Shown here one piece after another: positions 1 through 64,000 of a stretch of 64,000 nucleotides of DNA (position 1 is its first letter; every line of letters begins with the position of its first letter). A model generated the notes under the pieces. That model searched no databases. It was not told the DNA's origin and saw nothing but the letters and a program-made list of their open reading frames with translations. The stretch covers positions 384,001 through 448,000 of the forward strand of contig CBDBCF010000002.1 of assembly GCA_965202985.1 (NCBI GenBank), written 5' to 3'. Source of the DNA: Longimicrobiales bacterium (lineage in GTDB: Bacteria; Gemmatimonadota; Gemmatimonadetes; Longimicrobiales; Gaopeijiaceae). The translations under genes and the position numbers were made by a program.

Positions 1-1
1 C

Positions 2-64
2 TTGGACCCCTTCATCGAAGCCTACTTGAAGCGCTTCGGCGGAAGCGGGGAGGCGGCGGCGTGA
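2..64 (+). CDS. prfB: Peptide chain release factor 2, C-terminal end only (partial)
   Basis: Frame reads LDPFIEAYLKRFGGSGEAAA*, matching the typical RF2 tail (DGDLDxFIEAYL). Stop overlaps the lysS start (GTGA). prfB-lysS is a common gene order. Confidence 0.75.
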   Translation: MDPFIEAYLKRFGGSGEAAA

Positions 65-1602
65 CGGCGAAGCCCGCCCCCGCGCCCCGGCCGCGCCGGG
101 CCAGACAGGAGAAGCTGGTTCTGCTCCGGGCCCAGGGCGTCGAGCCCTACGCCTATTCGTATCCCGTCACGAGCCATGCGGCGCCTTCGATAGCCGGCTT
201 CGAGGCCGACGAGGCGTCGGGCAAGCTGGAGGACGGTCGCGGCGAAGCGGGCCGTTGGGCGGGGCGCATGACGGCGTTCCGGTCGCACGGTCGCAGCGCC
301 TTCGCCGACTTGGAAGACCGCACCGGACGGATTCAGGCGCACTTCCGGCAGGACGCGCTGGGCGAGGACGTCTATTCGCTGCTGGACCTTCTCGACCTGG
401 GGGATTGGATCGGCGTGGAGGGACGCCTGTTCCGCACGCGGATGGGCCAAGTCACGGTTGCGGCCGCCGGGCTCGGTCTCCTGTCCAAGTCCGTGCGTCC
501 GTTGCCGCTGGGGAAGGTGCGGGTGGACGCCGCCACGGGAGAGACGTCCACGCACTCGGGCTTCGCAGACCGCGAGGCTCGATATCGGCAACGCTACGCC
601 GACCTGGCCGTCCACTCGGAAGTTCGGGCCGTCTTCCAAGCCCGGAGCAGGATCGTGACCCACGTGCGCCGTTTCCTGGACGACCGGAGCTTCGTCGAAG
701 TGGAGACGCCGGTGCTTCAGCCCCTGTACGGCGGGGCGACCGCTCGTCCGTTCACGACGCGTCACCGCGCGCTGGACCGAACGCTGTACCTGCGGATCGC
801 CGACGAGCTGTATCTGAAGCGGCTGATCGTCGGGGGCATGGACCGGGTTTACGAGATATCGAAGGACTTTCGGAACGAGGGTATCGACCGGTTTCACAAC
901 CCCGAGTTCACCATGCTGGAGTTCTACCAAGCCTTTGCCGACTACGGGGACATGATGGCCATCGTCGAGCAGCTGCTGTCCGGCTTGGCCGAGGCCGTCC
1001 ACGGAGGCCCCAGGGTTTCCTATCAGGGGACGGAGATCGACTTCTCGCCGCCCTTCGAGCGGGTTCCCTTCGTGGACGCGCTGACCGGGGCACTGGAGCG
1101 GGACCCGCTGGACGCGCCGTTGTCGGAGCTTCGCGCGTCGGCCGAAGCGTTGGGCGCCGAGGAGTTGAAGGGAGCCGGCCGGGGGAAGCTGATGGACAGC
1201 TTGTTCGGGTCGCTGGTGCAGCCGCGGCTGGTGCAGCCCACCTTCGTGATCGACCATCCGCGGGAGCTGAGCCCGTTGGCCAAGGCGAAGCGGGGCGCGC
1301 CGGAGCTGTCCGAGCGCTTCGAGCTGGTCGTGGCGGGCCAGGAGATCGCCAACGCATTCAGCGAGCTTAACGATCCGGCCGCCCAGCGCGCGCGCTTCGA
1401 GGATCAGGCGGCGCTGCGAGCGGCGGGCGACGAGGAGGCCCAGCAGGTGGACGAGGACTACATCCGGGCCCTGGAGTACGGCTTGCCGCCGACGGGCGGC
1501 ACGGGGATCGGCATCGACCGCTTGGTCATGCTGCTCACCGACCAGCCGTCGATACGCGACGTGATCCTGTTTCCCACGCTGCGCGCCGCCGAGGCCGAGT
1601 GA
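61..1602 (+). CDS. lysS: Lysine--tRNA ligase (class II)
   Basis: YRQRYADL, FVEVETPVLQ, GGATARPF, FRNEGID, HNPEFTMLEFY, YGLPPTGGTGIGIDRL motifs. Confidence 0.98.
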   Translation: MTAKPAPAPRPRRARQEKLVLLRAQGVEPYAYSYPVTSHAAPSIAGFEADEASGKLEDGRGEAGRWAGRMTAFRSHGRSAFADLEDRTGRIQAHFRQDALGEDVYSLLDLLDLGDWIGVEGRLFRTRMGQVTVAAAGLGLLSKSVRPLPLGKVRVDAATGETSTHSGFADREARYRQRYADLAVHSEVRAVFQARSRIVTHVRRFLDDRSFVEVETPVLQPLYGGATARPFTTRHRALDRTLYLRIADELYLKRLIVGGMDRVYEISKDFRNEGIDRFHNPEFTMLEFYQAFADYGDMMAIVEQLLSGLAEAVHGGPRVSYQGTEIDFSPPFERVPFVDALTGALERDPLDAPLSELRASAEALGAEELKGAGRGKLMDSLFGSLVQPRLVQPTFVIDHPRELSPLAKAKRGAPELSERFELVVAGQEIANAFSELNDPAAQRARFEDQAALRAAGDEEAQQVDEDYIRALEYGLPPTGGTGIGIDRLVMLLTDQPSIRDVILFPTLRAAEAE

Positions 1603-2885
1603 AGTCGCGCACGCGCTTGGCGTGGTTCCTGGCCCGCAGGTACCTGGGTGCGTCGCGTCGGGGAGGGCGGCTGCTCTCGTTCATCACGTGGGTCTCGCTG
1701 GGCGGCGTCGTCGTGGGCGTCACGGCGCTGATCCTGGTGATCGGCGTAATGACGGGCATGCAGAACGAGCTCCGGGAGAAGATCCTCGGGTCCACCCCGC
1801 ACGTGCTGGTTCGGCAGACGGGCCCGTCGCTGCGCATTGAGGACTGGCCGGCGGTGGTGGAGCAGGTGGAGCGGACGGAGGGGGTGGTCGCGGCATCGCC
1901 CGTGGCGCTGACCCGAGTGGCGCTGCACCGGGAGGGCTATACGGAGGTCATCTACCTCTACGGCGTGGACCTGGGGGGCGCGGCCGAGGACCCCGCCGCG
2001 GCGGACGTCCGAGCCGCTCCCACCCCGCTGGAGGACAGCCTCCGGTCGGGCCGCGTGTCTCTGCGCCGAGAACCGGGCGGGCTGGTTCCCGTGGTGCTGG
2101 GCAGCGGCGTGGCCGGGCGCATGAACCTCTTTGCGGGCGACACGGTGACGGTCGTGGGGCTGGAGAGCTTCAAGCTGGGGCCCTTCGGCGAGCCGACCAC
2201 GCCGATGTTCGCCTGGGTGGTGTCCGACGTCTTCTCCACCGGCATGCACGACTACGACTTCCGCAACGGCTACGCCGCCTTGGCCGACGTGCAGGCTTTG
2301 CTGGACATGGAGCCCCGCACGGCGTCGTTCGTGGGCGCGCGCACGTCAGATCCCTGGAACGCCGGCGCCGTGGCCGAGTCCGTCCAAGACGCCCTGGGCG
2401 GCTGGCCCTACGCGGTGGACCCGTGGACCCGAACCAACAGCCAGCTCTTTTCGGCCTTGAAGCTGGAGAAGCTCGCCATGGGGGTGATCTTGTCCCTCAT
2501 CGTCTTGGTGGCGGCGTTCAACATCGTGAGCACGCTGGTCATGGTCGTGGTCAACCGGACCCGCGAGATCGGCATCCTCAAGGCGATGGGCCTGACCCGG
2601 AAGGACACGCTCCGGACGTTCGTGCTCCAAGGGCTGTGGATCGGAGCCGTGGGGACGGCGGCGGGGACGGTGCTCGGGCTGGTCGCGGCGTACCTGGTGG
2701 AGCGCTACCAGCTGATCCCCATTCCGGCGGACATCTACTTCGTGGACAGGCTGCCCGTTGCGCTGTCGCCCTGGGACGTGGCGTGGATCGTCGGCGTGAG
2801 CCTCCTGGTCTCGCTGGCCGCCACGATCTACCCGGCCCGCCAAGCCTCGGCGCTGCAGCCCGTCGAGGCCATTCGCCATGCATGA
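1599..2885 (+). CDS. lolC: Lipoprotein-releasing ABC transporter permease (LolC/LolE family)
   Basis: N-terminal TM (GVVVGVTALILVIGVMTG), LFSALKLEK, AAFNIVSTLVMVV, REIGILKAMG, IYFVDRLPV, C-terminal PVEAIRH. Confidence 0.93.
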   Translation: MKSRTRLAWFLARRYLGASRRGGRLLSFITWVSLGGVVVGVTALILVIGVMTGMQNELREKILGSTPHVLVRQTGPSLRIEDWPAVVEQVERTEGVVAASPVALTRVALHREGYTEVIYLYGVDLGGAAEDPAAADVRAAPTPLEDSLRSGRVSLRREPGGLVPVVLGSGVAGRMNLFAGDTVTVVGLESFKLGPFGEPTTPMFAWVVSDVFSTGMHDYDFRNGYAALADVQALLDMEPRTASFVGARTSDPWNAGAVAESVQDALGGWPYAVDPWTRTNSQLFSALKLEKLAMGVILSLIVLVAAFNIVSTLVMVVVNRTREIGILKAMGLTRKDTLRTFVLQGLWIGAVGTAAGTVLGLVAAYLVERYQLIPIPADIYFVDRLPVALSPWDVAWIVGVSLLVSLAATIYPARQASALQPVEAIRHA

Positions 2886-3588
2886 GCTCCCGGACGAAGA
2901 AGCGCAGCTTGCGCCGCCTGTTCGAGCGGCCGGGCTGCACCGTTCGTACGCCGGGGTGGGCGGACCGGACCTCCACGTGCTGCGGGGAGTCGACCTTGTC
3001 GTGTCGCGGGCGGAGGCGGTCGCGATCGTCGGCGCGAGCGGGTCCGGCAAGTCCACCCTTCTCCACCTGCTTGGCGCTCTGGACCGGCCCACCGCGGGAT
3101 CGACGGCGATCGGAGGGACGGACACCGGCAAGCTGCGGGACGAGGAGGCGGCCGAGCTTCGCAACCGACGGGTCGGCTTCGTGTTCCAGTTTCACCACCT
3201 GCTGCGGGAGTTCACGGCCCTGGAGAACGTCATGATGCCCGCTCTGATCGCGGGACGGAACGAGCGCGACGCGCGGGGAGGCGCGACCACGCTCCTGCGC
3301 CAAGCGGGTCTCGAGGCGCGGCTGGACCACAAGCCGGACCAGCTGTCGGGAGGCGAGCAGCAACGGGTCGCCGTGGCGCGGGCGCTGGTGAACCAGCCCC
3401 TTGTGGTCCTGGCCGACGAGCCCACGGGCAACTTGGACCCGCGAACCAGCGAGGGCGTGCAGGACGCCCTGTTCGCGCTGCGGGAGCGTCACGGGGTTGC
3501 GCTGGTCGTGGCGACGCACAACCGTGAACTGGCGTCTCGGGCCGAAAGGGTCATGGGGCTTGAAGAGGGGGTGCTCGAGGATGCCTGA
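2878..3588 (+). CDS. lolD: Lipoprotein-releasing ABC transporter ATPase
   Basis: [21 protein letters not shown] (LolD motif), [18 protein letters not shown]. Confidence 0.95.
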
Positions 3589-4072
3589 GCCGGGCAGGGT
3601 CTGCGACGGCGAGAACTGCGAAAAGACGGCCGTTGTGCACGTCAAGCAGATCGTCGGCGGCGAGGAGTCGGACCATCACTACTGCCGAGCCTGCGCCCAG
3701 AAGAAGGGAATCGACCCCAAGGGCGGGGGAGATGTCGCGGCGTTGCTGGCCCAGCTGGGAGAGGCGGCCGCCCCGCCGGAACCGTGCTCGTTCTGCGGGC
3801 TGACCTGGAAGAAGTTCCGGCGTCGCGGGCGGCTGGGCTGCCCCGAGTGCTACGCGGCCTTCGAGCCCAACCTGCGCAGAGTGCTCCAGCGCGTGCACGG
3901 GGCCGCGCAGCACGCCGGCAAGGTGTACCTGCCTCCCGATCCTGCCGGCGCGGACGTGGATCGGCGCATCGGTTCGCTCCGGCGACGCCTTCAGCGGGCG
4001 GTGGAGGCGGAGGACTTCGAGAGGGCGGCCCAGCTGCGGGACCGCATCCTGGAGATGGAGCCCGCCGAGTAG
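3581..4072 (+). CDS. mcsA: Protein-arginine kinase activator (CXXC motifs + UVR domain)
   Basis: CRAC, CSFC, GRLGCPECYAAF, HAGKVY, C-terminal EDFERAAQLRDRI. Lies upstream of mcsB-clpC. ATG at 3581 follows a GAGG motif. Confidence 0.92.
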   Translation: MPEPGRVCDGENCEKTAVVHVKQIVGGEESDHHYCRACAQKKGIDPKGGGDVAALLAQLGEAAAPPEPCSFCGLTWKKFRRRGRLGCPECYAAFEPNLRRVLQRVHGAAQHAGKVYLPPDPAGADVDRRIGSLRRRLQRAVEAEDFERAAQLRDRILEMEPAE

Positions 4073-4078
4073 CCTTTC

Positions 4079-5194
4079 ATGGACGACCTGCAGACGATAT
4101 CGGACTTCGGGCTGGGATGGCTGGACGGGGCCGGGCCCGACGCCGACGTCGTGATCTCCACCCGTGTCCGGCTGGCCCGCAACCTGCAGGGGCGGCCGTA
4201 CGTGTCCCGCGCCGGACGCGAAGATCGAGAGGCGGTGCTGGCGGCCGTGGCCCGCGTGGTGCGGCAGGACTCGCTGCCCAGGGAAGCCGTGTTCGCGTCC
4301 ATGGAGGAGATCGGCCGGCCGGCGGGTCGCATCTTGCTGGAGCGGCGCTTGGTGTCGCAAGAGCTGCTGGGGGGAAGCGGGGCGCGCCCGCCCGCCGGGG
4401 CCGCCGTCGCCGTGTCTTCGCTGGACCCGGTGAGCGTGATGGTCAACGAGGAGGACCACCTGCGCATGCAGTGCCTGGTGTCGGGGTTGCGCCTAGCGGA
4501 CGCCTGGGAGCTGGTGGACGACCTGGACGACCAAATCGGCGAGCGTCTTCCCTTGGCGTACCACCACGAGTTCGGGTACCTGACGGCTTGTCCCACCAAC
4601 GCGGGGACGGGCCTTCGTGCGTCGGCGCTGGTGCACTTGCCGGGGCTGGCGGCGACCAAGGAATTGAAGCCAGTGTTGCGCGGCATCGTGGAGTGCGGCC
4701 TGACGTTCCGGGGCTTTCACGGCGAGGGCTCCGGGGTCTTGGGCAACTTCGTGCAGATCTCCAATCAGACCACGCTGGGAAGGAGCGAAGCGGACCTCCT
4801 GGACCACCTCGGCCAGCTCGTCGAGACGCTGATCCGCAAGGAGCGCAACGCCCGGGAGGTCCTGGTGCGCGACGCCCGCACCGTCATCGAGGACCTGGTG
4901 TGGCGGGCCTACGGGGTCCTGAGGTACGCGCGAACTTTGAGCAGCGAGGAACTGGTGAACCACTTGGCGGGCGTTCGCCTGGGGGTGTTGCTGAAACTTC
5001 TTCCGGCCCCGTCGGTATACACATTGAACAAGCTCATGATCTTCTCGCAGGCGGCCCACCTGGACCAGGCTGCGGGCAGGGAGCTGTCCGCGCCGGAACG
5101 CCACGAGCATCGGGCCGAGTACGTTCGGCGCGCCGTGGAGAGCGAAGGCGGGCTGGGAGAAAAACGCACAGGCACTTCCGATTCGGGCGCATGA
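4079..5194 (+). CDS. mcsB: Protein arginine kinase
   Basis: STRVRLARNL, MVNEEDHLR, GYLTACPTNAGTGLRAS, QISNQTTLG. Confidence 0.95.
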   Translation: MDDLQTISDFGLGWLDGAGPDADVVISTRVRLARNLQGRPYVSRAGREDREAVLAAVARVVRQDSLPREAVFASMEEIGRPAGRILLERRLVSQELLGGSGARPPAGAAVAVSSLDPVSVMVNEEDHLRMQCLVSGLRLADAWELVDDLDDQIGERLPLAYHHEFGYLTACPTNAGTGLRASALVHLPGLAATKELKPVLRGIVECGLTFRGFHGEGSGVLGNFVQISNQTTLGRSEADLLDHLGQLVETLIRKERNAREVLVRDARTVIEDLVWRAYGVLRYARTLSSEELVNHLAGVRLGVLLKLLPAPSVYTLNKLMIFSQAAHLDQAAGRELSAPERHEHRAEYVRRAVESEGGLGEKRTGTSDSGA

Positions 5195-5210
5195 TGGCGA
5201 ATATTCGAAC

Positions 5211-7694
5211 ATGAACTACAACTTCACCGAGCGGGTGCGCAAAGTGCTGTCGATGGCCCGGCAGCAAGCGACCCGCTTGCAGCACGACTACGTGGGAACC
5301 GAGCACATCCTCTTGGGCTTGGTCGGCGACAGCGAGAGCGTGGCCGCCAACGTGCTCGAGAGCTTGGACGTGGAGATCGGGCGGATCCACGAGCGGGTCG
5401 AGGGCGCCGTGCGGAAGGGAAAGGCCACGATCGCGTTGGGAGAGCTTCCGTACACGTCGCCGGCCAAGAAGGTCCTGGAGTTCGCGGTCGCAGAGGCCCG
5501 GGAGCTTAACCACTCCTACGTGGGCACGGAGCACCTGCTCCTGGGACTCCTGCGCGAGAGCAAGGGCATCGCGGCCCAAGTTCTCAACGGCTTGGGCGTT
5601 ACGATCGAGGATGCGCGGGCCGCGACGCTGAACATCCTGGGCTCGGAGATCGGGGCCGCGACGAGCGGCGTGACCGAGGGCGGCGCCGGAGCGGGCGGGC
5701 CGAGGGCGTCCACCGGCGGCCGAAAGTCGAAGACGCCGGCGCTGGACCACTTCTGCCGCGATCTGACCGACCTGGCCCGCAGAGGCGAACTGGACCCGAT
5801 CATCGGGCGCGAGGAGGAGATCGAGCGGGTCGTGGAGATCTTGTGCCGTCGCAAGAAGAACAACCCGGTGCTCATCGGCGAACCCGGCGTGGGAAAGACG
5901 GCCGTGGTCGAAGGGCTGTCCCAGCTGGTAGCGCGGGGAGAGGTGACCGACGTCCTTCGGGACCACCGCGTGCTGGCGTTGGACATGGCCGCCGTCGTGG
6001 CCGGCACGAAGTACCGGGGCCAGTTCGAAGAGCGCCTCAAGGTGGTGACGAGCGAGATCGCCAAGAACCGCAACGTGGTTCTGTTCATCGACGAGCTTCA
6101 TACGCTGGTTGGCGCCGGGGCGGCCGAAGGCGCGATCGACGCCTCCAACATGCTCAAGCCCGCCCTTGCCCGCGGCGAACTGCGGTGCATCGGCGCTTCG
6201 ACGCTGAACGAGTACCGCAAGTACGTGGAGAAGGACGGGGCGCTGGAGCGGCGCTTCCAGCCCGTGATCGTCGAGCCGCCCAGCGTGGAGGACACCGTGG
6301 AGATCCTCAGAGGACTGAAGCGCCAGTACGAGGACCACCACGAGGTCGAGATCCCCGAGGAGACGCTGACGCAGGCCTCGCAGCTGGCCGACCGCTACAT
6401 CACGGATCGGTTCCTTCCCGACAAGGCCATCGACGTGATCGACGAAGCCGGCGCAAGGGTCCGGATCGCCAGCCGGACGGCCCCGCCCCAGGTGGACGAG
6501 CTGACGGCGGCGCTGGCGGCGCTCGCGACGCGCAAGGAGGACGCGATCCGCGGTCAGGACTTCGAGGGCGCGGCCCAACTGCGCGACGAGGAGCGGGAGC
6601 TTCAGCAGCGGATCCGGGACGAGAAGACGGCGTGGGAAGAGGAGCGGCAGCGCGTCCGCCCCAAGATGACCGTGGAGGACGTGTCGTTCGTGGTGAGCCG
6701 GTGGACGGGCGTCCCGCTCACGCGGCTTCGCGAAGCCGAGACGGAGCGGCTGGTGAACATGGAAGCCGAGCTCCACAAGCGGATCGTGGGCCAGGACCAC
6801 GCCATCGCCGCGGTCTCCAAGGCGATCCGGCGGGGCCGCGCGGGGTTGAAGGACCCCGACCGGCCCATCGGCTCGTTCATCTTTTCGGGACCGACGGGCG
6901 TGGGGAAGACCGAGCTCGCCCGCACCCTGGCGGAGTTCCTGTTCGCGGACGACGAGGCCCTGGTTCGCGTGGACATGAGCGAATACATGGAGAAGTTCTC
7001 GGTCTCGCGGCTCATCGGCGCGCCGCCCGGCTACGTGGGCTACCAGGACTCCGGCGCCCTGACCAAGGCGATCCGGCGCCGGCCCTATTCCGTAGTGCTG
7101 TTCGACGAGATCGAGAAGGCCCACCCGGACGTCTTCAACATCCTGCTCCAAGTGTTGGACGAGGGCCGCCTGACCGACAACTACGGTCGGGTCGTGGACT
7201 TCCGGAACACCGTTCTGATCATGACCTCGAACTTGGGGGCCCGGGACATCTCCAAGGGAGGGCTGGGCTTCCGGGCGTCGGAGCCGGGGTCCGACTACGA
7301 GTTCATGCGGGACAAGGTGGCTCAGGAGATCGAGCGCGCCTTCAACCCCGAGTTCCTGAACCGAGTGGACGACACGATCGTCTTTCATCCGCTGGGCCGT
7401 GCCGAGATCGGCCGGATCGTTCACGTCCTGCTGGACGACGTGATCGCTCGCCTCGGGCGCGACGGCATGTCGCTGGCGCTCACGGATGCCGCCGTCGACT
7501 TCCTGGTCGAGCGCGGCTACGACGAGAAGTTCGGCGCCCGCCCCCTTAAGCGCGCGATCCGGCAGCACCTGGAAGACCCGCTGTCCGAGAAGATCCTCTT
7601 GGCCGAGTTCCGGAAGGGCGACGAAATCGAGGTGGACGCGGCGCCCGAAGCCGACGCGCTCTCCTTTGGAGCGGCGGCGCCGGCGCCCGGTTGA
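5211..7694 (+). CDS. clpC: ATP-dependent Clp protease ATP-binding subunit ClpC
   Basis: Two Clp-N repeats ([18 protein letters not shown]), two AAA modules ([16 protein letters not shown]), UVR middle domain, GLGF ClpP-binding loop. Confidence 0.96.
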
Positions 7695-10135
7695 TGGACC
7701 AACGTGGGGCGGGGCCGGCCGGCCGGCTGGCGGTGGCGGCGCTGTCGGTGGCGATCGCAGGCGCGCTGGGCGGAAGGCCCGGCGGGCTGGCGGCGCAGGC
7801 GGCCGGAGGCGACCCCCTGGTCAGGATCGACTCGGTCGTGGTTCGGGGCGCGGTCCGCTTGGCCGGCGAGGACGTGGCGGGCGTCGCCGGGCTGCTGCCG
7901 GGAACGCTCGCGAGCTGGAGCGACGTTCAGCGCGCCATCAAGAACCTCTGGGCCACGGGCCAGTACGAAGACGTCGAGGCGAAGGTGGACGAGTCCTCCG
8001 GACGCAACGTGCTGATCCTGGAAGTGGAGGAGCGGGACCTGACCCGGCTGGTTCGAATCACGGGCCTGGAGTCGCTTTCCGAGAGCGACGTGGTGGACGA
8101 GGCGGGGTTGGAGGAGAACTCTCCCCTGTCGCGGAACGCGATGGCCCGGGCCCGCAGCTACATCCGCGAGGAGCTGCGTCGCCGCGGGGTTCCCTTTGCC
8201 CGCATCGACGAGCGCTTGCAGCCGGTGCCCGGCGAAGAGGGCAGGGTGGACGTGGTCCTGGACGTGAACGAGGGACAGCGGGTCACGATTGCGAACGTGG
8301 TGTTCAACGGCAACGAGCGGTTCTCGGACGCCGATCTGCGCGGCGCCATGAACACCAAGCCCGAAGGGTTTCTCTGGTTCCGAGCAGGCGAATACGACGA
8401 CATCGACTTCGAGCTGGACCTGCTGGAGTCCCTTCCCGACAACTACCGCAAGGCGGGCTACCTGGACTTTCAGGTCCTGGGCGACACGCTGATCGTGGAC
8501 CCGACCACCGGCAAGGCCCGCATCGAGATCGACGTGGAGGAAGGCGCGCAGTACCGTCTGGCCGACTTCCGGATCGAGGGGAACAGCGCCTTCGAGACCG
8601 AGCAGCTCGAGGCCTATTTCGATGACGACTCCGGGGGTATCCTGTCCGTGCTTGGGCTTGGCGGGGACGGCGGGGAAGGGGACGGGGCGGGAAGGATCTT
8701 CGACGTGGCCGCCTTCGAGGACGCGGCCCAACGGGTGCGCGAGATGTACGGCGACGAGGGCTACCTGTACGCGCAGGTGGAGCCCTTCTGGGAGAGAACG
8801 GGGACCGAGGCCGGGGGCAGCCCGACGGTCCGCGCCGGCTGGCGGATCCAAGAGGCCGCGCGAGCGTACGTCAACCGCATCGTGATCGAGGGCAACGACT
8901 TCACCTACGACCGGATCATCCGCGAGAAGATCTTCCTCCTGCCCGGCGACGTCTACAGCCAGGCCCGCCTGCTGCAGTCCTACCAGAACATTCAGTCGCT
9001 TGGGTTCTTCGAGGCGCCGATGCCGACGCCCGAGATCCGTCCGCTGGACTCGGGCGACGTGGACATCGTCTTCAAGGTGGCGGAGAAGAACACCGGGTCG
9101 GTGCAGTTCGGCACGGCGATGGGCGGGGGCGTCGGCCTTTCGGGCTTCCTGGGCTACGACCAGCCCAATCTGTTCGGGCAAGCCAAGGCGGGGAACGTCC
9201 GCTGGGACTTCGGTCGATGGATCAACAGCTTCACCTTGGGCGTCAGCGATCCCGCCCTCTTCCAGTCCACCGTGAGCGGCTCCTTGTCGCTCTTCAACTC
9301 CACCGACCGGTTCTTCCAGTTCGCCACCGGCCGGAGACGACGCGCCGGGTTCACGACCCGATTCGGAGTGCCCTTCCCGGGCTCGCTGCGCACGCGGATC
9401 TTCTTCGGCTACTCGCTGTCCCGGACCAGCTACGAACTCTTCCGCAACGTGGACGACCAGTCCCTCTTCGGATTGCCCCCCGGCACCTTGAGCTCGTTCT
9501 CGCTGGGCGTGACCCGTCGCACCTTGAACCACCCGCTCTTTCCCACGGACGGGTCCACGCAGACCTGGAACGCCGAGTTGAACGGCGGACCGCTCGGCGG
9601 CGCGGGCAACTTCGTGAAGCACATGGTGGAAGCCCAGTGGATGATCCCGCTGGGCGGCCTGGGCGGGGACGGCCAGACCCCCGGCGGCGTCCAGTTCGCG
9701 ATGGGGGTCGGTGTTCGCGGCGGCGCACTGTTCGGCGACGCATCCCGCTTTCCGTTCGAGTCGTTCTGGATGGGCGGCGTGCAGTTCGGCGAGTCGTTGC
9801 GCGGGTACGACGAGACCTCGATCACGCCTCGCGGCTACTTCCCGGAGCGCGGCAGGGGGATCGCGCAGGTCGACCGGCTGGGAGACGCCTACTTCTCTTC
9901 CACGGCCGAGCTGAAGGCCGTGATCAACTCCAATATCGGCATCTCGGCGTTCTTCGACGCGGGCAACCTGTGGGAGGACCCGGGTCATCTCAACACGTCC
10001 AGGTTGTACCGGGGCGCCGGCTTCGGGGTGCAGCTGGTGACCCCGTTCGGGCCGATCGGTCTGGACTACGCCTACGGGTTCGACAAGACCGATCCCGGCT
10101 GGCAGCTGCACTTCAAGATGGGACCGAACTTCTAG
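7694..10135 (+). CDS. bamA: Outer membrane protein assembly factor BamA
   Basis: Signal peptide, POTRA repeats, SLRGY loop-6 motif, TPFGPIGLDYAYG, terminal Phe. Confidence 0.95.
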   Translation: MDQRGAGPAGRLAVAALSVAIAGALGGRPGGLAAQAAGGDPLVRIDSVVVRGAVRLAGEDVAGVAGLLPGTLASWSDVQRAIKNLWATGQYEDVEAKVDESSGRNVLILEVEERDLTRLVRITGLESLSESDVVDEAGLEENSPLSRNAMARARSYIREELRRRGVPFARIDERLQPVPGEEGRVDVVLDVNEGQRVTIANVVFNGNERFSDADLRGAMNTKPEGFLWFRAGEYDDIDFELDLLESLPDNYRKAGYLDFQVLGDTLIVDPTTGKARIEIDVEEGAQYRLADFRIEGNSAFETEQLEAYFDDDSGGILSVLGLGGDGGEGDGAGRIFDVAAFEDAAQRVREMYGDEGYLYAQVEPFWERTGTEAGGSPTVRAGWRIQEAARAYVNRIVIEGNDFTYDRIIREKIFLLPGDVYSQARLLQSYQNIQSLGFFEAPMPTPEIRPLDSGDVDIVFKVAEKNTGSVQFGTAMGGGVGLSGFLGYDQPNLFGQAKAGNVRWDFGRWINSFTLGVSDPALFQSTVSGSLSLFNSTDRFFQFATGRRRRAGFTTRFGVPFPGSLRTRIFFGYSLSRTSYELFRNVDDQSLFGLPPGTLSSFSLGVTRRTLNHPLFPTDGSTQTWNAELNGGPLGGAGNFVKHMVEAQWMIPLGGLGGDGQTPGGVQFAMGVGVRGGALFGDASRFPFESFWMGGVQFGESLRGYDETSITPRGYFPERGRGIAQVDRLGDAYFSSTAELKAVINSNIGISAFFDAGNLWEDPGHLNTSRLYRGAGFGVQLVTPFGPIGLDYAYGFDKTDPGWQLHFKMGPNF

Positions 10136-10219
10136 ATGCGGACGACGAATGTATCTTTCCTTGCCGCCGATGCGTCTTCGCGGCGGCCTCGAAGCCGATT
10201 CGACCGGAGAAAAACGACC

Positions 10220-10798
10220 ATGCCCGCTTCGCGCTTGCGCGCCGCCTTCTTCCTCGCCCTTGCCGTGGCGGCCGGCGCCGCCGTTTCCGCAGAGGCCCAA
10301 CCGACCAAGGTGGGCTGGGTGGACACCGGGGTCATCCTGAGCCAGTACCCCAGGGCGCAGGAGGCCCAGAGGTCGCTGGAAGCCACCCTGCAGGGCTTCA
10401 TGGCCGAGCTTCAGCAGCTGGGCACCGACATGCAGTCCACGCTGGAGGAGTACGACCAGCAGCGCATGACCATGACGCCGGAGAACCGAAGGGCCAAGGA
10501 GGAGGAGATCACGACCCGGCAGCAGGCGATCGAGCAGCGGCGCCAGGAGCTGGACAATCAGGCTCAGCAGAGACGGGCAGAGGTGTTCCAGCCGGTCATG
10601 GAGTCGATCACCGCGGTCATCGAGGAGATTCGGGTCGAGGGCAACTACGCCATGATCTTGGACGCGGCGTCGCAGGCCATCCTCTCGGCCGATCCGTCGT
10701 TGGAGCTGACCCAGGAAGTCCTCAACCGCTTGCAGGCGGCGACGGGCTCGGGAGCGACGGGAGCTCCTGGAGCGCCGGACGGATCTTCCGGGAGGTGA
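10220..10798 (+). CDS. skp: Periplasmic chaperone Skp/OmpH
   Basis: Signal peptide, KVGWVD, long coiled coil, YAMILD...ELTQEVL. Lies between bamA and lpxD. ATG at 10220 follows GGAG. Confidence 0.92.
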   Translation: MPASRLRAAFFLALAVAAGAAVSAEAQPTKVGWVDTGVILSQYPRAQEAQRSLEATLQGFMAELQQLGTDMQSTLEEYDQQRMTMTPENRRAKEEEITTRQQAIEQRRQELDNQAQQRRAEVFQPVMESITAVIEEIRVEGNYAMILDAASQAILSADPSLELTQEVLNRLQAATGSGATGAPGAPDGSSGR

Positions 10799-10838
10799 CG
10801 AGGAGCCGCACCGGCCGACGGATCCGGCGACAGCGCGC

Positions 10839-11891
10839 GTGGCCGGCTCCTCGCCCGGTCTGACGCTGGCCGACGCGGCTCGCGCGGCGGGCGGGCGCGT
10901 GGTGGGAGATGGCGTCGCCTCGTTCCGGCGGATCTCCCCGCTTCGGGACGCCGGACCCGAGGACTTGGCGTTCTTGGCCGACCGCCGCTACGCCTCCGAG
11001 CTTCCGCGATGCCGGGGCCGCGCGCTTCTCGTGTCCGAGGTGCTCTCCGCCTTGGAGGACGGCCCGGCCGACCGCCTGGTGGTGGCCGACCCCCACGCCG
11101 CCCTGGTTGCGCTTCTGCCGCTGCTGCACACGGCGCCTGTCCCCTGCCCGGGGGTTCACCCCACGGCGGTGATCGATCCCTCCGCGTCCGTGGCCCCGAC
11201 GGCGAGCATCGGCCCGCACATCGTCGTCGGAGCCGGCGCCGAGATCGGCGACAACGCCCGCCTGGGGGCCCACTGCGTGATCGGAGCCGGCGCGGTCGTC
11301 GGCCCGGACGCCACGCTCTTCCCGAACGTCACCCTCTACGCCGGCGTGGTCCTGGGTGCGCGTGCGATCGTGCACTCGGGCACGCGGATCGGCGTGGACG
11401 GCTTCGGCTACGTCCAGTCGGCGACGGGCCACCTCAAGATCCCCCAGACGGGCGAATGCGTCGTGGAGGACGACGTGGAGATCGGGGCGAACTGCACGAT
11501 CGACCGAGGTTCGATCGGGCGCACCGTCGTGGGGGCGGGCTCGAAGCTGGACAACTTGGTTCACGTCGCGCACAACGTGGAGATCGGTCCGCGGTCGATC
11601 CTGGTGGCCCAGGTCGGCGTCTCGGGCTCCACGCGCACGGGCGAGGGCGTGTCGATGGGGGGACAAGCGGGCTTGATCGGTCACCTGAAGATCGGCGCCG
11701 GCGCGCGGATCGCGGCCCAAGCCGGGGTGATCGGCGACGTGGCCCCTGGGCAGACCGTGTCGGGCTACCCCGCCCGAGATCACAGGACCTACCTGAAGGC
11801 CATGGCCAGACTGATGCAGCTGCCGGAGCTCGCCAAGCGCCTGCAACGGCTGGAGCGTCGCGTCTCGGGCAAGGGCGGCGGCCCGTCTTGA
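10839..11891 (+). CDS. lpxD: UDP-3-O-acyl-glucosamine N-acyltransferase
   Basis: Hexapeptide repeats, IGVDGFGY, EIGANCTIDRG, KLDNLVHVAHNV. Confidence 0.96.
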   Translation: MAGSSPGLTLADAARAAGGRVVGDGVASFRRISPLRDAGPEDLAFLADRRYASELPRCRGRALLVSEVLSALEDGPADRLVVADPHAALVALLPLLHTAPVPCPGVHPTAVIDPSASVAPTASIGPHIVVGAGAEIGDNARLGAHCVIGAGAVVGPDATLFPNVTLYAGVVLGARAIVHSGTRIGVDGFGYVQSATGHLKIPQTGECVVEDDVEIGANCTIDRGSIGRTVVGAGSKLDNLVHVAHNVEIGPRSILVAQVGVSGSTRTGEGVSMGGQAGLIGHLKIGAGARIAAQAGVIGDVAPGQTVSGYPARDHRTYLKAMARLMQLPELAKRLQRLERRVSGKGGGPS

Positions 11892-11907
11892 CGGTTACAT
11901 TGCCCTG

Positions 11908-13191
11908 ATGGCCCACGAGAACCAGCACACCGTCGCCCGCGAGATCGAGTTGCGGGGGATCGGCGTTCACTCCGGGCGGGAGAGCGCGCTCCGCATCAAG
12001 CCCGCTCCCGAGGGGACGGGGGTCGTATTTCGGCGCACGGACCTGCCGGGGAACCCCGAAGTGCCGGCCGAGCTCGAGTACGTGACGGGCACCGACCTGG
12101 GCACCAACCTGGGCGACGGGGACGCCGAGGTCTTGACGGTCGAGCACGTCTTGGCGGCCATGGCCGCGCTGGAGGTCGACAATGCGCTGCTGGAGCTGGA
12201 CGGCCCCGAGCCGCCGATCCTGGACGGCAGCTTCGCTCCGTACGTGGACGCCGTGCGCGAGGCGGGGCGGCAGCGCCAGGACGCTTTGGCTCGCGTGATC
12301 GAGGTGGAGTCCGTGGTGGCCGTCGAGAACGGGCAGGACTCGTCCTACGTGGCCTTGCCGCACGACCAGTACCGCATTTCGGCTACGATCGACTTCGATC
12401 ACGGGGCCATCGGTCGCCAGTACGGGGCGTTCGACATCGACGGGGAACAATTCAGCGACGGCCTGGCGCAGGCCCGCACCTTCGGCTTCGTGGCGGACGC
12501 CGAAACGCTGCGCGCCCGCGGGCTGGCCCTGGGCGCCTCGTTGGACAACACGGTGGTCCTGGACGACGCCGGCGTGCTGAACGCCGAGCTTCGCTTCCCG
12601 GACGAGTTCCTGCGCCACAAGGTGGGTGACCTGGTGGGCGACCTGGCCCTGATCGGCGGTCGCTTCCGAGGGCATGTCGTGGTCGAGCGCCCCAGCCACC
12701 GGGGCAACGTGGAGCTGGCCCGCGCCCTCCGCCGCCATCGCGACAGGCAGCAGGCCAGTCGGATCGATATCCGGCGGATCATGGAGTACCTGCCGCATCG
12801 CTACCCGATGCTGCTGGTGGATCGGATCGTCGAGTTCGATCCCGGCAAGCGCATCGTCGGCCTCAAGAACGTGACGATCAACGAACCCTTCTTCGGCGGA
12901 CACTTCCCCGGACACCCCATCATGCCGGGCGTTCTGGTCGTGGAGGCCATGGGCCAGGTCGGGGGACTCCTGCTCATGGACGCCGTGGACGACCCCGAGA
13001 ACAAGGTCGTCTACTTCATGTCCATGAGCGACGTGAAGTGGCGTCGACCGGTCACCCCGGGCGACCAGGTCCTCTTCGAGCTGGAGATGCTGAACCTGCG
13101 TCGTCGCGTCTGCAAGATGAAGGGAACGGGGACGGTAGACGGGCAGGTCGTGGCGGAGGCCGAGATGACGGCCAGGATCGTGGAACGTTGA
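11908..13191 (+). CDS. lpxC-fabZ: Bifunctional LpxC deacetylase / FabZ dehydratase fusion
   Basis: LpxC part: GIGVHSG, TVEHVLAA, RHKVGDLVGDL. FabZ part: LPHRYPMLLVD, FFGGHFPGHPIMPGVL. Confidence 0.96.
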   Translation: MAHENQHTVAREIELRGIGVHSGRESALRIKPAPEGTGVVFRRTDLPGNPEVPAELEYVTGTDLGTNLGDGDAEVLTVEHVLAAMAALEVDNALLELDGPEPPILDGSFAPYVDAVREAGRQRQDALARVIEVESVVAVENGQDSSYVALPHDQYRISATIDFDHGAIGRQYGAFDIDGEQFSDGLAQARTFGFVADAETLRARGLALGASLDNTVVLDDAGVLNAELRFPDEFLRHKVGDLVGDLALIGGRFRGHVVVERPSHRGNVELARALRRHRDRQQASRIDIRRIMEYLPHRYPMLLVDRIVEFDPGKRIVGLKNVTINEPFFGGHFPGHPIMPGVLVVEAMGQVGGLLLMDAVDDPENKVVYFMSMSDVKWRRPVTPGDQVLFELEMLNLRRRVCKMKGTGTVDGQVVAEAEMTARIVER

Positions 13192-13991
13192 AGCGGGCGG
13201 GCGCGACGGTCGAGATCAAGGTCCACGACACGGCGGTTGTCGACCCCGAGGCCGAAATGGGGCCGGCCGTCGAGATCGGTCCCTTCGCCGTGATCGGTCC
13301 GGGGGTGAAGATCGGCGCGGGCACGCGGATTGGCCCGCGGGTGCTGGTCGAACGCGACACCGTGCTGGGGACGGGTTGCCAGGTCGCGAACGGGGCGGTG
13401 CTCGGGACGGACCCGCAGGACATGAAGTACGAGGGCGAAGATACGCACCTCGAGGTCGGCGACCGGACGGTCATTCGCGAGTTCGCGACGCTCAACCGGG
13501 GGACGGCGGCCTCGGGCCGGACCGTAGTGGGCTCGGACTGCCTGCTCATGGCCTACAGCCACATCGCGCACGACTGCGAGCTGGGAAATCACGTCGTCGT
13601 CTCCAACGCCACCAACATGGCGGGACACGTGACGATCGGGGATTGGGCGATCGTGAGCGGGTTGGTGGCGATCCACCAGTTCGTTCGGATCGGGGCCCAT
13701 TCCTTCGTCGGAGGCGGCTCCCGCGTAGCCCAAGACGTGCCGCCCTACTGTCGGGCCGTGGGCAACCCCTCGGCCAAGCTCTACGGGCTCAACGCCGTGG
13801 GCCTGGAGCGTAGAGGGATCGAGACCGGCGTGCGCCGACGCCTCAAGCGGGCGTACCGCCTGCTCTTCCACTCGGGGTTGAACCTGACGCGGGCGGTCTC
13901 CCAAGCGGAGGAGGACGGAGACTTGGATTGCCCCGAGGTCCGCTACCTCCTCGACTTCATCCGAAACAGCACGCGCGGCATCGTCTCCTGA
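13188..13991 (+). CDS. lpxA: Acyl-ACP--UDP-N-acetylglucosamine O-acyltransferase
   Basis: PQDMKY, IREFATLNRGT, HIAHDC, HQFVRIG, QDVPPY. TTG start overlaps the upstream stop (TTGA). Confidence 0.96.
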   Translation: MKRAGATVEIKVHDTAVVDPEAEMGPAVEIGPFAVIGPGVKIGAGTRIGPRVLVERDTVLGTGCQVANGAVLGTDPQDMKYEGEDTHLEVGDRTVIREFATLNRGTAASGRTVVGSDCLLMAYSHIAHDCELGNHVVVSNATNMAGHVTIGDWAIVSGLVAIHQFVRIGAHSFVGGGSRVAQDVPPYCRAVGNPSAKLYGLNAVGLERRGIETGVRRRLKRAYRLLFHSGLNLTRAVSQAEEDGDLDCPEVRYLLDFIRNSTRGIVS

Positions 13992-15022
13992 GCGCCGAAC
14001 GCGACCTGGCCGCCGCGAACCAGCCTCGGATCGGCGTGGCCGGCGCCGGCGCACTGGGACGCCATCACGCCCGCGTGGTCCGGGACCTGCACGGCGTGAA
14101 GGCGGCGGGCGTCTTCGACAGCGATGCCGAGCGCGGGGCCGCCGTGGGCCGGGAGCTGGGCGTTCCCGCGCACCCCACATTGGACTCCCTGCTGGAGGCC
14201 AGCGACGGTGTGGTGGTCGCCGTCCCAACCCGAGCCCACGAGTCGGTGGCCCTGGCGGCGGCCCGCGTTGGGGTTCACGTATTCGTCGAGAAGCCGCTGG
14301 CGCCGGAGCTGGAAGCCGCCGGGCGGATCGCGAACGCGGCTGCGACGGCCGGCGTCGTGCTGCAGGTGGGACACGTGGAGCGGTTCAATCCGGCCGTGAG
14401 GGCCGCCCGTCCGTACCTGGAGCGACCTCTGTTCGTGGAGTCTCACCGGCTGTCGCCGTTCAGTCCGCGCTCCTTGGACGTGGCCGTGGTGCTGGACCTG
14501 ATGATCCACGACGTGGACTTGGTGGACAGCTTGGTCGGCCGCCCCGTCGCCTCGGTGGCGGCTACGGGCGTGCCGGTGCTCTCCCGCTACCCCGACATCG
14601 CCAACGCGCGCCTGGAGTTCCAGGGGGGCGCGGTCGCCAACTTGACGGCCAGCCGCGTATCGGTGCGCAAGGTGCGCAAGCTCCGAGTCTGGCAGCGTTC
14701 CGGCTACCTTTCGCTGGACTTGGCGGCCGGCCACGGAGAGTTCTACCGACTCAAGGACGGAGCGGGCGGGCTCGAAGGTCCGCGGCTTCCCGAGGGCGTT
14801 CCGTCGCTGGCCGGGCTGTCGGCGGTGGTGGAGCGCGTGCCGCTGCGGGGAGACGGCGTCGAGCCGCTGGCGGCGGAGCTGAGTTCGTTCCGGGACGCGG
14901 TGCTGGGGCTGGCGCCGCCGCCGGTTACGGGGCAGGATGGGCGGAGGGCCTTGGAGCTGGCCCTCGCCATCGAGCACCAGATCGAGGAACATGTCGCTGA
15001 TACGCGTTCGCCGACGTCGTAA
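13988..15022 (+). CDS. Gfo/Idh/MocA oxidoreductase, GnnA-like (candidate UDP-GlcNAc 3-dehydrogenase)
   Basis: Rossmann RIGVAGAGALG, VFVEKP, GHVERFNPA, DLMIHDVD. Lies between lpxA and lpxB. Start uncertain; CTG overlapping the lpxA stop is proposed. Confidence 0.85.
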   Translation: MSAERDLAAANQPRIGVAGAGALGRHHARVVRDLHGVKAAGVFDSDAERGAAVGRELGVPAHPTLDSLLEASDGVVVAVPTRAHESVALAAARVGVHVFVEKPLAPELEAAGRIANAAATAGVVLQVGHVERFNPAVRAARPYLERPLFVESHRLSPFSPRSLDVAVVLDLMIHDVDLVDSLVGRPVASVAATGVPVLSRYPDIANARLEFQGGAVANLTASRVSVRKVRKLRVWQRSGYLSLDLAAGHGEFYRLKDGAGGLEGPRLPEGVPSLAGLSAVVERVPLRGDGVEPLAAELSSFRDAVLGLAPPPVTGQDGRRALELALAIEHQIEEHVADTRSPTS

Positions 15023-15125
15023 GCGGGAGTGGATCGACGCCAGAAAGGGGAAGTCCCCGGGCGCCCTGGTCGTCCTCCTGGTCGTGGTCGTCGTGGCCAT
15101 GTGGCTCCTTGGGCGGGCCTTCTGA
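14991..15125 (+). CDS. 44-aa small membrane protein (basic N-terminus + one TM helix)
   Basis: MSLIRVRRRRKREWIDARKGKSPGALVVLLVVVVVAMWLLGRAF. GAGG precedes the ATG. Fills the gap before lpxB. Confidence 0.6.
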   Translation: MSLIRVRRRRKREWIDARKGKSPGALVVLLVVVVVAMWLLGRAF

Positions 15126-16311
15126 CGGGGCGGTCGCCGCACCCGGCGCCTCGTCTCCTCCGCTTCGCAACGTCTTGATCCTGGCCGGCGAGGCCTCGGG
15201 AGACGCCCACGGCGCGGCTGTGGCCCGGGAGATGCGCCGTCGCTGGCCCCGCGTGGAGATGACGGGGACGGGGGGACCCCGGATGGCCGCCGAGGGCGTG
15301 CGCCTGCTGGAAGGGCTGGAGGAGCTGGCCGTCATGGGCTTCGCCGAGGTGGCCAGGAAGCTGCGCTTCTTTCGCCGGCTGGAAGGGCGCCTCCGACGGC
15401 GCCTGGTGCGCGGCGCGACCGACCTGGTGGTGCCCGTCGACTACCCGGGCTTGAATATGCGGGTGGCCGCCGCGGCCGCCGCCCGGGGGGTGCCGGTGCT
15501 CTACTACGTGGGACCCCAGGTGTGGGCCTGGAAGCAGGGGCGGGCAAGACGGCTGGCGCGGACGGCCGATCGGATCGCCCTGATCCTGCCGTTCGAGCCC
15601 CGGTTCTACGAGGCGCACGGCGGACGCGCCGTCTTCGTCGGGCACCCCCTCCTGGACCACGACAGCGTCGTCGCGGACCCCAAGGCGCTGGCTCGACGGT
15701 TGGGCGTCGGCCCGAACTGCCGGGTCCTGGCCCTGTTTCCCGGGTCGCGGCCCCAAGAGATCGAGCGGCATCGGCAGCCGTTCGCGGCGACGGCCCGCGA
15801 GCTCGAACGGCGCGTGCCCGGGCTCCGAACCGTCGTGTGCAGGGCGCCGTCCGTGTCCGCGGACGCCTATCGGCGCTACCCGTTTCCCCTGACGCGGGAC
15901 GGCGCTTCCCTTCGGGCGCTGGCGACCGCCGGGCTGGTCAAGTCGGGCACCAGTACCCTGGAAGCGGCGCTCGCGGGGCTGCCCTTCGTGGTGGCTTACG
16001 TCACGCACCCCGCGACGTGGATGGTCGCACGACGGCTGGTCGACGTCCCCCACGTGGCCCTGGCCAATCTGGCGGCGGGCAAGCGGGTCGTCCCCGAGTT
16101 CCTCCAGTCTGAGGCGGTCCCCGGCGCCATGGCCGCGGCCCTGCAGCCGCTGCTGGACGAGTCTTCGCCGGAGCGGCGGTCCATGCTGGCCGGGCTGGCG
16201 TCGGTCCGGAAGGCGCTGGGCGAGCCGGGGGCCGCGGCGCGAGTGGTGGACTTGGCGGAAGACATCCTCCGGGAGCGCGACGAGCGGTCCCGTGCGCGAA
16301 GCCGCCCGTGA
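15109..16311 (+). CDS. lpxB: Lipid-A-disaccharide synthase
   Basis: AGEASGD, VDYPGLN, PQVWAW, FVGHPL, FPGSR, KSGTSTLE. Start approximate. Confidence 0.95.
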   Translation: MGGPSDGAVAAPGASSPPLRNVLILAGEASGDAHGAAVAREMRRRWPRVEMTGTGGPRMAAEGVRLLEGLEELAVMGFAEVARKLRFFRRLEGRLRRRLVRGATDLVVPVDYPGLNMRVAAAAAARGVPVLYYVGPQVWAWKQGRARRLARTADRIALILPFEPRFYEAHGGRAVFVGHPLLDHDSVVADPKALARRLGVGPNCRVLALFPGSRPQEIERHRQPFAATARELERRVPGLRTVVCRAPSVSADAYRRYPFPLTRDGASLRALATAGLVKSGTSTLEAALAGLPFVVAYVTHPATWMVARRLVDVPHVALANLAAGKRVVPEFLQSEAVPGAMAAALQPLLDESSPERRSMLAGLASVRKALGEPGAAARVVDLAEDILRERDERSRARSRP

Positions 16312-17324
16312 ACGGCGGCGGCCTTGGGATGCGCGTGTCCGACCTTTGGTTCGCGGAGGGTGGGCCGCGCACAGGGATGGCCGCGCTGGCACCGGCCGAG
16401 GCCGCGTTTCGCTTGGCCGCCGCCGCCCGCAACGCCTGGCACGATCGCCGCCGCCCGGCGTCCCCGCCGTTGCCGGTCGTCTCCGTGGGCAACTTGACCG
16501 TGGGCGGCACGGGGAAGACCCCGGTCGTGCGCTGGATCCGGGACTGGCTGACGGGGCAAGGCGTCCGCATCGCGGTCGTGAGCCGGGGCTACGGCGACGA
16601 CGAAGTCGCCCTCTACCGCCGCTGGTTCGGCGCGGAGTCCGTGTTCGCTGGACCGGACCGGATTGCGAGCGTGCGCTTGGCCCGAGCGGCAGGTCATCGG
16701 CTGGCGATCTTGGACGACGGATTCCAGCACCGGCGGCTGGCCCGCGACATGGACGTTCTGCTGGTGGCCGCGGAAGACCCCATGCCGGTTCGCCTTCTGC
16801 CCCGCGGTCCCTACCGGGAGCCGCTGTCCTCGGCGCGTCGGGCCGGACACGTCTTGCTGACCCGTCGGGTCGCAGCGGCCGACGGGACGCGAGCTTGGAG
16901 GCGGGCGCTGTCGCGAGAGGCGCCGGGCGTGCCCGTGACGGAGGCGAAGATGGAGATGGGAGGATGGACGGACCTGGCGGGCGAGCCGACCGCGCCTCCC
17001 GCGAGCGACGTGCTGGCGGTTTGCGCCGTCGGCCGGCCCCGGGCCTTTGCGTCGGGGCTTCGGCGCCTCCTGCCGAACTTCACCGTCGAGCTGGCCGCCT
17101 TTCGCGACCATCACGCCTACGGCCCTCGCGACGTGGCGGCCCTGCTGACCCGGAAAGCCGACCGCCGGATCGTCTGCACGTCCAAGGACGCGGTAAAGCT
17201 GGCGCGCTTCCCACAGATAATTCCGCACTGCACGGTGGTGGGGTTTCGGGTCGCGGGGCAGCCGGAGGGTCCGTTGCGGGAAGCCCTTGCCGCTCTGGCG
17301 GAGTCCGCGTGCTCGTCTCGGTAG
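16308..17324 (+). CDS. lpxK: Tetraacyldisaccharide 4'-kinase
   Basis: VSVGNLTVGGTGKTP, SRGYG, LDDGFQHRRLARD, LLPRGPYREP, FRDHH. Confidence 0.94.
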   Translation: MNGGGLGMRVSDLWFAEGGPRTGMAALAPAEAAFRLAAAARNAWHDRRRPASPPLPVVSVGNLTVGGTGKTPVVRWIRDWLTGQGVRIAVVSRGYGDDEVALYRRWFGAESVFAGPDRIASVRLARAAGHRLAILDDGFQHRRLARDMDVLLVAAEDPMPVRLLPRGPYREPLSSARRAGHVLLTRRVAAADGTRAWRRALSREAPGVPVTEAKMEMGGWTDLAGEPTAPPASDVLAVCAVGRPRAFASGLRRLLPNFTVELAAFRDHHAYGPRDVAALLTRKADRRIVCTSKDAVKLARFPQIIPHCTVVGFRVAGQPEGPLREALAALAESACSSR

Positions 17325-17773
17325 TCGCCGTGGGAAAGCCCGGCCCCCTGGCGCCGGCGATCCGCGAGTACGAGGCCCGCGCCGCCCGCTACTGGAAGTT
17401 CGCCGCCGTCCAGGTGCCGGCCGCCCAAGGCAAGACCGCCGCCGAAGTGCTGCGGCGAGAGGGCCAAGCGATCCGCGGGCGCCTGCGGCCGGGGCTGGTC
17501 CGCGTGGCCGTCGCGCGCTCGGGTCGTCCGTGGTCGTCTCGCGAGCTCGCGCGCTGGTTGGGCCGGCTGGCCTCGGGGCCGGAGCCCGGCGTCCACTTCC
17601 TGGTCGGCGGCGCTTTCGGCCTGGAGGAAGAACTGCGCCGGGAGTGCCGTCGCCAGCTGTCGCTTTCGTCGCTGACGCTGCCTCGCGACCTTGCTCGGTT
17701 GGTCTTGGCCGAACAGCTCTACAGGGCAGGCACCCTTCTGAGAAACGAGCCCTACCACAAGGGAGTCGAATGA
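17309..17773 (+). CDS. rlmH: 23S rRNA (pseudouridine1915-N3)-methyltransferase
   Basis: VAVGK, FLVGGAFGL, LSLSSLTLP, EQLYRA...PYHK. Confidence 0.92.
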   Translation: MLVSVVAVGKPGPLAPAIREYEARAARYWKFAAVQVPAAQGKTAAEVLRREGQAIRGRLRPGLVRVAVARSGRPWSSRELARWLGRLASGPEPGVHFLVGGAFGLEEELRRECRRQLSLSSLTLPRDLARLVLAEQLYRAGTLLRNEPYHKGVE

Positions 17774-18531
17774 CGCGAGAAGGGACTGGAACGCGTCGCG
17801 CGCCATGGTTCCGCGACTGGTTCGGGAGCGAGTACTTGGCCCTGTACCCGCACCGGGACGGCGCCGAGGCCCGTCGGGCCGTGGAGATGCTCAGGAAGGC
17901 CACGGGCCGCGGGCCGGGCGCGCGCGTGCTGGACTTGGCTTGCGGCGCCGGTCGCCACTTGGCCGAGCTGCGGCGCGTGGGCTACGCGTCCGCAGGGCTC
18001 GACCTGTCGTTCCGCCTGCTGGACGCCGCACGCGATCGGGCCCAAGGCGCGCCGTTGGTCCGGGGCGACATGAGGAGCCTGCCGTTTCGGGCCGAAGCCT
18101 TCGACGTGGTCGCTTCGTACTTCACGTCGTTCGGGTACTTCGAGGACGAAGAGGGCGACCTGCGCGTGCTGGCCGAGGTCCGCAGGGTGCTGGCGGCGGG
18201 CGGCGCCTTTCTCCTGGACTTCATGAACGCGGACGCTGTCGTGGAGAACCTTCGGCGCGAAGACCGGCGAACGGTCTCGGGGGTCGCGGTGGTGCAGGAA
18301 CGGCGCTTGGTGGAGGGCGGGCGTGTCGTGGAGAAGCGCATCAGAATCGGCGCCGGGGTAGGGACCCCGGAGCGCGCGTTCGTGGAAAGGGTCCGCCTCT
18401 ACGGACCTGCCGAACTGACCTCCATGATGGCCCGGGTCGGCTTGGCGTCCAGCGCCGTCTTCGGCGGCTACGACCTGTCTCCGTTCGGCTCGCGGTCGCC
18501 CCGCTGCATCGTCTTGGCGGAGGCGCGCTGA
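17770..18531 (+). CDS. Class I SAM-dependent methyltransferase (candidate bacillithiol N-methyltransferase)
   Basis: VLDLACGAGRH, GDMRSLPF, FTSFGYF. N-terminal WFRDWFGSEYLALYPHRD. Ends 1 nt before bshC. Confidence 0.88.
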   Translation: MTREGTGTRRAPWFRDWFGSEYLALYPHRDGAEARRAVEMLRKATGRGPGARVLDLACGAGRHLAELRRVGYASAGLDLSFRLLDAARDRAQGAPLVRGDMRSLPFRAEAFDVVASYFTSFGYFEDEEGDLRVLAEVRRVLAAGGAFLLDFMNADAVVENLRREDRRTVSGVAVVQERRLVEGGRVVEKRIRIGAGVGTPERAFVERVRLYGPAELTSMMARVGLASSAVFGGYDLSPFGSRSPRCIVLAEAR

Positions 18532-18532
18532 C

Positions 18533-20128
18533 GTGGACGTCGTGTCGAGGCCGCTGGACGGGCCGAAGCTGGTCCGGGACTTTCTGGCGGGAGAAGCGTC
18601 GGCCGCCCCGTTCTATGAAGCGTCTCCGTTCGCGCCGGATTCATACCGCCGCAAAGCCGCCTCGCTGGCTTCGGATGCCCGCGAGCGAGCCCGCGACGCG
18701 GCGGCGCTGGTCGAACCGGGAAGCCCCTCGAGCAAGGCCCTGTTGCGGGACGTCGCGCGCTCGGGCGGCTACTTCGTGACCACGGGTCAGCAGCCGGGCC
18801 TCTTCGGCGGTCCCCTCTACGGACTCTACAAGGCGCTGGCCGCCGTGCGCCTGGCGGAGGACCTGGGCCGTCTCCTGGACAAGCCCGTCATGCCGCTCTT
18901 CTGGATCGCGTCGGACGATCACGACTGGGAAGAAGCGGGTCGCGCCTACGCCTTGGACGGTGCCAATCGGCTTCGCCGCCTGGAGCTGGGCCGCCCCGGA
19001 CGCGGACCGGGCCGGCGCTCGCTGGCCGAGACGCCGATGGGAGAGGGCCTGGAGGAGGCCGTGGCTGGCTTAGCAGACGCCTTTCCCCCAAACGACTTCC
19101 GGGAGCACTGGTTGAGCCAGGTGCGGCTGGCCTACCGGCCCGGCGCGACTCTGCCGGCGGCGTTCCGGCGCTTCATGGGAACGCTGTTGCACGACACGCC
19201 CTTGGGGTGGGTGGACGCCGGCGACCCCCGAGTCAAGGCGGCGTCGCGTCCGCTGCTCGAAGCCGAGGCCGAAGACCCGGCGGCGAGCGAGGCCGCGCTG
19301 GCGGAGACTGTGGCCGCCTTGAGCGCCGCGGGCTACGGGCTGCAGGTCCCCTTGATCCCGGGCGCAGCCAACCTGTTGGTCCACGCGCCGGACGGACGGG
19401 ACAGGCTGGAGCGGGCCGGCGCGGGGTTCCGACTTCGCGGCGCGGGGCGCGAGCTCTCGGAGGGGCGCGTGCTGCAACTGATCGCCGCGGACCCCTGCGC
19501 AGTGTCGGCCAACGTCTTGCTGCGGCCGGTGGTCGAAAGCTTCCTCTTTCCGACGCTGGCATACGTGGGCGGCCCCGGCGAGCTGGCCTACTTCGGCCAA
19601 CTGCGGGGCCTGTTCCAGCGCCACGGGGTCGGGATGCCGGTCGCGACGCCGCGCGCGTCTCTGCTGGTGGTGGAAGCCAAGGTGGCGAAGGCGATGGAGG
19701 CGCTGGGCGTCGAACCCGCCGACCTCAAGGACCGGGACGGACTCTTGGCCCGCTTCGCAAGACAGGATATGCCCCCGGCCGTGGAAGCGGCTGGGAAGCG
19801 CTGGAGGGACGAGGTGCATTCGGCGTCGGAGGAGCTGACGGCTGCCGTCGCCGGGGTCGATCGGACGCTGGAAGGCGCGACTAAGACGGCGCGAAACGCC
19901 AGCCTTGCGGCTCTCGCGGCTCTCGACAAGAAGATCGTGCGCGCCTTGAAGCGCCGGAACGAGACCGCGCGCGACCGGATCGACAAGGCTCGCGCCAACC
20001 TTTGGCCCGCTGGCAAGCCGCAGGATCGGATCTTCGGACCGCTCCAGTACCTCGTGCGCTATGGTTCCGGGTTCGTGGACCTGGTCCGCCGGCGTCTGCA
20101 GGTGGCCTCAAGCGACTGGAAGGAGTAG
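18533..20128 (+). CDS. bshC: Bacillithiol biosynthesis cysteine-adding enzyme
   Basis: VTTGQQPGLFGGPLY, FWIASDDHD, SANVLLRPV, YVGGPGELAYFGQL, PQDR. Confidence 0.94.
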   Translation: MDVVSRPLDGPKLVRDFLAGEASAAPFYEASPFAPDSYRRKAASLASDARERARDAAALVEPGSPSSKALLRDVARSGGYFVTTGQQPGLFGGPLYGLYKALAAVRLAEDLGRLLDKPVMPLFWIASDDHDWEEAGRAYALDGANRLRRLELGRPGRGPGRRSLAETPMGEGLEEAVAGLADAFPPNDFREHWLSQVRLAYRPGATLPAAFRRFMGTLLHDTPLGWVDAGDPRVKAASRPLLEAEAEDPAASEAALAETVAALSAAGYGLQVPLIPGAANLLVHAPDGRDRLERAGAGFRLRGAGRELSEGRVLQLIAADPCAVSANVLLRPVVESFLFPTLAYVGGPGELAYFGQLRGLFQRHGVGMPVATPRASLLVVEAKVAKAMEALGVEPADLKDRDGLLARFARQDMPPAVEAAGKRWRDEVHSASEELTAAVAGVDRTLEGATKTARNASLAALAALDKKIVRALKRRNETARDRIDKARANLWPAGKPQDRIFGPLQYLVRYGSGFVDLVRRRLQVASSDWKE

Positions 20129-20137
20129 GTTTCCCTC

Positions 20138-20434
20138 ATGTTGTTCACGGTGGTCGTCCTGGTCCTGTTGATCCCCATCTTGGCGATCGTCCTGGATTCC
20201 CAGGTCGGCAAAGCCATCGCCGCCAGGTTGGAACGAAGGAACCTGGGCGCCGGCGAACCGGGCTCGCACGAGCGGCTGGCCCATCTGGAAGGCGAAGTCG
20301 AGCGCCTGGGCCGCGAGGTGGAGCGCTTGGACGAAGAGGGCCGCTTCCTTCAGAAGCTCTTGGCGGGCCGAACTCGGGACGACGCCCAGCCGCCCGGCGA
20401 CGCCAACGGGTCCGCCCGCGACTCCGGGTCCTGA
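20138..20434 (+). CDS. Small membrane-anchored coiled-coil hypothetical protein
   Basis: N-terminal TM followed by heptad region LEGEVERLGREVERLDEE. GGAG precedes the ATG. Confidence 0.75.
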   Translation: MLFTVVVLVLLIPILAIVLDSQVGKAIAARLERRNLGAGEPGSHERLAHLEGEVERLGREVERLDEEGRFLQKLLAGRTRDDAQPPGDANGSARDSGS

Positions 20435-20458
20435 CCGCCGGCCGACCGGCGCTTCGCG

Positions 20459-22006
20459 GTGGCGGCCTCCCGAGTAGCTTCCGGCATTCTCGTCAGCCGG
20501 GTCCTGGGCCTGGTGCGGGAGCGCGCGATCGGCCACTTCTTCGGCACGGGGCCCCTGGCCGAGGCGTGGAAGGCCGCCCTCCGAATCCCCAACGTGATCC
20601 AGAACCTCTTGGGCGAGGGCAGCCTGAGCGCTTCGTTCGTGCCCGTCTACGTTCGCCTGCTGGAGGAAGGGCGCGAGCGCGACGCCGGTCGAGTCGCCGG
20701 GGCAGTCCTGGGGCTCCTGGTCGCCGCGGCGGGCGCCCTGGCCCTGCTGGGCAGCGCCGCCGCCCCGTGGGTCGTGCACGTCCTTCTGCCGGGCTTCCGG
20801 AGCGATCCCTACAAGGCGGAGGTCACCGCGTCCCTGCTGCGCCTGGTCTTTCCCATGACGGCCGTCCTGGTCGTGTCGGCCTGGCTGCTGGGGATCCTGA
20901 ACAGCCATCGCAAGTTCTTCGTCTCCTACGTGGCGCCGGCCCTGTGGAACCTGTCCATGATCGGCGCGCTGGCGGCGGGCGGCATATGGCGGGGCGTCGA
21001 GGGCGTGGACCTGGTGCTGACGCTGGGCTGGGGCGCCTTGGCCGGGGGCGTCCTTCAGGCGCTTTTTCAGCTTCCGTTCGCCGTTCGCCACCTCCGGCAC
21101 GTCGTCCCGTCGACAAGGCTTCGCATGTCGGAGGTGCGCGAAGTGCTGGCCAACTTCGTCCCAGCCACGACGGCGCGGGGCGTCGTGAACCTGAGTGCCC
21201 TGCTGGACTTCTTCCTGGCCTCGCTGCTGGCCTCGAACGCGATCGCGCTGCTGGGGTACGCCCAGACGCTCTACCTTCTGCCCCTGTCCCTCTTCGGCCT
21301 CTCGGTGGCCGCGGCCGAGCTGCCCGAACTCTCCCGCGACCAAACGGCCGGCATGGCGGCCGTCAAAGGCCGGGCCGAAGCGGCCGTGGCGCGCGTCCTC
21401 TTCTGGCTGGTTCCCTCGGGCGTCGGCTACATCCTGTTCCGGGAGCAGGCGATGGCCCTCTACGTGACCGGCGCGTTCGGCCCCGGCGACGCCGCCGCGG
21501 CCGGCGTGGTCTTGGCGGTCTATGCACTGGGCCTTCCGGCTTCGGGCGCGTCGCGCGTCGCGTCCTCTGCCTTCTTCGCCCTGGGCGACACGCGGACGCC
21601 CTTCCGGGCCGCCTGTCTTCGGGTCGTCGCGTCCGCGGGCGCGGGCGCGGCCCTCATGTTTCCACTGGACCGAATGCAGGCGGGTGGACTCGGGCTGGGC
21701 GCCGCGGGACTGGCGAGCGGCGCGGCCCTGGGCAGCTGGTTGGAGCTGGCGGTCTTGAAGCGCAGCCTGGGGCGGCGGCTCGCCGGCCTTTCCTTCGCAG
21801 GCCCCCGTGTTGCCCGACTCCTGGCGGCGTGCCTCCCGGCGGCGGGCGCCGGATGGGCAGCCCGACACCTGCTGTCGTCTCTCCATCCGCTGGCCGAAGG
21901 GGCCGGCACGCTGGCTGCGTTCGGCGTCGTCTACCTGCTTGCCGTCCGCGTCCTGCGCGCGACGCCCGCCACGGACGAGCCTCCTGCGCCACTACGAAAG
22001 GGCTGA
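20459..22006 (+). CDS. murJ: Lipid II flippase MurJ/MviN
   Basis: SRVLGLVRE, IPNVIQNLLGEGSLSASFVPVY, FFALGDTRTP, many TM helices. Confidence 0.94.
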   Translation: MAASRVASGILVSRVLGLVRERAIGHFFGTGPLAEAWKAALRIPNVIQNLLGEGSLSASFVPVYVRLLEEGRERDAGRVAGAVLGLLVAAAGALALLGSAAAPWVVHVLLPGFRSDPYKAEVTASLLRLVFPMTAVLVVSAWLLGILNSHRKFFVSYVAPALWNLSMIGALAAGGIWRGVEGVDLVLTLGWGALAGGVLQALFQLPFAVRHLRHVVPSTRLRMSEVREVLANFVPATTARGVVNLSALLDFFLASLLASNAIALLGYAQTLYLLPLSLFGLSVAAAELPELSRDQTAGMAAVKGRAEAAVARVLFWLVPSGVGYILFREQAMALYVTGAFGPGDAAAAGVVLAVYALGLPASGASRVASSAFFALGDTRTPFRAACLRVVASAGAGAALMFPLDRMQAGGLGLGAAGLASGAALGSWLELAVLKRSLGRRLAGLSFAGPRVARLLAACLPAAGAGWAARHLLSSLHPLAEGAGTLAAFGVVYLLAVRVLRATPATDEPPAPLRKG

Positions 22007-22010
22007 AGCC

Positions 22011-23861
22011 GTGGGGCAGGGGATTCCCTTCGAGCCCGGTCGCCTGAACCGGCTTCCCGCCAAGCCCGGCGTCTACCTCTTCGCCGGCGAGCAGGGCGAG
22101 GTCCTCTACGTCGGCAAGGCCAAGTCGCTGCGGGCGCGCCTCAAGTCGTACCTGGCCAAGGGCGCCGACCCGAGCATCAAGACGCGGGAGCTGGTCCGTC
22201 GCGCGAAGACCGTCGAGACGCTGGTCGTGGGTTCCGAGGCCGAGGCCCTCATACTGGAAGCCAACCTGATCAAGGAGCACAAGCCTCGCTTCAACATCCA
22301 GCTCAAGGACGACAAGAAGTACCCGTACGTGAAGGTCACCGTCAACGAGCCTTTCCCCCGGGCGTACCTGACGCGGACGGTTCGCAGGGACGGCGCCCGC
22401 TACTTCGGCCCCTTCGTCTCGGTGGGCCGCGTTAGGCAGGCGCTCGAAGCGCTCAAGCGCGCCCACTTCGTCCGTTCGTGCCGATACGACCTGCCGGGCG
22501 ACGCGCCCCCGCGCCCTTGCCTGGACCACCACATCGGAAGATGCCGAGCGCCGTGCGTGGGGTTGCAGTCGCAGGCCGACTACGCGGGGCTGATCGAGCG
22601 GCTGCTCGCGATCCTGGCAGGAGATGTGGCCAAGGTTCAAGCGGAAGTTGAGGCCGAGATGCACAAGTCCTCACAACACATGGACTTCGAGCGTGCGGCC
22701 CAGCTGCGCGATGTCCTGGCTGGCCTGGACGGGATCGCTCGCCAGCAGCGGGTGCAGGCCGTGGGCGGCGGCGACCACGACATCGTTGGGATGGCCCGGG
22801 ACGGCCCCGGGGCCGCCGTGGTGACGCTGCGGGTTCGGAACGGCGTGCTGGTCGGGCGCGAGACCCGCTTCATGACGGGGGCGGAAGGGGAACCCGACGA
22901 GGCGCTGATCTCGCGCTTCGCGTCCGACGAATACCTGCCGGGCAGCCGGCGCGGCGCGGACCTGCTGCCGCGCGAGGTGCTCGTGCCCCGGGACTTTCCC
23001 GACCGCGGGGCGCTTGAAGCGGTGCTCGCCGACCGGGCGGGGCGCCGAGTCGAGGTGCGCGTGCCGAAGCGGGGCGCGAAGGCGCGGCTCCTGGGCCTGG
23101 CCGCCGACAACGCCCGCCATGCATTGAACGACCGCGTGCGTCAAGGCAGTCCGCTGACCGTGCGCGCGGACGACGTGCTCTACGAGCTGCAGGAGCGCCT
23201 GGACTTGAAGGTCGTGCCCCGACTTGCGGCGTGCTTCGACGTGTCCCACACGCAGGGCTCCGAGACCGTCGCCGCGGCGGTGCTCTTCGAGAACGGCGAA
23301 CCGAAAAAGACCGGCTACCGCCGGATGCGAATCCGGGGCGACTGGGGCAACGACGACTACCGCTCGATGGCGGAGGCGGTGCGCCGCTACTTCGACCGCC
23401 GAGTGCGTGAAGGCGAGCCGCTGCCGGACCTGACGGTGGTCGACGGCGGACGGGGGCAGCTCGCGGCGGCTTGCGAAGCGTTGGCCGGGCTGGACGTGCG
23501 CGGCGTGGCTCTGGCCGCGCTGGCCAAGAGGAAAGAGCACGTGTTCCGGCCCGGTGCCCGACAGCCGATCCGGTTGCCGCGGACGGACCGGTCGCTTCAC
23601 CTGCTGCAGCGGATGCGCGACGAGGCGCATCGGTTCGCCGTGGGCTACAATCGCCATCTCCGGTCCCGGCGCACCGTGCGCTCGGCGCTGGGCGACGTTC
23701 CGGGCGTAGGTCCCAAGCGGCAACAGGCGCTCTTGGCGCGCTTCGGGTCGGTGCGTGCAGTCCGCGAGGCAACCGCCCAGGAGATCGGTCGGGTGCCCGG
23801 CTTCAGCGAAGCGATGGGCGTTCGCATCCTGACGTGGCTCGACCGGGCGGGCGGCCGTTGA
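22011..23861 (+). CDS. uvrC: Excinuclease ABC subunit C
   Basis: PGVYLF, LYVGKAKSLRAR (GIY-YIG), CFDVSH, VDGGRGQL, RDEAHRFA, C-terminal HhH. Confidence 0.97.
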   Translation: MGQGIPFEPGRLNRLPAKPGVYLFAGEQGEVLYVGKAKSLRARLKSYLAKGADPSIKTRELVRRAKTVETLVVGSEAEALILEANLIKEHKPRFNIQLKDDKKYPYVKVTVNEPFPRAYLTRTVRRDGARYFGPFVSVGRVRQALEALKRAHFVRSCRYDLPGDAPPRPCLDHHIGRCRAPCVGLQSQADYAGLIERLLAILAGDVAKVQAEVEAEMHKSSQHMDFERAAQLRDVLAGLDGIARQQRVQAVGGGDHDIVGMARDGPGAAVVTLRVRNGVLVGRETRFMTGAEGEPDEALISRFASDEYLPGSRRGADLLPREVLVPRDFPDRGALEAVLADRAGRRVEVRVPKRGAKARLLGLAADNARHALNDRVRQGSPLTVRADDVLYELQERLDLKVVPRLAACFDVSHTQGSETVAAAVLFENGEPKKTGYRRMRIRGDWGNDDYRSMAEAVRRYFDRRVREGEPLPDLTVVDGGRGQLAAACEALAGLDVRGVALAALAKRKEHVFRPGARQPIRLPRTDRSLHLLQRMRDEAHRFAVGYNRHLRSRRTVRSALGDVPGVGPKRQQALLARFGSVRAVREATAQEIGRVPGFSEAMGVRILTWLDRAGGR

Positions 23862-23873
23862 GGCCCGCCCCTT

Positions 23874-23903
23874 TTGACCGGAGGTCGGGATGCGGCTTAT
23901 CTT
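23874..23903 (+). promoter_or_regulatory. Putative sigma70 promoter for the TPR lipoprotein gene
   Basis: TTGACC-18 nt-TATCTT in an intergenic region. AAGGAG RBS at 23945-23950. Confidence 0.4.
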
Positions 23904-23955
23904 TGTTCTTCCCTAGGATGCGCACGCAGCGCAGGAAACGACTCAAGGAGAACTC

Positions 23956-25353
23956 GTGTTGAAGAAGCTTCGGTTCGGCTTTGCGCTGGCGGCCGCAGGC
24001 GCCCTCTCGCTGGGCGGTTGCGCCTCCGGCTCCGGCGGAGGAGGCGGCGGCGGCGAGGAAGGGAACCCGCCCCGGGAGAACAGTCACACCCGGAGCGCCG
24101 AACTCGCCCTGACCCAGGCCATGGCCCTGGGCGACCCCAGCCGCTTCGACGCGGCGCTGGAGGCTGCTTCCAACGCCATCGCCGAAGAGCCCACCAACCC
24201 GCTTGGGTACTTCCAGGCGGGTCGGGCGCAGATCGGTCTAGAGGACTACTCGGCGGCGGACACCCTCTTCGACGCGGCGCTGGACCTTTACCCCGCATAC
24301 GCCGAGGACGTGAGGATTCAGCGCGAGAACGCTTGGATCACCATGTTCAACGCCGCCATCGAGCCCCTCAACACGGGCAACCACGAAGAAGGGGTTCGGA
24401 TGCTCGAGATGGCCGAGCTCGTCTTTCCCGGACAGCGCCCCGAGGCCCTCATCAACTTGGGCGTCAGCTACGGCAACCTGGGCCGCGGCGACGACGCCAT
24501 CGAGGCCTTCGGCCGTGCGCTGGCCGTGATTCGGGGGCCGCAGCCGGAGACGACGGACAGCGCCACGTACGCCGGTTGGATGGAGAGCGAAGCCAGCGTG
24601 ACCTTCAACCGAGCCCAGCTCCTGAGCCAGGCCGAGCGCTACGAGGAGGCGGCCGCCGAGTACGAGACGTACCTGGAGTCGAACCCCGGCAACATCTCCG
24701 CGCTTTCCAGCTTGGCGGCGGTCATGTCCCAGTCGGGCATGGCGGACTCGGCGCAGGCCATCTACGACCACTTGCTGACCCAGCCGGACCTGGGCCCCCG
24801 CGAGTACTTCAACGTCGGCGTCGGGCTTTACAGCGCCGAAGTGTTCGATCGGGCGGCCGAGGCGTTCCAGGCCGTCGCCGAAACGGCGCCCCAGAACCGG
24901 GACGCCCTCTACAACTGGGCCCAGTCCCTGTACGAAGCGGAGGCGTGGGAGGACCTCCTGCCGGTTGCCCAGGACTTGCTGGAACTGGATCCGCACAACA
25001 GCAACAGCTACCATATCCTGGCCCGCGCCCTCATCAACACCGACGACGAACAACAGGCCGTGCAAGTTCTTCAAGCCGGCGAGGACTTGGCATTCAACTT
25101 GGAGGACACCCAGCTCCAGCCTCGGAGCTCGGGCGGCGGTTCAGTCAACGGCAATCTGACGAATCGATCCTTGGAGGCCGGCGCCACGGTCGCCATTCGC
25201 GTCCACTTCATCAGCGACGACGGGATCGTGGCCGGCTCCGTGGACATTCGCGTGACCGCCCCGGAGCCGGAGAACACGGAACCGTTCGTGGCCGACCTCG
25301 CGAGCAGCGAGAGCATCTTGGGGTTCTACTTCGAGGTGTTGAGTCCGAACTGA
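23956..25353 (+). CDS. TPR-repeat lipoprotein with C-terminal beta-sandwich domain
   Basis: Lipobox LGGC, multiple TPR-like helices (ALINLGVSYGNLGRGDDAIEAF), beta-rich tail. Confidence 0.85.
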   Translation: MLKKLRFGFALAAAGALSLGGCASGSGGGGGGGEEGNPPRENSHTRSAELALTQAMALGDPSRFDAALEAASNAIAEEPTNPLGYFQAGRAQIGLEDYSAADTLFDAALDLYPAYAEDVRIQRENAWITMFNAAIEPLNTGNHEEGVRMLEMAELVFPGQRPEALINLGVSYGNLGRGDDAIEAFGRALAVIRGPQPETTDSATYAGWMESEASVTFNRAQLLSQAERYEEAAAEYETYLESNPGNISALSSLAAVMSQSGMADSAQAIYDHLLTQPDLGPREYFNVGVGLYSAEVFDRAAEAFQAVAETAPQNRDALYNWAQSLYEAEAWEDLLPVAQDLLELDPHNSNSYHILARALINTDDEQQAVQVLQAGEDLAFNLEDTQLQPRSSGGGSVNGNLTNRSLEAGATVAIRVHFISDDGIVAGSVDIRVTAPEPENTEPFVADLASSESILGFYFEVLSPN

Positions 25354-25412
25354 CGGCTGTGCCCTTGGCGACGGAGGGCGGCGCATCGCGCCGGGATCGT
25401 CGCGGACGTGCC

Positions 25413-25485
25413 GCGGGAGTAGCTCAGGTGGTAGAGCATCAGCTTCCCAAGCTGAGGGTCGCGGGTTCGAGTCCCGTCTCCCGCT
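25413..25485 (+). tRNA. tRNA-Gly (CCC)
   Basis: Acceptor GCGGGAG/CTCCCGC, anticodon arm TCAGC-TT-CCC-AA-GCTGA, GGTTCGAGTCC T-arm. CCA not encoded. Confidence 0.97.
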
Positions 25486-25590
25486 TTGTCGCGCCAAGGG
25501 CTTCGGCCCCGTATGTTCAGGGCCGTGTTCGGGACCGTAAGCCCGGCGGGGCTTCGGATCCCGCTAGCTCCCCGAACCGGAGGCCTACTC

Positions 25591-26469
25591 ATGCACCGAC
25601 GCACCTTGTGGCTGGCATTGCTCGCTGCACACGTGGCCGCGGCCGGCACGGCCGCTGCGCAAACCCCTCGAGACGAACTCTTGCGCCAGGCGGAAGCCGC
25701 CCGAGGCTCGGCGGACTTCGCGACGGTCCTTCAAGGGGCGACCGCCGCTCGCCTGCTGGGCGACTACGGAGAGGCCGAGGGGCTGCTGGAACGGTCCACC
25801 GAAGCTCTTCGGCAGGCCGACGAGGCCTGGGTCAACGAGATGATCTTCTTTGCCCTGGCTTCGGGACAGGGGGTCAACGGCATGCAGCGCGCCCTCCGCG
25901 AGGCTCGCACCCGCGTCCGCATGACGCCGGTTCAGATCGCCTCGGTCGCCAACACTTTCCCCGCGTTGCTGGTGGGCGGAGAGTTCGACGAGATGATCTT
26001 GAGCTTGGCGCCGGATCACCCCGATCCCGCGTACCGCTGCTCGTGCCAAGCGGAGAAGGCCTGGGTGCACCGGGTCGCGGGCAACCAGCACGAGTCGCGC
26101 ATCCTGTGGGGAGAGCTCGTGGCGGCTTGGGACCGCAACCCCCTGGAGTTCGAGGACGCGGACGCCCAAGCCAACTGGCAAGGCCAGTACGCCCGCAACC
26201 TGGCCCGCGCCGGCCGGCTCGCCGATGCGCGAGTGGCGCTGGACAAGGCCATGAACATGCCCGTGAGCGACGCCGCGCGGCCCATGGTCCAGCGTCGCTG
26301 GGCCCAGACCTACGCGGAGCTCGGCGAGGTCGAACAGGCGATCGCGCTCCTGGAGCCCCTGATCGAAGGTTCGACGCTGGTAACCGTGAACAGCTTGGCG
26401 ACGCGCTACACGTGGGAGCCGGTGCGGCAGAACCTCGCCTTCCAGGAGATGCTCGACCGGCATCGCTGA
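25591..26469 (+). CDS. Secreted alpha-helical (TPR-like) hypothetical protein
   Basis: GGAGG RBS, signal peptide ending AAAQ, helical repeats, C-terminal WEPVRQNLAFQEML. Confidence 0.8.
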   Translation: MHRRTLWLALLAAHVAAAGTAAAQTPRDELLRQAEAARGSADFATVLQGATAARLLGDYGEAEGLLERSTEALRQADEAWVNEMIFFALASGQGVNGMQRALREARTRVRMTPVQIASVANTFPALLVGGEFDEMILSLAPDHPDPAYRCSCQAEKAWVHRVAGNQHESRILWGELVAAWDRNPLEFEDADAQANWQGQYARNLARAGRLADARVALDKAMNMPVSDAARPMVQRRWAQTYAELGEVEQAIALLEPLIEGSTLVTVNSLATRYTWEPVRQNLAFQEMLDRHR

Positions 26470-26515
26470 AGCCGGGTTCCTTCGCCCTTCTCGTGGACGC
26501 GGAGGGGTAGGGACG

Positions 26516-27790
26516 GTGGTGCGCATCGGGGAGGTCGGGGAGGGCTCCGTGGCCGAGGCGATGGAGCTCCGGATCGGGACCCGAATCGTGGCGGTCAACG
26601 GTCGGCGGGTTCGGGACAGCCTGGACTTCGCGTTCTTGGCCGCCGACCGCGAGATGACGATCGAGGCCGTGGAGCCGGACGGCGCATCCGCGGTGTACGA
26701 GATCGCCATGGATCCCGAAGAGCGGTTGGGGATCGTGCCGGCGCCCGACAAGGTTCGAGAGTGCGCCAACGAATGCGTCTTCTGCTTCATCGACGGCAAC
26801 CCGCCCGACGCGCGACCGGCCCTGTGGCTGCGCGACGACGACTTTCGCCTGTCGTTCACCTACGGCAGCTACGTGACCCTGACCAACCTGGGTCCGCGCG
26901 GCCTCCAGCGCTTGGTGGACCAGCGCATCTCGCCCCTGTACGTGAGCGTGCACGCCACCAACCCCGAACTGCGCGTCCGCCTCCTCAAGAACGACCGCGC
27001 CGGGCTGATTCTGGAACAGCTGACCCTCCTGCTGGACGCCGGGTTGCAGGTTCACGCGCAGGTCGTCCTTTGCCCGGAGTGGAACGACGGCCCGGAACTG
27101 GTCCGGACGGTGCGCGAACTCTACGCGCTGGGGCCCGGCGTCCTATCGCTCTCGGTCGTGCCGGTGGGCCTGACGCGCTACAACCTGAACCGGCCCGTGA
27201 GGCTGCTGACGCCCGCGGAGGCCGTTGCGGCCTTGGGGCAGACGCGGACCGTGCGCGAACGGGCCCGGCGGGAGCGCGGCCATGCATGGTGCTACGCCGC
27301 CGACGAACTCTTCCTGATCGCCGGACGAGCGGTTCCCGATTCGTCCTACTACGACGACTGGCCGCTGGTGGAGAACGGCGTCGGGGCGCTGCGAACCCTT
27401 CTGGGCGCCTTCGTCGCCGGCAAGTCCCGCTTGGCGCCCCGAACCGGCGTGGAGCGCGTAAGGATCGTCACGGGCACGTCGATGCGACCGTTCTTCGAGG
27501 AGATGGCAGCCGAGGTTTCGCGACGCATGGCGTGTCCCGCCGAAGTGCGCGCGGTCGAGAACCGGTACTTCGGGCCCACCGTGACCGTGGCCGGGCTGCT
27601 GGCCGGGCGCGACATCCTGGCGGGCGTGGAAGAGTCGCGGCAGGGAGACCTCGTAGTGCTGCCCGAGGAGGCCCTGAACGGAGACCGCGTCTTCGTGGAC
27701 GGCACGTCCCTGGCGGAAGTCGAGCGGGGCCTGCGTCCGGCGACGGTGAAGGCGAGCCGGGAGCTGGTGGAAGCGCTGGCGGGGCCGTGA
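26516..27790 (+). CDS. PDZ / radical-SAM-like / DUF512 protein
   Basis: N-terminal PDZ-like region, CANECVFCFID, DDDFRLSF, ENGVG, TVAGLLAGRD. Upstream of der. Confidence 0.88.
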   Translation: MVRIGEVGEGSVAEAMELRIGTRIVAVNGRRVRDSLDFAFLAADREMTIEAVEPDGASAVYEIAMDPEERLGIVPAPDKVRECANECVFCFIDGNPPDARPALWLRDDDFRLSFTYGSYVTLTNLGPRGLQRLVDQRISPLYVSVHATNPELRVRLLKNDRAGLILEQLTLLLDAGLQVHAQVVLCPEWNDGPELVRTVRELYALGPGVLSLSVVPVGLTRYNLNRPVRLLTPAEAVAALGQTRTVRERARRERGHAWCYAADELFLIAGRAVPDSSYYDDWPLVENGVGALRTLLGAFVAGKSRLAPRTGVERVRIVTGTSMRPFFEEMAAEVSRRMACPAEVRAVENRYFGPTVTVAGLLAGRDILAGVEESRQGDLVVLPEEALNGDRVFVDGTSLAEVERGLRPATVKASRELVEALAGP

Positions 27791-29100
27791 GCCTTCCCGT
27801 GGTTGCGGTCGTGGGCCGACCCAACGTGGGCAAGTCGACCCTCTTCAATCGGGCGGTGGGGAAGCGGGCCGCCATCGTGGACGACGCGCCCGGCGTGACC
27901 CGAGACCGGAACTTCGGGCAGGCGGAGTGGACGGGCCGCCGCTTCTTCGTGGTCGACACGGGAGGCGTCGTCGAGGGGTCGAACCGGGGCATGGACCGCT
28001 TGATCCGCGAACAGGCCATGACCGCCGTCCAGGAGGCCGACCTGGTGGTCCTTCTGGTCGACGCCAAGACGGGCGTTCACCCCTTGGACCAGCGCCTGGC
28101 CGAGGTGCTGCGAAAGACGGCCAAGCCGGTGCTGCTCGCGGTCAACAAGGTGGACGACCTGCCCCATGGAGACGCCCACCTGGACTTCTGGGGCCTGGGC
28201 ATGGGCCGGCCGCGTCCCATGAGCGCGGTGTCCGGGCGGGGCGTCGGCGACCTTCTGGACGCCGTGGTGTCCAAGTTCCCGGCGTCCGCCGAAGAACCCC
28301 CCTCCGGCGACCTTCGGGTCGCGGTCGCCGGGAAGCCCAACGCCGGCAAGTCGTCGTTCGTCAACCGCCTCTTCGGCGAAGAGCGGGTCGTGGTCAGCGA
28401 GCAGGCCGGCACCACCCGCGATCCGGTGGACCACGTGATGCGCTACCACGGCCGCGACCTGGTGTTCGTGGACACGGCGGGGCTTCGTCGCCACGCCCGC
28501 ATCAAGGACGCCGTCGAGTACTACGCCAGCCTGCGGACCGCGCGGGTGGTTCGCGAGTCGGACGTGTGCCTGGTGCTGGTGGACGGCGCCGAGGGGCTGC
28601 ACGGGCAGGACGTGAAGGTTGCGGAGGCGGCTTGGAACGCCGGCTGCGGCGTCGTCCTGGTGTGCAACAAGTGGGACCTGGTGGAGAAGGACGCCCGCAC
28701 GGCCCAGGAGTTCTGCGCGGACGCGCGGCGGCAAGCCCCCTTCCTGAAGGACGTGCCGTTCCTGTTCGCTTCGGCGCGCACGGGGCTGCGCATCCGCAAC
28801 TCGCTGGATTTGGTGCTGGACGTGGCCCGCCGCCGGCGGCAGCGCGTCCCCACCCACGAAGTCAACGAAGCCGTCGACGCCTTGACGCACCGGCAGCCGC
28901 CCCCTCACGCGCGGGGCAGGGCCGTGCGCCTCAAGTACGCCACGCAGGCCGAGACGGCGCCGCCCACGTTCGTCGTCTTCTCCAACCTGCCGGACGCGAT
29001 CCCGGCCCACTACCGTCGTTACATTGCCAACTTCTTGCGGACCCGATGGGACTTCGCCGGCGTGCCGGTTCGGGTCCGCCTGCGAAAGAGCGGCGAATGA
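27787..29100 (+). CDS. der: Ribosome biogenesis GTPase Der
   Basis: Two G domains (GRPNVGKS...DTGG; GKPNAGKS...DTAG) and a KH-like tail. Confidence 0.97.
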   Translation: MSLPVVAVVGRPNVGKSTLFNRAVGKRAAIVDDAPGVTRDRNFGQAEWTGRRFFVVDTGGVVEGSNRGMDRLIREQAMTAVQEADLVVLLVDAKTGVHPLDQRLAEVLRKTAKPVLLAVNKVDDLPHGDAHLDFWGLGMGRPRPMSAVSGRGVGDLLDAVVSKFPASAEEPPSGDLRVAVAGKPNAGKSSFVNRLFGEERVVVSEQAGTTRDPVDHVMRYHGRDLVFVDTAGLRRHARIKDAVEYYASLRTARVVRESDVCLVLVDGAEGLHGQDVKVAEAAWNAGCGVVLVCNKWDLVEKDARTAQEFCADARRQAPFLKDVPFLFASARTGLRIRNSLDLVLDVARRRRQRVPTHEVNEAVDALTHRQPPPHARGRAVRLKYATQAETAPPTFVVFSNLPDAIPAHYRRYIANFLRTRWDFAGVPVRVRLRKSGE

Positions 29101-29801
29101 CGGAGGCGCCGACGAGCATGGCTTGGTTGCTGGTGGCGGCGGCCTACGCGGCGGGGGCGGTCCCGGCGTCGTACTGGATCGGCCTGGCCGTCTACAAGAA
29201 GGACCTGCGCCGGTTGGGCAGCGGCAACCTGGGCGCGACGAACGCCTACCGGATGCTGGGCCCCGGGGTGGGCGCGACCGTGGTCGTCGTGGACGTCTTC
29301 AAGGGGTTTGCGCCGGCGTGGTGGTTTCCGCACTGGGACGGGCAGGAGGCCGCTTGGTGGGCTGCCGCCTACGGGGGCGCGGCGGTCGTGGGTCACGTCT
29401 TCTCGTTCTGGGTGCGGTTTCGGGGCGGCAAGGGCGTGGCGACCACCGCCGGAGTGCTCGGGGCGCTCGCGCCGGGGGCCCTGGCCGCGGGCTTCGCCGT
29501 GTGGCTGCTGGTCGCAGCGACGACCCGGATCGTGTCCTTGGCCTCGATCGCCGCGGCCTTGGCCCTGGCCGTCGCCGCTTGGCTGCTGCCCGACGCCTGG
29601 CTGTTGCCGGACGGCGGTCCGGTCGCGCGAGGGTTCCTGGCCGTGGTGGCCCTGTTCGTGGTGTGGGCGCACCGGTCCAACATTCGGCGGCTCCGGGACG
29701 GCACGGAGAGCCGCATGGGACACGGGAGCGCCGAGGACGCCGCGAGTGCGGCGGAGCGCTTGGCGGGCGCTGGGGGCGGGGCCGGCGAGGATCGCTCGTG
29801 A
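29097..29801 (+). CDS. plsY: Glycerol-3-phosphate 1-O-acyltransferase
   Basis: GSGNLGATN, FRGGKGVAT, HRSNIRRL. Confidence 0.96.
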   Translation: MTEAPTSMAWLLVAAAYAAGAVPASYWIGLAVYKKDLRRLGSGNLGATNAYRMLGPGVGATVVVVDVFKGFAPAWWFPHWDGQEAAWWAAAYGGAAVVGHVFSFWVRFRGGKGVATTAGVLGALAPGALAAGFAVWLLVAATTRIVSLASIAAALALAVAAWLLPDAWLLPDGGPVARGFLAVVALFVVWAHRSNIRRLRDGTESRMGHGSAEDAASAAERLAGAGGGAGEDRS

Positions 29802-30811
29802 AGTCCACCCGGGTTGCGGTGATCGGCGCGGGGGCGTGGGGCACGGCGCTGGCGGGGCTCTTGGCCGACGAGGGGGCGACGGTGCGCCTCTGGGTCCGGG
29901 AGCCCGAAGTCGCGACTTCGATCGCCGAGCGCGGCGAGAACGCCCAATACCTGGACGGCGTCGCCCTGCCGCGCGCTGGCCTGTCCGCCACGCTCTCCTT
30001 GAAGACCGCCCTGTCCGGCGCTCAGGTCGTCGTGTGGGCGTGTCCCGTGCAGTTCTCGGCGGCGCTGCTGGCCGAGGCGGCGGCGCACGTGCCCCCGGAG
30101 GCGCTTCTGGTGAGCGCGTCCAAGGGGATCGAGGCGACGACGCTGCGTCGGATGGACCAAGTGTTCGCGACGGCGCTGCCTTCGCCGCAGCAGGCGCGGC
30201 TGTGCGTGCTGTCGGGCCCCAGCTTCGCCCGCGAAGTGGCCGGCGGCGCCCCGACGGCGGTGGTGGTGGCCAGCCGAGACGAACGGGCGCGGCTGGCCGC
30301 GCAGGCCCTGTTCCAGACCGAACGGTTTCGCGTCTACACGAACCCCGACGTGGTGGGCGTCGAGCTGGGCGGCGCCCTCAAGAACGTGGTGGCTCTGGCC
30401 GCCGGCGTCGCCGCCGGGCTGGACCTGGGGCACAACGCGGTGGCCGCACTGATGACGCGGGGGCTGGCCGAGATGCGCCGATTGGGCGTCGCCATGGGCG
30501 CGCAGGCCGCCACCTTCGCGGGCCTGGCCGGGCTGGGCGACCTGGTTCTGACGTGCACCGGCGGGCTGAGCCGCAACCGGGCCGTGGGACTCCGGCTGGG
30601 GCGCGGCGAGCCGATTGAGCAGATTCTGTCGGGCGCCCGCACGGTTGCCGAAGGCGTGGCCACGGTGCGCGCCGTGCATCGCTTGGCGCGGAGCCTGTCC
30701 GTGGAGATGCCCGTGTCGGAAGAGGTGCACAGGATCGTCGCCGACGGTGCGGACCCGACGGAGGCGCTCCACCGCCTCATGACCCGAGAACCCAAGTCCG
30801 AAAGGATCTGA
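29798..30811 (+). CDS. gpsA: NAD(P)H-dependent glycerol-3-phosphate dehydrogenase
   Basis: GAGAWGTALA, SKGIE, LSGPSFAREV, GVELGGALKNV, GDLVLTC, SRN. Confidence 0.97.
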   Translation: MKSTRVAVIGAGAWGTALAGLLADEGATVRLWVREPEVATSIAERGENAQYLDGVALPRAGLSATLSLKTALSGAQVVVWACPVQFSAALLAEAAAHVPPEALLVSASKGIEATTLRRMDQVFATALPSPQQARLCVLSGPSFAREVAGGAPTAVVVASRDERARLAAQALFQTERFRVYTNPDVVGVELGGALKNVVALAAGVAAGLDLGHNAVAALMTRGLAEMRRLGVAMGAQAATFAGLAGLGDLVLTCTGGLSRNRAVGLRLGRGEPIEQILSGARTVAEGVATVRAVHRLARSLSVEMPVSEEVHRIVADGADPTEALHRLMTREPKSERI

Positions 30812-30815
30812 CCCC

Positions 30816-31247
30816 GTGGAACCCATCGCCAAGAAGACGTACTACTCGATCGGAGAGGTGAGCGAGCTGACCGGACTCAAGGCCCACGTGCTGCGCTACT
30901 GGGAGACCCAGTTCGCCATGATTTCGCCCACCAAGAACCGGGGCGGCACGCGCGTCTACCAAGCCGGGGAGATCGAGACGATCCTTCTGGTCAAGCACCT
31001 GCTGTACGAGAAGCGCTTCACGATCGAGGGGGCCAAGCAGAAGCTCAAGGAGATGCGGCAGGACGGAACCGTGGAGCAAGAACAGAAGATGAACGCCGAG
31101 CCCGCCGTCCTGGCGTCGATCAAGGAGGGGCTGGCGGCGGTCCAGAACGTGCTGACGTTGCCCGACGCCTCGGTCGCGCCGGCGCGGCACGCAACCCCTG
31201 GAGCATCCGGGACGGCTGGCACGTCGTCCGGGACGCCCGCGAGCTGA
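30816..31247 (+). CDS. MerR-family transcriptional regulator
   Basis: YYSIGEVSELTGLKAHVLRYWE winged helix. Confidence 0.9.
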   Translation: MEPIAKKTYYSIGEVSELTGLKAHVLRYWETQFAMISPTKNRGGTRVYQAGEIETILLVKHLLYEKRFTIEGAKQKLKEMRQDGTVEQEQKMNAEPAVLASIKEGLAAVQNVLTLPDASVAPARHATPGASGTAGTSSGTPAS

Positions 31248-31259
31248 GAGGGACCGCGC

Positions 31260-32006
31260 GTGCGCATTCTCTGCACCAACGACGACGGCTATCTGTCGCC
31301 CGGAATTCGCGTGCTGGCCGAGGCCGCCCACGAGATCGGCTCGGTGGACGTGGTGGCCCCCGACCGAGAGCACAGCGGCTCCAGCAACGCCCTCACGCTC
31401 CACAACCCGCTTCGGACGCGACGCGCGCCCGACGGCGCCACGATCGTCGAAGGCACGCCGACCGACTGCGTGATCCTGGCGGTGAACGAGCTGCTGGACG
31501 GCAGGCCCGACCTTTGCGTGTCGGGGATCAACTTCGGCGGCAACCTGGGCGAAGACGTCTTCTACTCGGGCACGGTGGCGGCGGCGATCGAGGCCACGAT
31601 CGTGGGGATCCCCGCCGTGGCGTTCTCGCACGTGGGCCGGGTCCCCGAGGAGATGGAAGGCTGGCAGCCCGTGGCGGCTCGGCTGCTGGACCAGATCGTG
31701 GCCAAGGGCGTTCCCGAGCGCGAAGTGCTGAACGTGAACCTGCCCGCCTGCCCGCCGTCCGAGGTCAAGGGGGTGCGAGTGACCACGCTGGGACGCCGGG
31801 TGTACGCCGATTCCGTTCAGCGGCAGAAGGACCGCTGGGGCCGACCGTACTACTGGATCGGCGGCGGCGTCGCGCAGTGGAACGGAGGGCCGGACTCCGA
31901 CTACCGGGCCGTGGAGGATGGCTACGTGTCGGTGACGCCGCTCCATGTGGACCTGACCAGCCATCGACAGTTGGACGAGGTGCGGGGCTGGGACTTGCGG
32001 CTGTGA
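31260..32006 (+). CDS. surE: 5'/3'-nucleotidase SurE
   Basis: MRILCTNDDG, GTPTDCV, SGINFGGNLG, YSGTVAAA, VSVTPL. Confidence 0.97.
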   Translation: MRILCTNDDGYLSPGIRVLAEAAHEIGSVDVVAPDREHSGSSNALTLHNPLRTRRAPDGATIVEGTPTDCVILAVNELLDGRPDLCVSGINFGGNLGEDVFYSGTVAAAIEATIVGIPAVAFSHVGRVPEEMEGWQPVAARLLDQIVAKGVPEREVLNVNLPACPPSEVKGVRVTTLGRRVYADSVQRQKDRWGRPYYWIGGGVAQWNGGPDSDYRAVEDGYVSVTPLHVDLTSHRQLDEVRGWDLRL

Positions 32007-32058
32007 GATCGAGCCCGCGTCGGCAGGGCGCGGTTGCGGTTGCCCCCTGCGTCCGCCG

Positions 32059-33348
32059 ATGAAGCACTGGGTCGGGAACGCCCTTAGGGGCGCGTGCATG
32101 GGGTTGTCGGACGCGGTCCCGGGGGTCTCCGGGGGCACGATGGCCCTGGTCCTGGGTATCTATGCTCGGTTGGTGGACGCCGTGAGCGGGCTGAGTCCCG
32201 CGCTGCTGCGGAGCTGCGCCGGGCGCGCGTTCTGGCGGCGCGTGGGCCAAGGCCTTCGCGACCCGGGCGGGTTGCCGGCACCGGGCGCGCCAGCTGGCGA
32301 CGATCGGTCGGGGACCGACGCCGGACACGTGCTGCTGCTGGGGTCGGTGGCGGCAGGGCTGTTGCCGGCGCTGGTGATCGGGAGCGCGACGCTGCCTACG
32401 CTGTTGAGCCGATACCCGGCCCCGATGCGCGGGCTGTTCCTGGGGCTCGTGCTGGCGTCGGTGACGATCCCGGTGCGGCAGGTGGGCCGGTGGCGTCCGG
32501 CGCTGTGGGTCTTGGCGGGCGCGGCGGCGCTGACCACCGCGTGGTTCGTGGGCCTGCCCGAGCGAACGACCGGTCGAGCTCGGGGCGAGGTGGTTCTGCA
32601 CCTTGTCCAACCGACGGCGACGGACGTGGTGCTGACGCCGCGCAACTTGGCGCTGGTCGCCGGCGCCGGCGGATCGGAGGACGTCGTCTACGCGCCAGCG
32701 GCTTCGTTGACGGTTCCGGCAGGGGTCGCGGAGGTCCGCGTGGAAGTGGTGGCCGGGATGGCCGGGACGGCCGGGAACGCGCCGGCGGGCGTCGTCGAGA
32801 GCGTGGCGCGCAGCCCCGTGCCGACCGCGTCCGCGTCGCAGCCCCGGGCTTTGTCCGGCGGGCGCGACCCCAGCTTGGCGTTCGTGTTCGCGGCAGGGGT
32901 CCTGGCGATCTCGGCGATGACGCTGCCGGGCGTGTCGGGCGCGTTCGTGCTCCTGCTCTTCGGCCTGTACCACTTCGTGACGCACGCCCTGAAGTCCACG
33001 CTCTCGCGGGGCGACCCCGAGTCGGCGCTGGTGGTGGCCACGATGGTGGCGGCTATGGGGGTGGGGCTGCTGACGTTCGCCCGCGTGCTGCGGTGGCTGT
33101 TCGCCCGGTGGCGAGCGGGAACCCTTGCGATCCTGGCGGGCCTCATGGCGGGCTCGCTGCGCAAGCTTTGGCCGTTCGTGGAGCACGCGCCCGATGGCCG
33201 CGAACTCTTGGCGTGGCCGGCTGCGGGCGATCCCGGCGTGGCCGCCACGGCCGTCCTGTTCCTGGCGGGCGCAACCGCCGTGCTGGCGATGGAGGCGACG
33301 GGCCGGAAGCGCCGAGCCGACCACGCCCCGCAGGACGTCCCGCCCTGA
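32059..33348 (+). CDS. DUF368 membrane protein (undecaprenyl-phosphate translocase family) with an inserted beta-domain
   Basis: Two signature repeats (PGVSGGTMAL and LPGVSGA), GLMAGSLRKLWPF. Extra ~97-aa soluble insert. Confidence 0.88.
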   Translation: MKHWVGNALRGACMGLSDAVPGVSGGTMALVLGIYARLVDAVSGLSPALLRSCAGRAFWRRVGQGLRDPGGLPAPGAPAGDDRSGTDAGHVLLLGSVAAGLLPALVIGSATLPTLLSRYPAPMRGLFLGLVLASVTIPVRQVGRWRPALWVLAGAAALTTAWFVGLPERTTGRARGEVVLHLVQPTATDVVLTPRNLALVAGAGGSEDVVYAPAASLTVPAGVAEVRVEVVAGMAGTAGNAPAGVVESVARSPVPTASASQPRALSGGRDPSLAFVFAAGVLAISAMTLPGVSGAFVLLLFGLYHFVTHALKSTLSRGDPESALVVATMVAAMGVGLLTFARVLRWLFARWRAGTLAILAGLMAGSLRKLWPFVEHAPDGRELLAWPAAGDPGVAATAVLFLAGATAVLAMEATGRKRRADHAPQDVPP

Positions 33349-33352
33349 CCAG

Positions 33353-33426
<74 letters not shown>

Positions 33427-33472
33427 GATGTTCGTCGAATGGTCCCAACGATGGCCTGTCCATGCCCCAGCT

Positions 33473-34171
33473 TCAAGGGCTGGGCAAGGAGAACAGCCTT
33501 CTGACCCATGCCACGAGATTGTCTGCTTGCGGCACGCCGGAGTCGAGGTACTGCTTCTTGATCGCGAGGCCCATCGGCGTCCCGGGATCTCTTTGCCAAG
33601 CCAGCCAAGTATGGAGTTCGGCCTTGGACCGCTTCTCATTCTTGAACCTTGCTGGGGACGGAATCGAACCCACGCTCGATTTGACGTGCTCGTACAGCTT
33701 GTGCGAGTCGCCTTTCTTCGGCACCAAGAACTTCAGGAAATCCTCGATTTCTCCTTCCGATCGGTTGTCCGGCATCATCCAGACGCCGACGCGCGGCAGG
33801 AGCGTCCCGTCCGGCGGCGAAACGATCGTGCCTTCCTTGCAGGGCCTCTCGGGAAGGACGTACGAATCGACCCCGCGAATCCGATCAACGATCTCCTTCC
33901 ACCTCTTGCCAGTGTCGGCGTTGGCGTCGACCACGACGCCGATCACGACATCCTTTCCATTGGCATCGCGAATCATCGTTGGCAGCACCTGCTTGAGAAG
34001 TTCGGAGATGCCGCCTGCCTGCTTGATGGTGATGTCGAATTCTTGTTCATCCGAATCACGCTGGCTCGGGTCGTTCGGGTCGTGAACACGGACACAGTGC
34101 CGGTCGAGCAGGTGCATGAGCACGTGCAGGTCGCTCGTGCCCTCGACCAGCAAGGTGCCTCCGCTGGCCAT
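33473..34171 (-). CDS. DUF3226-like TOPRIM-fold protein (putative nuclease)
   Basis: LLVEGTSD, GVVVDANAD, WMMPDN..GEIEDFL, KAELHTWLAWQRDPG. Confidence 0.78.
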   Translation of the reverse strand: MASGGTLLVEGTSDLHVLMHLLDRHCVRVHDPNDPSQRDSDEQEFDITIKQAGGISELLKQVLPTMIRDANGKDVVIGVVVDANADTGKRWKEIVDRIRGVDSYVLPERPCKEGTIVSPPDGTLLPRVGVWMMPDNRSEGEIEDFLKFLVPKKGDSHKLYEHVKSSVGSIPSPARFKNEKRSKAELHTWLAWQRDPGTPMGLAIKKQYLDSGVPQADNLVAWVRRLFSLPSP

Positions 34172-34176
34172 GGCAG

Positions 34177-35268
34177 TCAGCGCAGCTCGATGTCGTGGCG
34201 CGTAGCGGCCGCCAAGTCGTCGTACTGGAAGACCGTCGGAATCACGCGCCCTTCGTAACGCGACAGCCGCACCAGCGTCCCGTCGTCTTGCTCCTCCGAG
34301 ATCGCCTGCCGAAACGCCCTAACCGCGTCCCAGCTGTGAGTCGTTGCGAATACCTGCACGTCCAAGTCTCGCGACAGCTGCATCAGGACCTTCCAGATGT
34401 CCCTTTGCACGGTGTGGTGAAGTCCGTTGTCGACCTCGTCGATCAGGAACAGGCCATCCCGTGCGTTGATTAGACCGAGGGCCACGGCAAAGGTGCGGTT
34501 CATCCCCTCGCCCAGGGACCGCAACGGCACGGGTCGAGAAACGCCCTCGACACGAGCGATTGGCGTTCTTGACTCAGCCGAACCGCTGCCACCGGCCATC
34601 GCCACCGCGCGAACGCGCGAGTCGACCATACGCAAGGCTTTCACGACATGCTGCTCGTACTCGGTCAGAACAACATTGTCCCAAAGCGAGCCAACCCCTC
34701 CCGGGAGGCACGGACCGACCGAGATGCAGTTCAGCGTGCCTTGGCCACGAAGCCACGTCTCGCGAACTGTGCTGGGAGATCGAACGTACTCGGCGATCTT
34801 CGCCAAGGGCAGAAACTGGTGATTGGAAACTAGCCCTTCCTCGTGTCGGTCGGGAAAGTCCACGAAGAGGGCCGAGACACCCTTCATCGTTGCGACGTTC
34901 AGATTATCATAGGTGCCGTCGTAGTCGAAGTAGCCCGCACGAACTCGCAAGAAGTCGCCCGGCCTTCGGCCTACCGCGGAGATTTGGATTTCGGCCGGGT
35001 GATCAAGCCTTGGGAATCCGTGAAACAACGACGAGATGCCGAGGAAATCCGGCGAACGGCCTGGGACGTCCTTGTCTTCGTCCCGAGACGCGACGATGTC
35101 GCATACGATGTCGGGGGCGGCGTTGAAGGCGTAAAGCCGCAACGCCTCCAAGAGCGACGACTTCCCGGTGTTGTTCTTGCCCGCAATCAGCGTTGCCCGA
35201 CGGAGCGGCGTGACCGACAGCTCTTCCAGGGCGCGGTATCCGCTGATCGTGAAGCTGGATATGTGCAG
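34177..35268 (-). CDS. ABC-superfamily ATPase (AAA_15/AAA_21 type)
   Basis: Walker A GKNNTGKS, signature SLGEG, Walker B/D-loop LIDEVDNGLH, H-loop ATTHS. Start uncertain: CTG 35268 after GGAG, or GTG 35295. Confidence 0.88.
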   Translation of the reverse strand: MHISSFTISGYRALEELSVTPLRRATLIAGKNNTGKSSLLEALRLYAFNAAPDIVCDIVASRDEDKDVPGRSPDFLGISSLFHGFPRLDHPAEIQISAVGRRPGDFLRVRAGYFDYDGTYDNLNVATMKGVSALFVDFPDRHEEGLVSNHQFLPLAKIAEYVRSPSTVRETWLRGQGTLNCISVGPCLPGGVGSLWDNVVLTEYEQHVVKALRMVDSRVRAVAMAGGSGSAESRTPIARVEGVSRPVPLRSLGEGMNRTFAVALGLINARDGLFLIDEVDNGLHHTVQRDIWKVLMQLSRDLDVQVFATTHSWDAVRAFRQAISEEQDDGTLVRLSRYEGRVIPTVFQYDDLAAATRHDIELR

Positions 35269-35487
35269 TTCCGACTCCGTGGATGCGGGGATCACCGGTA
35301 AGCTACTTCTTGGGGAGGCGGGGAGCAACGAAGGCCGAACCGTGCGATTCGCGGAAGTGGTGGACGCGCCTCTTGCGGGGGGCGACCAGCCGACCGCAGC
35401 GATGAAGCCGCCCACGGGGCTTGCTCGTACTGTCGGCAGGCGGCAGATTCAGGGCGGCAGATTCGGGGCAACGCGGAAAGGGTGGAG

Positions 35488-36111
35488 ATGAGCGACAGCG
35501 AGCACGGCCGGGGGCGGCGCGGGGGAGCGATGCCGGTCAACGTGACGGTGAACCTGCCGGCGGGGGCGCAGGTCGCTGCGGCCGATCCCGACGAGCAGCC
35601 TTATTCGGCCGGGCTGAGCTACGGGCTGTGGTGCGCGGGCTTGGTCGGGGCGTGCGGCATTCACCGCTTCTACGTGGGGAAGGTCGGGACCGGCGTCCTG
35701 TATCTGCTGACCTTCGGGCTGGCGGGGATCGGCCAGCTCGTGGACCTCTTCAGGATGAAGTCGCTGGTGCGCGACGCCAACATTCGCGAGGGTCGCATCC
35801 CTCATCCCCTGCAGGCGGCCCGCGCCGCAAGGATCGGCAAGGCCGGCGCCAAGCAGGATTCGCCGACGACGTTGCCGCAACGGCTGCTCCAAGCCGCCAT
35901 GGAAAACGGCGGCGAACTCACGGTGACCCAGGGCGTAATGGCCACGGGGCTCACCTTCGAAGAGATCGAGAAGACCTTGGGCGCCATGGCCGACAAGGGG
36001 TACGTGGACGTGGACAACGCGCCGGGGTCGGGCGTCGTCGTGTACCGTTTTCCCGAGCTTGCGGGCCGGCGCGCGCTGAACCGTCCCGCCGGGCGGATCG
36101 GCGGCGAATGA
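35488..36111 (+). CDS. TM2/NINE-domain membrane protein with C-terminal winged-helix-like domain
   Basis: GIHRFYVGKVGTGVLYLLTFGLAGIGQLVD. C-terminal GGELTVTQGVMATGL...VVYRFPEL. Confidence 0.82.
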   Translation: MSDSEHGRGRRGGAMPVNVTVNLPAGAQVAAADPDEQPYSAGLSYGLWCAGLVGACGIHRFYVGKVGTGVLYLLTFGLAGIGQLVDLFRMKSLVRDANIREGRIPHPLQAARAARIGKAGAKQDSPTTLPQRLLQAAMENGGELTVTQGVMATGLTFEEIEKTLGAMADKGYVDVDNAPGSGVVVYRFPELAGRRALNRPAGRIGGE

Positions 36112-36145
36112 CCCGCAGCGGGCAGACCATCAAGGAGCACACCGC

Positions 36146-38059
36146 ATGTTGACATCTCCTCTCCTCGCGGCGGTCGCCGCGCTCCAAGCGGCGCCGGCCC
36201 AGCAGGTCGTCCCCGCGCGCGTTGATCTGGAACCGGCTCGGATCGCCCTCGAAGCGGGCGAATCGGCCGTAGTCGAGGCCGCGGTCTTCGGGGTCGGGGG
36301 CTCGGTCTTGGACGGCATAGCCGTGACGTGGCTCGCGCTGGCGCCCGAGGTCGCCCAGGTGGACCAGAGCGGGCGGGTGACCGCCGTGTCGCCGGGAGAG
36401 GCCCGAGTGGCGGCTCGCGCCGGCAACGCCATGGGGTTCGCCACGGTCGTGGTCCGCGCGCTTCCGGTCGCCGACGTGTCCGCGACCCTGCCTTCGGCGA
36501 CGCTGGTGGCGGGAACGAGCGCGCCTCTCCAGGTGCACGCGACGGACGACGCGGGAGAAGCCGTTCGCGCGCCGAGCTTGGCCTTCGCGTCCAGCGACCC
36601 CGGAGTGGCCCAGGTGGACGCGACGGGTCGCGTGTTCGCGCGGACGCCGGGCCGGGCGGAGATCGCCGTGGACGCCGGCGGGGCGCGAAGCGTCGTGCAG
36701 GTCGAGGTGCGGGACGGGTTGCTGGACGGCCTCCGGGTCGTTCCCGAGGGGGCGGAGGTCCGCACGGGAGACGTGGTTCGCTTCGAGGCCAAGGTGCAGG
36801 ACGCGGCTGGGACGGCCTTGCATCCGGCGTGGAGCGTGGACGGGGCCGGGGCGCAAATCGAGTCCGACGGCGGGCAGGGCGTCTTCGTGGCGGAGGCGCC
36901 GGGCACCTACCGCGTCACGGCGCTTGTGGGCGAAGGACTGGCGGCCAGCGCGCTGGTGGCCGTGTCGGCGCGCATCGACGAGGCCGAGCTGGTCAAGGTG
37001 GGCCGCGGAGCCGCCGCCGACCATCATTCGGGCGACACGTGGGTGTTCGAGGGCGTGGACGGCCGGGACTACGCCTACGTGGGCACGTTCATGTACGACT
37101 GGATGAAGGCGTGGGACGTGACCGACCCGGCGTCGCCCGTCCTGACCGATTCCGTGCAGCTGGACGCCCGTCGGATCAACGACGTGAAGATCCACGCCGG
37201 CAACCGGATCGGCATCCTGACCCGCGAAGGCGCCTCGGACCGTCGGAACGGCATCGTGATCCTGGACTTGGCGGACCCGGCCCACCCGACCGTGATCTCC
37301 GAGTACAAGCGGACCGTGCCCGGCGGCGTGCACAACGTCTGGATCGAGGGCGACCTGGTCTACGCCGTCCACAACGGCACCAGCGACATCCACATCATCG
37401 ACATCTCGGATCCCGCCGCGCCGGACGAGGTGGGCCGCTGGGGGATGCCCGAATCGCCCACCAAGTCGCTCCACGACGTGATCGTCCAAGACGGCTACGC
37501 CTATCTGTCGTACTGGGACGACGGCGCCGTCATGCTGGACGTGGGGGCGGGCACGCACGGCGGCACCCCCACCGCGCCCGCGTTCGTGTCGCGCTATAAG
37601 TATCCCGCCGGGAACACGCACACCGCTTGGCGAGCGGGCCGCTACCTGTTCGTGGGCGACGAGATCTTTCCCCAGCAGTGGGACGCGGACGCCCCGATCG
37701 AGGCTCGAGGGTACGTCCACGTGCTGGACATGGCCGACCCCGAGAACCCGGTGGAAGTGGCGCGCTACGAGGTGCCCGAGGCCGGCGCCCACAACATCTG
37801 GGTCGAGGGCGACCGCCTGTACGTGGGCTACTACCAGGCCGGACTGCGGGTAGTGGACATCTCCGGCGAGCTGCGGGGCGATCTCTACCGACAGGGCCGC
37901 GAGATCGCCGTGCTCAAGACCACCGACGCCGAGTCCACGGTGCCCAACTGGGGGATGACCTGGGGCGCCCAGATCCACAAGGGACACGTCTTCACGTCGG
38001 ACCTGAACTCGGGCTTGTGGGTGGTCAAGCTGGTGGAGGGCCGGCGGATCGTTTCCTGA
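36146..38059 (+). CDS. Secreted Ig-like (Big_2) + LVIVD-repeat protein
   Basis: AAGGAG RBS, signal peptide, VAQVD..GRV Ig repeats, repeated IVILDLADP / HIIDISDP / HVLDMADP / RVVDIS blades. Confidence 0.85.
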   Translation: MLTSPLLAAVAALQAAPAQQVVPARVDLEPARIALEAGESAVVEAAVFGVGGSVLDGIAVTWLALAPEVAQVDQSGRVTAVSPGEARVAARAGNAMGFATVVVRALPVADVSATLPSATLVAGTSAPLQVHATDDAGEAVRAPSLAFASSDPGVAQVDATGRVFARTPGRAEIAVDAGGARSVVQVEVRDGLLDGLRVVPEGAEVRTGDVVRFEAKVQDAAGTALHPAWSVDGAGAQIESDGGQGVFVAEAPGTYRVTALVGEGLAASALVAVSARIDEAELVKVGRGAAADHHSGDTWVFEGVDGRDYAYVGTFMYDWMKAWDVTDPASPVLTDSVQLDARRINDVKIHAGNRIGILTREGASDRRNGIVILDLADPAHPTVISEYKRTVPGGVHNVWIEGDLVYAVHNGTSDIHIIDISDPAAPDEVGRWGMPESPTKSLHDVIVQDGYAYLSYWDDGAVMLDVGAGTHGGTPTAPAFVSRYKYPAGNTHTAWRAGRYLFVGDEIFPQQWDADAPIEARGYVHVLDMADPENPVEVARYEVPEAGAHNIWVEGDRLYVGYYQAGLRVVDISGELRGDLYRQGREIAVLKTTDAESTVPNWGMTWGAQIHKGHVFTSDLNSGLWVVKLVEGRRIVS

Positions 38060-39144
38060 CCGGCGAGGCGGGCGGAAGCGCTCGGTTCGACTTTGCCGGA
38101 GCGCGGCGCCGGATTCGGCCGTTGGCATGGAAGACGCCGGTCGTGCCGCTCGCGACGGAAGCAACGCCGGGCGAAGCCGTCTTCCTCAAGTTGGAATCCC
38201 TTCAGCGCTCGGGGTCGTTCAAGATGCGCGGGGCCGCGAACCGGCTGACCAAGTTGCTGACCGATTCCGGTCGGCCGTCGGCGGGAGCGGCACGGGTCAA
38301 CGGTGCGGGGCAGGTTACCGGCTCCGGCTCGGAGGCGTCGAGCGGTGCGCCTGGGGGCGTCGTGGCGGTGTCGTCGGGGAACCACGGTCGGGCCGTGGCG
38401 GAAGCCGGACGGCGGCTGGGGGTGCCGGTCACGGTGTGCGTTCCCGAGTGGACCGACCCGTCCAAGCTGCGGGCCATACGGGGCGCAGGCGCGCGGGCTG
38501 TGGTGGCGGGGCCGTCGTACGACCATGCCGAGCGGGAAGCGGCCCGCCTGGAGGCCGAAGAAGGGCTGACGATGGTGCACCCCTTTGACGAGCCGGACGT
38601 GATCGAAGGGCAGGGGACGCTGGGTTTGGAGATTGCGGAGCAGGTTCCCGGCGTGCAAGAGGTGATCGTGCCGCTGTCGGGCGGGGGACTGGTGGCGGGG
38701 GTGGCGTTGGCGTTGCGATCGCATGCGCCGGGCGTTCGCGTCGTCGCGGTTTCCGCCGAGCGGGCGGCGGTCATGCACCGGAGCTTGTTGGCGGGCCGGC
38801 CCGTCGAGGTCCCGGACGAAGAGACGCTTGCGTCGGCCTTGTCCGGCGGCATCGGGCTGGACAACCGGTTCACCTTCGAGATCGTGCGGAACGCGACCTC
38901 CGAACACGTAATCGTTTCGGAGGAGGCGGTGCGTGCCGCGGTCGCCCGCGCCTTTTGCGAACTGCGGCTGGTCGTGGAAGGGGGCGGGGCCGTGGGATTG
39001 GCGGCGCTGTGGTCGGGCGCCTATCGGCCTCGCGGCACGGCCGTGGTCGTCGTTTCGGGCGGCAACATCGACCCGCCCGCGCTGGCCCACGTCCTCGCTA
39101 TCGAAGCCGAGCCACCAGCACCCGGAGGGCGCCTGTCCCGCTGA
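38056..39144 (+). CDS. PLP-dependent threonine/serine dehydratase family, EutB-like
   Basis: LKLESLQRSGSFKMRGA, SSGNHG, PLSGGGL, SGGIGLDNRFTF, SGGNID. Start uncertain. Confidence 0.85.
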   Translation: MTGEAGGSARFDFAGARRRIRPLAWKTPVVPLATEATPGEAVFLKLESLQRSGSFKMRGAANRLTKLLTDSGRPSAGAARVNGAGQVTGSGSEASSGAPGGVVAVSSGNHGRAVAEAGRRLGVPVTVCVPEWTDPSKLRAIRGAGARAVVAGPSYDHAEREAARLEAEEGLTMVHPFDEPDVIEGQGTLGLEIAEQVPGVQEVIVPLSGGGLVAGVALALRSHAPGVRVVAVSAERAAVMHRSLLAGRPVEVPDEETLASALSGGIGLDNRFTFEIVRNATSEHVIVSEEAVRAAVARAFCELRLVVEGGGAVGLAALWSGAYRPRGTAVVVVSGGNIDPPALAHVLAIEAEPPAPGGRLSR

Positions 39145-41668
39145 CCGTCACTTCGACTTCGATGCCGTGGCCAGAACCGTCGGACTCGAAGTCGAAGAAC
39201 GCAATCCCGGCGGGCGCAAGCTCCTGTTCGTGCACCGCGTTCTGGAACGCCGAGGGCGACGGGCCGGTCACGGGCCAGGGATAGAGGCCGTCGGGCCGTG
39301 CTGCGGAGCTGCGATGGTAGAGATCGTAGGTCGCGGACCGAAAGTCGTACGTTCGGAAGGCGCGGGGTGGTTGGGGCGCACCGGTTCCGCTGAACATCAT
39401 GGCGACGGCGTATTCTTCCAGCAGCACGGCCATGCGTGACCCGACGACCTGCTCGATCCCCCGCGTGCCTGCAGGCGTAAGCGAGTCGTTCAGCTCGGCG
39501 AAGATGCGGGCCTCGGCCTTCTCCGCCGCTCCTCCGTAGGCGTCGCCCAGGAACCGGTGGAAGTGCCAAGAGGTGCCGTAGTACAGGTGGTGGTCGCCGG
39601 GGTTGGTGGTCAACGAGTTCGGTCCGCCGGCGTAGGACCGCAACATCCGGTCCAAGCGCAACAGCACGCCGTAGTTTTCGGGCGAGGCGATGGAGCCGTC
39701 CCGCGGCGGATAGGAGTCGCGAGTGAACGTCGCTCCTACCGCCACGCCGCCCGTGGCCTCGATCGCCTTCCGCGACGAGATCTCGGCAGCGATCTCGGCC
39801 CCTCCTTCCTCGATCCACGAAGGATGGAAGCTGCCGCCCCACCACCGCTTGTACAGGGAACTCACGTGCTTGACCTCGTGCACCATGGTCGGCAGCGCCT
39901 GGTAGCCTCCGGCGGGCGCGCTCAGGGCCTGGAACATGCCGCTGTGGAAGTACACGAGCTCCATTTCGTTGGACCACGGGCAGTTGCTCCGGGTGGTCAT
40001 GTCCCCCGCCCACACGAACGCGGCACTCCCGTCTTCCACGGCGGGCGACACGACCACGTTCACCCGCCCGTTGTCGTCCACGTCCGACACGCCGCCGAAG
40101 TACTCCGCGATCGTCTCGGCCCCGTAGGCGTCGTAGTAGTCCAGCACTTGCTGAGTCGCGGCCGTCTCCACCGGTTCGCTCGCGCGTTGGACCGAGTCCT
40201 GGTAGATCGCCAAGTGGGCGTTGTAGCCCAGCAGCAAGGCGGGTTCCGGTTCCGGGGCGGGGTACTGGCACGCTTCGCTGGCGCGCTGGGTGTCGTACGG
40301 GCGAATCGAGATGCGGCCCGGCGGGGCGGTCTGCTGTGCCAGGGTGCCGCTGGGGCGTGTGCGGTGCCCGCCAAGGTCGGGCAGCAGGGCGTCCTTTCCA
40401 AGGCGCTGGTAGAGTTCCCGGGTTTGGGCGAGCAGCCGTCCGTGAAGGCGGGAAGTTGCGTCGGCGCGCTCGGCGGCTTCGGCCAAGCCCGGCGGAAGTT
40501 GAACCGCGACCCTCTGCGACTCGCCCGCGGCCGTCGGTCGGAGCGACGAGCGCCCCCCGGCCCGGGCGTCCGCACCGGCGTCGGGCGCCTCGTCGCCGTG
40601 CTCGCGAACGGTCACCACGACCGGGACGAAGGTCAGGTTCGTGGAGAAACCGGAGCGGACCACCGCCACCCGGTAGAGGCTTCCGGCGTCGTCGGCCGGC
40701 AAGAAGGGGGGACAGCCGTCGGCGCCGACCGGACCGTCCGATGCCGTGGCGCCCGGTTCCATGCGCAGCGCCGGGCCGCACACGAGCAGGTGGACTTCCC
40801 GGCTCGACCGGGCGCCCGCCGAGTCGCGAGCGCTGACGGTGAAGGCGGTCGCGCCCTCCTCGACGGCTTCGCCCGACACGACCCCGTGCGCCTCCAGGAC
40901 CAGTCCGCGGGGAAGGGAACCACCGGACACGGACCACTCCACCGGTCCCTGGGCGTGCCTCGCCTCCAGCGTTTCGCGGTACGGCACGTCGACCCGGGCG
41001 CGGGGAAGCCGGGAGGTGGCGACCACAAGCTCGGCCGTGGCGGTGGCGACGAACTCTGCTTGGAGGTCACCGGAGGCCGCGTGGAGCCGGTTGACGCCCG
41101 GTGCTTCTCCCAGCGTCCAGCGCGTGAAGGCCTCGCCTTCGGAGTTGGTGCGGGCCTGCTCAGCCGAAACCGTGCCGCCGCCGGCCGCGACGCGGAACGT
41201 CACCGGGGCGTTTGGTACCGGCGCGCCGCTTGCGTCTGCGACCCGAACCCTGGGGTCTTCGGGAAGGACCGACAGGACCGCGGCGGACAGAGAGTCGCCG
41301 GCCACCTTTCGCATGTCGGCGGGGCGAAGCACGACGGCCAGGGAGGCCGTGCCCGACACCGCTTGGTGCGTCGCCCGGATCACGGCCGTCCCCGGGCCGG
41401 CGACGGTCGCCAGCCCCGTTGGCGACACGGTGGCAACCTCCGGCCTGGCCGACGACCACGCGACCTCCGCGCCTAGGATCGTCGCGCCCTGGGGGTCCTG
41501 CACATGAGCGGAGAACTGCACCGTGGTCCCGACGGTCTCGGCGGTGGCGCTGGCGGGCGTCACGACCACTCGCGACGGGACGGGCGGGGCCGCGTCGCCG
41601 CAGGCGGTCACGGCCAGCGCAACGGTTGCGGCGGCCCAGCCTAGGGAGCGGGGACCGGTTCGGGTCAT
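39098..41668 (-). CDS. Lipoprotein with Ig-like domains and C-terminal zinc metallopeptidase domain
   Basis: Lipobox VTAC, Big_2/Big_1/He_PIG-like segments (WSVSGGSLPRGLVL), HEVKH...WIEEGGAE. Confidence 0.8.
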   Translation of the reverse strand: MTRTGPRSLGWAAATVALAVTACGDAAPPVPSRVVVTPASATAETVGTTVQFSAHVQDPQGATILGAEVAWSSARPEVATVSPTGLATVAGPGTAVIRATHQAVSGTASLAVVLRPADMRKVAGDSLSAAVLSVLPEDPRVRVADASGAPVPNAPVTFRVAAGGGTVSAEQARTNSEGEAFTRWTLGEAPGVNRLHAASGDLQAEFVATATAELVVATSRLPRARVDVPYRETLEARHAQGPVEWSVSGGSLPRGLVLEAHGVVSGEAVEEGATAFTVSARDSAGARSSREVHLLVCGPALRMEPGATASDGPVGADGCPPFLPADDAGSLYRVAVVRSGFSTNLTFVPVVVTVREHGDEAPDAGADARAGGRSSLRPTAAGESQRVAVQLPPGLAEAAERADATSRLHGRLLAQTRELYQRLGKDALLPDLGGHRTRPSGTLAQQTAPPGRISIRPYDTQRASEACQYPAPEPEPALLLGYNAHLAIYQDSVQRASEPVETAATQQVLDYYDAYGAETIAEYFGGVSDVDDNGRVNVVVSPAVEDGSAAFVWAGDMTTRSNCPWSNEMELVYFHSGMFQALSAPAGGYQALPTMVHEVKHVSSLYKRWWGGSFHPSWIEEGGAEIAAEISSRKAIEATGGVAVGATFTRDSYPPRDGSIASPENYGVLLRLDRMLRSYAGGPNSLTTNPGDHHLYYGTSWHFHRFLGDAYGGAAEKAEARIFAELNDSLTPAGTRGIEQVVGSRMAVLLEEYAVAMMFSGTGAPQPPRAFRTYDFRSATYDLYHRSSAARPDGLYPWPVTGPSPSAFQNAVHEQELAPAGIAFFDFESDGSGHGIEVEVTVSGTGALRVLVARLR

Positions 41669-41677
41669 GGAACGGCT

Positions 41678-43525
41678 TTAGTAGGCGAGAGCATAGGCCT
41701 CTCTCCGGGGATCGGCAGCGGCCACCAGCGTCCCGTTCTCGTGATCCACCACGATCATCTGGGCGCCGCCGAAGGTCGCGGTCCAGCCGTGCACCACGCG
41801 AACTTCGTGGCCTAGCGCCGCCAAGGCGTTCAGCACGTCTTGGGAAATGCGGTCCTCCACGTCCACCACCGTGCCGGGGTAGCTGCGGAACCTAGGTGCC
41901 TCCAACGCGGCCTGGGGCGTCATGCCGAAGAGCGCGCCGTTGTTCATGATCTGCATGAGCGACTGGACTTGGCTGTCGCCGCCGGGCGTGCCCAAGGTGA
42001 ACGCCAGGGCGCCGTCGGGCGTGGTGGCCAGGAGCGGCGTCAGGGTATGGTAGGGCCGCTTGCCGGGGGCGACCTGGTTGGGATGCCCGGCCTCCAAAGT
42101 GTGGAGCGAGCCCCGGTTGTGGAGCAGCACCCCGGTCTCCGGCTCCAAGAGGCCGGACCCGAAGCCGTGGAACAGGCTCTGAATCCACGACACCGCGTTG
42201 CCCCACTGGTCGACGGCGGTCAGGTAGACGGTGTCGCCCGCGTCGCGTGGCCCGAGGGCCGGATCGCCGGCGTCGCTGGCGTTGCCTGCGTGGGGCGACG
42301 AGTCCGTGTTGCCGGTGTCGAGGGCGTCGGGCGCGTCGGCCCCGCCCGGAGCGGGAATCCCCGGGGCCACGGCCTCCGCTGCCGCCCTTGGATCGAACCG
42401 TTCGGCTCGCGCCGCCAAGTAATCCGGGTCCAGCAGCTCTTCGATCGGGATGTCCGCGAAGTCGGGGTCGGCGGCCCACTGGTCTCGGTCCGCGAACGCC
42501 AGCTTCTTGAGCTCGATCAGCGTGTGCAGGTACGCCGCCGTGTTGTGTCCCATCTCCTGCAACGGATGCCGGGCGGCCATCTGCGCCAGGGCGAGCTGGG
42601 CGATCCCCTGCGTGTTGGGCGGCAGCACGTGAAGACGCGCGCCCAGGTACTCGGCCGACAGCGGCTCGACCCACGTGGACGTGTGGGCCGCGAAGTCGTC
42701 CAGCACCAGGGCGCCGCCGACGGAGTCCAGGAAGGTCGTCAGGCGCTCCGCGACCGCGCCCCGATAGAACGCCTCCTTGCCCCCGCGAGCGATGGAGCGC
42801 AGCGTGGCCGCCAGCGCCGGGTTGCGGAGCAGGGAACCCGCGGGAGGTGCGCCGCCTTCCGGCAGATAGAGGGCCCGTCCCGGTGCGTTGAGGGCCGACC
42901 CCTGCGCCTCGAAGTCGGACGCAAGCCGCGTGGACACGGGAAACCCGTCTTCCGCGTAGTGGACGGCGGGGGCCAGGAGCTGCTCGAAGGGCAGGGACCC
43001 GAAGCGGGCGTGGGCGTCTTCCCAAGCGGCCGGCGCGCCGGGCACGGAAACGGACAGCGGACCGGTCTCGGGAACGGCTTCGTGCCCCAGTTCCCGGAAG
43101 AACTCCGGCGACGCCTTGGTGCCGGCCCGCCCGCTCCCGTTCAGCGCGTGGACCGCTCCCGTCCGGGCTTCGTAGAAGAGGCCGAAGGCGTCTCCCCCCA
43201 CGCCGTTCATGTGGGGGCGGACCACCGCCAGCACACCGGCCATCGCCACCACCGCGTCCGTCGCGTTGCCGCCGCGTCGCAGCACGTCCAGGCCCGCCGC
43301 CGCCGCCAACGGATGGCCCGCTGAAACGGCGCCCCGGACGCCGCGCACCTCCGGCCGGTTGGTCGAGGGCAGCAGGGCGGCCGTCCCGGCCACGCCGGCT
43401 TGGTCGCGGGCCGTCGTCCCGTCGTCGCCGCCGGAGCCCGATCCCGAACAAGCGGCAAGGGCAAGGGCCGCGGCGAACTGAAATGCCGCAAGCAGCGGTC
43501 CGATCTCCGCCTTGGTTCGTCTCAT
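41678..43525 (-). CDS. ggt: Gamma-glutamyltransferase family lipoprotein
   Basis: GGNATDA, GVGGDAF, PPNTQG, DTVYLTAVD (nucleophile Thr), PGKRPYHT, GTPGG, DPRR. Lipobox LAAC after ATG 43525. Confidence 0.93.
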   Translation of the reverse strand: MRRTKAEIGPLLAAFQFAAALALAACSGSGSGGDDGTTARDQAGVAGTAALLPSTNRPEVRGVRGAVSAGHPLAAAAGLDVLRRGGNATDAVVAMAGVLAVVRPHMNGVGGDAFGLFYEARTGAVHALNGSGRAGTKASPEFFRELGHEAVPETGPLSVSVPGAPAAWEDAHARFGSLPFEQLLAPAVHYAEDGFPVSTRLASDFEAQGSALNAPGRALYLPEGGAPPAGSLLRNPALAATLRSIARGGKEAFYRGAVAERLTTFLDSVGGALVLDDFAAHTSTWVEPLSAEYLGARLHVLPPNTQGIAQLALAQMAARHPLQEMGHNTAAYLHTLIELKKLAFADRDQWAADPDFADIPIEELLDPDYLAARAERFDPRAAAEAVAPGIPAPGGADAPDALDTGNTDSSPHAGNASDAGDPALGPRDAGDTVYLTAVDQWGNAVSWIQSLFHGFGSGLLEPETGVLLHNRGSLHTLEAGHPNQVAPGKRPYHTLTPLLATTPDGALAFTLGTPGGDSQVQSLMQIMNNGALFGMTPQAALEAPRFRSYPGTVVDVEDRISQDVLNALAALGHEVRVVHGWTATFGGAQMIVVDHENGTLVAAADPRREAYALAY

Positions 43526-43740
43526 CGACTTCGCCTTTCCACGCAGGTTACGCGGTAGCCCTCCACCCACTCCTCGCCCAGGGCGTTCGTCACCGGCTTG
43601 GCCGTCCCGCAGGTCGGTCATGTCTAATCTCGCGGAAAAGTTGGCCTCGGCCACGAGGGTGTCGCGGGGCCGAATCGCCTTCCATAGGCGGGAAAACCGT
43701 TGCGGGTTCAGATAGCCGCCGCTGGCCACGGCCTTGATGT
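43522..43740 (-). pseudogene. Decayed 3' remnant of the beta-propeller gene at 47166-48354
   Basis: Aligns with 47166-47420 (shared tagccctccacccactcctcgcccaggg, gcaggtcggtcat, aagttggcctcggccacga), with indels. Confidence 0.85.
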
Positions 43741-43762
43741 CCAGCTTTGAACGGGGCCGAGG

Positions 43763-45079
43763 CTATGTGGTTCGAACCCGTGGGGTCCCGACATTGGCGT
43801 TCCAAGCGTCAGCCACGGCCTCCATCAGTGTGGCCAGTCTTGGCCAGTCTGTAGTGTGCACTGCGGCCCGGAAGCCCTCGTTCTCCCGCGTCACCATGCC
43901 GCAACAGAAGCGCCACGGTCCCGCGTCGGGGTCTGGAATCGACCACTCTCTCCGAGGCGGGGGCGGGTAAGCGTGCCCAACCAGCATGTCATACCTGTGG
44001 AAGTCGCTCACCACCACTTCCTGCCGAGCAATTACGTCCCCCAACACGACGTACTTCTCCGTACTTGGGCGTCTCACGGCCAAGTCGACGTAGGCCCCGC
44101 CGTTGAAGGCTTCAAGGAATTCTCGAATCGGACGTTCCTCCCCATGCCTGATCGAGGTCGTGTCGAGGTCGTCGCTTGGCCTCGACCACACCCAAGGGTC
44201 CCACCATCCCATTTCACCCAAGTACACGGACACCGGAGACTCATATATGTTCCCTAAGAAGCCACGCGCTCCGGCGGCCCGTAGCACGTCGGCCACTTCG
44301 TCGGCGGACTTACAGGCTTCGAGCGTGCTCCACCCCTCTGAGTTAACGAGGCGGAGGCCCCCCTTCCCAGATCTTACCAGTTGAGACACGGTCCGGGCCA
44401 CGGGGGTCCCGACATGGGTGTTCCAAGCATTGGCCACGCCCTCCAACAGCTCGCCCAGTTCGCCCAGTTTTCGCCAGCCGGTGTCGCGCATCGCGGCACG
44501 GAAGCCATCGTTCTCCGGTGCCACTGTTCCGCAATGGAAATCCCATAGGTCACCAGACTCGTCCTTCGGATACTGAACTGGAATCGACCACCCGCTAATG
44601 CTACGTGTCGAGGGCCAACCCGGGTAGGCGTGCCCCACCAGCGTGTTGCCCACCAGCACCTCCTGCCTGGCGGTTACCCTCCCAAGGTGTAGCCACTTTA
44701 CCTCCTTGCTTCGGGAGCGTTTCAGAGCCAGGTCGACGTAAGCCCCGCCGTTGAAGGCTTCGATGAACTCCCGGACCGGACGCGGGGTCTCGCACCAGAT
44801 ATCGACCTTGTCGTCGTGGTCGGATCGGACAAACAACCTCGACCAATCCCAATGGACGTCGGCGGAACCATCCTGCCACCGTCCAATCCCATCCATTAGG
44901 TACACTTCCACAGGGTTTTCTCGGATGCCACGTCCTTCTCGGATGCCACGTGCTCCGACGGCCCGAAGCACATCGGCCACTTGTTCCGCGGATTCGCAGG
45001 CCTCGAGTGTGGACCAGCGACCAAGGACCGTCGTAGACAGGCTGGCAGGCACAGCTCTTGTCTCCTTACTTGCTTCCAT
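43763..45079 (-). CDS. Orphan protein made of two tandem ~190-210 aa repeats
   Basis: WSTLEAC..A..VADVLRA.GARG, EAFNGGAYVDLA, LVGHAYP and AWN..VGTP each occur twice. GGAGG upstream of ATG. Confidence 0.75.
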   Translation of the reverse strand: MEASKETRAVPASLSTTVLGRWSTLEACESAEQVADVLRAVGARGIREGRGIRENPVEVYLMDGIGRWQDGSADVHWDWSRLFVRSDHDDKVDIWCETPRPVREFIEAFNGGAYVDLALKRSRSKEVKWLHLGRVTARQEVLVGNTLVGHAYPGWPSTRSISGWSIPVQYPKDESGDLWDFHCGTVAPENDGFRAAMRDTGWRKLGELGELLEGVANAWNTHVGTPVARTVSQLVRSGKGGLRLVNSEGWSTLEACKSADEVADVLRAAGARGFLGNIYESPVSVYLGEMGWWDPWVWSRPSDDLDTTSIRHGEERPIREFLEAFNGGAYVDLAVRRPSTEKYVVLGDVIARQEVVVSDFHRYDMLVGHAYPPPPRREWSIPDPDAGPWRFCCGMVTRENEGFRAAVHTTDWPRLATLMEAVADAWNANVGTPRVRTT

Positions 45080-45194
45080 CGCCGCTATTCCTCCCGAGCC
45101 CTACCCTAATGGCCCCTGGGCCATCGCCCCCTTGGCTTGGCCCATTCACCGTCTACACAAGTTGCGACCTAATCCCTATGGACGCAACCGAAGG

Positions 45195-45248
45195 TGTCGA
45201 ACGACAACCAAAGTGAGACGGGAGCGACAAGCACGATGAGACCGTCGG
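45195..45248 (+). repeat. TGT-N4 + two 18-bp direct repeats (23-bp period), copy 1; resembles an IS21-family end
   Basis: tgtcgaa-CGACAAcCAaagTGAGAC-gggag-CGACAAgCAcgaTGAGAC-cgtcgg. Confidence 0.6.
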
Positions 45249-45302
45249 AGGCAGCCGTGGGCCGAGGTTGACTGGCATGACTTCGGGGGCTACCATGCGT
45301 TC

Positions 45303-46026
45303 ATGTCCAGCTACCGCAAGCCGTCCGGCCGCCCGGCCAAGCCGGTGAGTCCCGTGGACCAGGAAAAAGACGCATTCGTCGCCACCACGCTTCAGGCCAC
45401 GCGGTGGGCCCGGCGGCACCGGCCGATCCTGACGCTCGGGATCGTCTTGGCGACGGTGATCGTGGCGGGAATCGTGTACTACGTGCGCTACCAGAACACG
45501 CTGAACAGCGGACGGCGCTCCAGTTGGAGGAAATCCAGCAGCGGCTCGACACGGGGGATCAGACAGGGGCGCAGGCCGACTTGGGGCTGTTCTTGGAGTG
45601 CTTCGACGGTACGCCGTCCGCCGACGAGGCTCGGATTGCCGTTGCCCAGATCAGCAACGGGACAGGGGAGCTCGGAGCGACGGCCGCAATCTTGGAGCCG
45701 CTGGCACGGGACATGGGCAGCCCGCTGGGCCCCAGGCCGCGGGCCTTTCTGGCGGTGATCTTCTCGGAGGACGCGGGCAACCTGGAGACGGCGGAGGGGC
45801 TTACCTGCGCCTGGCCGACCATCCCGTTTGGGCTTTCGGGTGAGAGACGCCCTGGCCGCGGCGGCCCGCAGTCGCTGGGAATCGGGCGACGCCGCGGGCG
45901 CCATGGAGCTGTACGACCGGATCTTGAGCCGAATGGACGAGATGCGATCTGAACCGAGGCTTGGCGGAGATGCGGCGGGCCGAAGCGAATGTGATTGCGT
46001 TGTGGACCGCGTCGGAGCTTCCCTAG
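45303..46026 (+). pseudogene. Frameshifted duplicate of the YfgM-like TPR gene at 49729-50448
   Basis: Near-identical start and promoter, 1-nt deletion near 45512, further indels near 45800-45820, homologous through the stop codon. Confidence 0.9.
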
Positions 46027-46036
46027 CCGTAGCGCC

Positions 46037-46957
46037 ATGAAAGGGAAGTTGGGAGGGCAAGCCCCTGACCCCGTCGGAACTGCTCGGCGAATCGTTGCTC
46101 TGGACCAAGCCCGAGAAGCATTGCTTGCATCACAGACTTACTGGCGCGAGAAGGCTGAGGCTGAGAGGGAGAGCGCATGGCGTCGCGACTTCGGGGACAA
46201 GCGACTCTGGGAGTACCAAGCCCAGAGCTATTGTTTTGCCGCTGCCGCGGAGCGCCTGAAGAGCAACATGGAGATGTTCGCCCGCCGCCTCCATCACGAG
46301 ATCCGTGAATTCCTTAATCCATATCTCCGGCGCTTTGGCTCCGACTTCCGGCCCAACGCCGATGATGTCGCAGCAGCCCTCGAAGTCGCGGGTGGCGACC
46401 GGGCCGTGGCCGCCCGACACCTCCGGATTGCTGCCCTTGGAAGTCGAGGGTACCGTGCTAGTCTTGAAGTTAGTGCCGATGTTGTGCTCCACACGAGTCG
46501 CCACGAAGCCTCGGACCCTGCGGAAACACCCTCACGACTCGCCTGGCTATGGAGGCAAGCCCGAAAGGCCTTATTCGAGCTTATAACCGCCTTTCAGGGG
46601 TTCCTGTACATCTTTACCCCAAGATTCGTCAAGAACCCGCTGTACGACTGGGCCCTGCGCCCTCTGCCCCCAAGATTCCGCCGGCTTCGAGGACTCGTCC
46701 AGCTATGGACGCCAAACAACGGGCGTCATTGGCGGTGGTATTTTGTAATATTCCGCCGTCGCAACCCCGACCCAATCGAAACGGCAACTCGGTGGATCAC
46801 CGTCCTGGGTCAAGCCCGAGAAGCCTTGCTCAATGTCGTCACAGGCGCCGATACCAACGAGGCTAGGACGTTAAAGGAAGATCTAGCAGAAGAGCTAGCA
46901 GAAACCATGATGTTGCTCGCTTATCACATCAGTGCCGAATTGGACACGGCCTACTAG
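46037..46957 (+). CDS. Orphan hypothetical protein with internal repeats
   Basis: 306-aa ORF, visibly less GC-rich than core genes. PDP..TA...L.QAREALL occurs twice. Confidence 0.62.
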   Translation: MKGKLGGQAPDPVGTARRIVALDQAREALLASQTYWREKAEAERESAWRRDFGDKRLWEYQAQSYCFAAAAERLKSNMEMFARRLHHEIREFLNPYLRRFGSDFRPNADDVAAALEVAGGDRAVAARHLRIAALGSRGYRASLEVSADVVLHTSRHEASDPAETPSRLAWLWRQARKALFELITAFQGFLYIFTPRFVKNPLYDWALRPLPPRFRRLRGLVQLWTPNNGRHWRWYFVIFRRRNPDPIETATRWITVLGQAREALLNVVTGADTNEARTLKEDLAEELAETMMLLAYHISAELDTAY

Positions 46958-47024
46958 TCGACTACCACGCGACCTCCACGCTTGCGACTGTCACGCCCTG
47001 GGCGTCCTGCACTATGGTCCCGAC

Positions 47025-47078
47025 TGTAGAGCGACAATCAGAATGAGACCCTGGCGACAATCAAGATGAGACTGTCGG
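47025..47078 (+). repeat. TGT-N4 + two 18-bp direct repeats (23-bp period), copy 2
   Basis: tgtagag-CGACAAtCAgaaTGAGAC-cctgg-CGACAAtCAagaTGAGAC-tgtcgg. Confidence 0.6.
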
Positions 47079-47169
47079 GATCGGAACTCAATCCCAAACG
47101 AGCGGCAAGGGCCGGATGCACGGAAGCACCGCAAGCAAGCAGCCCGGTCCTCGCCTCGGTTCGTCTCAT
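47079..47169 (-). pseudogene. Decayed duplicate of the ggt 5' end
   Basis: MRRTEARTG vs ggt MRRTKAEIG. Shared ggttcgtctcatcgacttcgc and agcggcaagggc. Confidence 0.75.
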
Positions 47170-48354
47170 CGACTTCGCTCTTCCACGTCGCAGGTTACCC
47201 GATAGCCCTCCACCCACTCCTCGCCCAGGGTGTTCGTGACAGTCCCAACGGCCCGGTCGTCCCCGCAGGTCGGTCATATCGAAGTCTCGCGGAAAGTTGG
47301 CCTCGGCCACGATGGTGCCCCCGGGGCCGATCGCCTTCCAACGGCGGGAGGGCCGCCGTGGGTCCGGGTAGTCGCCCAGCCACAGCCAACCGTTCTCGGC
47401 CGCCACCAAGCCCTGATAGGGCGGGAGGGTGGCGGGGCGCCCGGCGATCTCGACGGAAGCCTCGACGATGTCGGGTCGCCCGGTCTCTTCGCTCCGGACT
47501 GCCATGATCTCGTCCACGTCGTCGTCCGTCAGAACCGAAGGCTCTGCTCCACGACGAAAGGTCCTCCTGCGCCCTGCGCTGTCCAGGGCCGCCAAGTCCG
47601 GCTTGCCGCCCGTCCCGACGACGACAAACGAGTCCGTGGTCGCCAAGACGCTCGCCAAAGGCAGCAAGGGCCTCACGAACTTGGGGCCGCGGCCAACGTG
47701 AATGTGCGTCCCCGAGGGAATCACGCCGATCTTGCGAACGAACGCACCTTCGTCGTCAAAGAAGAGCAGGGGAAGGTCCGGGCGGAACGCGCCGGGTCGA
47801 AAGCCGTCGAGCGACGTGACCATCCCGCCCACTCCGACGATCCCGCCCGGGCCGGGCAGTGCGCCTCCAACGTATGGTGCGAAGTCCCCTCCGCCGCGCA
47901 GCCGAACCAAGCGACCGACCCACGGCTCGTCGGCCCCGAGCACCGTAACTCGCTGAAGGCCGGAATCGTACACGAACAGCGAGTCGCCCTTGATCCGTGT
48001 CATGTCGGTGGGCCTGACGTACTCGCCCGGTCCCTCGCCTCCGCGAGCCTCGTAGACGGTGTGGCCGTTTCCGTCGAAGTACCTCAGGGCCGGCGGATCC
48101 CTTTCGACGACTGCCACGTAGGCGCCCACCTGGGACACGCCGGCGATCCGAAAGAACGGTTCTCCGCCGGAAGCGATGCCCTCCGGTCCTACGCTGTCCC
48201 AGGCGAACAGCTTCTCGACGTCGCACGACGAATCCTGTGCTGGCCCGTGCTCGTCCTCATGTTCCACGCCGCCACAGGTTGCCAGCAAGCCGCCGATTCC
48301 GCAGATGCACGCGGCCAGCGACGCCCTTCCGAGTACTGGCAATGCAAGGGCCAT
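47166..48354 (-). CDS. 6-bladed beta-propeller-type lipoprotein with an apparent +1 frameshift near its 3' end
   Basis: Lipobox LATC, GGEGPGEY, DSLFVYDSGLQRVTV, GWLWLGDY. The plausible final blade DRAVGTVTNTLGEEWVEGYRV lies in another frame after the C4 run at 47261-47264. Confidence 0.75.
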
Positions 48355-48373
48355 CGGAAAGCCGTGGCCCACC

Positions 48374-49498
48374 CTATCGCGACGACCTGTCTGGACGTGG
48401 TCGCTGTCTACCCTTCTCTCGAATCGCAAGGCTGCTCAGCGTCCATGCGCCGGTCGGCGGAGCATTGGACAACACGACAAGATGGTCGCGAGCGAACAGT
48501 ATCTTGCCCGGCAATGGCACATCTTGCGAAACTTTGGTCAGACTTGACAACGCATAAATGTCGGCTCGATATGACGCCTTTTGGTAGCCAAATTCGCTGG
48601 GATCCAGGTCCCGATGTTCGACGATCAGGAAATTGTTCCCCACAACCCAAAGCGACCTGACCTTCGTAAAGCTCCGAAGAAACAACTGAAATGCTCGTTC
48701 TGCACCGATAAACTCCCCGGCTCTCGGTCTCCTGGGGTGGCGAAAGGACGAAGGTGCTGTCCCAAATTCGGTAACGGAAAGGGTCGACGCGTTGTAGCGA
48801 TGCATCGGGTAGAGCATTGAAGACGCTACATAGAAGTGGTTCGGCGCAACGGCAAGGTGGTGATGGTATCCGGCTGATCCCCAGTACGCTGGAAGCTCGA
48901 GCACGTGTTGTACGTGATGGTGGAAGGCACGCACGATGCTGCCGTCGAGCGAGTACTCGAAGAATGCAGCGCCTGGGGCATGGGTATCGGTCTTCTCAAC
49001 GATTAAAACCGAATCGTGTGCATGAAGTCGTGGCGACCATATCTCTTGATCAAGTGGAAACGAGAAGTCGACGCTGTGATCCGCCATGTTCAGAACGACG
49101 ATCCGAGGTGGAAAATCGGAAACTGCAATGCGGTTGCGGTCCAGAAAGATGGCGTCGTAAGGGGATGCGTAAAGGGGTGCGTCTCTTGTTGCTGCGGGGG
49201 ATGACATGGGAATCGGAGAGCCGGACGAATCAAACAGCAAGACTGCCGGTTGGTCGCGGTCCGTGATCAAGAGGAGGCCGTCGTCCCGTATGTCCAAGTT
49301 GTCCACGGATACCAGTGACGAACTCTCGGTCTGCCGAAGAACGACTTGGCCAACGTCGACGAACTCGAATTCGGCTCGAGCAGGGAGCCCATCTAGTTCG
49401 GTGCAACCCAGAACGCTGGCGATGCCAAGGACATGTGCCACGACGACGCGGCGCCGAGTCGCGACGTGCTTGACAGCTGACTGGCCGAGTCGCCTCAT
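48374..49498 (-). CDS. Beta-propeller-type lipoprotein, hypothetical
   Basis: Lipobox VLGC, DGLLLITDRDQPAVLLFDSSG, EYSLDGSIVRAF. More AT-rich than core genes. Confidence 0.72.
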   Translation of the reverse strand: MRRLGQSAVKHVATRRRVVVAHVLGIASVLGCTELDGLPARAEFEFVDVGQVVLRQTESSSLVSVDNLDIRDDGLLLITDRDQPAVLLFDSSGSPIPMSSPAATRDAPLYASPYDAIFLDRNRIAVSDFPPRIVVLNMADHSVDFSFPLDQEIWSPRLHAHDSVLIVEKTDTHAPGAAFFEYSLDGSIVRAFHHHVQHVLELPAYWGSAGYHHHLAVAPNHFYVASSMLYPMHRYNASTLSVTEFGTAPSSFRHPRRPRAGEFIGAERAFQLFLRSFTKVRSLWVVGNNFLIVEHRDLDPSEFGYQKASYRADIYALSSLTKVSQDVPLPGKILFARDHLVVLSNAPPTGAWTLSSLAIREKGRQRPRPDRSSR

Positions 49499-49693
49499 CG
49501 GCGTTTCTGCACGACGGCTAGGATTGCGTGAGATGGACCACTCTGGAGTGATCGTCCGCGGTGGACAAGTTCAACATAGGAGGCTGTCAACGGAACGCAA
49601 GATAATTCCGGTACGGGATATGCCGAGTTGGGGAGACCGGCCCCCGAGAAGGAGAGCTCCCTCGGTACTGGGTGCCGCCCCAAGGGCCCCCCG

Positions 49694-49722
49694 TTGACCG
49701 GTGCCCTCTCGGGGGTTACCAT
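49694..49722 (+). promoter_or_regulatory. Sigma70-type promoter of a probable leaderless mRNA
   Basis: TTGACC-17 nt-TACCAT, 6 nt before ATG 49729. The duplicate at 45268-45296 (TTGACT-17-TACCAT) has the same geometry. Confidence 0.7.
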
Positions 49723-49728
49723 TCGTTC

Positions 49729-50448
49729 ATGTCCAGCTACCGCAAGCCGTCCGGTCGCCCGGCCAAGCCGGCGAGTCCCGTGGACCAGGAAGACGCGTTC
49801 GTCGCCACCACGCTCCAAGCCACGCAGTGGGCCCAGCGGAACCGGCCGATCCTGACGCTGGGGATCGTCTTGGCGGCGGTGATCGCGGCGGGAATCGTCT
49901 ACTACGTGCGCTACCAGAACACGCTGAACAGCGGGGCGGCGCTCCAGTTGGAGGAGATCCAGCAGCGGCTCGACACGGGGGACCAGACGGGGGCACAGGC
50001 CGACTTGGAGCTGTTCTTGGAGCGCTTCGACGGCACGCCGTCCGCCGACGAGGCCCGGATTGCCCTTGCCCAGATCAGCGCCGAGGCGGGGGAGCGCGAA
50101 GCGGCAGCCGAGATACTGGAGCCGCTGGCACGGGACATGGGCAGCCCGCTGGGCCCCCAGGCCGCGGGCCTTCTGGCGGCGATCTCGGAGGACACGGGCA
50201 ACCTGGAGACTGCGGAGGCGCTGTACCTGCGCCTGGCCGACCAGTCCCGCTTAGGCTTTCAGGTCAGAGACGCCCTGGCCGCGGCGGCCCGCATTCGCTG
50301 GGAATCGGGCGACGCCGCGGGCGCTATGGAGCTGTACGACCGGCTCCTGGCCCGAATGGACGAGACCGATCCGGACCGAGGCTTGGTGGAGATGCGTCGG
50401 GCCGAGGCGGAGGTGGTCGCGCTGCGGACGGTGCCGGGGGCTCCCTAA
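49729..50448 (+). CDS. YfgM-like single-pass TPR protein (TPR_21 type)
   Basis: EDAFV...WAQRNR, one TM (ILTLGIVLAAVIAAGIVYYV), then TPR helices (ERFDGTPSADEARIALA). Confidence 0.82.
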   Translation: MSSYRKPSGRPAKPASPVDQEDAFVATTLQATQWAQRNRPILTLGIVLAAVIAAGIVYYVRYQNTLNSGAALQLEEIQQRLDTGDQTGAQADLELFLERFDGTPSADEARIALAQISAEAGEREAAAEILEPLARDMGSPLGPQAAGLLAAISEDTGNLETAEALYLRLADQSRLGFQVRDALAAAARIRWESGDAAGAMELYDRLLARMDETDPDRGLVEMRRAEAEVVALRTVPGAP

Positions 50449-50467
50449 GGCGGACCCCACATCCACC

Positions 50468-51007
50468 GTGGATGCCGCAGACCGGCGGATCGCCGACTCC
50501 GCAACGACGATGTGCCGATGCACCGTCGAACTCACCGCCTGGATCGACCGCATCAAGTATCCGGTTGATGTGCGCGCGGTCGAGGAGACCGTGGAAGACC
50601 AGGCGTCGCAGGCCCTCGCCAGCGTGCTTGAAGGCTTCGAGATCGAGATCGATCGATGCGACTGCACGTTGATCACCGACCGGGATCGTCTAAGCCGCCT
50701 CTTTCGTGAACACCACGCGGCTCGGGTCGAGGCCGCGAAGACTTGGCACCGCCGTGCTCAAGGTCGCGCCGCTTCGAAGGCGGGTCGCGATTGGCCCGGC
50801 GTGTCCGCCGACACACGTCGAGCGCTCCGGGCCGAGGCCGAGAACGAACCCGAGAATCCCAAGACCGAAGGAGCGGACGCGCCTGGGGTCGACGCCGGTG
50901 ACCGACCTGGAGCCCGGGAAGGAGACCCGCGACCCGGAGCCCGGACGCTGGCGAAGATCCGGTGTGTCGTCGGCCGAACTCCGTGCCGAGGCCGAAAACG
51001 CCGTTGA
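50468..51007 (+). CDS. Orphan hypothetical protein next to dif (possibly frameshifted)
   Basis: Protein-like N-terminal half. GVS..LRAEAEN is repeated in an overlapping frame (50706-51083). Confidence 0.45.
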   Translation: MDAADRRIADSATTMCRCTVELTAWIDRIKYPVDVRAVEETVEDQASQALASVLEGFEIEIDRCDCTLITDRDRLSRLFREHHAARVEAAKTWHRRAQGRAASKAGRDWPGVSADTRRALRAEAENEPENPKTEGADAPGVDAGDRPGAREGDPRPGARTLAKIRCVVGRTPCRGRKRR

Positions 51008-51058
51008 TCTGGCGCTCGGCGGCGGCCAAGGTAATCCCTGGGCGGAGCAACGCCTTGA

Positions 51059-51086
51059 AGTTCGTATAATATGTATTATGTAAAGT
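51059..51086 (+). other. dif: dif site (XerC/XerD recombination site)
   Basis: AGTTCGTATAA-TATGTA-TTATGTAAAGT, an 11-6-11 layout with TAA/TTA inner symmetry and a XerD-type arm. AT-rich island at the point where gene orientation converges. Confidence 0.9.
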
Positions 51087-51193
51087 TGAAGGAACAGGAA
51101 TCGGGCCAGTCAGTCCACGGTTGAGTCTGGGCCCGCTGCCTCCCCTTCCTGAACGGGAAACGGCTTCCGTGGAGCGTGGCCCGTACCGCTCGG

Positions 51194-52291
51194 TCAGCGG
51201 AACAGGTCTTCGATGCGCGCGGCGAGGTCCGTGCTCATGGGCGCACCGCTGAGGTTGGCCGTCACGGCCACGATCGCGCCCGTGTCCCGGTTCACGGTGA
51301 GCACGGTTCGCCCGCCGACGGAGCCTCCGGTGTGGGAGACGATCCGCTCGCCTCGGCTGTTCACGCTCGACCGCCAGCCGATCCCGTAGCCCGTCTCGTC
51401 TCCGTTGCGCAAGCGCTGGGGCTCGAAGAGCACCTCCAGCGTGGCGGCCGACAGGAAGTCGGCGTCCAGATGGGCGGCGGCGAAGCGCAGCAGGTCTTCC
51501 GGCGTGGACAGGAACCCTCCACCCGCCCACTTGTAGCTGTTGTCCACATGGGGCGCGTTGAGGACCTGGCCTCCTTCCCCTTCCACGTAGAACCGAGTTC
51601 GGTGCGGGATGATGCTGTCCGTATGGCCGGCCACGGTATGCCGCATTTCGAGCGGGTCGAAGACGACGCGGTCCATGTACGTCAAGAAGGGCTCGCCGCT
51701 GGCCCCTTCCACGACGGCGCTGATCAGGTTCCAGCCGTAGCTGGAGTAGACGTACGCCGTGCCGGGTTCGTGTAGAAGCGAGTCGTCCCGAAAGATCGCG
51801 AGTCCCGAGAGCACGGTGGGATACCGCGCGGACGAGAAGTTCTCCATGCCCCGGTAGTGACGAACGCCGGCCAGGTGACCCGCCAGCTGCCGGGTCGTGA
51901 CCGGCCAACGCTTCTCCGGAAACGAGGGCACGTAGCGCTGCACGGGCGCGTCCAGGTCCAGCCGGCCGGCGTCCAGCAGCACGCCGAGCGCCGCGGCGGT
52001 CAGCGGCTTGGAGACGCTCCCGACGCGGAACTTGGTCAGTTGCGTCACCGACACGCCGTGGGTCAAGTCCGCGGAGCCGAAGCCTTCCGACCACAACACG
52101 CGGTCCCCCCTGCCCACGGCCGCCGACAGGCCGGGTATGGAATGCGCCTTCATGACCGAATCGAGCAGAACGCGGGCGGCGGCTTCGGGCCCGACCTGCG
52201 GCTCCCCCTGCGGGGTCGGTCGGCAGGCAAGCGGCAACAGCGAAGAGGTGGTCGCGACGCCTGCGAAGGCCAATCTGACGATGATGTTCAT
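51194..52291 (-). CDS. Serine hydrolase, beta-lactamase class C family lipoprotein
   Basis: FRVGSVSK (SxxK), YVYSSYG, SHTGG, lipobox PLAC, AGGAG RBS. Confidence 0.9.
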   Translation of the reverse strand: MNIIVRLAFAGVATTSSLLPLACRPTPQGEPQVGPEAAARVLLDSVMKAHSIPGLSAAVGRGDRVLWSEGFGSADLTHGVSVTQLTKFRVGSVSKPLTAAALGVLLDAGRLDLDAPVQRYVPSFPEKRWPVTTRQLAGHLAGVRHYRGMENFSSARYPTVLSGLAIFRDDSLLHEPGTAYVYSSYGWNLISAVVEGASGEPFLTYMDRVVFDPLEMRHTVAGHTDSIIPHRTRFYVEGEGGQVLNAPHVDNSYKWAGGGFLSTPEDLLRFAAAHLDADFLSAATLEVLFEPQRLRNGDETGYGIGWRSSVNSRGERIVSHTGGSVGGRTVLTVNRDTGAIVAVTANLSGAPMSTDLAARIEDLFR

Positions 52292-52338
52292 GGGGCTCCT
52301 TTGGGCAGTGGGGGGGCGAACCGCATTGGGTGCGTGCA

Positions 52339-52911
52339 TTAGAACGCCAAGAAGTTCTCCACGATGCGGCGGCCGCCCTCGGTGAACCACGACTCGGGGT
52401 GGAACTGAACGCCCCACACGGGATGCTCCGCGTGGCGCATGGCCTGAATCTCGCCTTCGTCGGCCGGGTCCGCGCTCCACGCGATCGGCTCGAGGCCGGG
52501 CGGCAGGTCGGGAGCAGCCACCAGGGAATGGTAGCGCGCAACCCGCATGGGCGACGAGACCCCGTCGAAGAGCGCGTCGCCCGCGTGGACCACCGAGGCC
52601 GTCTTGCCGTGGACGGCCCGGGCGGCGCGGATCGTGCGGCCGCCGTAAGCCTCGCCGATCGACTGGTGCCCCAGACAGACGCCTAAGGTCGGCACGCGAG
52701 GCCCCAACAGTCGAATCGCCTCCACGCTGATCCCGGCGTCCGCCGGAGTGCACGGTCCGGGAGACACGACGAGCCGTTCGATTCCGGCGTTGAGCAGTTC
52801 GTCGGGCGTCGCGGCGTCGTTGCGGAAGACCTGGGGATCGCCCCCCAGCGCTCCCAGCATCTGGACCAGGTTCCAGGTGAACGAGTCGTAGTTGTCGATG
52901 ACGGCAAGCAT
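52339..52911 (-). CDS. Anthranilate/aminodeoxychorismate synthase component II (TrpG/PabA)
   Basis: IDNYDSFTWNL, SPGPC, GVCLGHQ, RYHSL, GVQFHPES. Confidence 0.95.
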   Translation of the reverse strand: MLAVIDNYDSFTWNLVQMLGALGGDPQVFRNDAATPDELLNAGIERLVVSPGPCTPADAGISVEAIRLLGPRVPTLGVCLGHQSIGEAYGGRTIRAARAVHGKTASVVHAGDALFDGVSSPMRVARYHSLVAAPDLPPGLEPIAWSADPADEGEIQAMRHAEHPVWGVQFHPESWFTEGGRRIVENFLAF

Positions 52912-52938
52912 GGCTTCATGGGCGACCTGCGCCCGGCG

Positions 52939-53868
52939 TTACCCTCGGAACATGGAGCGAACGACGAATCCGACGTTCGCGGGCCGCTCCGCCAGCCGCC
53001 GAACGTACCAGGGGAACCAGTGGTCGCCGTAGCTGATCAGCACGCGGACCTTCCGGTCTTCGGACGCCAGCCGCGTCTGCTCTTCTCGGCCGATGCCGTA
53101 CAGCATCGGGTATTCGTAGGAGTGCGGATCGACGTCGTGGCTTGCCGCCCAGGCTTCGATACGACGGATCAGAGCGATGTCGTGGGTGGCGAAGCCGGCG
53201 CGCGTTCCCGCCTGGCGCGCGTCCGGGGCCAGCATCCGCGTCGCGAGGTCGAAGAACGCCTGGTCCACGACAGACTTCTCGGCAATCGCCGTCTCCGGCG
53301 GCTCGGCATAGGCGCCCTTGACGAGCCGGACCGAGGGGCCGACGGGCACCAGCGACTCCAAGTCGGCGGGCGTCCTGTGCAGGTAGGCTTGCAGGCAGAC
53401 GCCGAAGTCGTCGTGATCGGCCTGCACGGCTCGGTACAGGTCCAGCGTGGCATCCACGTAGCGGCTCTGCTCCATGTCCAGCCAGACTCGGTTGCCGAAG
53501 TCGGCGGCGGCCTTCGCCACCCGGCGCACGTTGCGTTCGGCCACGTCCAGGCCCAAGTCCAGGCCCAGGTGCGTGGGCTTGAGCGAGATCTCCGCGTCCA
53601 GTCCCCGGGCGGCGATCACGCCTGCCGCGTCTACGTAGTGGTCCGCGACGGCTTGCGCTTCGGCGGCGTTGGCCACGTTCTCTCCCAAGAAGGTGACCAA
53701 GGTGGGAATTCCGGCCCCGCGCTCCAGCGTCTCCGCCGCTTCCAGCGCTTCGTCCAACGTCTCGCCCGGCATGAACCGGCGCACGGCGCGGCGGACGAAC
53801 CCGTAGCGCGGCATCGATTCCCTGCACCACCGGTTTTCCGAGATCCAGAGCAACGCGGGTCGCAACAT
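52939..53868 (-). CDS. Monofunctional proline dehydrogenase
   Basis: RFMPGE, SLKPTHLGL, WLDME, RLVKGAY, ATHD, YVRRLAERPAN. Confidence 0.93.
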   Translation of the reverse strand: MLRPALLWISENRWCRESMPRYGFVRRAVRRFMPGETLDEALEAAETLERGAGIPTLVTFLGENVANAAEAQAVADHYVDAAGVIAARGLDAEISLKPTHLGLDLGLDVAERNVRRVAKAAADFGNRVWLDMEQSRYVDATLDLYRAVQADHDDFGVCLQAYLHRTPADLESLVPVGPSVRLVKGAYAEPPETAIAEKSVVDQAFFDLATRMLAPDARQAGTRAGFATHDIALIRRIEAWAASHDVDPHSYEYPMLYGIGREEQTRLASEDRKVRVLISYGDHWFPWYVRRLAERPANVGFVVRSMFRG

Positions 53869-53899
53869 TCCGGAAATGTCGCCCCCGGCTAGCGCGGAA

Positions 53900-54634
53900 T
53901 CAACGGGTCGCGGGGCCGCGGCCACCGTCTCGGCGACGGCCATCGTCTTGGGGGCGACTGCCGTGGTCCGGGGCGTCCTGCCGGCTCAGGCGGGCCAGCA
54001 CCCCGGTCAGCTGTTCCAGCGCGCCGTCCAGGGCCGCGTCTCTCTCGGCCCGCGTGTCGTGGCGCTCGAAGCGAAGGGGCCGGCCGAAGCGGATCCGCAC
54101 CGGAACGCGGCAGGGTCGCCGAGTCCATCGCGGCCAGGCGCCGAAGGAACCGTCCACTCCGCAGGGCACCACGGGGACTCCGGCCTTGAGGATCAGGCGG
54201 ACGGTTCCCCGGCGGAGAGGCTGAAGCGTTCCGTCCCAGCTGCGCTCGCCTTCCGGGTAGATGCCCACCACGCCGCCCGCCTCCAAGACGCGAAGGGCCG
54301 TCCGCACGGCCTGCGGGTCGATGCGGTACCGCCGGACCGGGATCGCGTTGACCCTGAGCAGGAGCCAGCGGACGAAGCGACCGGACGACGAGAACTGGCC
54401 GCTCTTGGTGAAGGAATGGACGGGCCGACCGCAGGTGCCTTGCACGAGGACCGGGTCCAGGACGCTCTGATGGTTCGCGATCAGGAAGCACGGCCCGGAT
54501 CGGGGAACGTTCTCCAGGCCGCGGACCTCGAGGCGCACCAACACGAACGAAAGCGCCTTTCCCACCCACCGCAGACAGGAGTACCAAGGCGAGGCCGATG
54601 CAGCTCCGACCGACGGACTCGGGCATGCGCTCAA
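53900..54634 (-). CDS. Lysophospholipid acyltransferase (PlsC family)
   Basis: ANHQSVLD, IYPEGERS, PVVPCGV. TTG start overlaps the upstream stop; start approximate. Confidence 0.9.
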   Translation of the reverse strand: MSACPSPSVGAASASPWYSCLRWVGKALSFVLVRLEVRGLENVPRSGPCFLIANHQSVLDPVLVQGTCGRPVHSFTKSGQFSSSGRFVRWLLLRVNAIPVRRYRIDPQAVRTALRVLEAGGVVGIYPEGERSWDGTLQPLRRGTVRLILKAGVPVVPCGVDGSFGAWPRWTRRPCRVPVRIRFGRPLRFERHDTRAERDAALDGALEQLTGVLARLSRQDAPDHGSRPQDDGRRRDGGRGPATR

Positions 54635-55266
54635 GGGCGGTCCGCCGGTCGAGGGGCCGCGGTCTCGATCCGAGGCTGGAACTCCAACACGGCGCCCCTG
54701 CCCGCCCGTCGGTAGGCGTCCCGGACCAAGGCGCGCAGCATCTCTTCCCACCGCCGGGGCGAATCGGCCGCGAACCGAAGCTGCACGAGCCGGTCGCCGG
54801 GAAGGGAGAGCTGAAGCGACGACGAAGACGCCTGGACCGCCCGAAGCTCCAAGTAGTTCCACCGCCCCGATTCGGCGGACGGCGCCTCGATGCGGACCTC
54901 GTCTCGATCCGCAGCGACCGTGCCCTGCGCTTCGGGCGCCATCGTCTCGGAGAACCCTCGCAAGGTTCCCTTGTACCAGATCGCCCGCTCCTTGTCGCGC
55001 CACGCGACGAAAACCCGCGCCGAGTGCCGGAAGTCGGCGTCGGGACGGAATGGGTCGTCGCTGAACTCGTCGTGCAACTCTATGTCTCGCAATAACTTGG
55101 ATGCCTCTACTTCATGCGTTCCATGACTCGTGCTCGACACGAACAGCCTTCCGCGACGCCGCGCGACCCGGGTTCCGCAGGAGCGGCATCGCGCCCGGTC
55201 GCCCCTTCCGTCCATGGGATGACGACCGCACGCTGGACAGCGGTAGCAGAGGTCGGTAAGCGCCAC
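54631..55266 (-). CDS. Zinc-ribbon hypothetical protein
   Basis: YRCPACG...RCRSCG followed by a beta-rich domain. Coupled to the plsC-like gene. Confidence 0.7.
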   Translation of the reverse strand: MALTDLCYRCPACGRHPMDGRGDRARCRSCGTRVARRRGRLFVSSTSHGTHEVEASKLLRDIELHDEFSDDPFRPDADFRHSARVFVAWRDKERAIWYKGTLRGFSETMAPEAQGTVAADRDEVRIEAPSAESGRWNYLELRAVQASSSSLQLSLPGDRLVQLRFAADSPRRWEEMLRALVRDAYRRAGRGAVLEFQPRIETAAPRPADRP

Positions 55267-55284
55267 TGGGCTTTCGGTGCGGCC

Positions 55285-56097
55285 TCAGAGCCTGCCGGCG
55301 AGATCGAGAAGCCGGAGCTTCCAGACGCGCCACGCCGCTTCCCAGAGGATGCGCTGGGACATCTTTGAGTCTCCGCTGACGCGCTCGGTGAAGACGAACG
55401 GCACCTCGCGAAGCTCGGCGCCCGCTCTCCAGGCCCGCAGCTTGAGTTCGATCTGAAAGCTGTAGCCGGTGGACTCGATCCGCTCCAGGTCGACCGATTC
55501 CAGCACCGCCCGCCGAAAGGCGTTGAAGCCGCCGGTCGCGTCCTTGACCGGAAGGCGCGTGATCGTTCGGGCGTACCACGACCCGAAGATGCTGATCGCC
55601 AGACGGGTCGCGGGCCAGTCCACCACGCGGACGTGGCCCCCGACGTAGCGGGAACCCACGACCACGCCCGCGTGCCGGCTGTGTTCCAGGAACACCGGAA
55701 GCATCTTCGGCGGGTGAGAGAGGTCGGCGTCCATCTCCACGAAGAGGTCGAAGGGCCGCGCCAAGCCCCATGCGAAGCCGGCCGCATACGCTTTCCCCAG
55801 TCCCAGCTTGCCCGGCCGGTGAAGGACCGACACGCGCTCGTGACGACTGGCCAGCTCGTCGGCGGCCCGGCCAGTGCCGTCGGGAGAGTTGTCGTCCACC
55901 ACCAGCACGTGGAAGGCTTCGCCCTGCTCCAAGATCGAGGGCACGAGCCGGACCAAGTTTTCCCGCTCGTTGTACGTGGGAACCACCACGAGGACCTGGG
56001 TGTCCGGCGTCGTGGCGCCGGCGCTCGCGCCGCCTCCGGCACCGGACTGCCGGGCGGGCAGCGTTCCCTTGGTCCCTGCCTTGCTGGCGCTAGCCAC
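55285..56097 (-). CDS. Polyprenol monophosphomannose synthase-like GT2
   Basis: VPTYNERENL, VDDNSPDGTG, EMDADLSH, DATGGF, GYSFQIE. Confidence 0.92.
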   Translation of the reverse strand: MASASKAGTKGTLPARQSGAGGGASAGATTPDTQVLVVVPTYNERENLVRLVPSILEQGEAFHVLVVDDNSPDGTGRAADELASRHERVSVLHRPGKLGLGKAYAAGFAWGLARPFDLFVEMDADLSHPPKMLPVFLEHSRHAGVVVGSRYVGGHVRVVDWPATRLAISIFGSWYARTITRLPVKDATGGFNAFRRAVLESVDLERIESTGYSFQIELKLRAWRAGAELREVPFVFTERVSGDSKMSQRILWEAAWRVWKLRLLDLAGRL

Positions 56098-57235
56098 TGC
56101 CCTGCCCCGTCAGGCGGCGGTACGCTTCCAGATGACGCTCCACCAGGCGGTCGTTGCTCCAGTGTCGGGCAACCCTCTGCCGGGCTGTCCGTCCGCGCTC
56201 CAGGAGAGCGGGGTCCGCGAGCAGGGCGACCACTTTGGCCGCCAGCGCCTCCGGATCGCCCGGCTCGAACAGCCCGCCCACCGCGTCGTCCACGATCTCC
56301 GGCAGGCCGCCCACGTTGGACGCGGCCACGGGCACGCCGCAGGCCATCGACTCCAGCGCCGCCACGGACGTGGCCTCCACGAGCGACGGCAGCACCGCCA
56401 AGTCGCCGGAACACAGCAGGCCGGGCATCTCGTCGTGCGGTCGGGGGCCCAGGAAGCGGATGCGCGACCCCACTCCCAGCTCTCCGGCCAAGCGTTCCAG
56501 GCGCTCGTGCTCGGGCCCGCCGCCGACGACCAGGGCGTCGATCTTGATCTCGTTCCGCGCGCCCGCGGCGACGATCGCCGGCATGGCCCGCACGAAGAAC
56601 TCGACGCCGTTCTTGGCGAAGAGTCGCCGGGGCACGACCAGGCGGCGGGCACCGGAGCCGGCGGAGGCGGGCATCGACGGCGGCACGGGCCGGAAGATGT
56701 CGGCGTCGACGCCGTTGACGAGCACTTCGGCCTCTAGGGAAGGTCCCAAACCCCGGACCGCCTGCGCCAATTCGTTGCTGGCCGCGAAGTTGTGGTCGCT
56801 GCGCCGGATCAACGCGCCCAAGGCGGAACGGGTCGTCTTGCGGGCGGCAAGGCGCAGGAAGTGCGAGGTGTGGATCGTCGCCGCCAGCGGCGTGCTGCGG
56901 CCCACGAGCGCAAGCGAGCACGGAAGGATCGACGGAAAGGCCTGGGCGTGCACCACGTCGGCGTCGGCAACGGCCTCGCGTGTGCGCTCGGTGGACCCGG
57001 CGGCGTGCGCGAACCAGCCCCACGGCGTGCGAGACGGCAGCGGCGTGCGCCATACCCGAACGCCGTCCGCCTCTTCGCGCGTCGGCAGGCCCGCGCGGGA
57101 CAAGGACGTGACGACGGTCACGACGTGGCCCCGCTCCGCCAATCCGCGGCAGAGGTAGTGGACATGGCTCTCCAGTCCGCCGACCTCGGGCGGATAGTAG
57201 ACGCAGTGGACGACGATCTTCAGGGACTGCTCCAA
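56090..57235 (-). CDS. Glycosyltransferase family 4
   Basis: YYPPEVGGLE, RRLFAKNG, PSLVEATSVAALESMACGVPV (EX7E). Confidence 0.92.
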   Translation of the reverse strand: MEQSLKIVVHCVYYPPEVGGLESHVHYLCRGLAERGHVVTVVTSLSRAGLPTREEADGVRVWRTPLPSRTPWGWFAHAAGSTERTREAVADADVVHAQAFPSILPCSLALVGRSTPLAATIHTSHFLRLAARKTTRSALGALIRRSDHNFAASNELAQAVRGLGPSLEAEVLVNGVDADIFRPVPPSMPASAGSGARRLVVPRRLFAKNGVEFFVRAMPAIVAAGARNEIKIDALVVGGGPEHERLERLAGELGVGSRIRFLGPRPHDEMPGLLCSGDLAVLPSLVEATSVAALESMACGVPVAASNVGGLPEIVDDAVGGLFEPGDPEALAAKVVALLADPALLERGRTARQRVARHWSNDRLVERHLEAYRRLTGQGSG

Positions 57236-58374
57236 TCTTCCGTCTCCCTGGGAACGCCGGCCAGATCCGCCAGGAGGATGTCGGCGATCCGTTCGCCGGC
57301 CCTGCCGTCGCCGTACGGATTGGAAGCGGGAGACGGATCGTCGCAGGGCTGGTCCAGCCGACGCGACGCTTCGGCCAAGATCCTAACCGGATCGGTGCCG
57401 ACAAGGGTGGCGACGCCGGCGCGCACCGCCTCTGGTCGTTCCGTGACTTCGCGCAGGACGAGCGCGTGCGTCCCGAACGCCGGCGCCTCTTCTTGGATGC
57501 CGCCCGAATCCGTCATCACGAGACTGGCGCGGTCCAGCACCGCCAGCAGGTCCCCGTAGGACAGGGGGCTCGTCAGGTGAACGCGCTCGACTTCGCCCAG
57601 CACCGCTTCGGCAGGCTCCCGAACCCGTGGGTTCGGATGCACGGGGTACAGGACGTCGATGTCGTGGAAGCGCGACGCCAGCGCCTTGACGGCGTCGAAC
57701 ACGCCCTTCAGCGGCGCCCCGAACGACTCTCGGCGGTGGGCCGTCAGAAGCACCAGGCGCCGGGAAGGTGAAGTCGCAACGAGGCGGGCGGCGCACGGGT
57801 TCTCGACGCGGCGGTGCCGTGCTCTCATGTCGCGGAGCGCATCCACGACCGTGTTGCCAGTCACGAAGACGCGGTCGGCGGGCACGCCCTCTCGCTTCAG
57901 GTTGCCGGCCGCCTCGGGCGTCGGCGCGAAGCAGTAGTCGGCCAGCACGTCGGTCATGCGCCGCAGCATCTCTTCCGGAAAGGGAGACCACTTCCTGCGG
58001 CTTCGCAGCCCAGCCTCGACGTGGGCCAGTCCGGAACGCTCGAAGAAGGCGGCCACGCTCGCGAAGAAGACCGTGGCCGTGTCGCCCTGAACGATCGTCA
58101 CGTCGGGTCGAAAGTCGGTCGCCACGTCCTTCAGTCCGTCCAGGCAGGCCCGGCCCACGTCGTGCAGACTCTGCCCTGGCCTCATGAGATCGAGGTCGTA
58201 GTCGGGCTCGATGGCGAACGCCGACAGCACCGGGTCCACGATCTCCGCATGCTGTCCCGTCAGTACGACCCGGTGATCGGCGCCGCCGCGGTCCTCGATC
58301 GCCCGGATCACCGGCGCCATCTTGACCGCCTCGGGGCGGGTCCCGATTACCGAAAGCATCCTGGGCGAGCACAT
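57220..58374 (-). CDS. wecB: UDP-N-acetylglucosamine 2-epimerase (non-hydrolysing)
   Basis: GTRPEAVKMAP, VQGDT, HVEAGLRS, PFPEE, TAHRRE, TDSGGIQEEAP, PYGDG. Confidence 0.96.
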   Translation of the reverse strand: MCSPRMLSVIGTRPEAVKMAPVIRAIEDRGGADHRVVLTGQHAEIVDPVLSAFAIEPDYDLDLMRPGQSLHDVGRACLDGLKDVATDFRPDVTIVQGDTATVFFASVAAFFERSGLAHVEAGLRSRRKWSPFPEEMLRRMTDVLADYCFAPTPEAAGNLKREGVPADRVFVTGNTVVDALRDMRARHRRVENPCAARLVATSPSRRLVLLTAHRRESFGAPLKGVFDAVKALASRFHDIDVLYPVHPNPRVREPAEAVLGEVERVHLTSPLSYGDLLAVLDRASLVMTDSGGIQEEAPAFGTHALVLREVTERPEAVRAGVATLVGTDPVRILAEASRRLDQPCDDPSPASNPYGDGRAGERIADILLADLAGVPRETEDWSSP

Positions 58375-58423
58375 GGTTGCGCAGAGGCCGGGCCGGGGGC
58401 GCCCCGTCCGAGCGGTCGCTCCC

Positions 58424-59407
58424 CTACCCTGCCGGGTCGGAGCTCGACGAGCCGGAGCTCGACTTGCGAAGCGCCTCCACCTCATCTCGCACGGAGGCGA
58501 TCATCTCCGCCAGGAACCCGGCCAGGAAGCAGAGCGCGCCCAGGGTCGTCAGGAGCATGACCAAGTAGAGCAGCGGCCGAAACCCTTGGCCGGCCACCAG
58601 GCGCCCGTAGAACGCCGCCGCCCCGACCAAGCCCGCCACCGCCATCAGCACCAGCCCCGGCACGCCGAAGGCCACGAGCGGGCGGTTCGACACCTTGAAC
58701 TGGAACCACACGGCCAGCAGGTCCAGTACCCCGCCCACGATGCGGCGGACGCCGGAATACTTGGACTTCCCCGCGCGTCTGGGGTGCAGGTCGATGTCGA
58801 TCTCCGTGACGCGGTATCCCTTCATATGGGCCGACACCACGAAGAAGCGGTGCCAGTCGTGACGAAGCCGAACGGCCTTCAGCACGTCGGCCCGAAACGC
58901 CTTCATGGAGTTGAGGTCGCTCACGGGCACTTGGAACATCTTCCGGCTCAGCGCATTGTACGTCGAAGAGACGACGCGCTTGTCGTACGCGCCCACCTTG
59001 CGCCCGGTCACGATGTCCCATCCCTCTTCGAGCTTGTCCAGGAAGCGCGGGACTTCCTTGGGGAGGTGCTGGAGGTCCGCGTCGAACAGGACCAGGTACG
59101 CCTTGTCGGTGGCCTCGGCGGCGGTCAGAAGAGCCTCGGTCTTGCCCCGATTGGAGGGATGGCGAAGCACGCGCAACCGGTCCCATCCGCCGGCTTCGGC
59201 CTCGGCCAAGTCTCCCGTTCCGTCGGCGGAACCGTCGTCCACGATCAGGACCTCGCCCGACAGGCTGTGTTCCTCGAAGGTGGAACGCAGCTCCCGGATC
59301 AGCCTGGGGACGTTGGGCGCCTCGTCGTAGGCCGGGACGACCAGGGCGAAGTCCCGGTAGGCGCCGGGAGTCGGGGAGCCGGCGCCGGCCCTTGGAGCGC
59401 TTGCCAA
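58424..59407 (-). CDS. Glycosyltransferase family 2 with two C-terminal TM helices (ArnC/GtrB-like)
   Basis: VPAYDE, VDDGSADGT, FDADLQH, HPRRAGKSKY, C-terminal TMs. Start approximate. Confidence 0.9.
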   Translation of the reverse strand: MASAPRAGAGSPTPGAYRDFALVVPAYDEAPNVPRLIRELRSTFEEHSLSGEVLIVDDGSADGTGDLAEAEAGGWDRLRVLRHPSNRGKTEALLTAAEATDKAYLVLFDADLQHLPKEVPRFLDKLEEGWDIVTGRKVGAYDKRVVSSTYNALSRKMFQVPVSDLNSMKAFRADVLKAVRLRHDWHRFFVVSAHMKGYRVTEIDIDLHPRRAGKSKYSGVRRIVGGVLDLLAVWFQFKVSNRPLVAFGVPGLVLMAVAGLVGAAAFYGRLVAGQGFRPLLYLVMLLTTLGALCFLAGFLAEMIASVRDEVEALRKSSSGSSSSDPAG

Positions 59408-59409
59408 CC

Positions 59410-60903
59410 TCAGTAGCGCCTTCGCGCCCGGGCCACGGGGATTTGAAGTTCGGTTCGGTACTTGGCGACGGTGCGGCGCGCGACCTGCGTCCCCTCGTGC
59501 CGCAGAAGCTCCACGATCGCTTGATCGGTCAGCGGACGTCCCGGGTCTTCGCTGTCCACCAAGCTCTGGATCTTGGCCTTCACCGCGTGCGTGGACACCT
59601 CTCCGTCCTCCGAGGCGATGCCCCGCGAGAAGAAGTACCGAAGTCGGAAGACGCCGCGTGGAGTCTGAACGTACTTCTTGCTGGTCAGCCGGGATGCCGT
59701 GGACTCGGCGATGCCCACTTCCTGCGCCACCGTGCGAAGCGTGAGCGGCTGGAGAAACTCGGGCCCCCGTTCGAAGAAGTCCTGCTGCGTGTCGATGATG
59801 AAGCGCATGACGGCCAGCATGTTCTCGCGGCGCTGTTCCAGCGTGTCCAGCAGCCACTTGGCCGCGTTCATGCGGTCCAGGATGAACTTCTTGTTCTCTC
59901 CCGTGAACTTCCCCGCCTCGACGACGTCCTTGTAGGTGGGCGACACGCGGAGGCGCGGCATGCCGCGTTCGTTGGACGACACCACGTACCGTCCCTCCAC
60001 CTTCTCGACGATCAAGTCGGGGACGACGTACTGCGCCGGGGCGGCGGACATCGCGCGGCCGGGCCTGGGGTCCAGCTCTCCGATTTCGTCCTTCGCGCTC
60101 TGAAGCTGCTCCTGGGAGACCGACAGCGACTTGGAGATGTCGATCCACCTGTGGTTCGCCAGGTCGTCGAAGTGCTCCACCACAAGTCGGTACGCAAGAG
60201 ACGCTTCGCGACCCGCCCGCCGCAGCTGAATCGCCAGGCACTCGCGCAGGCTGCGGGCGCCTACGCCCGGGGGGTCCAGGCCCTGCACCACCGCGAGCGC
60301 CTCTTCCAAGATGGAGACGTCGCCCACGCCCATGCTGTCGGCCACGTCTTCCAGGGTGCACGACAGCCGTCCGTCGTCGTCCAGGTTCCCCACGATCTCC
60401 ATGGCCGCCGCCGCGATCTCGGGACGCAGGGACGACAGGGCCAGCTGGCCCTCCAGTCGATCGTACAGGTCGGGCACGACCGGCACCGCCGATTCGGCGT
60501 AGTCCATGGGCTCGTAGCCGGCGCGTGCGCCGCCGGGGTCGAAGTCGCCTCGGATGACCTCTTCCCAGTCGAACTCCGCCTCGGAATCGCCTTCCATGTC
60601 GTCCCGGTCCTCGGCGAATTCGTCTTCGGCAAAGTCGTCCTCGGCGTCGAACTCGTCCTCGCGCTCTTCCTCGTCGTCCTCTCCGGCCTCGTACTCCTCG
60701 TCGGCCTCCCACAGCTCCAGGCACGGGTTGGCGTACATTTGTTCCTGCAGGTGAACCGCCAGTTCGGCGCGGCCCATGTCGAACATCTCCATCGCCTCGT
60801 AAAGGCGGGGGTTGGTTGCGCCGGTTTGCCGGTGCTCGCCCCGGATCAGGGCTTGCGCCGACGACCTTCCCTTCCCGCTGGGCGACCCGGCCTTGATCTT
60901 CAC
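59410..60903 (-). CDS. rpoN: RNA polymerase sigma-54 factor
   Basis: DPPGVGARSLRECL, ESTASR, RpoN box ARRTVAKYR. Confidence 0.96.
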   Translation of the reverse strand: MKIKAGSPSGKGRSSAQALIRGEHRQTGATNPRLYEAMEMFDMGRAELAVHLQEQMYANPCLELWEADEEYEAGEDDEEEREDEFDAEDDFAEDEFAEDRDDMEGDSEAEFDWEEVIRGDFDPGGARAGYEPMDYAESAVPVVPDLYDRLEGQLALSSLRPEIAAAAMEIVGNLDDDGRLSCTLEDVADSMGVGDVSILEEALAVVQGLDPPGVGARSLRECLAIQLRRAGREASLAYRLVVEHFDDLANHRWIDISKSLSVSQEQLQSAKDEIGELDPRPGRAMSAAPAQYVVPDLIVEKVEGRYVVSSNERGMPRLRVSPTYKDVVEAGKFTGENKKFILDRMNAAKWLLDTLEQRRENMLAVMRFIIDTQQDFFERGPEFLQPLTLRTVAQEVGIAESTASRLTSKKYVQTPRGVFRLRYFFSRGIASEDGEVSTHAVKAKIQSLVDSEDPGRPLTDQAIVELLRHEGTQVARRTVAKYRTELQIPVARARRRY

Positions 60904-61700
60904 TAGGGCGGCGGGAACCTGGACCGCATGCGCGCGGTGAGGGACGGACCCAAGTACAGGTTGGCGATCTCGTCGTTCCAGACGAGCTCGGGAACCGTGC
61001 CGCCGATGCGGATGCGGCCCTCGTACATGATGTAGGCGCGGTCGACGATCTCCAGCGTCTGTTCCACGTTGTGGTCGGAGATGATCACGCCGATGTCCCT
61101 CGTGCGAAGCTGGGAAACGATCTCTTGGATGTCGTTGACCGCGATGGGATCGATGCCGGCGAAGGGCTCGTCCAGCAACATGAACTTGGGTTGCTGCACC
61201 AGGGCGCGGGTGATCTCCACCCGCCGCCGCTCACCGCCGGAAAGAGAATATGCCTTCGCGTTCCGAAGGTGGGCAATGGAGAGTTCGGTCAGGAGCTCTT
61301 CCAGCCTTTGCGCCCTTTCCTTGCGGTTCAGGCCCAGAGTTTCCAGGATCGCCATGACGTTCTGGGCCACCGTCAGCTTTCGGAACACGGACGGCTCCTG
61401 GGCTAGATAGCCCACGCCCATCCTGGCTCTCTTGTACATGGGAACCGGCGTCAGCTCGGCATCGTCCAGGAAGACCCGGCCTCCGTCGGGGGCGATCAGG
61501 CCCACGAGCATGTAGAACGTGGTGGTCTTCCCCGCCCCGTTGGGCCCCAGCAGCCCCACTATCTCTCGTTGCCGAACGCGGATGTCCACGTCCGACACGA
61601 CCCGACGCTTGCGGTACACCTTGGTCAGCTGAACGCCTCGAAGCACCGCGCCGGGGTCGCTGGACGGTGCGCCGTTGGACGCGGCGGCGGGGGCGTTCAC
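60903..61700 (-). CDS. lptB: LPS export ABC transporter ATPase
   Basis: [49 protein letters not shown]. Confidence 0.96.
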
Positions 61701-63466
61701 TTCTGCGCTTCCTGCCTGGACTTCGGCGCCGAGGCGGAATCCGGTCGGGGCGGCGCGGCCGCGGCGGAGTCTGCCGAGGGCGGTCGGGCCGGCGCGGCGG
61801 CGGAGTCTGCCGAGGGCGTGGTCGCAGTCGCGGAGTCCGGCGGCGTGCCCGACGGGAGCGGCTCGAAGTGGTAGCCTTCCGTTTGGCCCTCGACGTGCAT
61901 TCGCACCACTTCGCCCTCTTCCAGGTACATCGTGATCCGCTGTCCCAAGGCCAAGTGCACGGCCGGGGCGCCGCCCGGCTCGGCTCGGCTCGTGTCCGAA
62001 GACGGCAACCGATAGAGGCTGCGGGCGTTGCCGGCGGCTGTCAGGGATTCGAGGAGCACGCGACCCTGGGCGCCGGTTCCCGCTTGCGCGCCGGACGCGG
62101 CCGGGTCGCCGGGAGTGCCGGGACTGGCCCGTGCGAACCCGGCGACGATCGTGTCGCCCTCCATCCAATCGTTGCGTGCAACCTCGGGCGTGCTTTCGGC
62201 GTTCAGTGAGTCGTTCCCGGTGGCCACGGCCCTGGCGTCGCCCACCGCAACGACGGTCTCCAGGACCTGTTCCGGCGACGCCACGTCGATGGAGTCGGCC
62301 TCCAGCGCGAAGTCGTCCGCGAACGCCCGCGGCCGCGAGACGGAATCGGAGACCGCGGCCGTCGCCGAGTCCGCCTCCTGGTTGGCGACCGCCTGCAGCG
62401 TCTGCAGCCGCCGCGCGTCGCCGGGGCTGATGCCGGCCGTGTCGGGGCCCGGCGCCTCGGGAAGCGGAACCGCGCGCAGCGCCACCAAACGCGACAGGGC
62501 GCCCGACTGCAGGTACAGGGCGATCGCAGGGGCGCGCATGGCCACCGCCGCCCCGTCCAGGCGCGCCCCGCCCCGAGCCAGGATCGTTTCGGCACCGTCG
62601 GCGTACGGGGTCAGCGAGACGGTCTCCGCTGCCAAATCGAAGCGGCCGTCGTGGACTCGCGGCTCTCCGAACATGGACATGGCGCCCGACTGCTGGTCGT
62701 AGGACAGGGAGTCGCCCTCGGCCCGGAGGGAGTCGCGCAGGACGACAACCTCGCCATGGGCGTCAAAGAAGCGACGCCCCCGGATGCGAAAGCGCTCCGC
62801 GTCGATTTCGTAGGGCGACAAGACGACCGGCTCGTCCGGCGGGTCGGCTTCCGGCGCCTCGGTGGACGGCTCGGTCGGTTCTATGGGCTGGGCGGGTGCC
62901 TCGACTGGTTCGGCTTCGTCCGACTTGGGGGCGCTCGCGGCCGCCGTGGCGAAGACGGTAGCGTGCGGCTGCCCCCCGTAGACGAGCATCTCGTCCAGGG
63001 GCCGGAACTCCGACTGCAGGTCGTAGATCAGCTGGTCGCCCGCGACAACGGTGCCGTTGCTCCGGTACGTGACCCTGGGGCCTTCGAACGCCTGCAGCTG
63101 CCGAATGTTGTCGAAGTAGTACGCCCGCCCCGCCTCCAGCACGATCTCCGGGTCCTGGAACCGCACGTTTCCGAACAGCTGCAACGACTTGTTGGACTGG
63201 AAGCCGGCAACCGAGTCGGCCGAGACGCGAACGCCGCCGTTGCACCGGTAGTCCACGCCGCCGGAAGCGAAGTGGTTGTACATGTCGCCTCCGGCTCGGC
63301 GGCTTTGGGAGTAGCCGCCCACTCGGTGAAGCCGGCACCCGGTCTGCCCGGCCGCGGGCGAAGCCGAAGCGGCCAAGGCGAACGCCCACGCCGCCGAAGC
63401 AGCCAGCAACACGCCCAGCCGCGCCGGCGCCCGCCACCGCCACCGGCTCTCCGCCTCCGGCCTCAA
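61697..63466 (-). CDS. LptA/OstA-like multi-jellyroll periplasmic protein
   Basis: Signal peptide, repeated jellyroll-like strands (ADSV..F...[14 protein letters not shown]), located between lptC and lptB. Confidence 0.75.
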
Positions 63467-64000
63467 CGCCCCGAACACTCGTCGGCCCTCGTGCCGCGGA
63501 TCACCAAGTTGTCGAAGGCCAAGTCGCTTCCGAATCCGTCGCCTTCCACGCGACAGCCTTGGTACAGCATGACGACGGACGAATCGCTCCAGACGGAGTC
63601 GCGTTCGATGGCGAACCAAAGCTCGGCGCTGCGCACTTCGCGGTCCTCCGAAGGGATCGACAGCACGGCGTTTCCGGTTGCCCGAAGCTCGTCGGTCGTC
63701 ATGGTGCCCATCCGTCCCTCGTCGGCCGTGATCCGCGCTCGCCGTCCCCCGCCTTGGTTGTACACCTCCAGAACCAGCCCCTTGAGGCGTGCGTGGGCGG
63801 AGTCGTCCCACATGAGGAGGGTGTCGGCCTCGAGCTTGGCCTGCATGACGCCGTCCCGCGAGAAGTAGCGCTCGACCTGCACCGTCGTGTGATCGGCGGG
63901 CGCGGCCTCGGGCTCGGCGGACGACGGCTCGCTGGGTGGCGCGGTGCAGCCGCCCGCGAACGCAAGCGCACACGCCGCCGCTGCTGCCGCCCCCCGGCGC
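63463..64000 (-). CDS. lptC: LPS export periplasmic protein LptC (5' end beyond window)
   Basis: Lipobox-like AGGC, AKLEAD, ITADEG, VWSDSSV, GDGFGSDLAF. Upstream of the lptA-like gene and lptB. Confidence 0.8.
   Translation of the reverse strand, partial: RRGAAAAAACALAFAGGCTAPPSEPSSAEPEAAPADHTTVQVERYFSRDGVMQAKLEADTLLMWDDSAHARLKGLVLEVYNQGGGRRARITADEGRMGTMTTDELRATGNAVLSIPSEDREVRSAELWFAIERDSVWSDSSVVMLYQGCRVEGDGFGSDLAFDNLVIRGTRADECSGR

Follow-up and report, generated by a model that had tools for sequence, protein, structure and literature searches.

The window analysed here is a 64-kb stretch of a 3.86-Mb genome (labelled G000) assembled in two contigs, C1 and C2; it corresponds to C2:384001-448000, and positions given without a contig name are those of the window. 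The locus considered lies in a region where parts of an Ig-domain gene, GGT and a TPR gene are present in more than one copy. In G001, which belongs to the same genus, and in the relatives G002 and G003, each genome has one run of the Ig-domain gene, GGT, a gap of 0.3-1.3 kb, the TPR gene and the next gene, and this single-copy arrangement makes the duplication of the Ig-domain gene, GGT and TPR gene specific to G000. On C2 the cumulative GC skew reaches its maximum at 427077 (window position 43077), and the skew switch at the locus is probably the replication terminus. An earlier note made on this DNA had placed the locus near dif; a terminus position is plausible by GC skew, but a scan of the window with an E. 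coli-type dif pattern, which may not fit this phylum, gave 0 matches with 3 mismatches allowed.

Open reading frames of low GC content are interspersed with the duplicated DNA. ORFan Z (43763..45079, minus strand) encodes 438 aa with an internal two-fold repeat and has 61.7% GC, an orphan ORF of 320 aa (45995..46957, plus strand) has 59.0% GC over 46041-46953 and lies between a TPR pseudogene and the Ig-domain gene fragment X', both described below, and ORF V' (48374-49498) has 56.4% GC, compared with about 68-72% in the conserved genes and 68.5-69.1% in the two contigs. Neither ORFan Z nor the 320-aa orphan has a Pfam or NCBIfam match. Homologues of ORFan Z were found in 0 of 60 relatives, and the 320-aa orphan gave one weak match (E 9e-5) among the same 60. 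A structured RNA has no backing, as a search of 44000-48000 against Rfam at E values up to 1 returned no match.

Within this locus lie four copies of an 18-bp motif. The pattern CGACAANCANNNTGAGAC, scanned across the 64-kb window with up to 2 mismatches allowed, gave four exact matches, all on the plus strand, at 45202, 45225, 47032 and 47055, where 0.43 are expected by chance; at least four were obtained in 0 of 100 shuffles. The copies form two pairs, both with a period of 23 bp, and in both a TGT (45195-45197 and 47025-47027) begins 7 nt ahead of the first repeat. The second repeat is followed on its 3' side by CGTCGG in the first pair and by TGTCGG in the second. A looser form of the pattern with 3 mismatches gave 48 matches in the window against 48.4 expected, and the equality of this count with chance means that no degenerate copies of the motif are hidden there. 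The window scan and the sequence itself agree with what the earlier note had described, namely four 18-bp copies in two pairs of one orientation, with the TGT offset and a following YGTCGG. The same note had seen no transposase and no inverted partner end, and this holds as well: all motif copies are on the plus strand, tblastn with IstA and IstB gave no match in C2:384001-448000, and the window contains no inverted repeat of at least 40 bp. Its placement of the pairs at borders between orphan and core DNA was only partly correct. The right, or inner, side of each pair is indeed joined to duplicated DNA, but the 66-71 bp directly to the left of the second pair (46954/46959-47024) belong to the duplicated core too, as part of a fragmentary Ig-domain gene, so that the true border between orphan and core DNA at the second pair lies about 70 bp to the left of its TGT.

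A scan of the whole genome and its relatives, suggested in the earlier note, found the motif well beyond this locus. With at most 1 mismatch, G000 contains 17 copies at 11 sites, 11 forward and 6 reverse, a result with which a fuzzy scan agrees, and a reversed control pattern gave 0 copies. When the flanks of the copies were aligned, homology began at the TGT and extended only inward, and two types of end could be distinguished. The left type consists of TGTCGAG, the repeat, GGTAG, the repeat and TGTCGGAGGCGGCCGTGATC; the right type consists of TGTAGAG, the repeat, CCTGG, the repeat and CGTCGGGATCGTGTGACGGGAACGATGG. Across 60 relatives and G000, more than 3 matches were found only in G000 (17) and in the same-genus genome G001 (23). 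In 21 further genomes there were 1-3 single-mismatch matches each, always on separate contigs where there were several, and counts for the control pattern were alike. The genome scans of G002 and G003 gave zero copies.

The copies outside the window reveal the element to which the motif belongs. On C1 of G000 a left-type end at 516971 is followed by an open IstA frame that runs from C1:517099 to about 518721-518798 (NF033546, 203.7 bits, cutoff 160), and 3' of this frame is an IstB fragment truncated by part of another IS21-type element, distinct from the first. A right-type end at C1:1384154 lies inverted just past the 3' end of a frameshifted istB (PF01695). In G001 (locus L033) a right-type and a left-type end are inverted relative to each other and 2866 bp apart, and the element between them encodes an IstA that scores 171 bits with NF033546, together with a full-length IstB that matches NF038214 at 273 bits (cutoff 200) and covers profile positions 1-231 of 232. 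A second, shorter G001 copy (L034) measures 2416 bp from tip to tip. Whether copies of the motif flank istA and istB had been left by the earlier note as a point to check; in G001 they do, with an inverted partner end. Each element end is composed of TGT, 4 nt, the 18-bp repeat, 5 nt and the second 18-bp repeat. No target-site duplication was found at the two G001 copies, one of which is nested in another IS.

The G001 IstA shares 53% identity, across 93% of its length, with IS21-family IstA proteins of Sinorhizobium plasmids. On plasmid pSF25509a of S. fredii CCBAU 25509 (NZ_CP029453.1) the record annotates istA at 90665-92149 and istB at 89749-90684. The left end of this element reads TGCAGCG CGACAACCAAGATGAGAC GAAG CGTCAATCAAGATGAGAC and the right end reads TGTAGAG CGACAATCTGGCTGAGAT CAGCG CGACAATCTGGATGAGAT, and an 8-bp direct duplication, GCCATCAC, flanks it. 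Target-site duplications of IS21-family elements are 4-8 bp long. The duplication on pSF25509a fixes the tip of the element at the TG, 7 nt ahead of the first repeat, as in the window.

In the available text of Spinola-Amilibia et al. (2023, PMC10122671), the terminal repeats of IS21 are described as two direct repeats at each end, L1/L2 and R1/R2, the reactive end is the terminal CA, integration by IstA requires both complete repeats, and the assays with IS5376 used complete 55-bp ends. The pairs in the window fit this anatomy, with 7 + 18 + 5 + 18 = 48 bp followed by a short conserved inner stretch. Judged by sequence, the motif corresponds to the direct repeats, L1/L2 and R1/R2, within the terminal inverted repeats of an IS21-family element, and the pairs are predicted IstA-binding sites by analogy with IS5376, in which two complete repeats per end are needed. 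The element is a new, as yet unnamed member of the IS21 family, present here as relics. Of the two explanations offered in the earlier note, solo IS21 ends is the one upheld, since the same repeats bound istA-istB in G001 and on the Sinorhizobium plasmid and degraded copies are found elsewhere in G000.

The first pair in the window is a solo left end (IRL, 45195..45259, plus strand), with its tip TGT at 45195-45197, L1 at 45202-45219, L2 at 45225-45242 and, further in, the conserved stretch CGTCGGAGGCAGCCGTG at 45243-45259. It aligns with the full element from position 1, firmly as far as about position 65, and in BLAST the match continues to position 77 (45271) at 83% identity. The second pair is a solo right end (IRR, 47025..47083, plus strand), with its tip TGT at 47025-47027, R1 at 47032-47049, R2 at 47055-47072 and, further in, the stretch TGTCGGGATCG at 47073-47083. 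Over 57 nt it shares 96.5% identity with the IRR at C1:1384096-1384152, and it matches positions 2866-2808 of the G001 element at 88%. Both relics lie in the same orientation, with the tip to the left and the absent interior to the right, and no IS homology was found outside the tips of either. Both keep the tip and both repeats, the match to the IS ends after 59-65 bp and paralogous host DNA comes next, and at each inner junction the IS and host homologies overlap by a few bases.

The host DNA next to each relic could be assigned by self-comparison of 39000-52600, of which only the blastn part was used because the tblastx output was too noisy. Joined to the broken inner end of the IRL is an extra, frameshifted copy of the TPR_21-domain gene (45260..46025, plus strand). 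BLAST aligns 45283-46025 with 49709-50447 at 89% identity and the alignment reaches back to about 45259; the inner junction of the left end lies within 45259-45268, in the region upstream of the TPR gene. Just downstream of this junction, at 45268-45296, is the promoter-like site of the extra copy, TTGACT-17-TACCAT. The extra copy has ORFs in two frames and no Pfam match; the intact copy (49672-50448) matches PF09976 at 5e-14. On the other side of the IRL, facing its tip, lies ORFan Z.

The IRR is set between two further remnants of duplicated genes. To its left lies X' (46954..47024, plus strand), a fragment of the second copy of the Ig-domain gene that belongs to repeat family D7 and corresponds to 41445-41538 with an 18-bp gap, which falls between two CTGCAC repeats. 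BLAST aligns 46959-47012 with 41450-41503 at 83% identity. The last 12 nt of X', TATGGTCCCGAC at 47013-47024, were matched by eye with CGTGGTCCCGAC at 41527-41538, a stretch that MAFFT placed differently. Because X' abuts the tip of the IRR, it marks the putative insertion site of the IS. To the right lies the 5' stump of a second GGT copy with its upstream DNA (47084..47376, minus strand), with a start codon at 47169-47167 and about 28 codons left; BLAST aligns 47082-47376 with 43432-43720 at 77.6% identity. The stump is joined to position 59 of the IRR at 47082/47083, at about codon 30, with an overlap of 2 nt between the two homologies (CG, 47082-47083).

The assembly at both sites is supported independently by contigs from public sequencing runs. 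Contigs of run X5, which is possibly the source sample, span both with 0 differences (43000-45327 in record 25, 45704-49753 in record 28). A 328-nt contig from run X1, which comes from another study and carries a marine metagenome label, covers 45166-45493 with 0 differences (record 3). Other public-run contigs match from 47025 and diverge after 47071-47072 into IS-body sequence, or differ outside the tip, as is expected of further copies of this IS end. Runs X1-X3 leave parts of the stretch without contig cover, gaps to which no weight is given, and run X4 contains a small share of the sampled words.

The arrangement of tips and broken ends bears directly on the other explanation in the earlier note, that the motif serves an undescribed cassette-insertion system near dif as its attachment or recombination site. 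The region does lie at the cumulative GC-skew maximum, and low-GC orphan genes adjoin both pairs. However, the tips face orphan DNA and the broken inner ends face core DNA, which means that the element does not bound the orphan DNA, which lies outside it; only one side of each orphan segment carries a motif pair, and the second pair interrupts a host gene fragment. G002 and G003 differ in content at this locus and yet have 0 copies of the motif, the dif scan, although a weak test, gave no dif-like site, and the motif is fully accounted for as an IS21 end repeat. We consider a cassette-insertion site highly improbable, and the earlier claim is not sustained. The orphan genes lie outside the IS tips and so are not bounded by the IS. 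The IS does not account for the origin of ORFan Z or of the 320-aa orphan, and this origin is all that a cassette system near dif would have left to explain. The other orphan borders (43720/43721, about 46025-46040 and 46954) showed no repeats or IS fragments in BLAST searches against the genome.

The position of the first pair, which ends 26 bp upstream of TTGACT-17-TACCAT, would also suit a transcription-factor operator made of direct repeats and controlling the downstream TPR gene. The intact TPR copy, however, has the same promoter-like sequence without the motif, and the gene that follows the first pair is the frameshifted copy. The second pair lies within remnants of coding sequence. Among the matches listed for G001 there is none at this locus, and G002 and G003 are without any. 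An operator is the least credible of the readings considered, and it was ruled out by the distribution of the motif.

The preferred identification, relics of an IS21-family element, also accords with the state of this IS elsewhere. By tblastn, G000 contains one open IstA frame, and IstB of this IS type was found only truncated or frameshifted. Relics of 28 bp to near-full length are common, at 11 sites in G000 and at the 11 relic loci examined in G001. The G001 relics measure 28, 41, 42, 61, 69, 92 and 102 bp, another is about 107-135 bp long and the remaining three are larger; those of G000 range from 59 bp to about 2.4 kb. Two G000 left ends are short of one 23-bp unit, and three G000 relics stop only 11-22 bp inside the second repeat, which is taken as one end of a continuous spread of lengths. 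A piling up of lengths at one value, as a specific cutting mechanism would produce, was looked for and not seen; the lengths are continuous. The search finds only relics that have kept the motif, so a specific cutting mechanism may still be involved, and the large number of short relics is by itself no proof of a special mechanism. At another locus of this genome, a left end at C1:2347404 and a right end at C1:2343070 have the same orientation and lie a few kb apart, an arrangement that we treat as chance.

What might have left two solo ends of one orientation in the duplicated DNA? The proposed history would begin at the terminus with a tandem duplication specific to G000, whose unit took in part of the Ig-domain gene, GGT and the TPR gene. 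One IS copy would then have entered the Ig-domain gene in its second copy, at the position corresponding to 41538, and a further one would have inserted upstream of the first TPR copy. Finally, deletions by illegitimate recombination would have extended from just inside each end into the flanking DNA; at the right-end site, one deletion would have removed about 2.8 kb of the IS and, of the host DNA, about 1.9 kb. Attributing both same-orientation ends to a single inversion or a single IS was also considered and rejected, as this would leave the IS body in place. It is very likely that the motif copies are IS21 terminal repeats and that the pairs are solo ends, one left and one right, probably the leftovers of deletion in two separate IS copies. 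The overall picture is one of usual IS decay and of an ordinary genome scar.

The relics are now probably inert, because the search of G000 gave an open IstA frame but no intact IstB of this type and IstB is reported, in the available text on IS5376, as essential in vitro (PMC10122671). Solo ends could still function in trans through the open IstA frame, as hot spots for recombination or rearrangement in the terminus region or as components of a non-autonomous element, and so would have helped to bring in the orphan genes, a scenario that we regard as unlikely. The tip and both repeats, which the relics keep, form the minimal active substrate in IS5376 as far as the text drawn upon describes it (PMC10122671), the IstA ORF in G000 is uninterrupted, low-GC ORFans lie beside the relics, and the same-orientation layout of a left and a right end recurs at the second locus. 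But the two ends point the same way and so do not form a transposable pair, the breakpoints are at the inner side and not at the tip where the transposase cuts, and the IRL relic has diverged, with only about 83% identity to the reference end; the lack of an intact IstB counts against this scenario as well. It is very unlikely, too, that complete solo ends, when bound by IstA, promote illegitimate joining on their inner side, which would produce the recurrent same-orientation layout and help to fix foreign low-GC genes at the terminus. Leftovers of decay are what we take the two ends to be, which settles an odd-looking signal as ordinary: it is the repeat at the ends of an IS21-family element, and a rhizobial relative shares the sequence of this repeat. 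It gives no pointer to a new mobile-element mechanism. The two relics would nevertheless serve to date and order the local events in a rearranged terminus, from duplication to IS insertion to deletion, and CGACAAYCA-N3-TGAGAC, in 23-bp pairs after a TGT, can be used as an annotation marker for relics of this IS subgroup.

The element has the features of IS21 and IS5376 as the available account of them gives these: a 5'-TG tip, which corresponds to a terminal CA on the complementary strand, a pair of direct repeats at each end within about 50-55 bp, and istA followed by istB between the ends, in an element of 2.9 kb. Its repeat sequence probably differs from that of IS5376. Unlike complete IS21 or IS5376, the window has ends alone, in the same orientation and each joined to host DNA. 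A further likeness is to the element on pSF25509a, which has the same 18-bp repeat (CGACAACCAAGATGAGAC) with a period of 22-23 bp and a right end that opens with the same TGTAGAG CGACAATC; its left tip is TGCAGCG, where that of the element described here is TGTCGAG. In contrast to the relics in the window, the pSF25509a element comes from another phylum, is complete and is flanked by an 8-bp target duplication. The locus is reminiscent of IMEX inserted at dif and of integron attC cassettes only in its near-terminus position and neighbouring orphan genes, since it has no dif-like or attC-like site and no recombinase, and its motif belongs to the end of a DDE transposon. The likeness is rather to the relics of deletional IS decay, with truncated ends of many lengths across the genome and broken transposase genes. 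Compared with ordinary IS relics there is nothing unusual about the two in the window, which happen to sit at the breakpoints of a local duplication.

The two relics of the IS21-family element that carries paired 18-bp direct repeats within both terminal inverted repeats, a solo left end at window 45195-45259 and a solo right end at 47025-47083, are embedded in a rearranged tandem duplication (window 41445-50448) that takes in a portion of the Ig-domain gene along with GGT and the TPR_21 gene. The same unit is single-copy in the three same-genus genomes compared (G001, G002, and G003), and judging from these sequences the duplication is specific to this genome. One TPR copy carries a frameshift, and of the second GGT copy only about 28 codons are left.

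An open frame at 47038-48429 (-) runs without a stop from an upstream gene on through the GGT stump (within 47084-47376, (-)), and its stop codon falls within the first of the two repeats in the right end of the IS (47032-47049). Over its C-terminal part, this frame shares 48% identity with the translation of 43499-43720, a stretch immediately upstream of the intact GGT start and slightly overlapping it. The 438 aa ORFan Z (43763-45079, (-), 61.7% GC) contains a two-fold internal repeat (43782-44134 versus 44403-44782, 65%); it matched no family in Pfam or NCBIfam, and a homologue was found in none of the 60 relatives searched.

Along contig C2, the cumulative GC skew reaches its maximum at C2:427077, about 43077 in the window, and the relic locus is therefore likely to be at the replication terminus; the cumulative minimum of contig C1 is at position 1598477. 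A search of the window with an E. coli-type dif pattern, allowing up to 3 mismatches, located no such site, and that pattern may not be the one used by the host phylum.

A second locus with a left and a right end in the same orientation is found at C1:2343004-2347411, where a solo left end of 70 bp lies 4.3 kb from an incomplete right end, the two enclosing a 1157-aa ORF with DEAD/ResIII helicase domains. The genome also contains a distinct IS21-type element (C1:1950000-1954000, C1:519070-519900, and C2:821900-822533), likewise degraded, whose IstB starts ...LADLKMPGALEALA... and whose ends are without the 18-bp motif. The two element types are repeatedly nested together. At C2:823400-828400, paralogous genes form a tandem array (period ~1.14 kb, identity ~89%); all three ORFs scanned match the 6-bladed beta-propeller family DUF5128, and the array adjoins a motif-bearing right end that is itself inserted in istB of the second element.

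The IS21 element of S. fredii pSF25509a (1441-4073 of the plasmid segment compared) has kept terminal-repeat sequence in common with the motif-bearing element described here, although their IstA proteins are only 53% identical. Conservation of the end repeats despite such IstA divergence suggests an IS21 subgroup whose members share an end motif.
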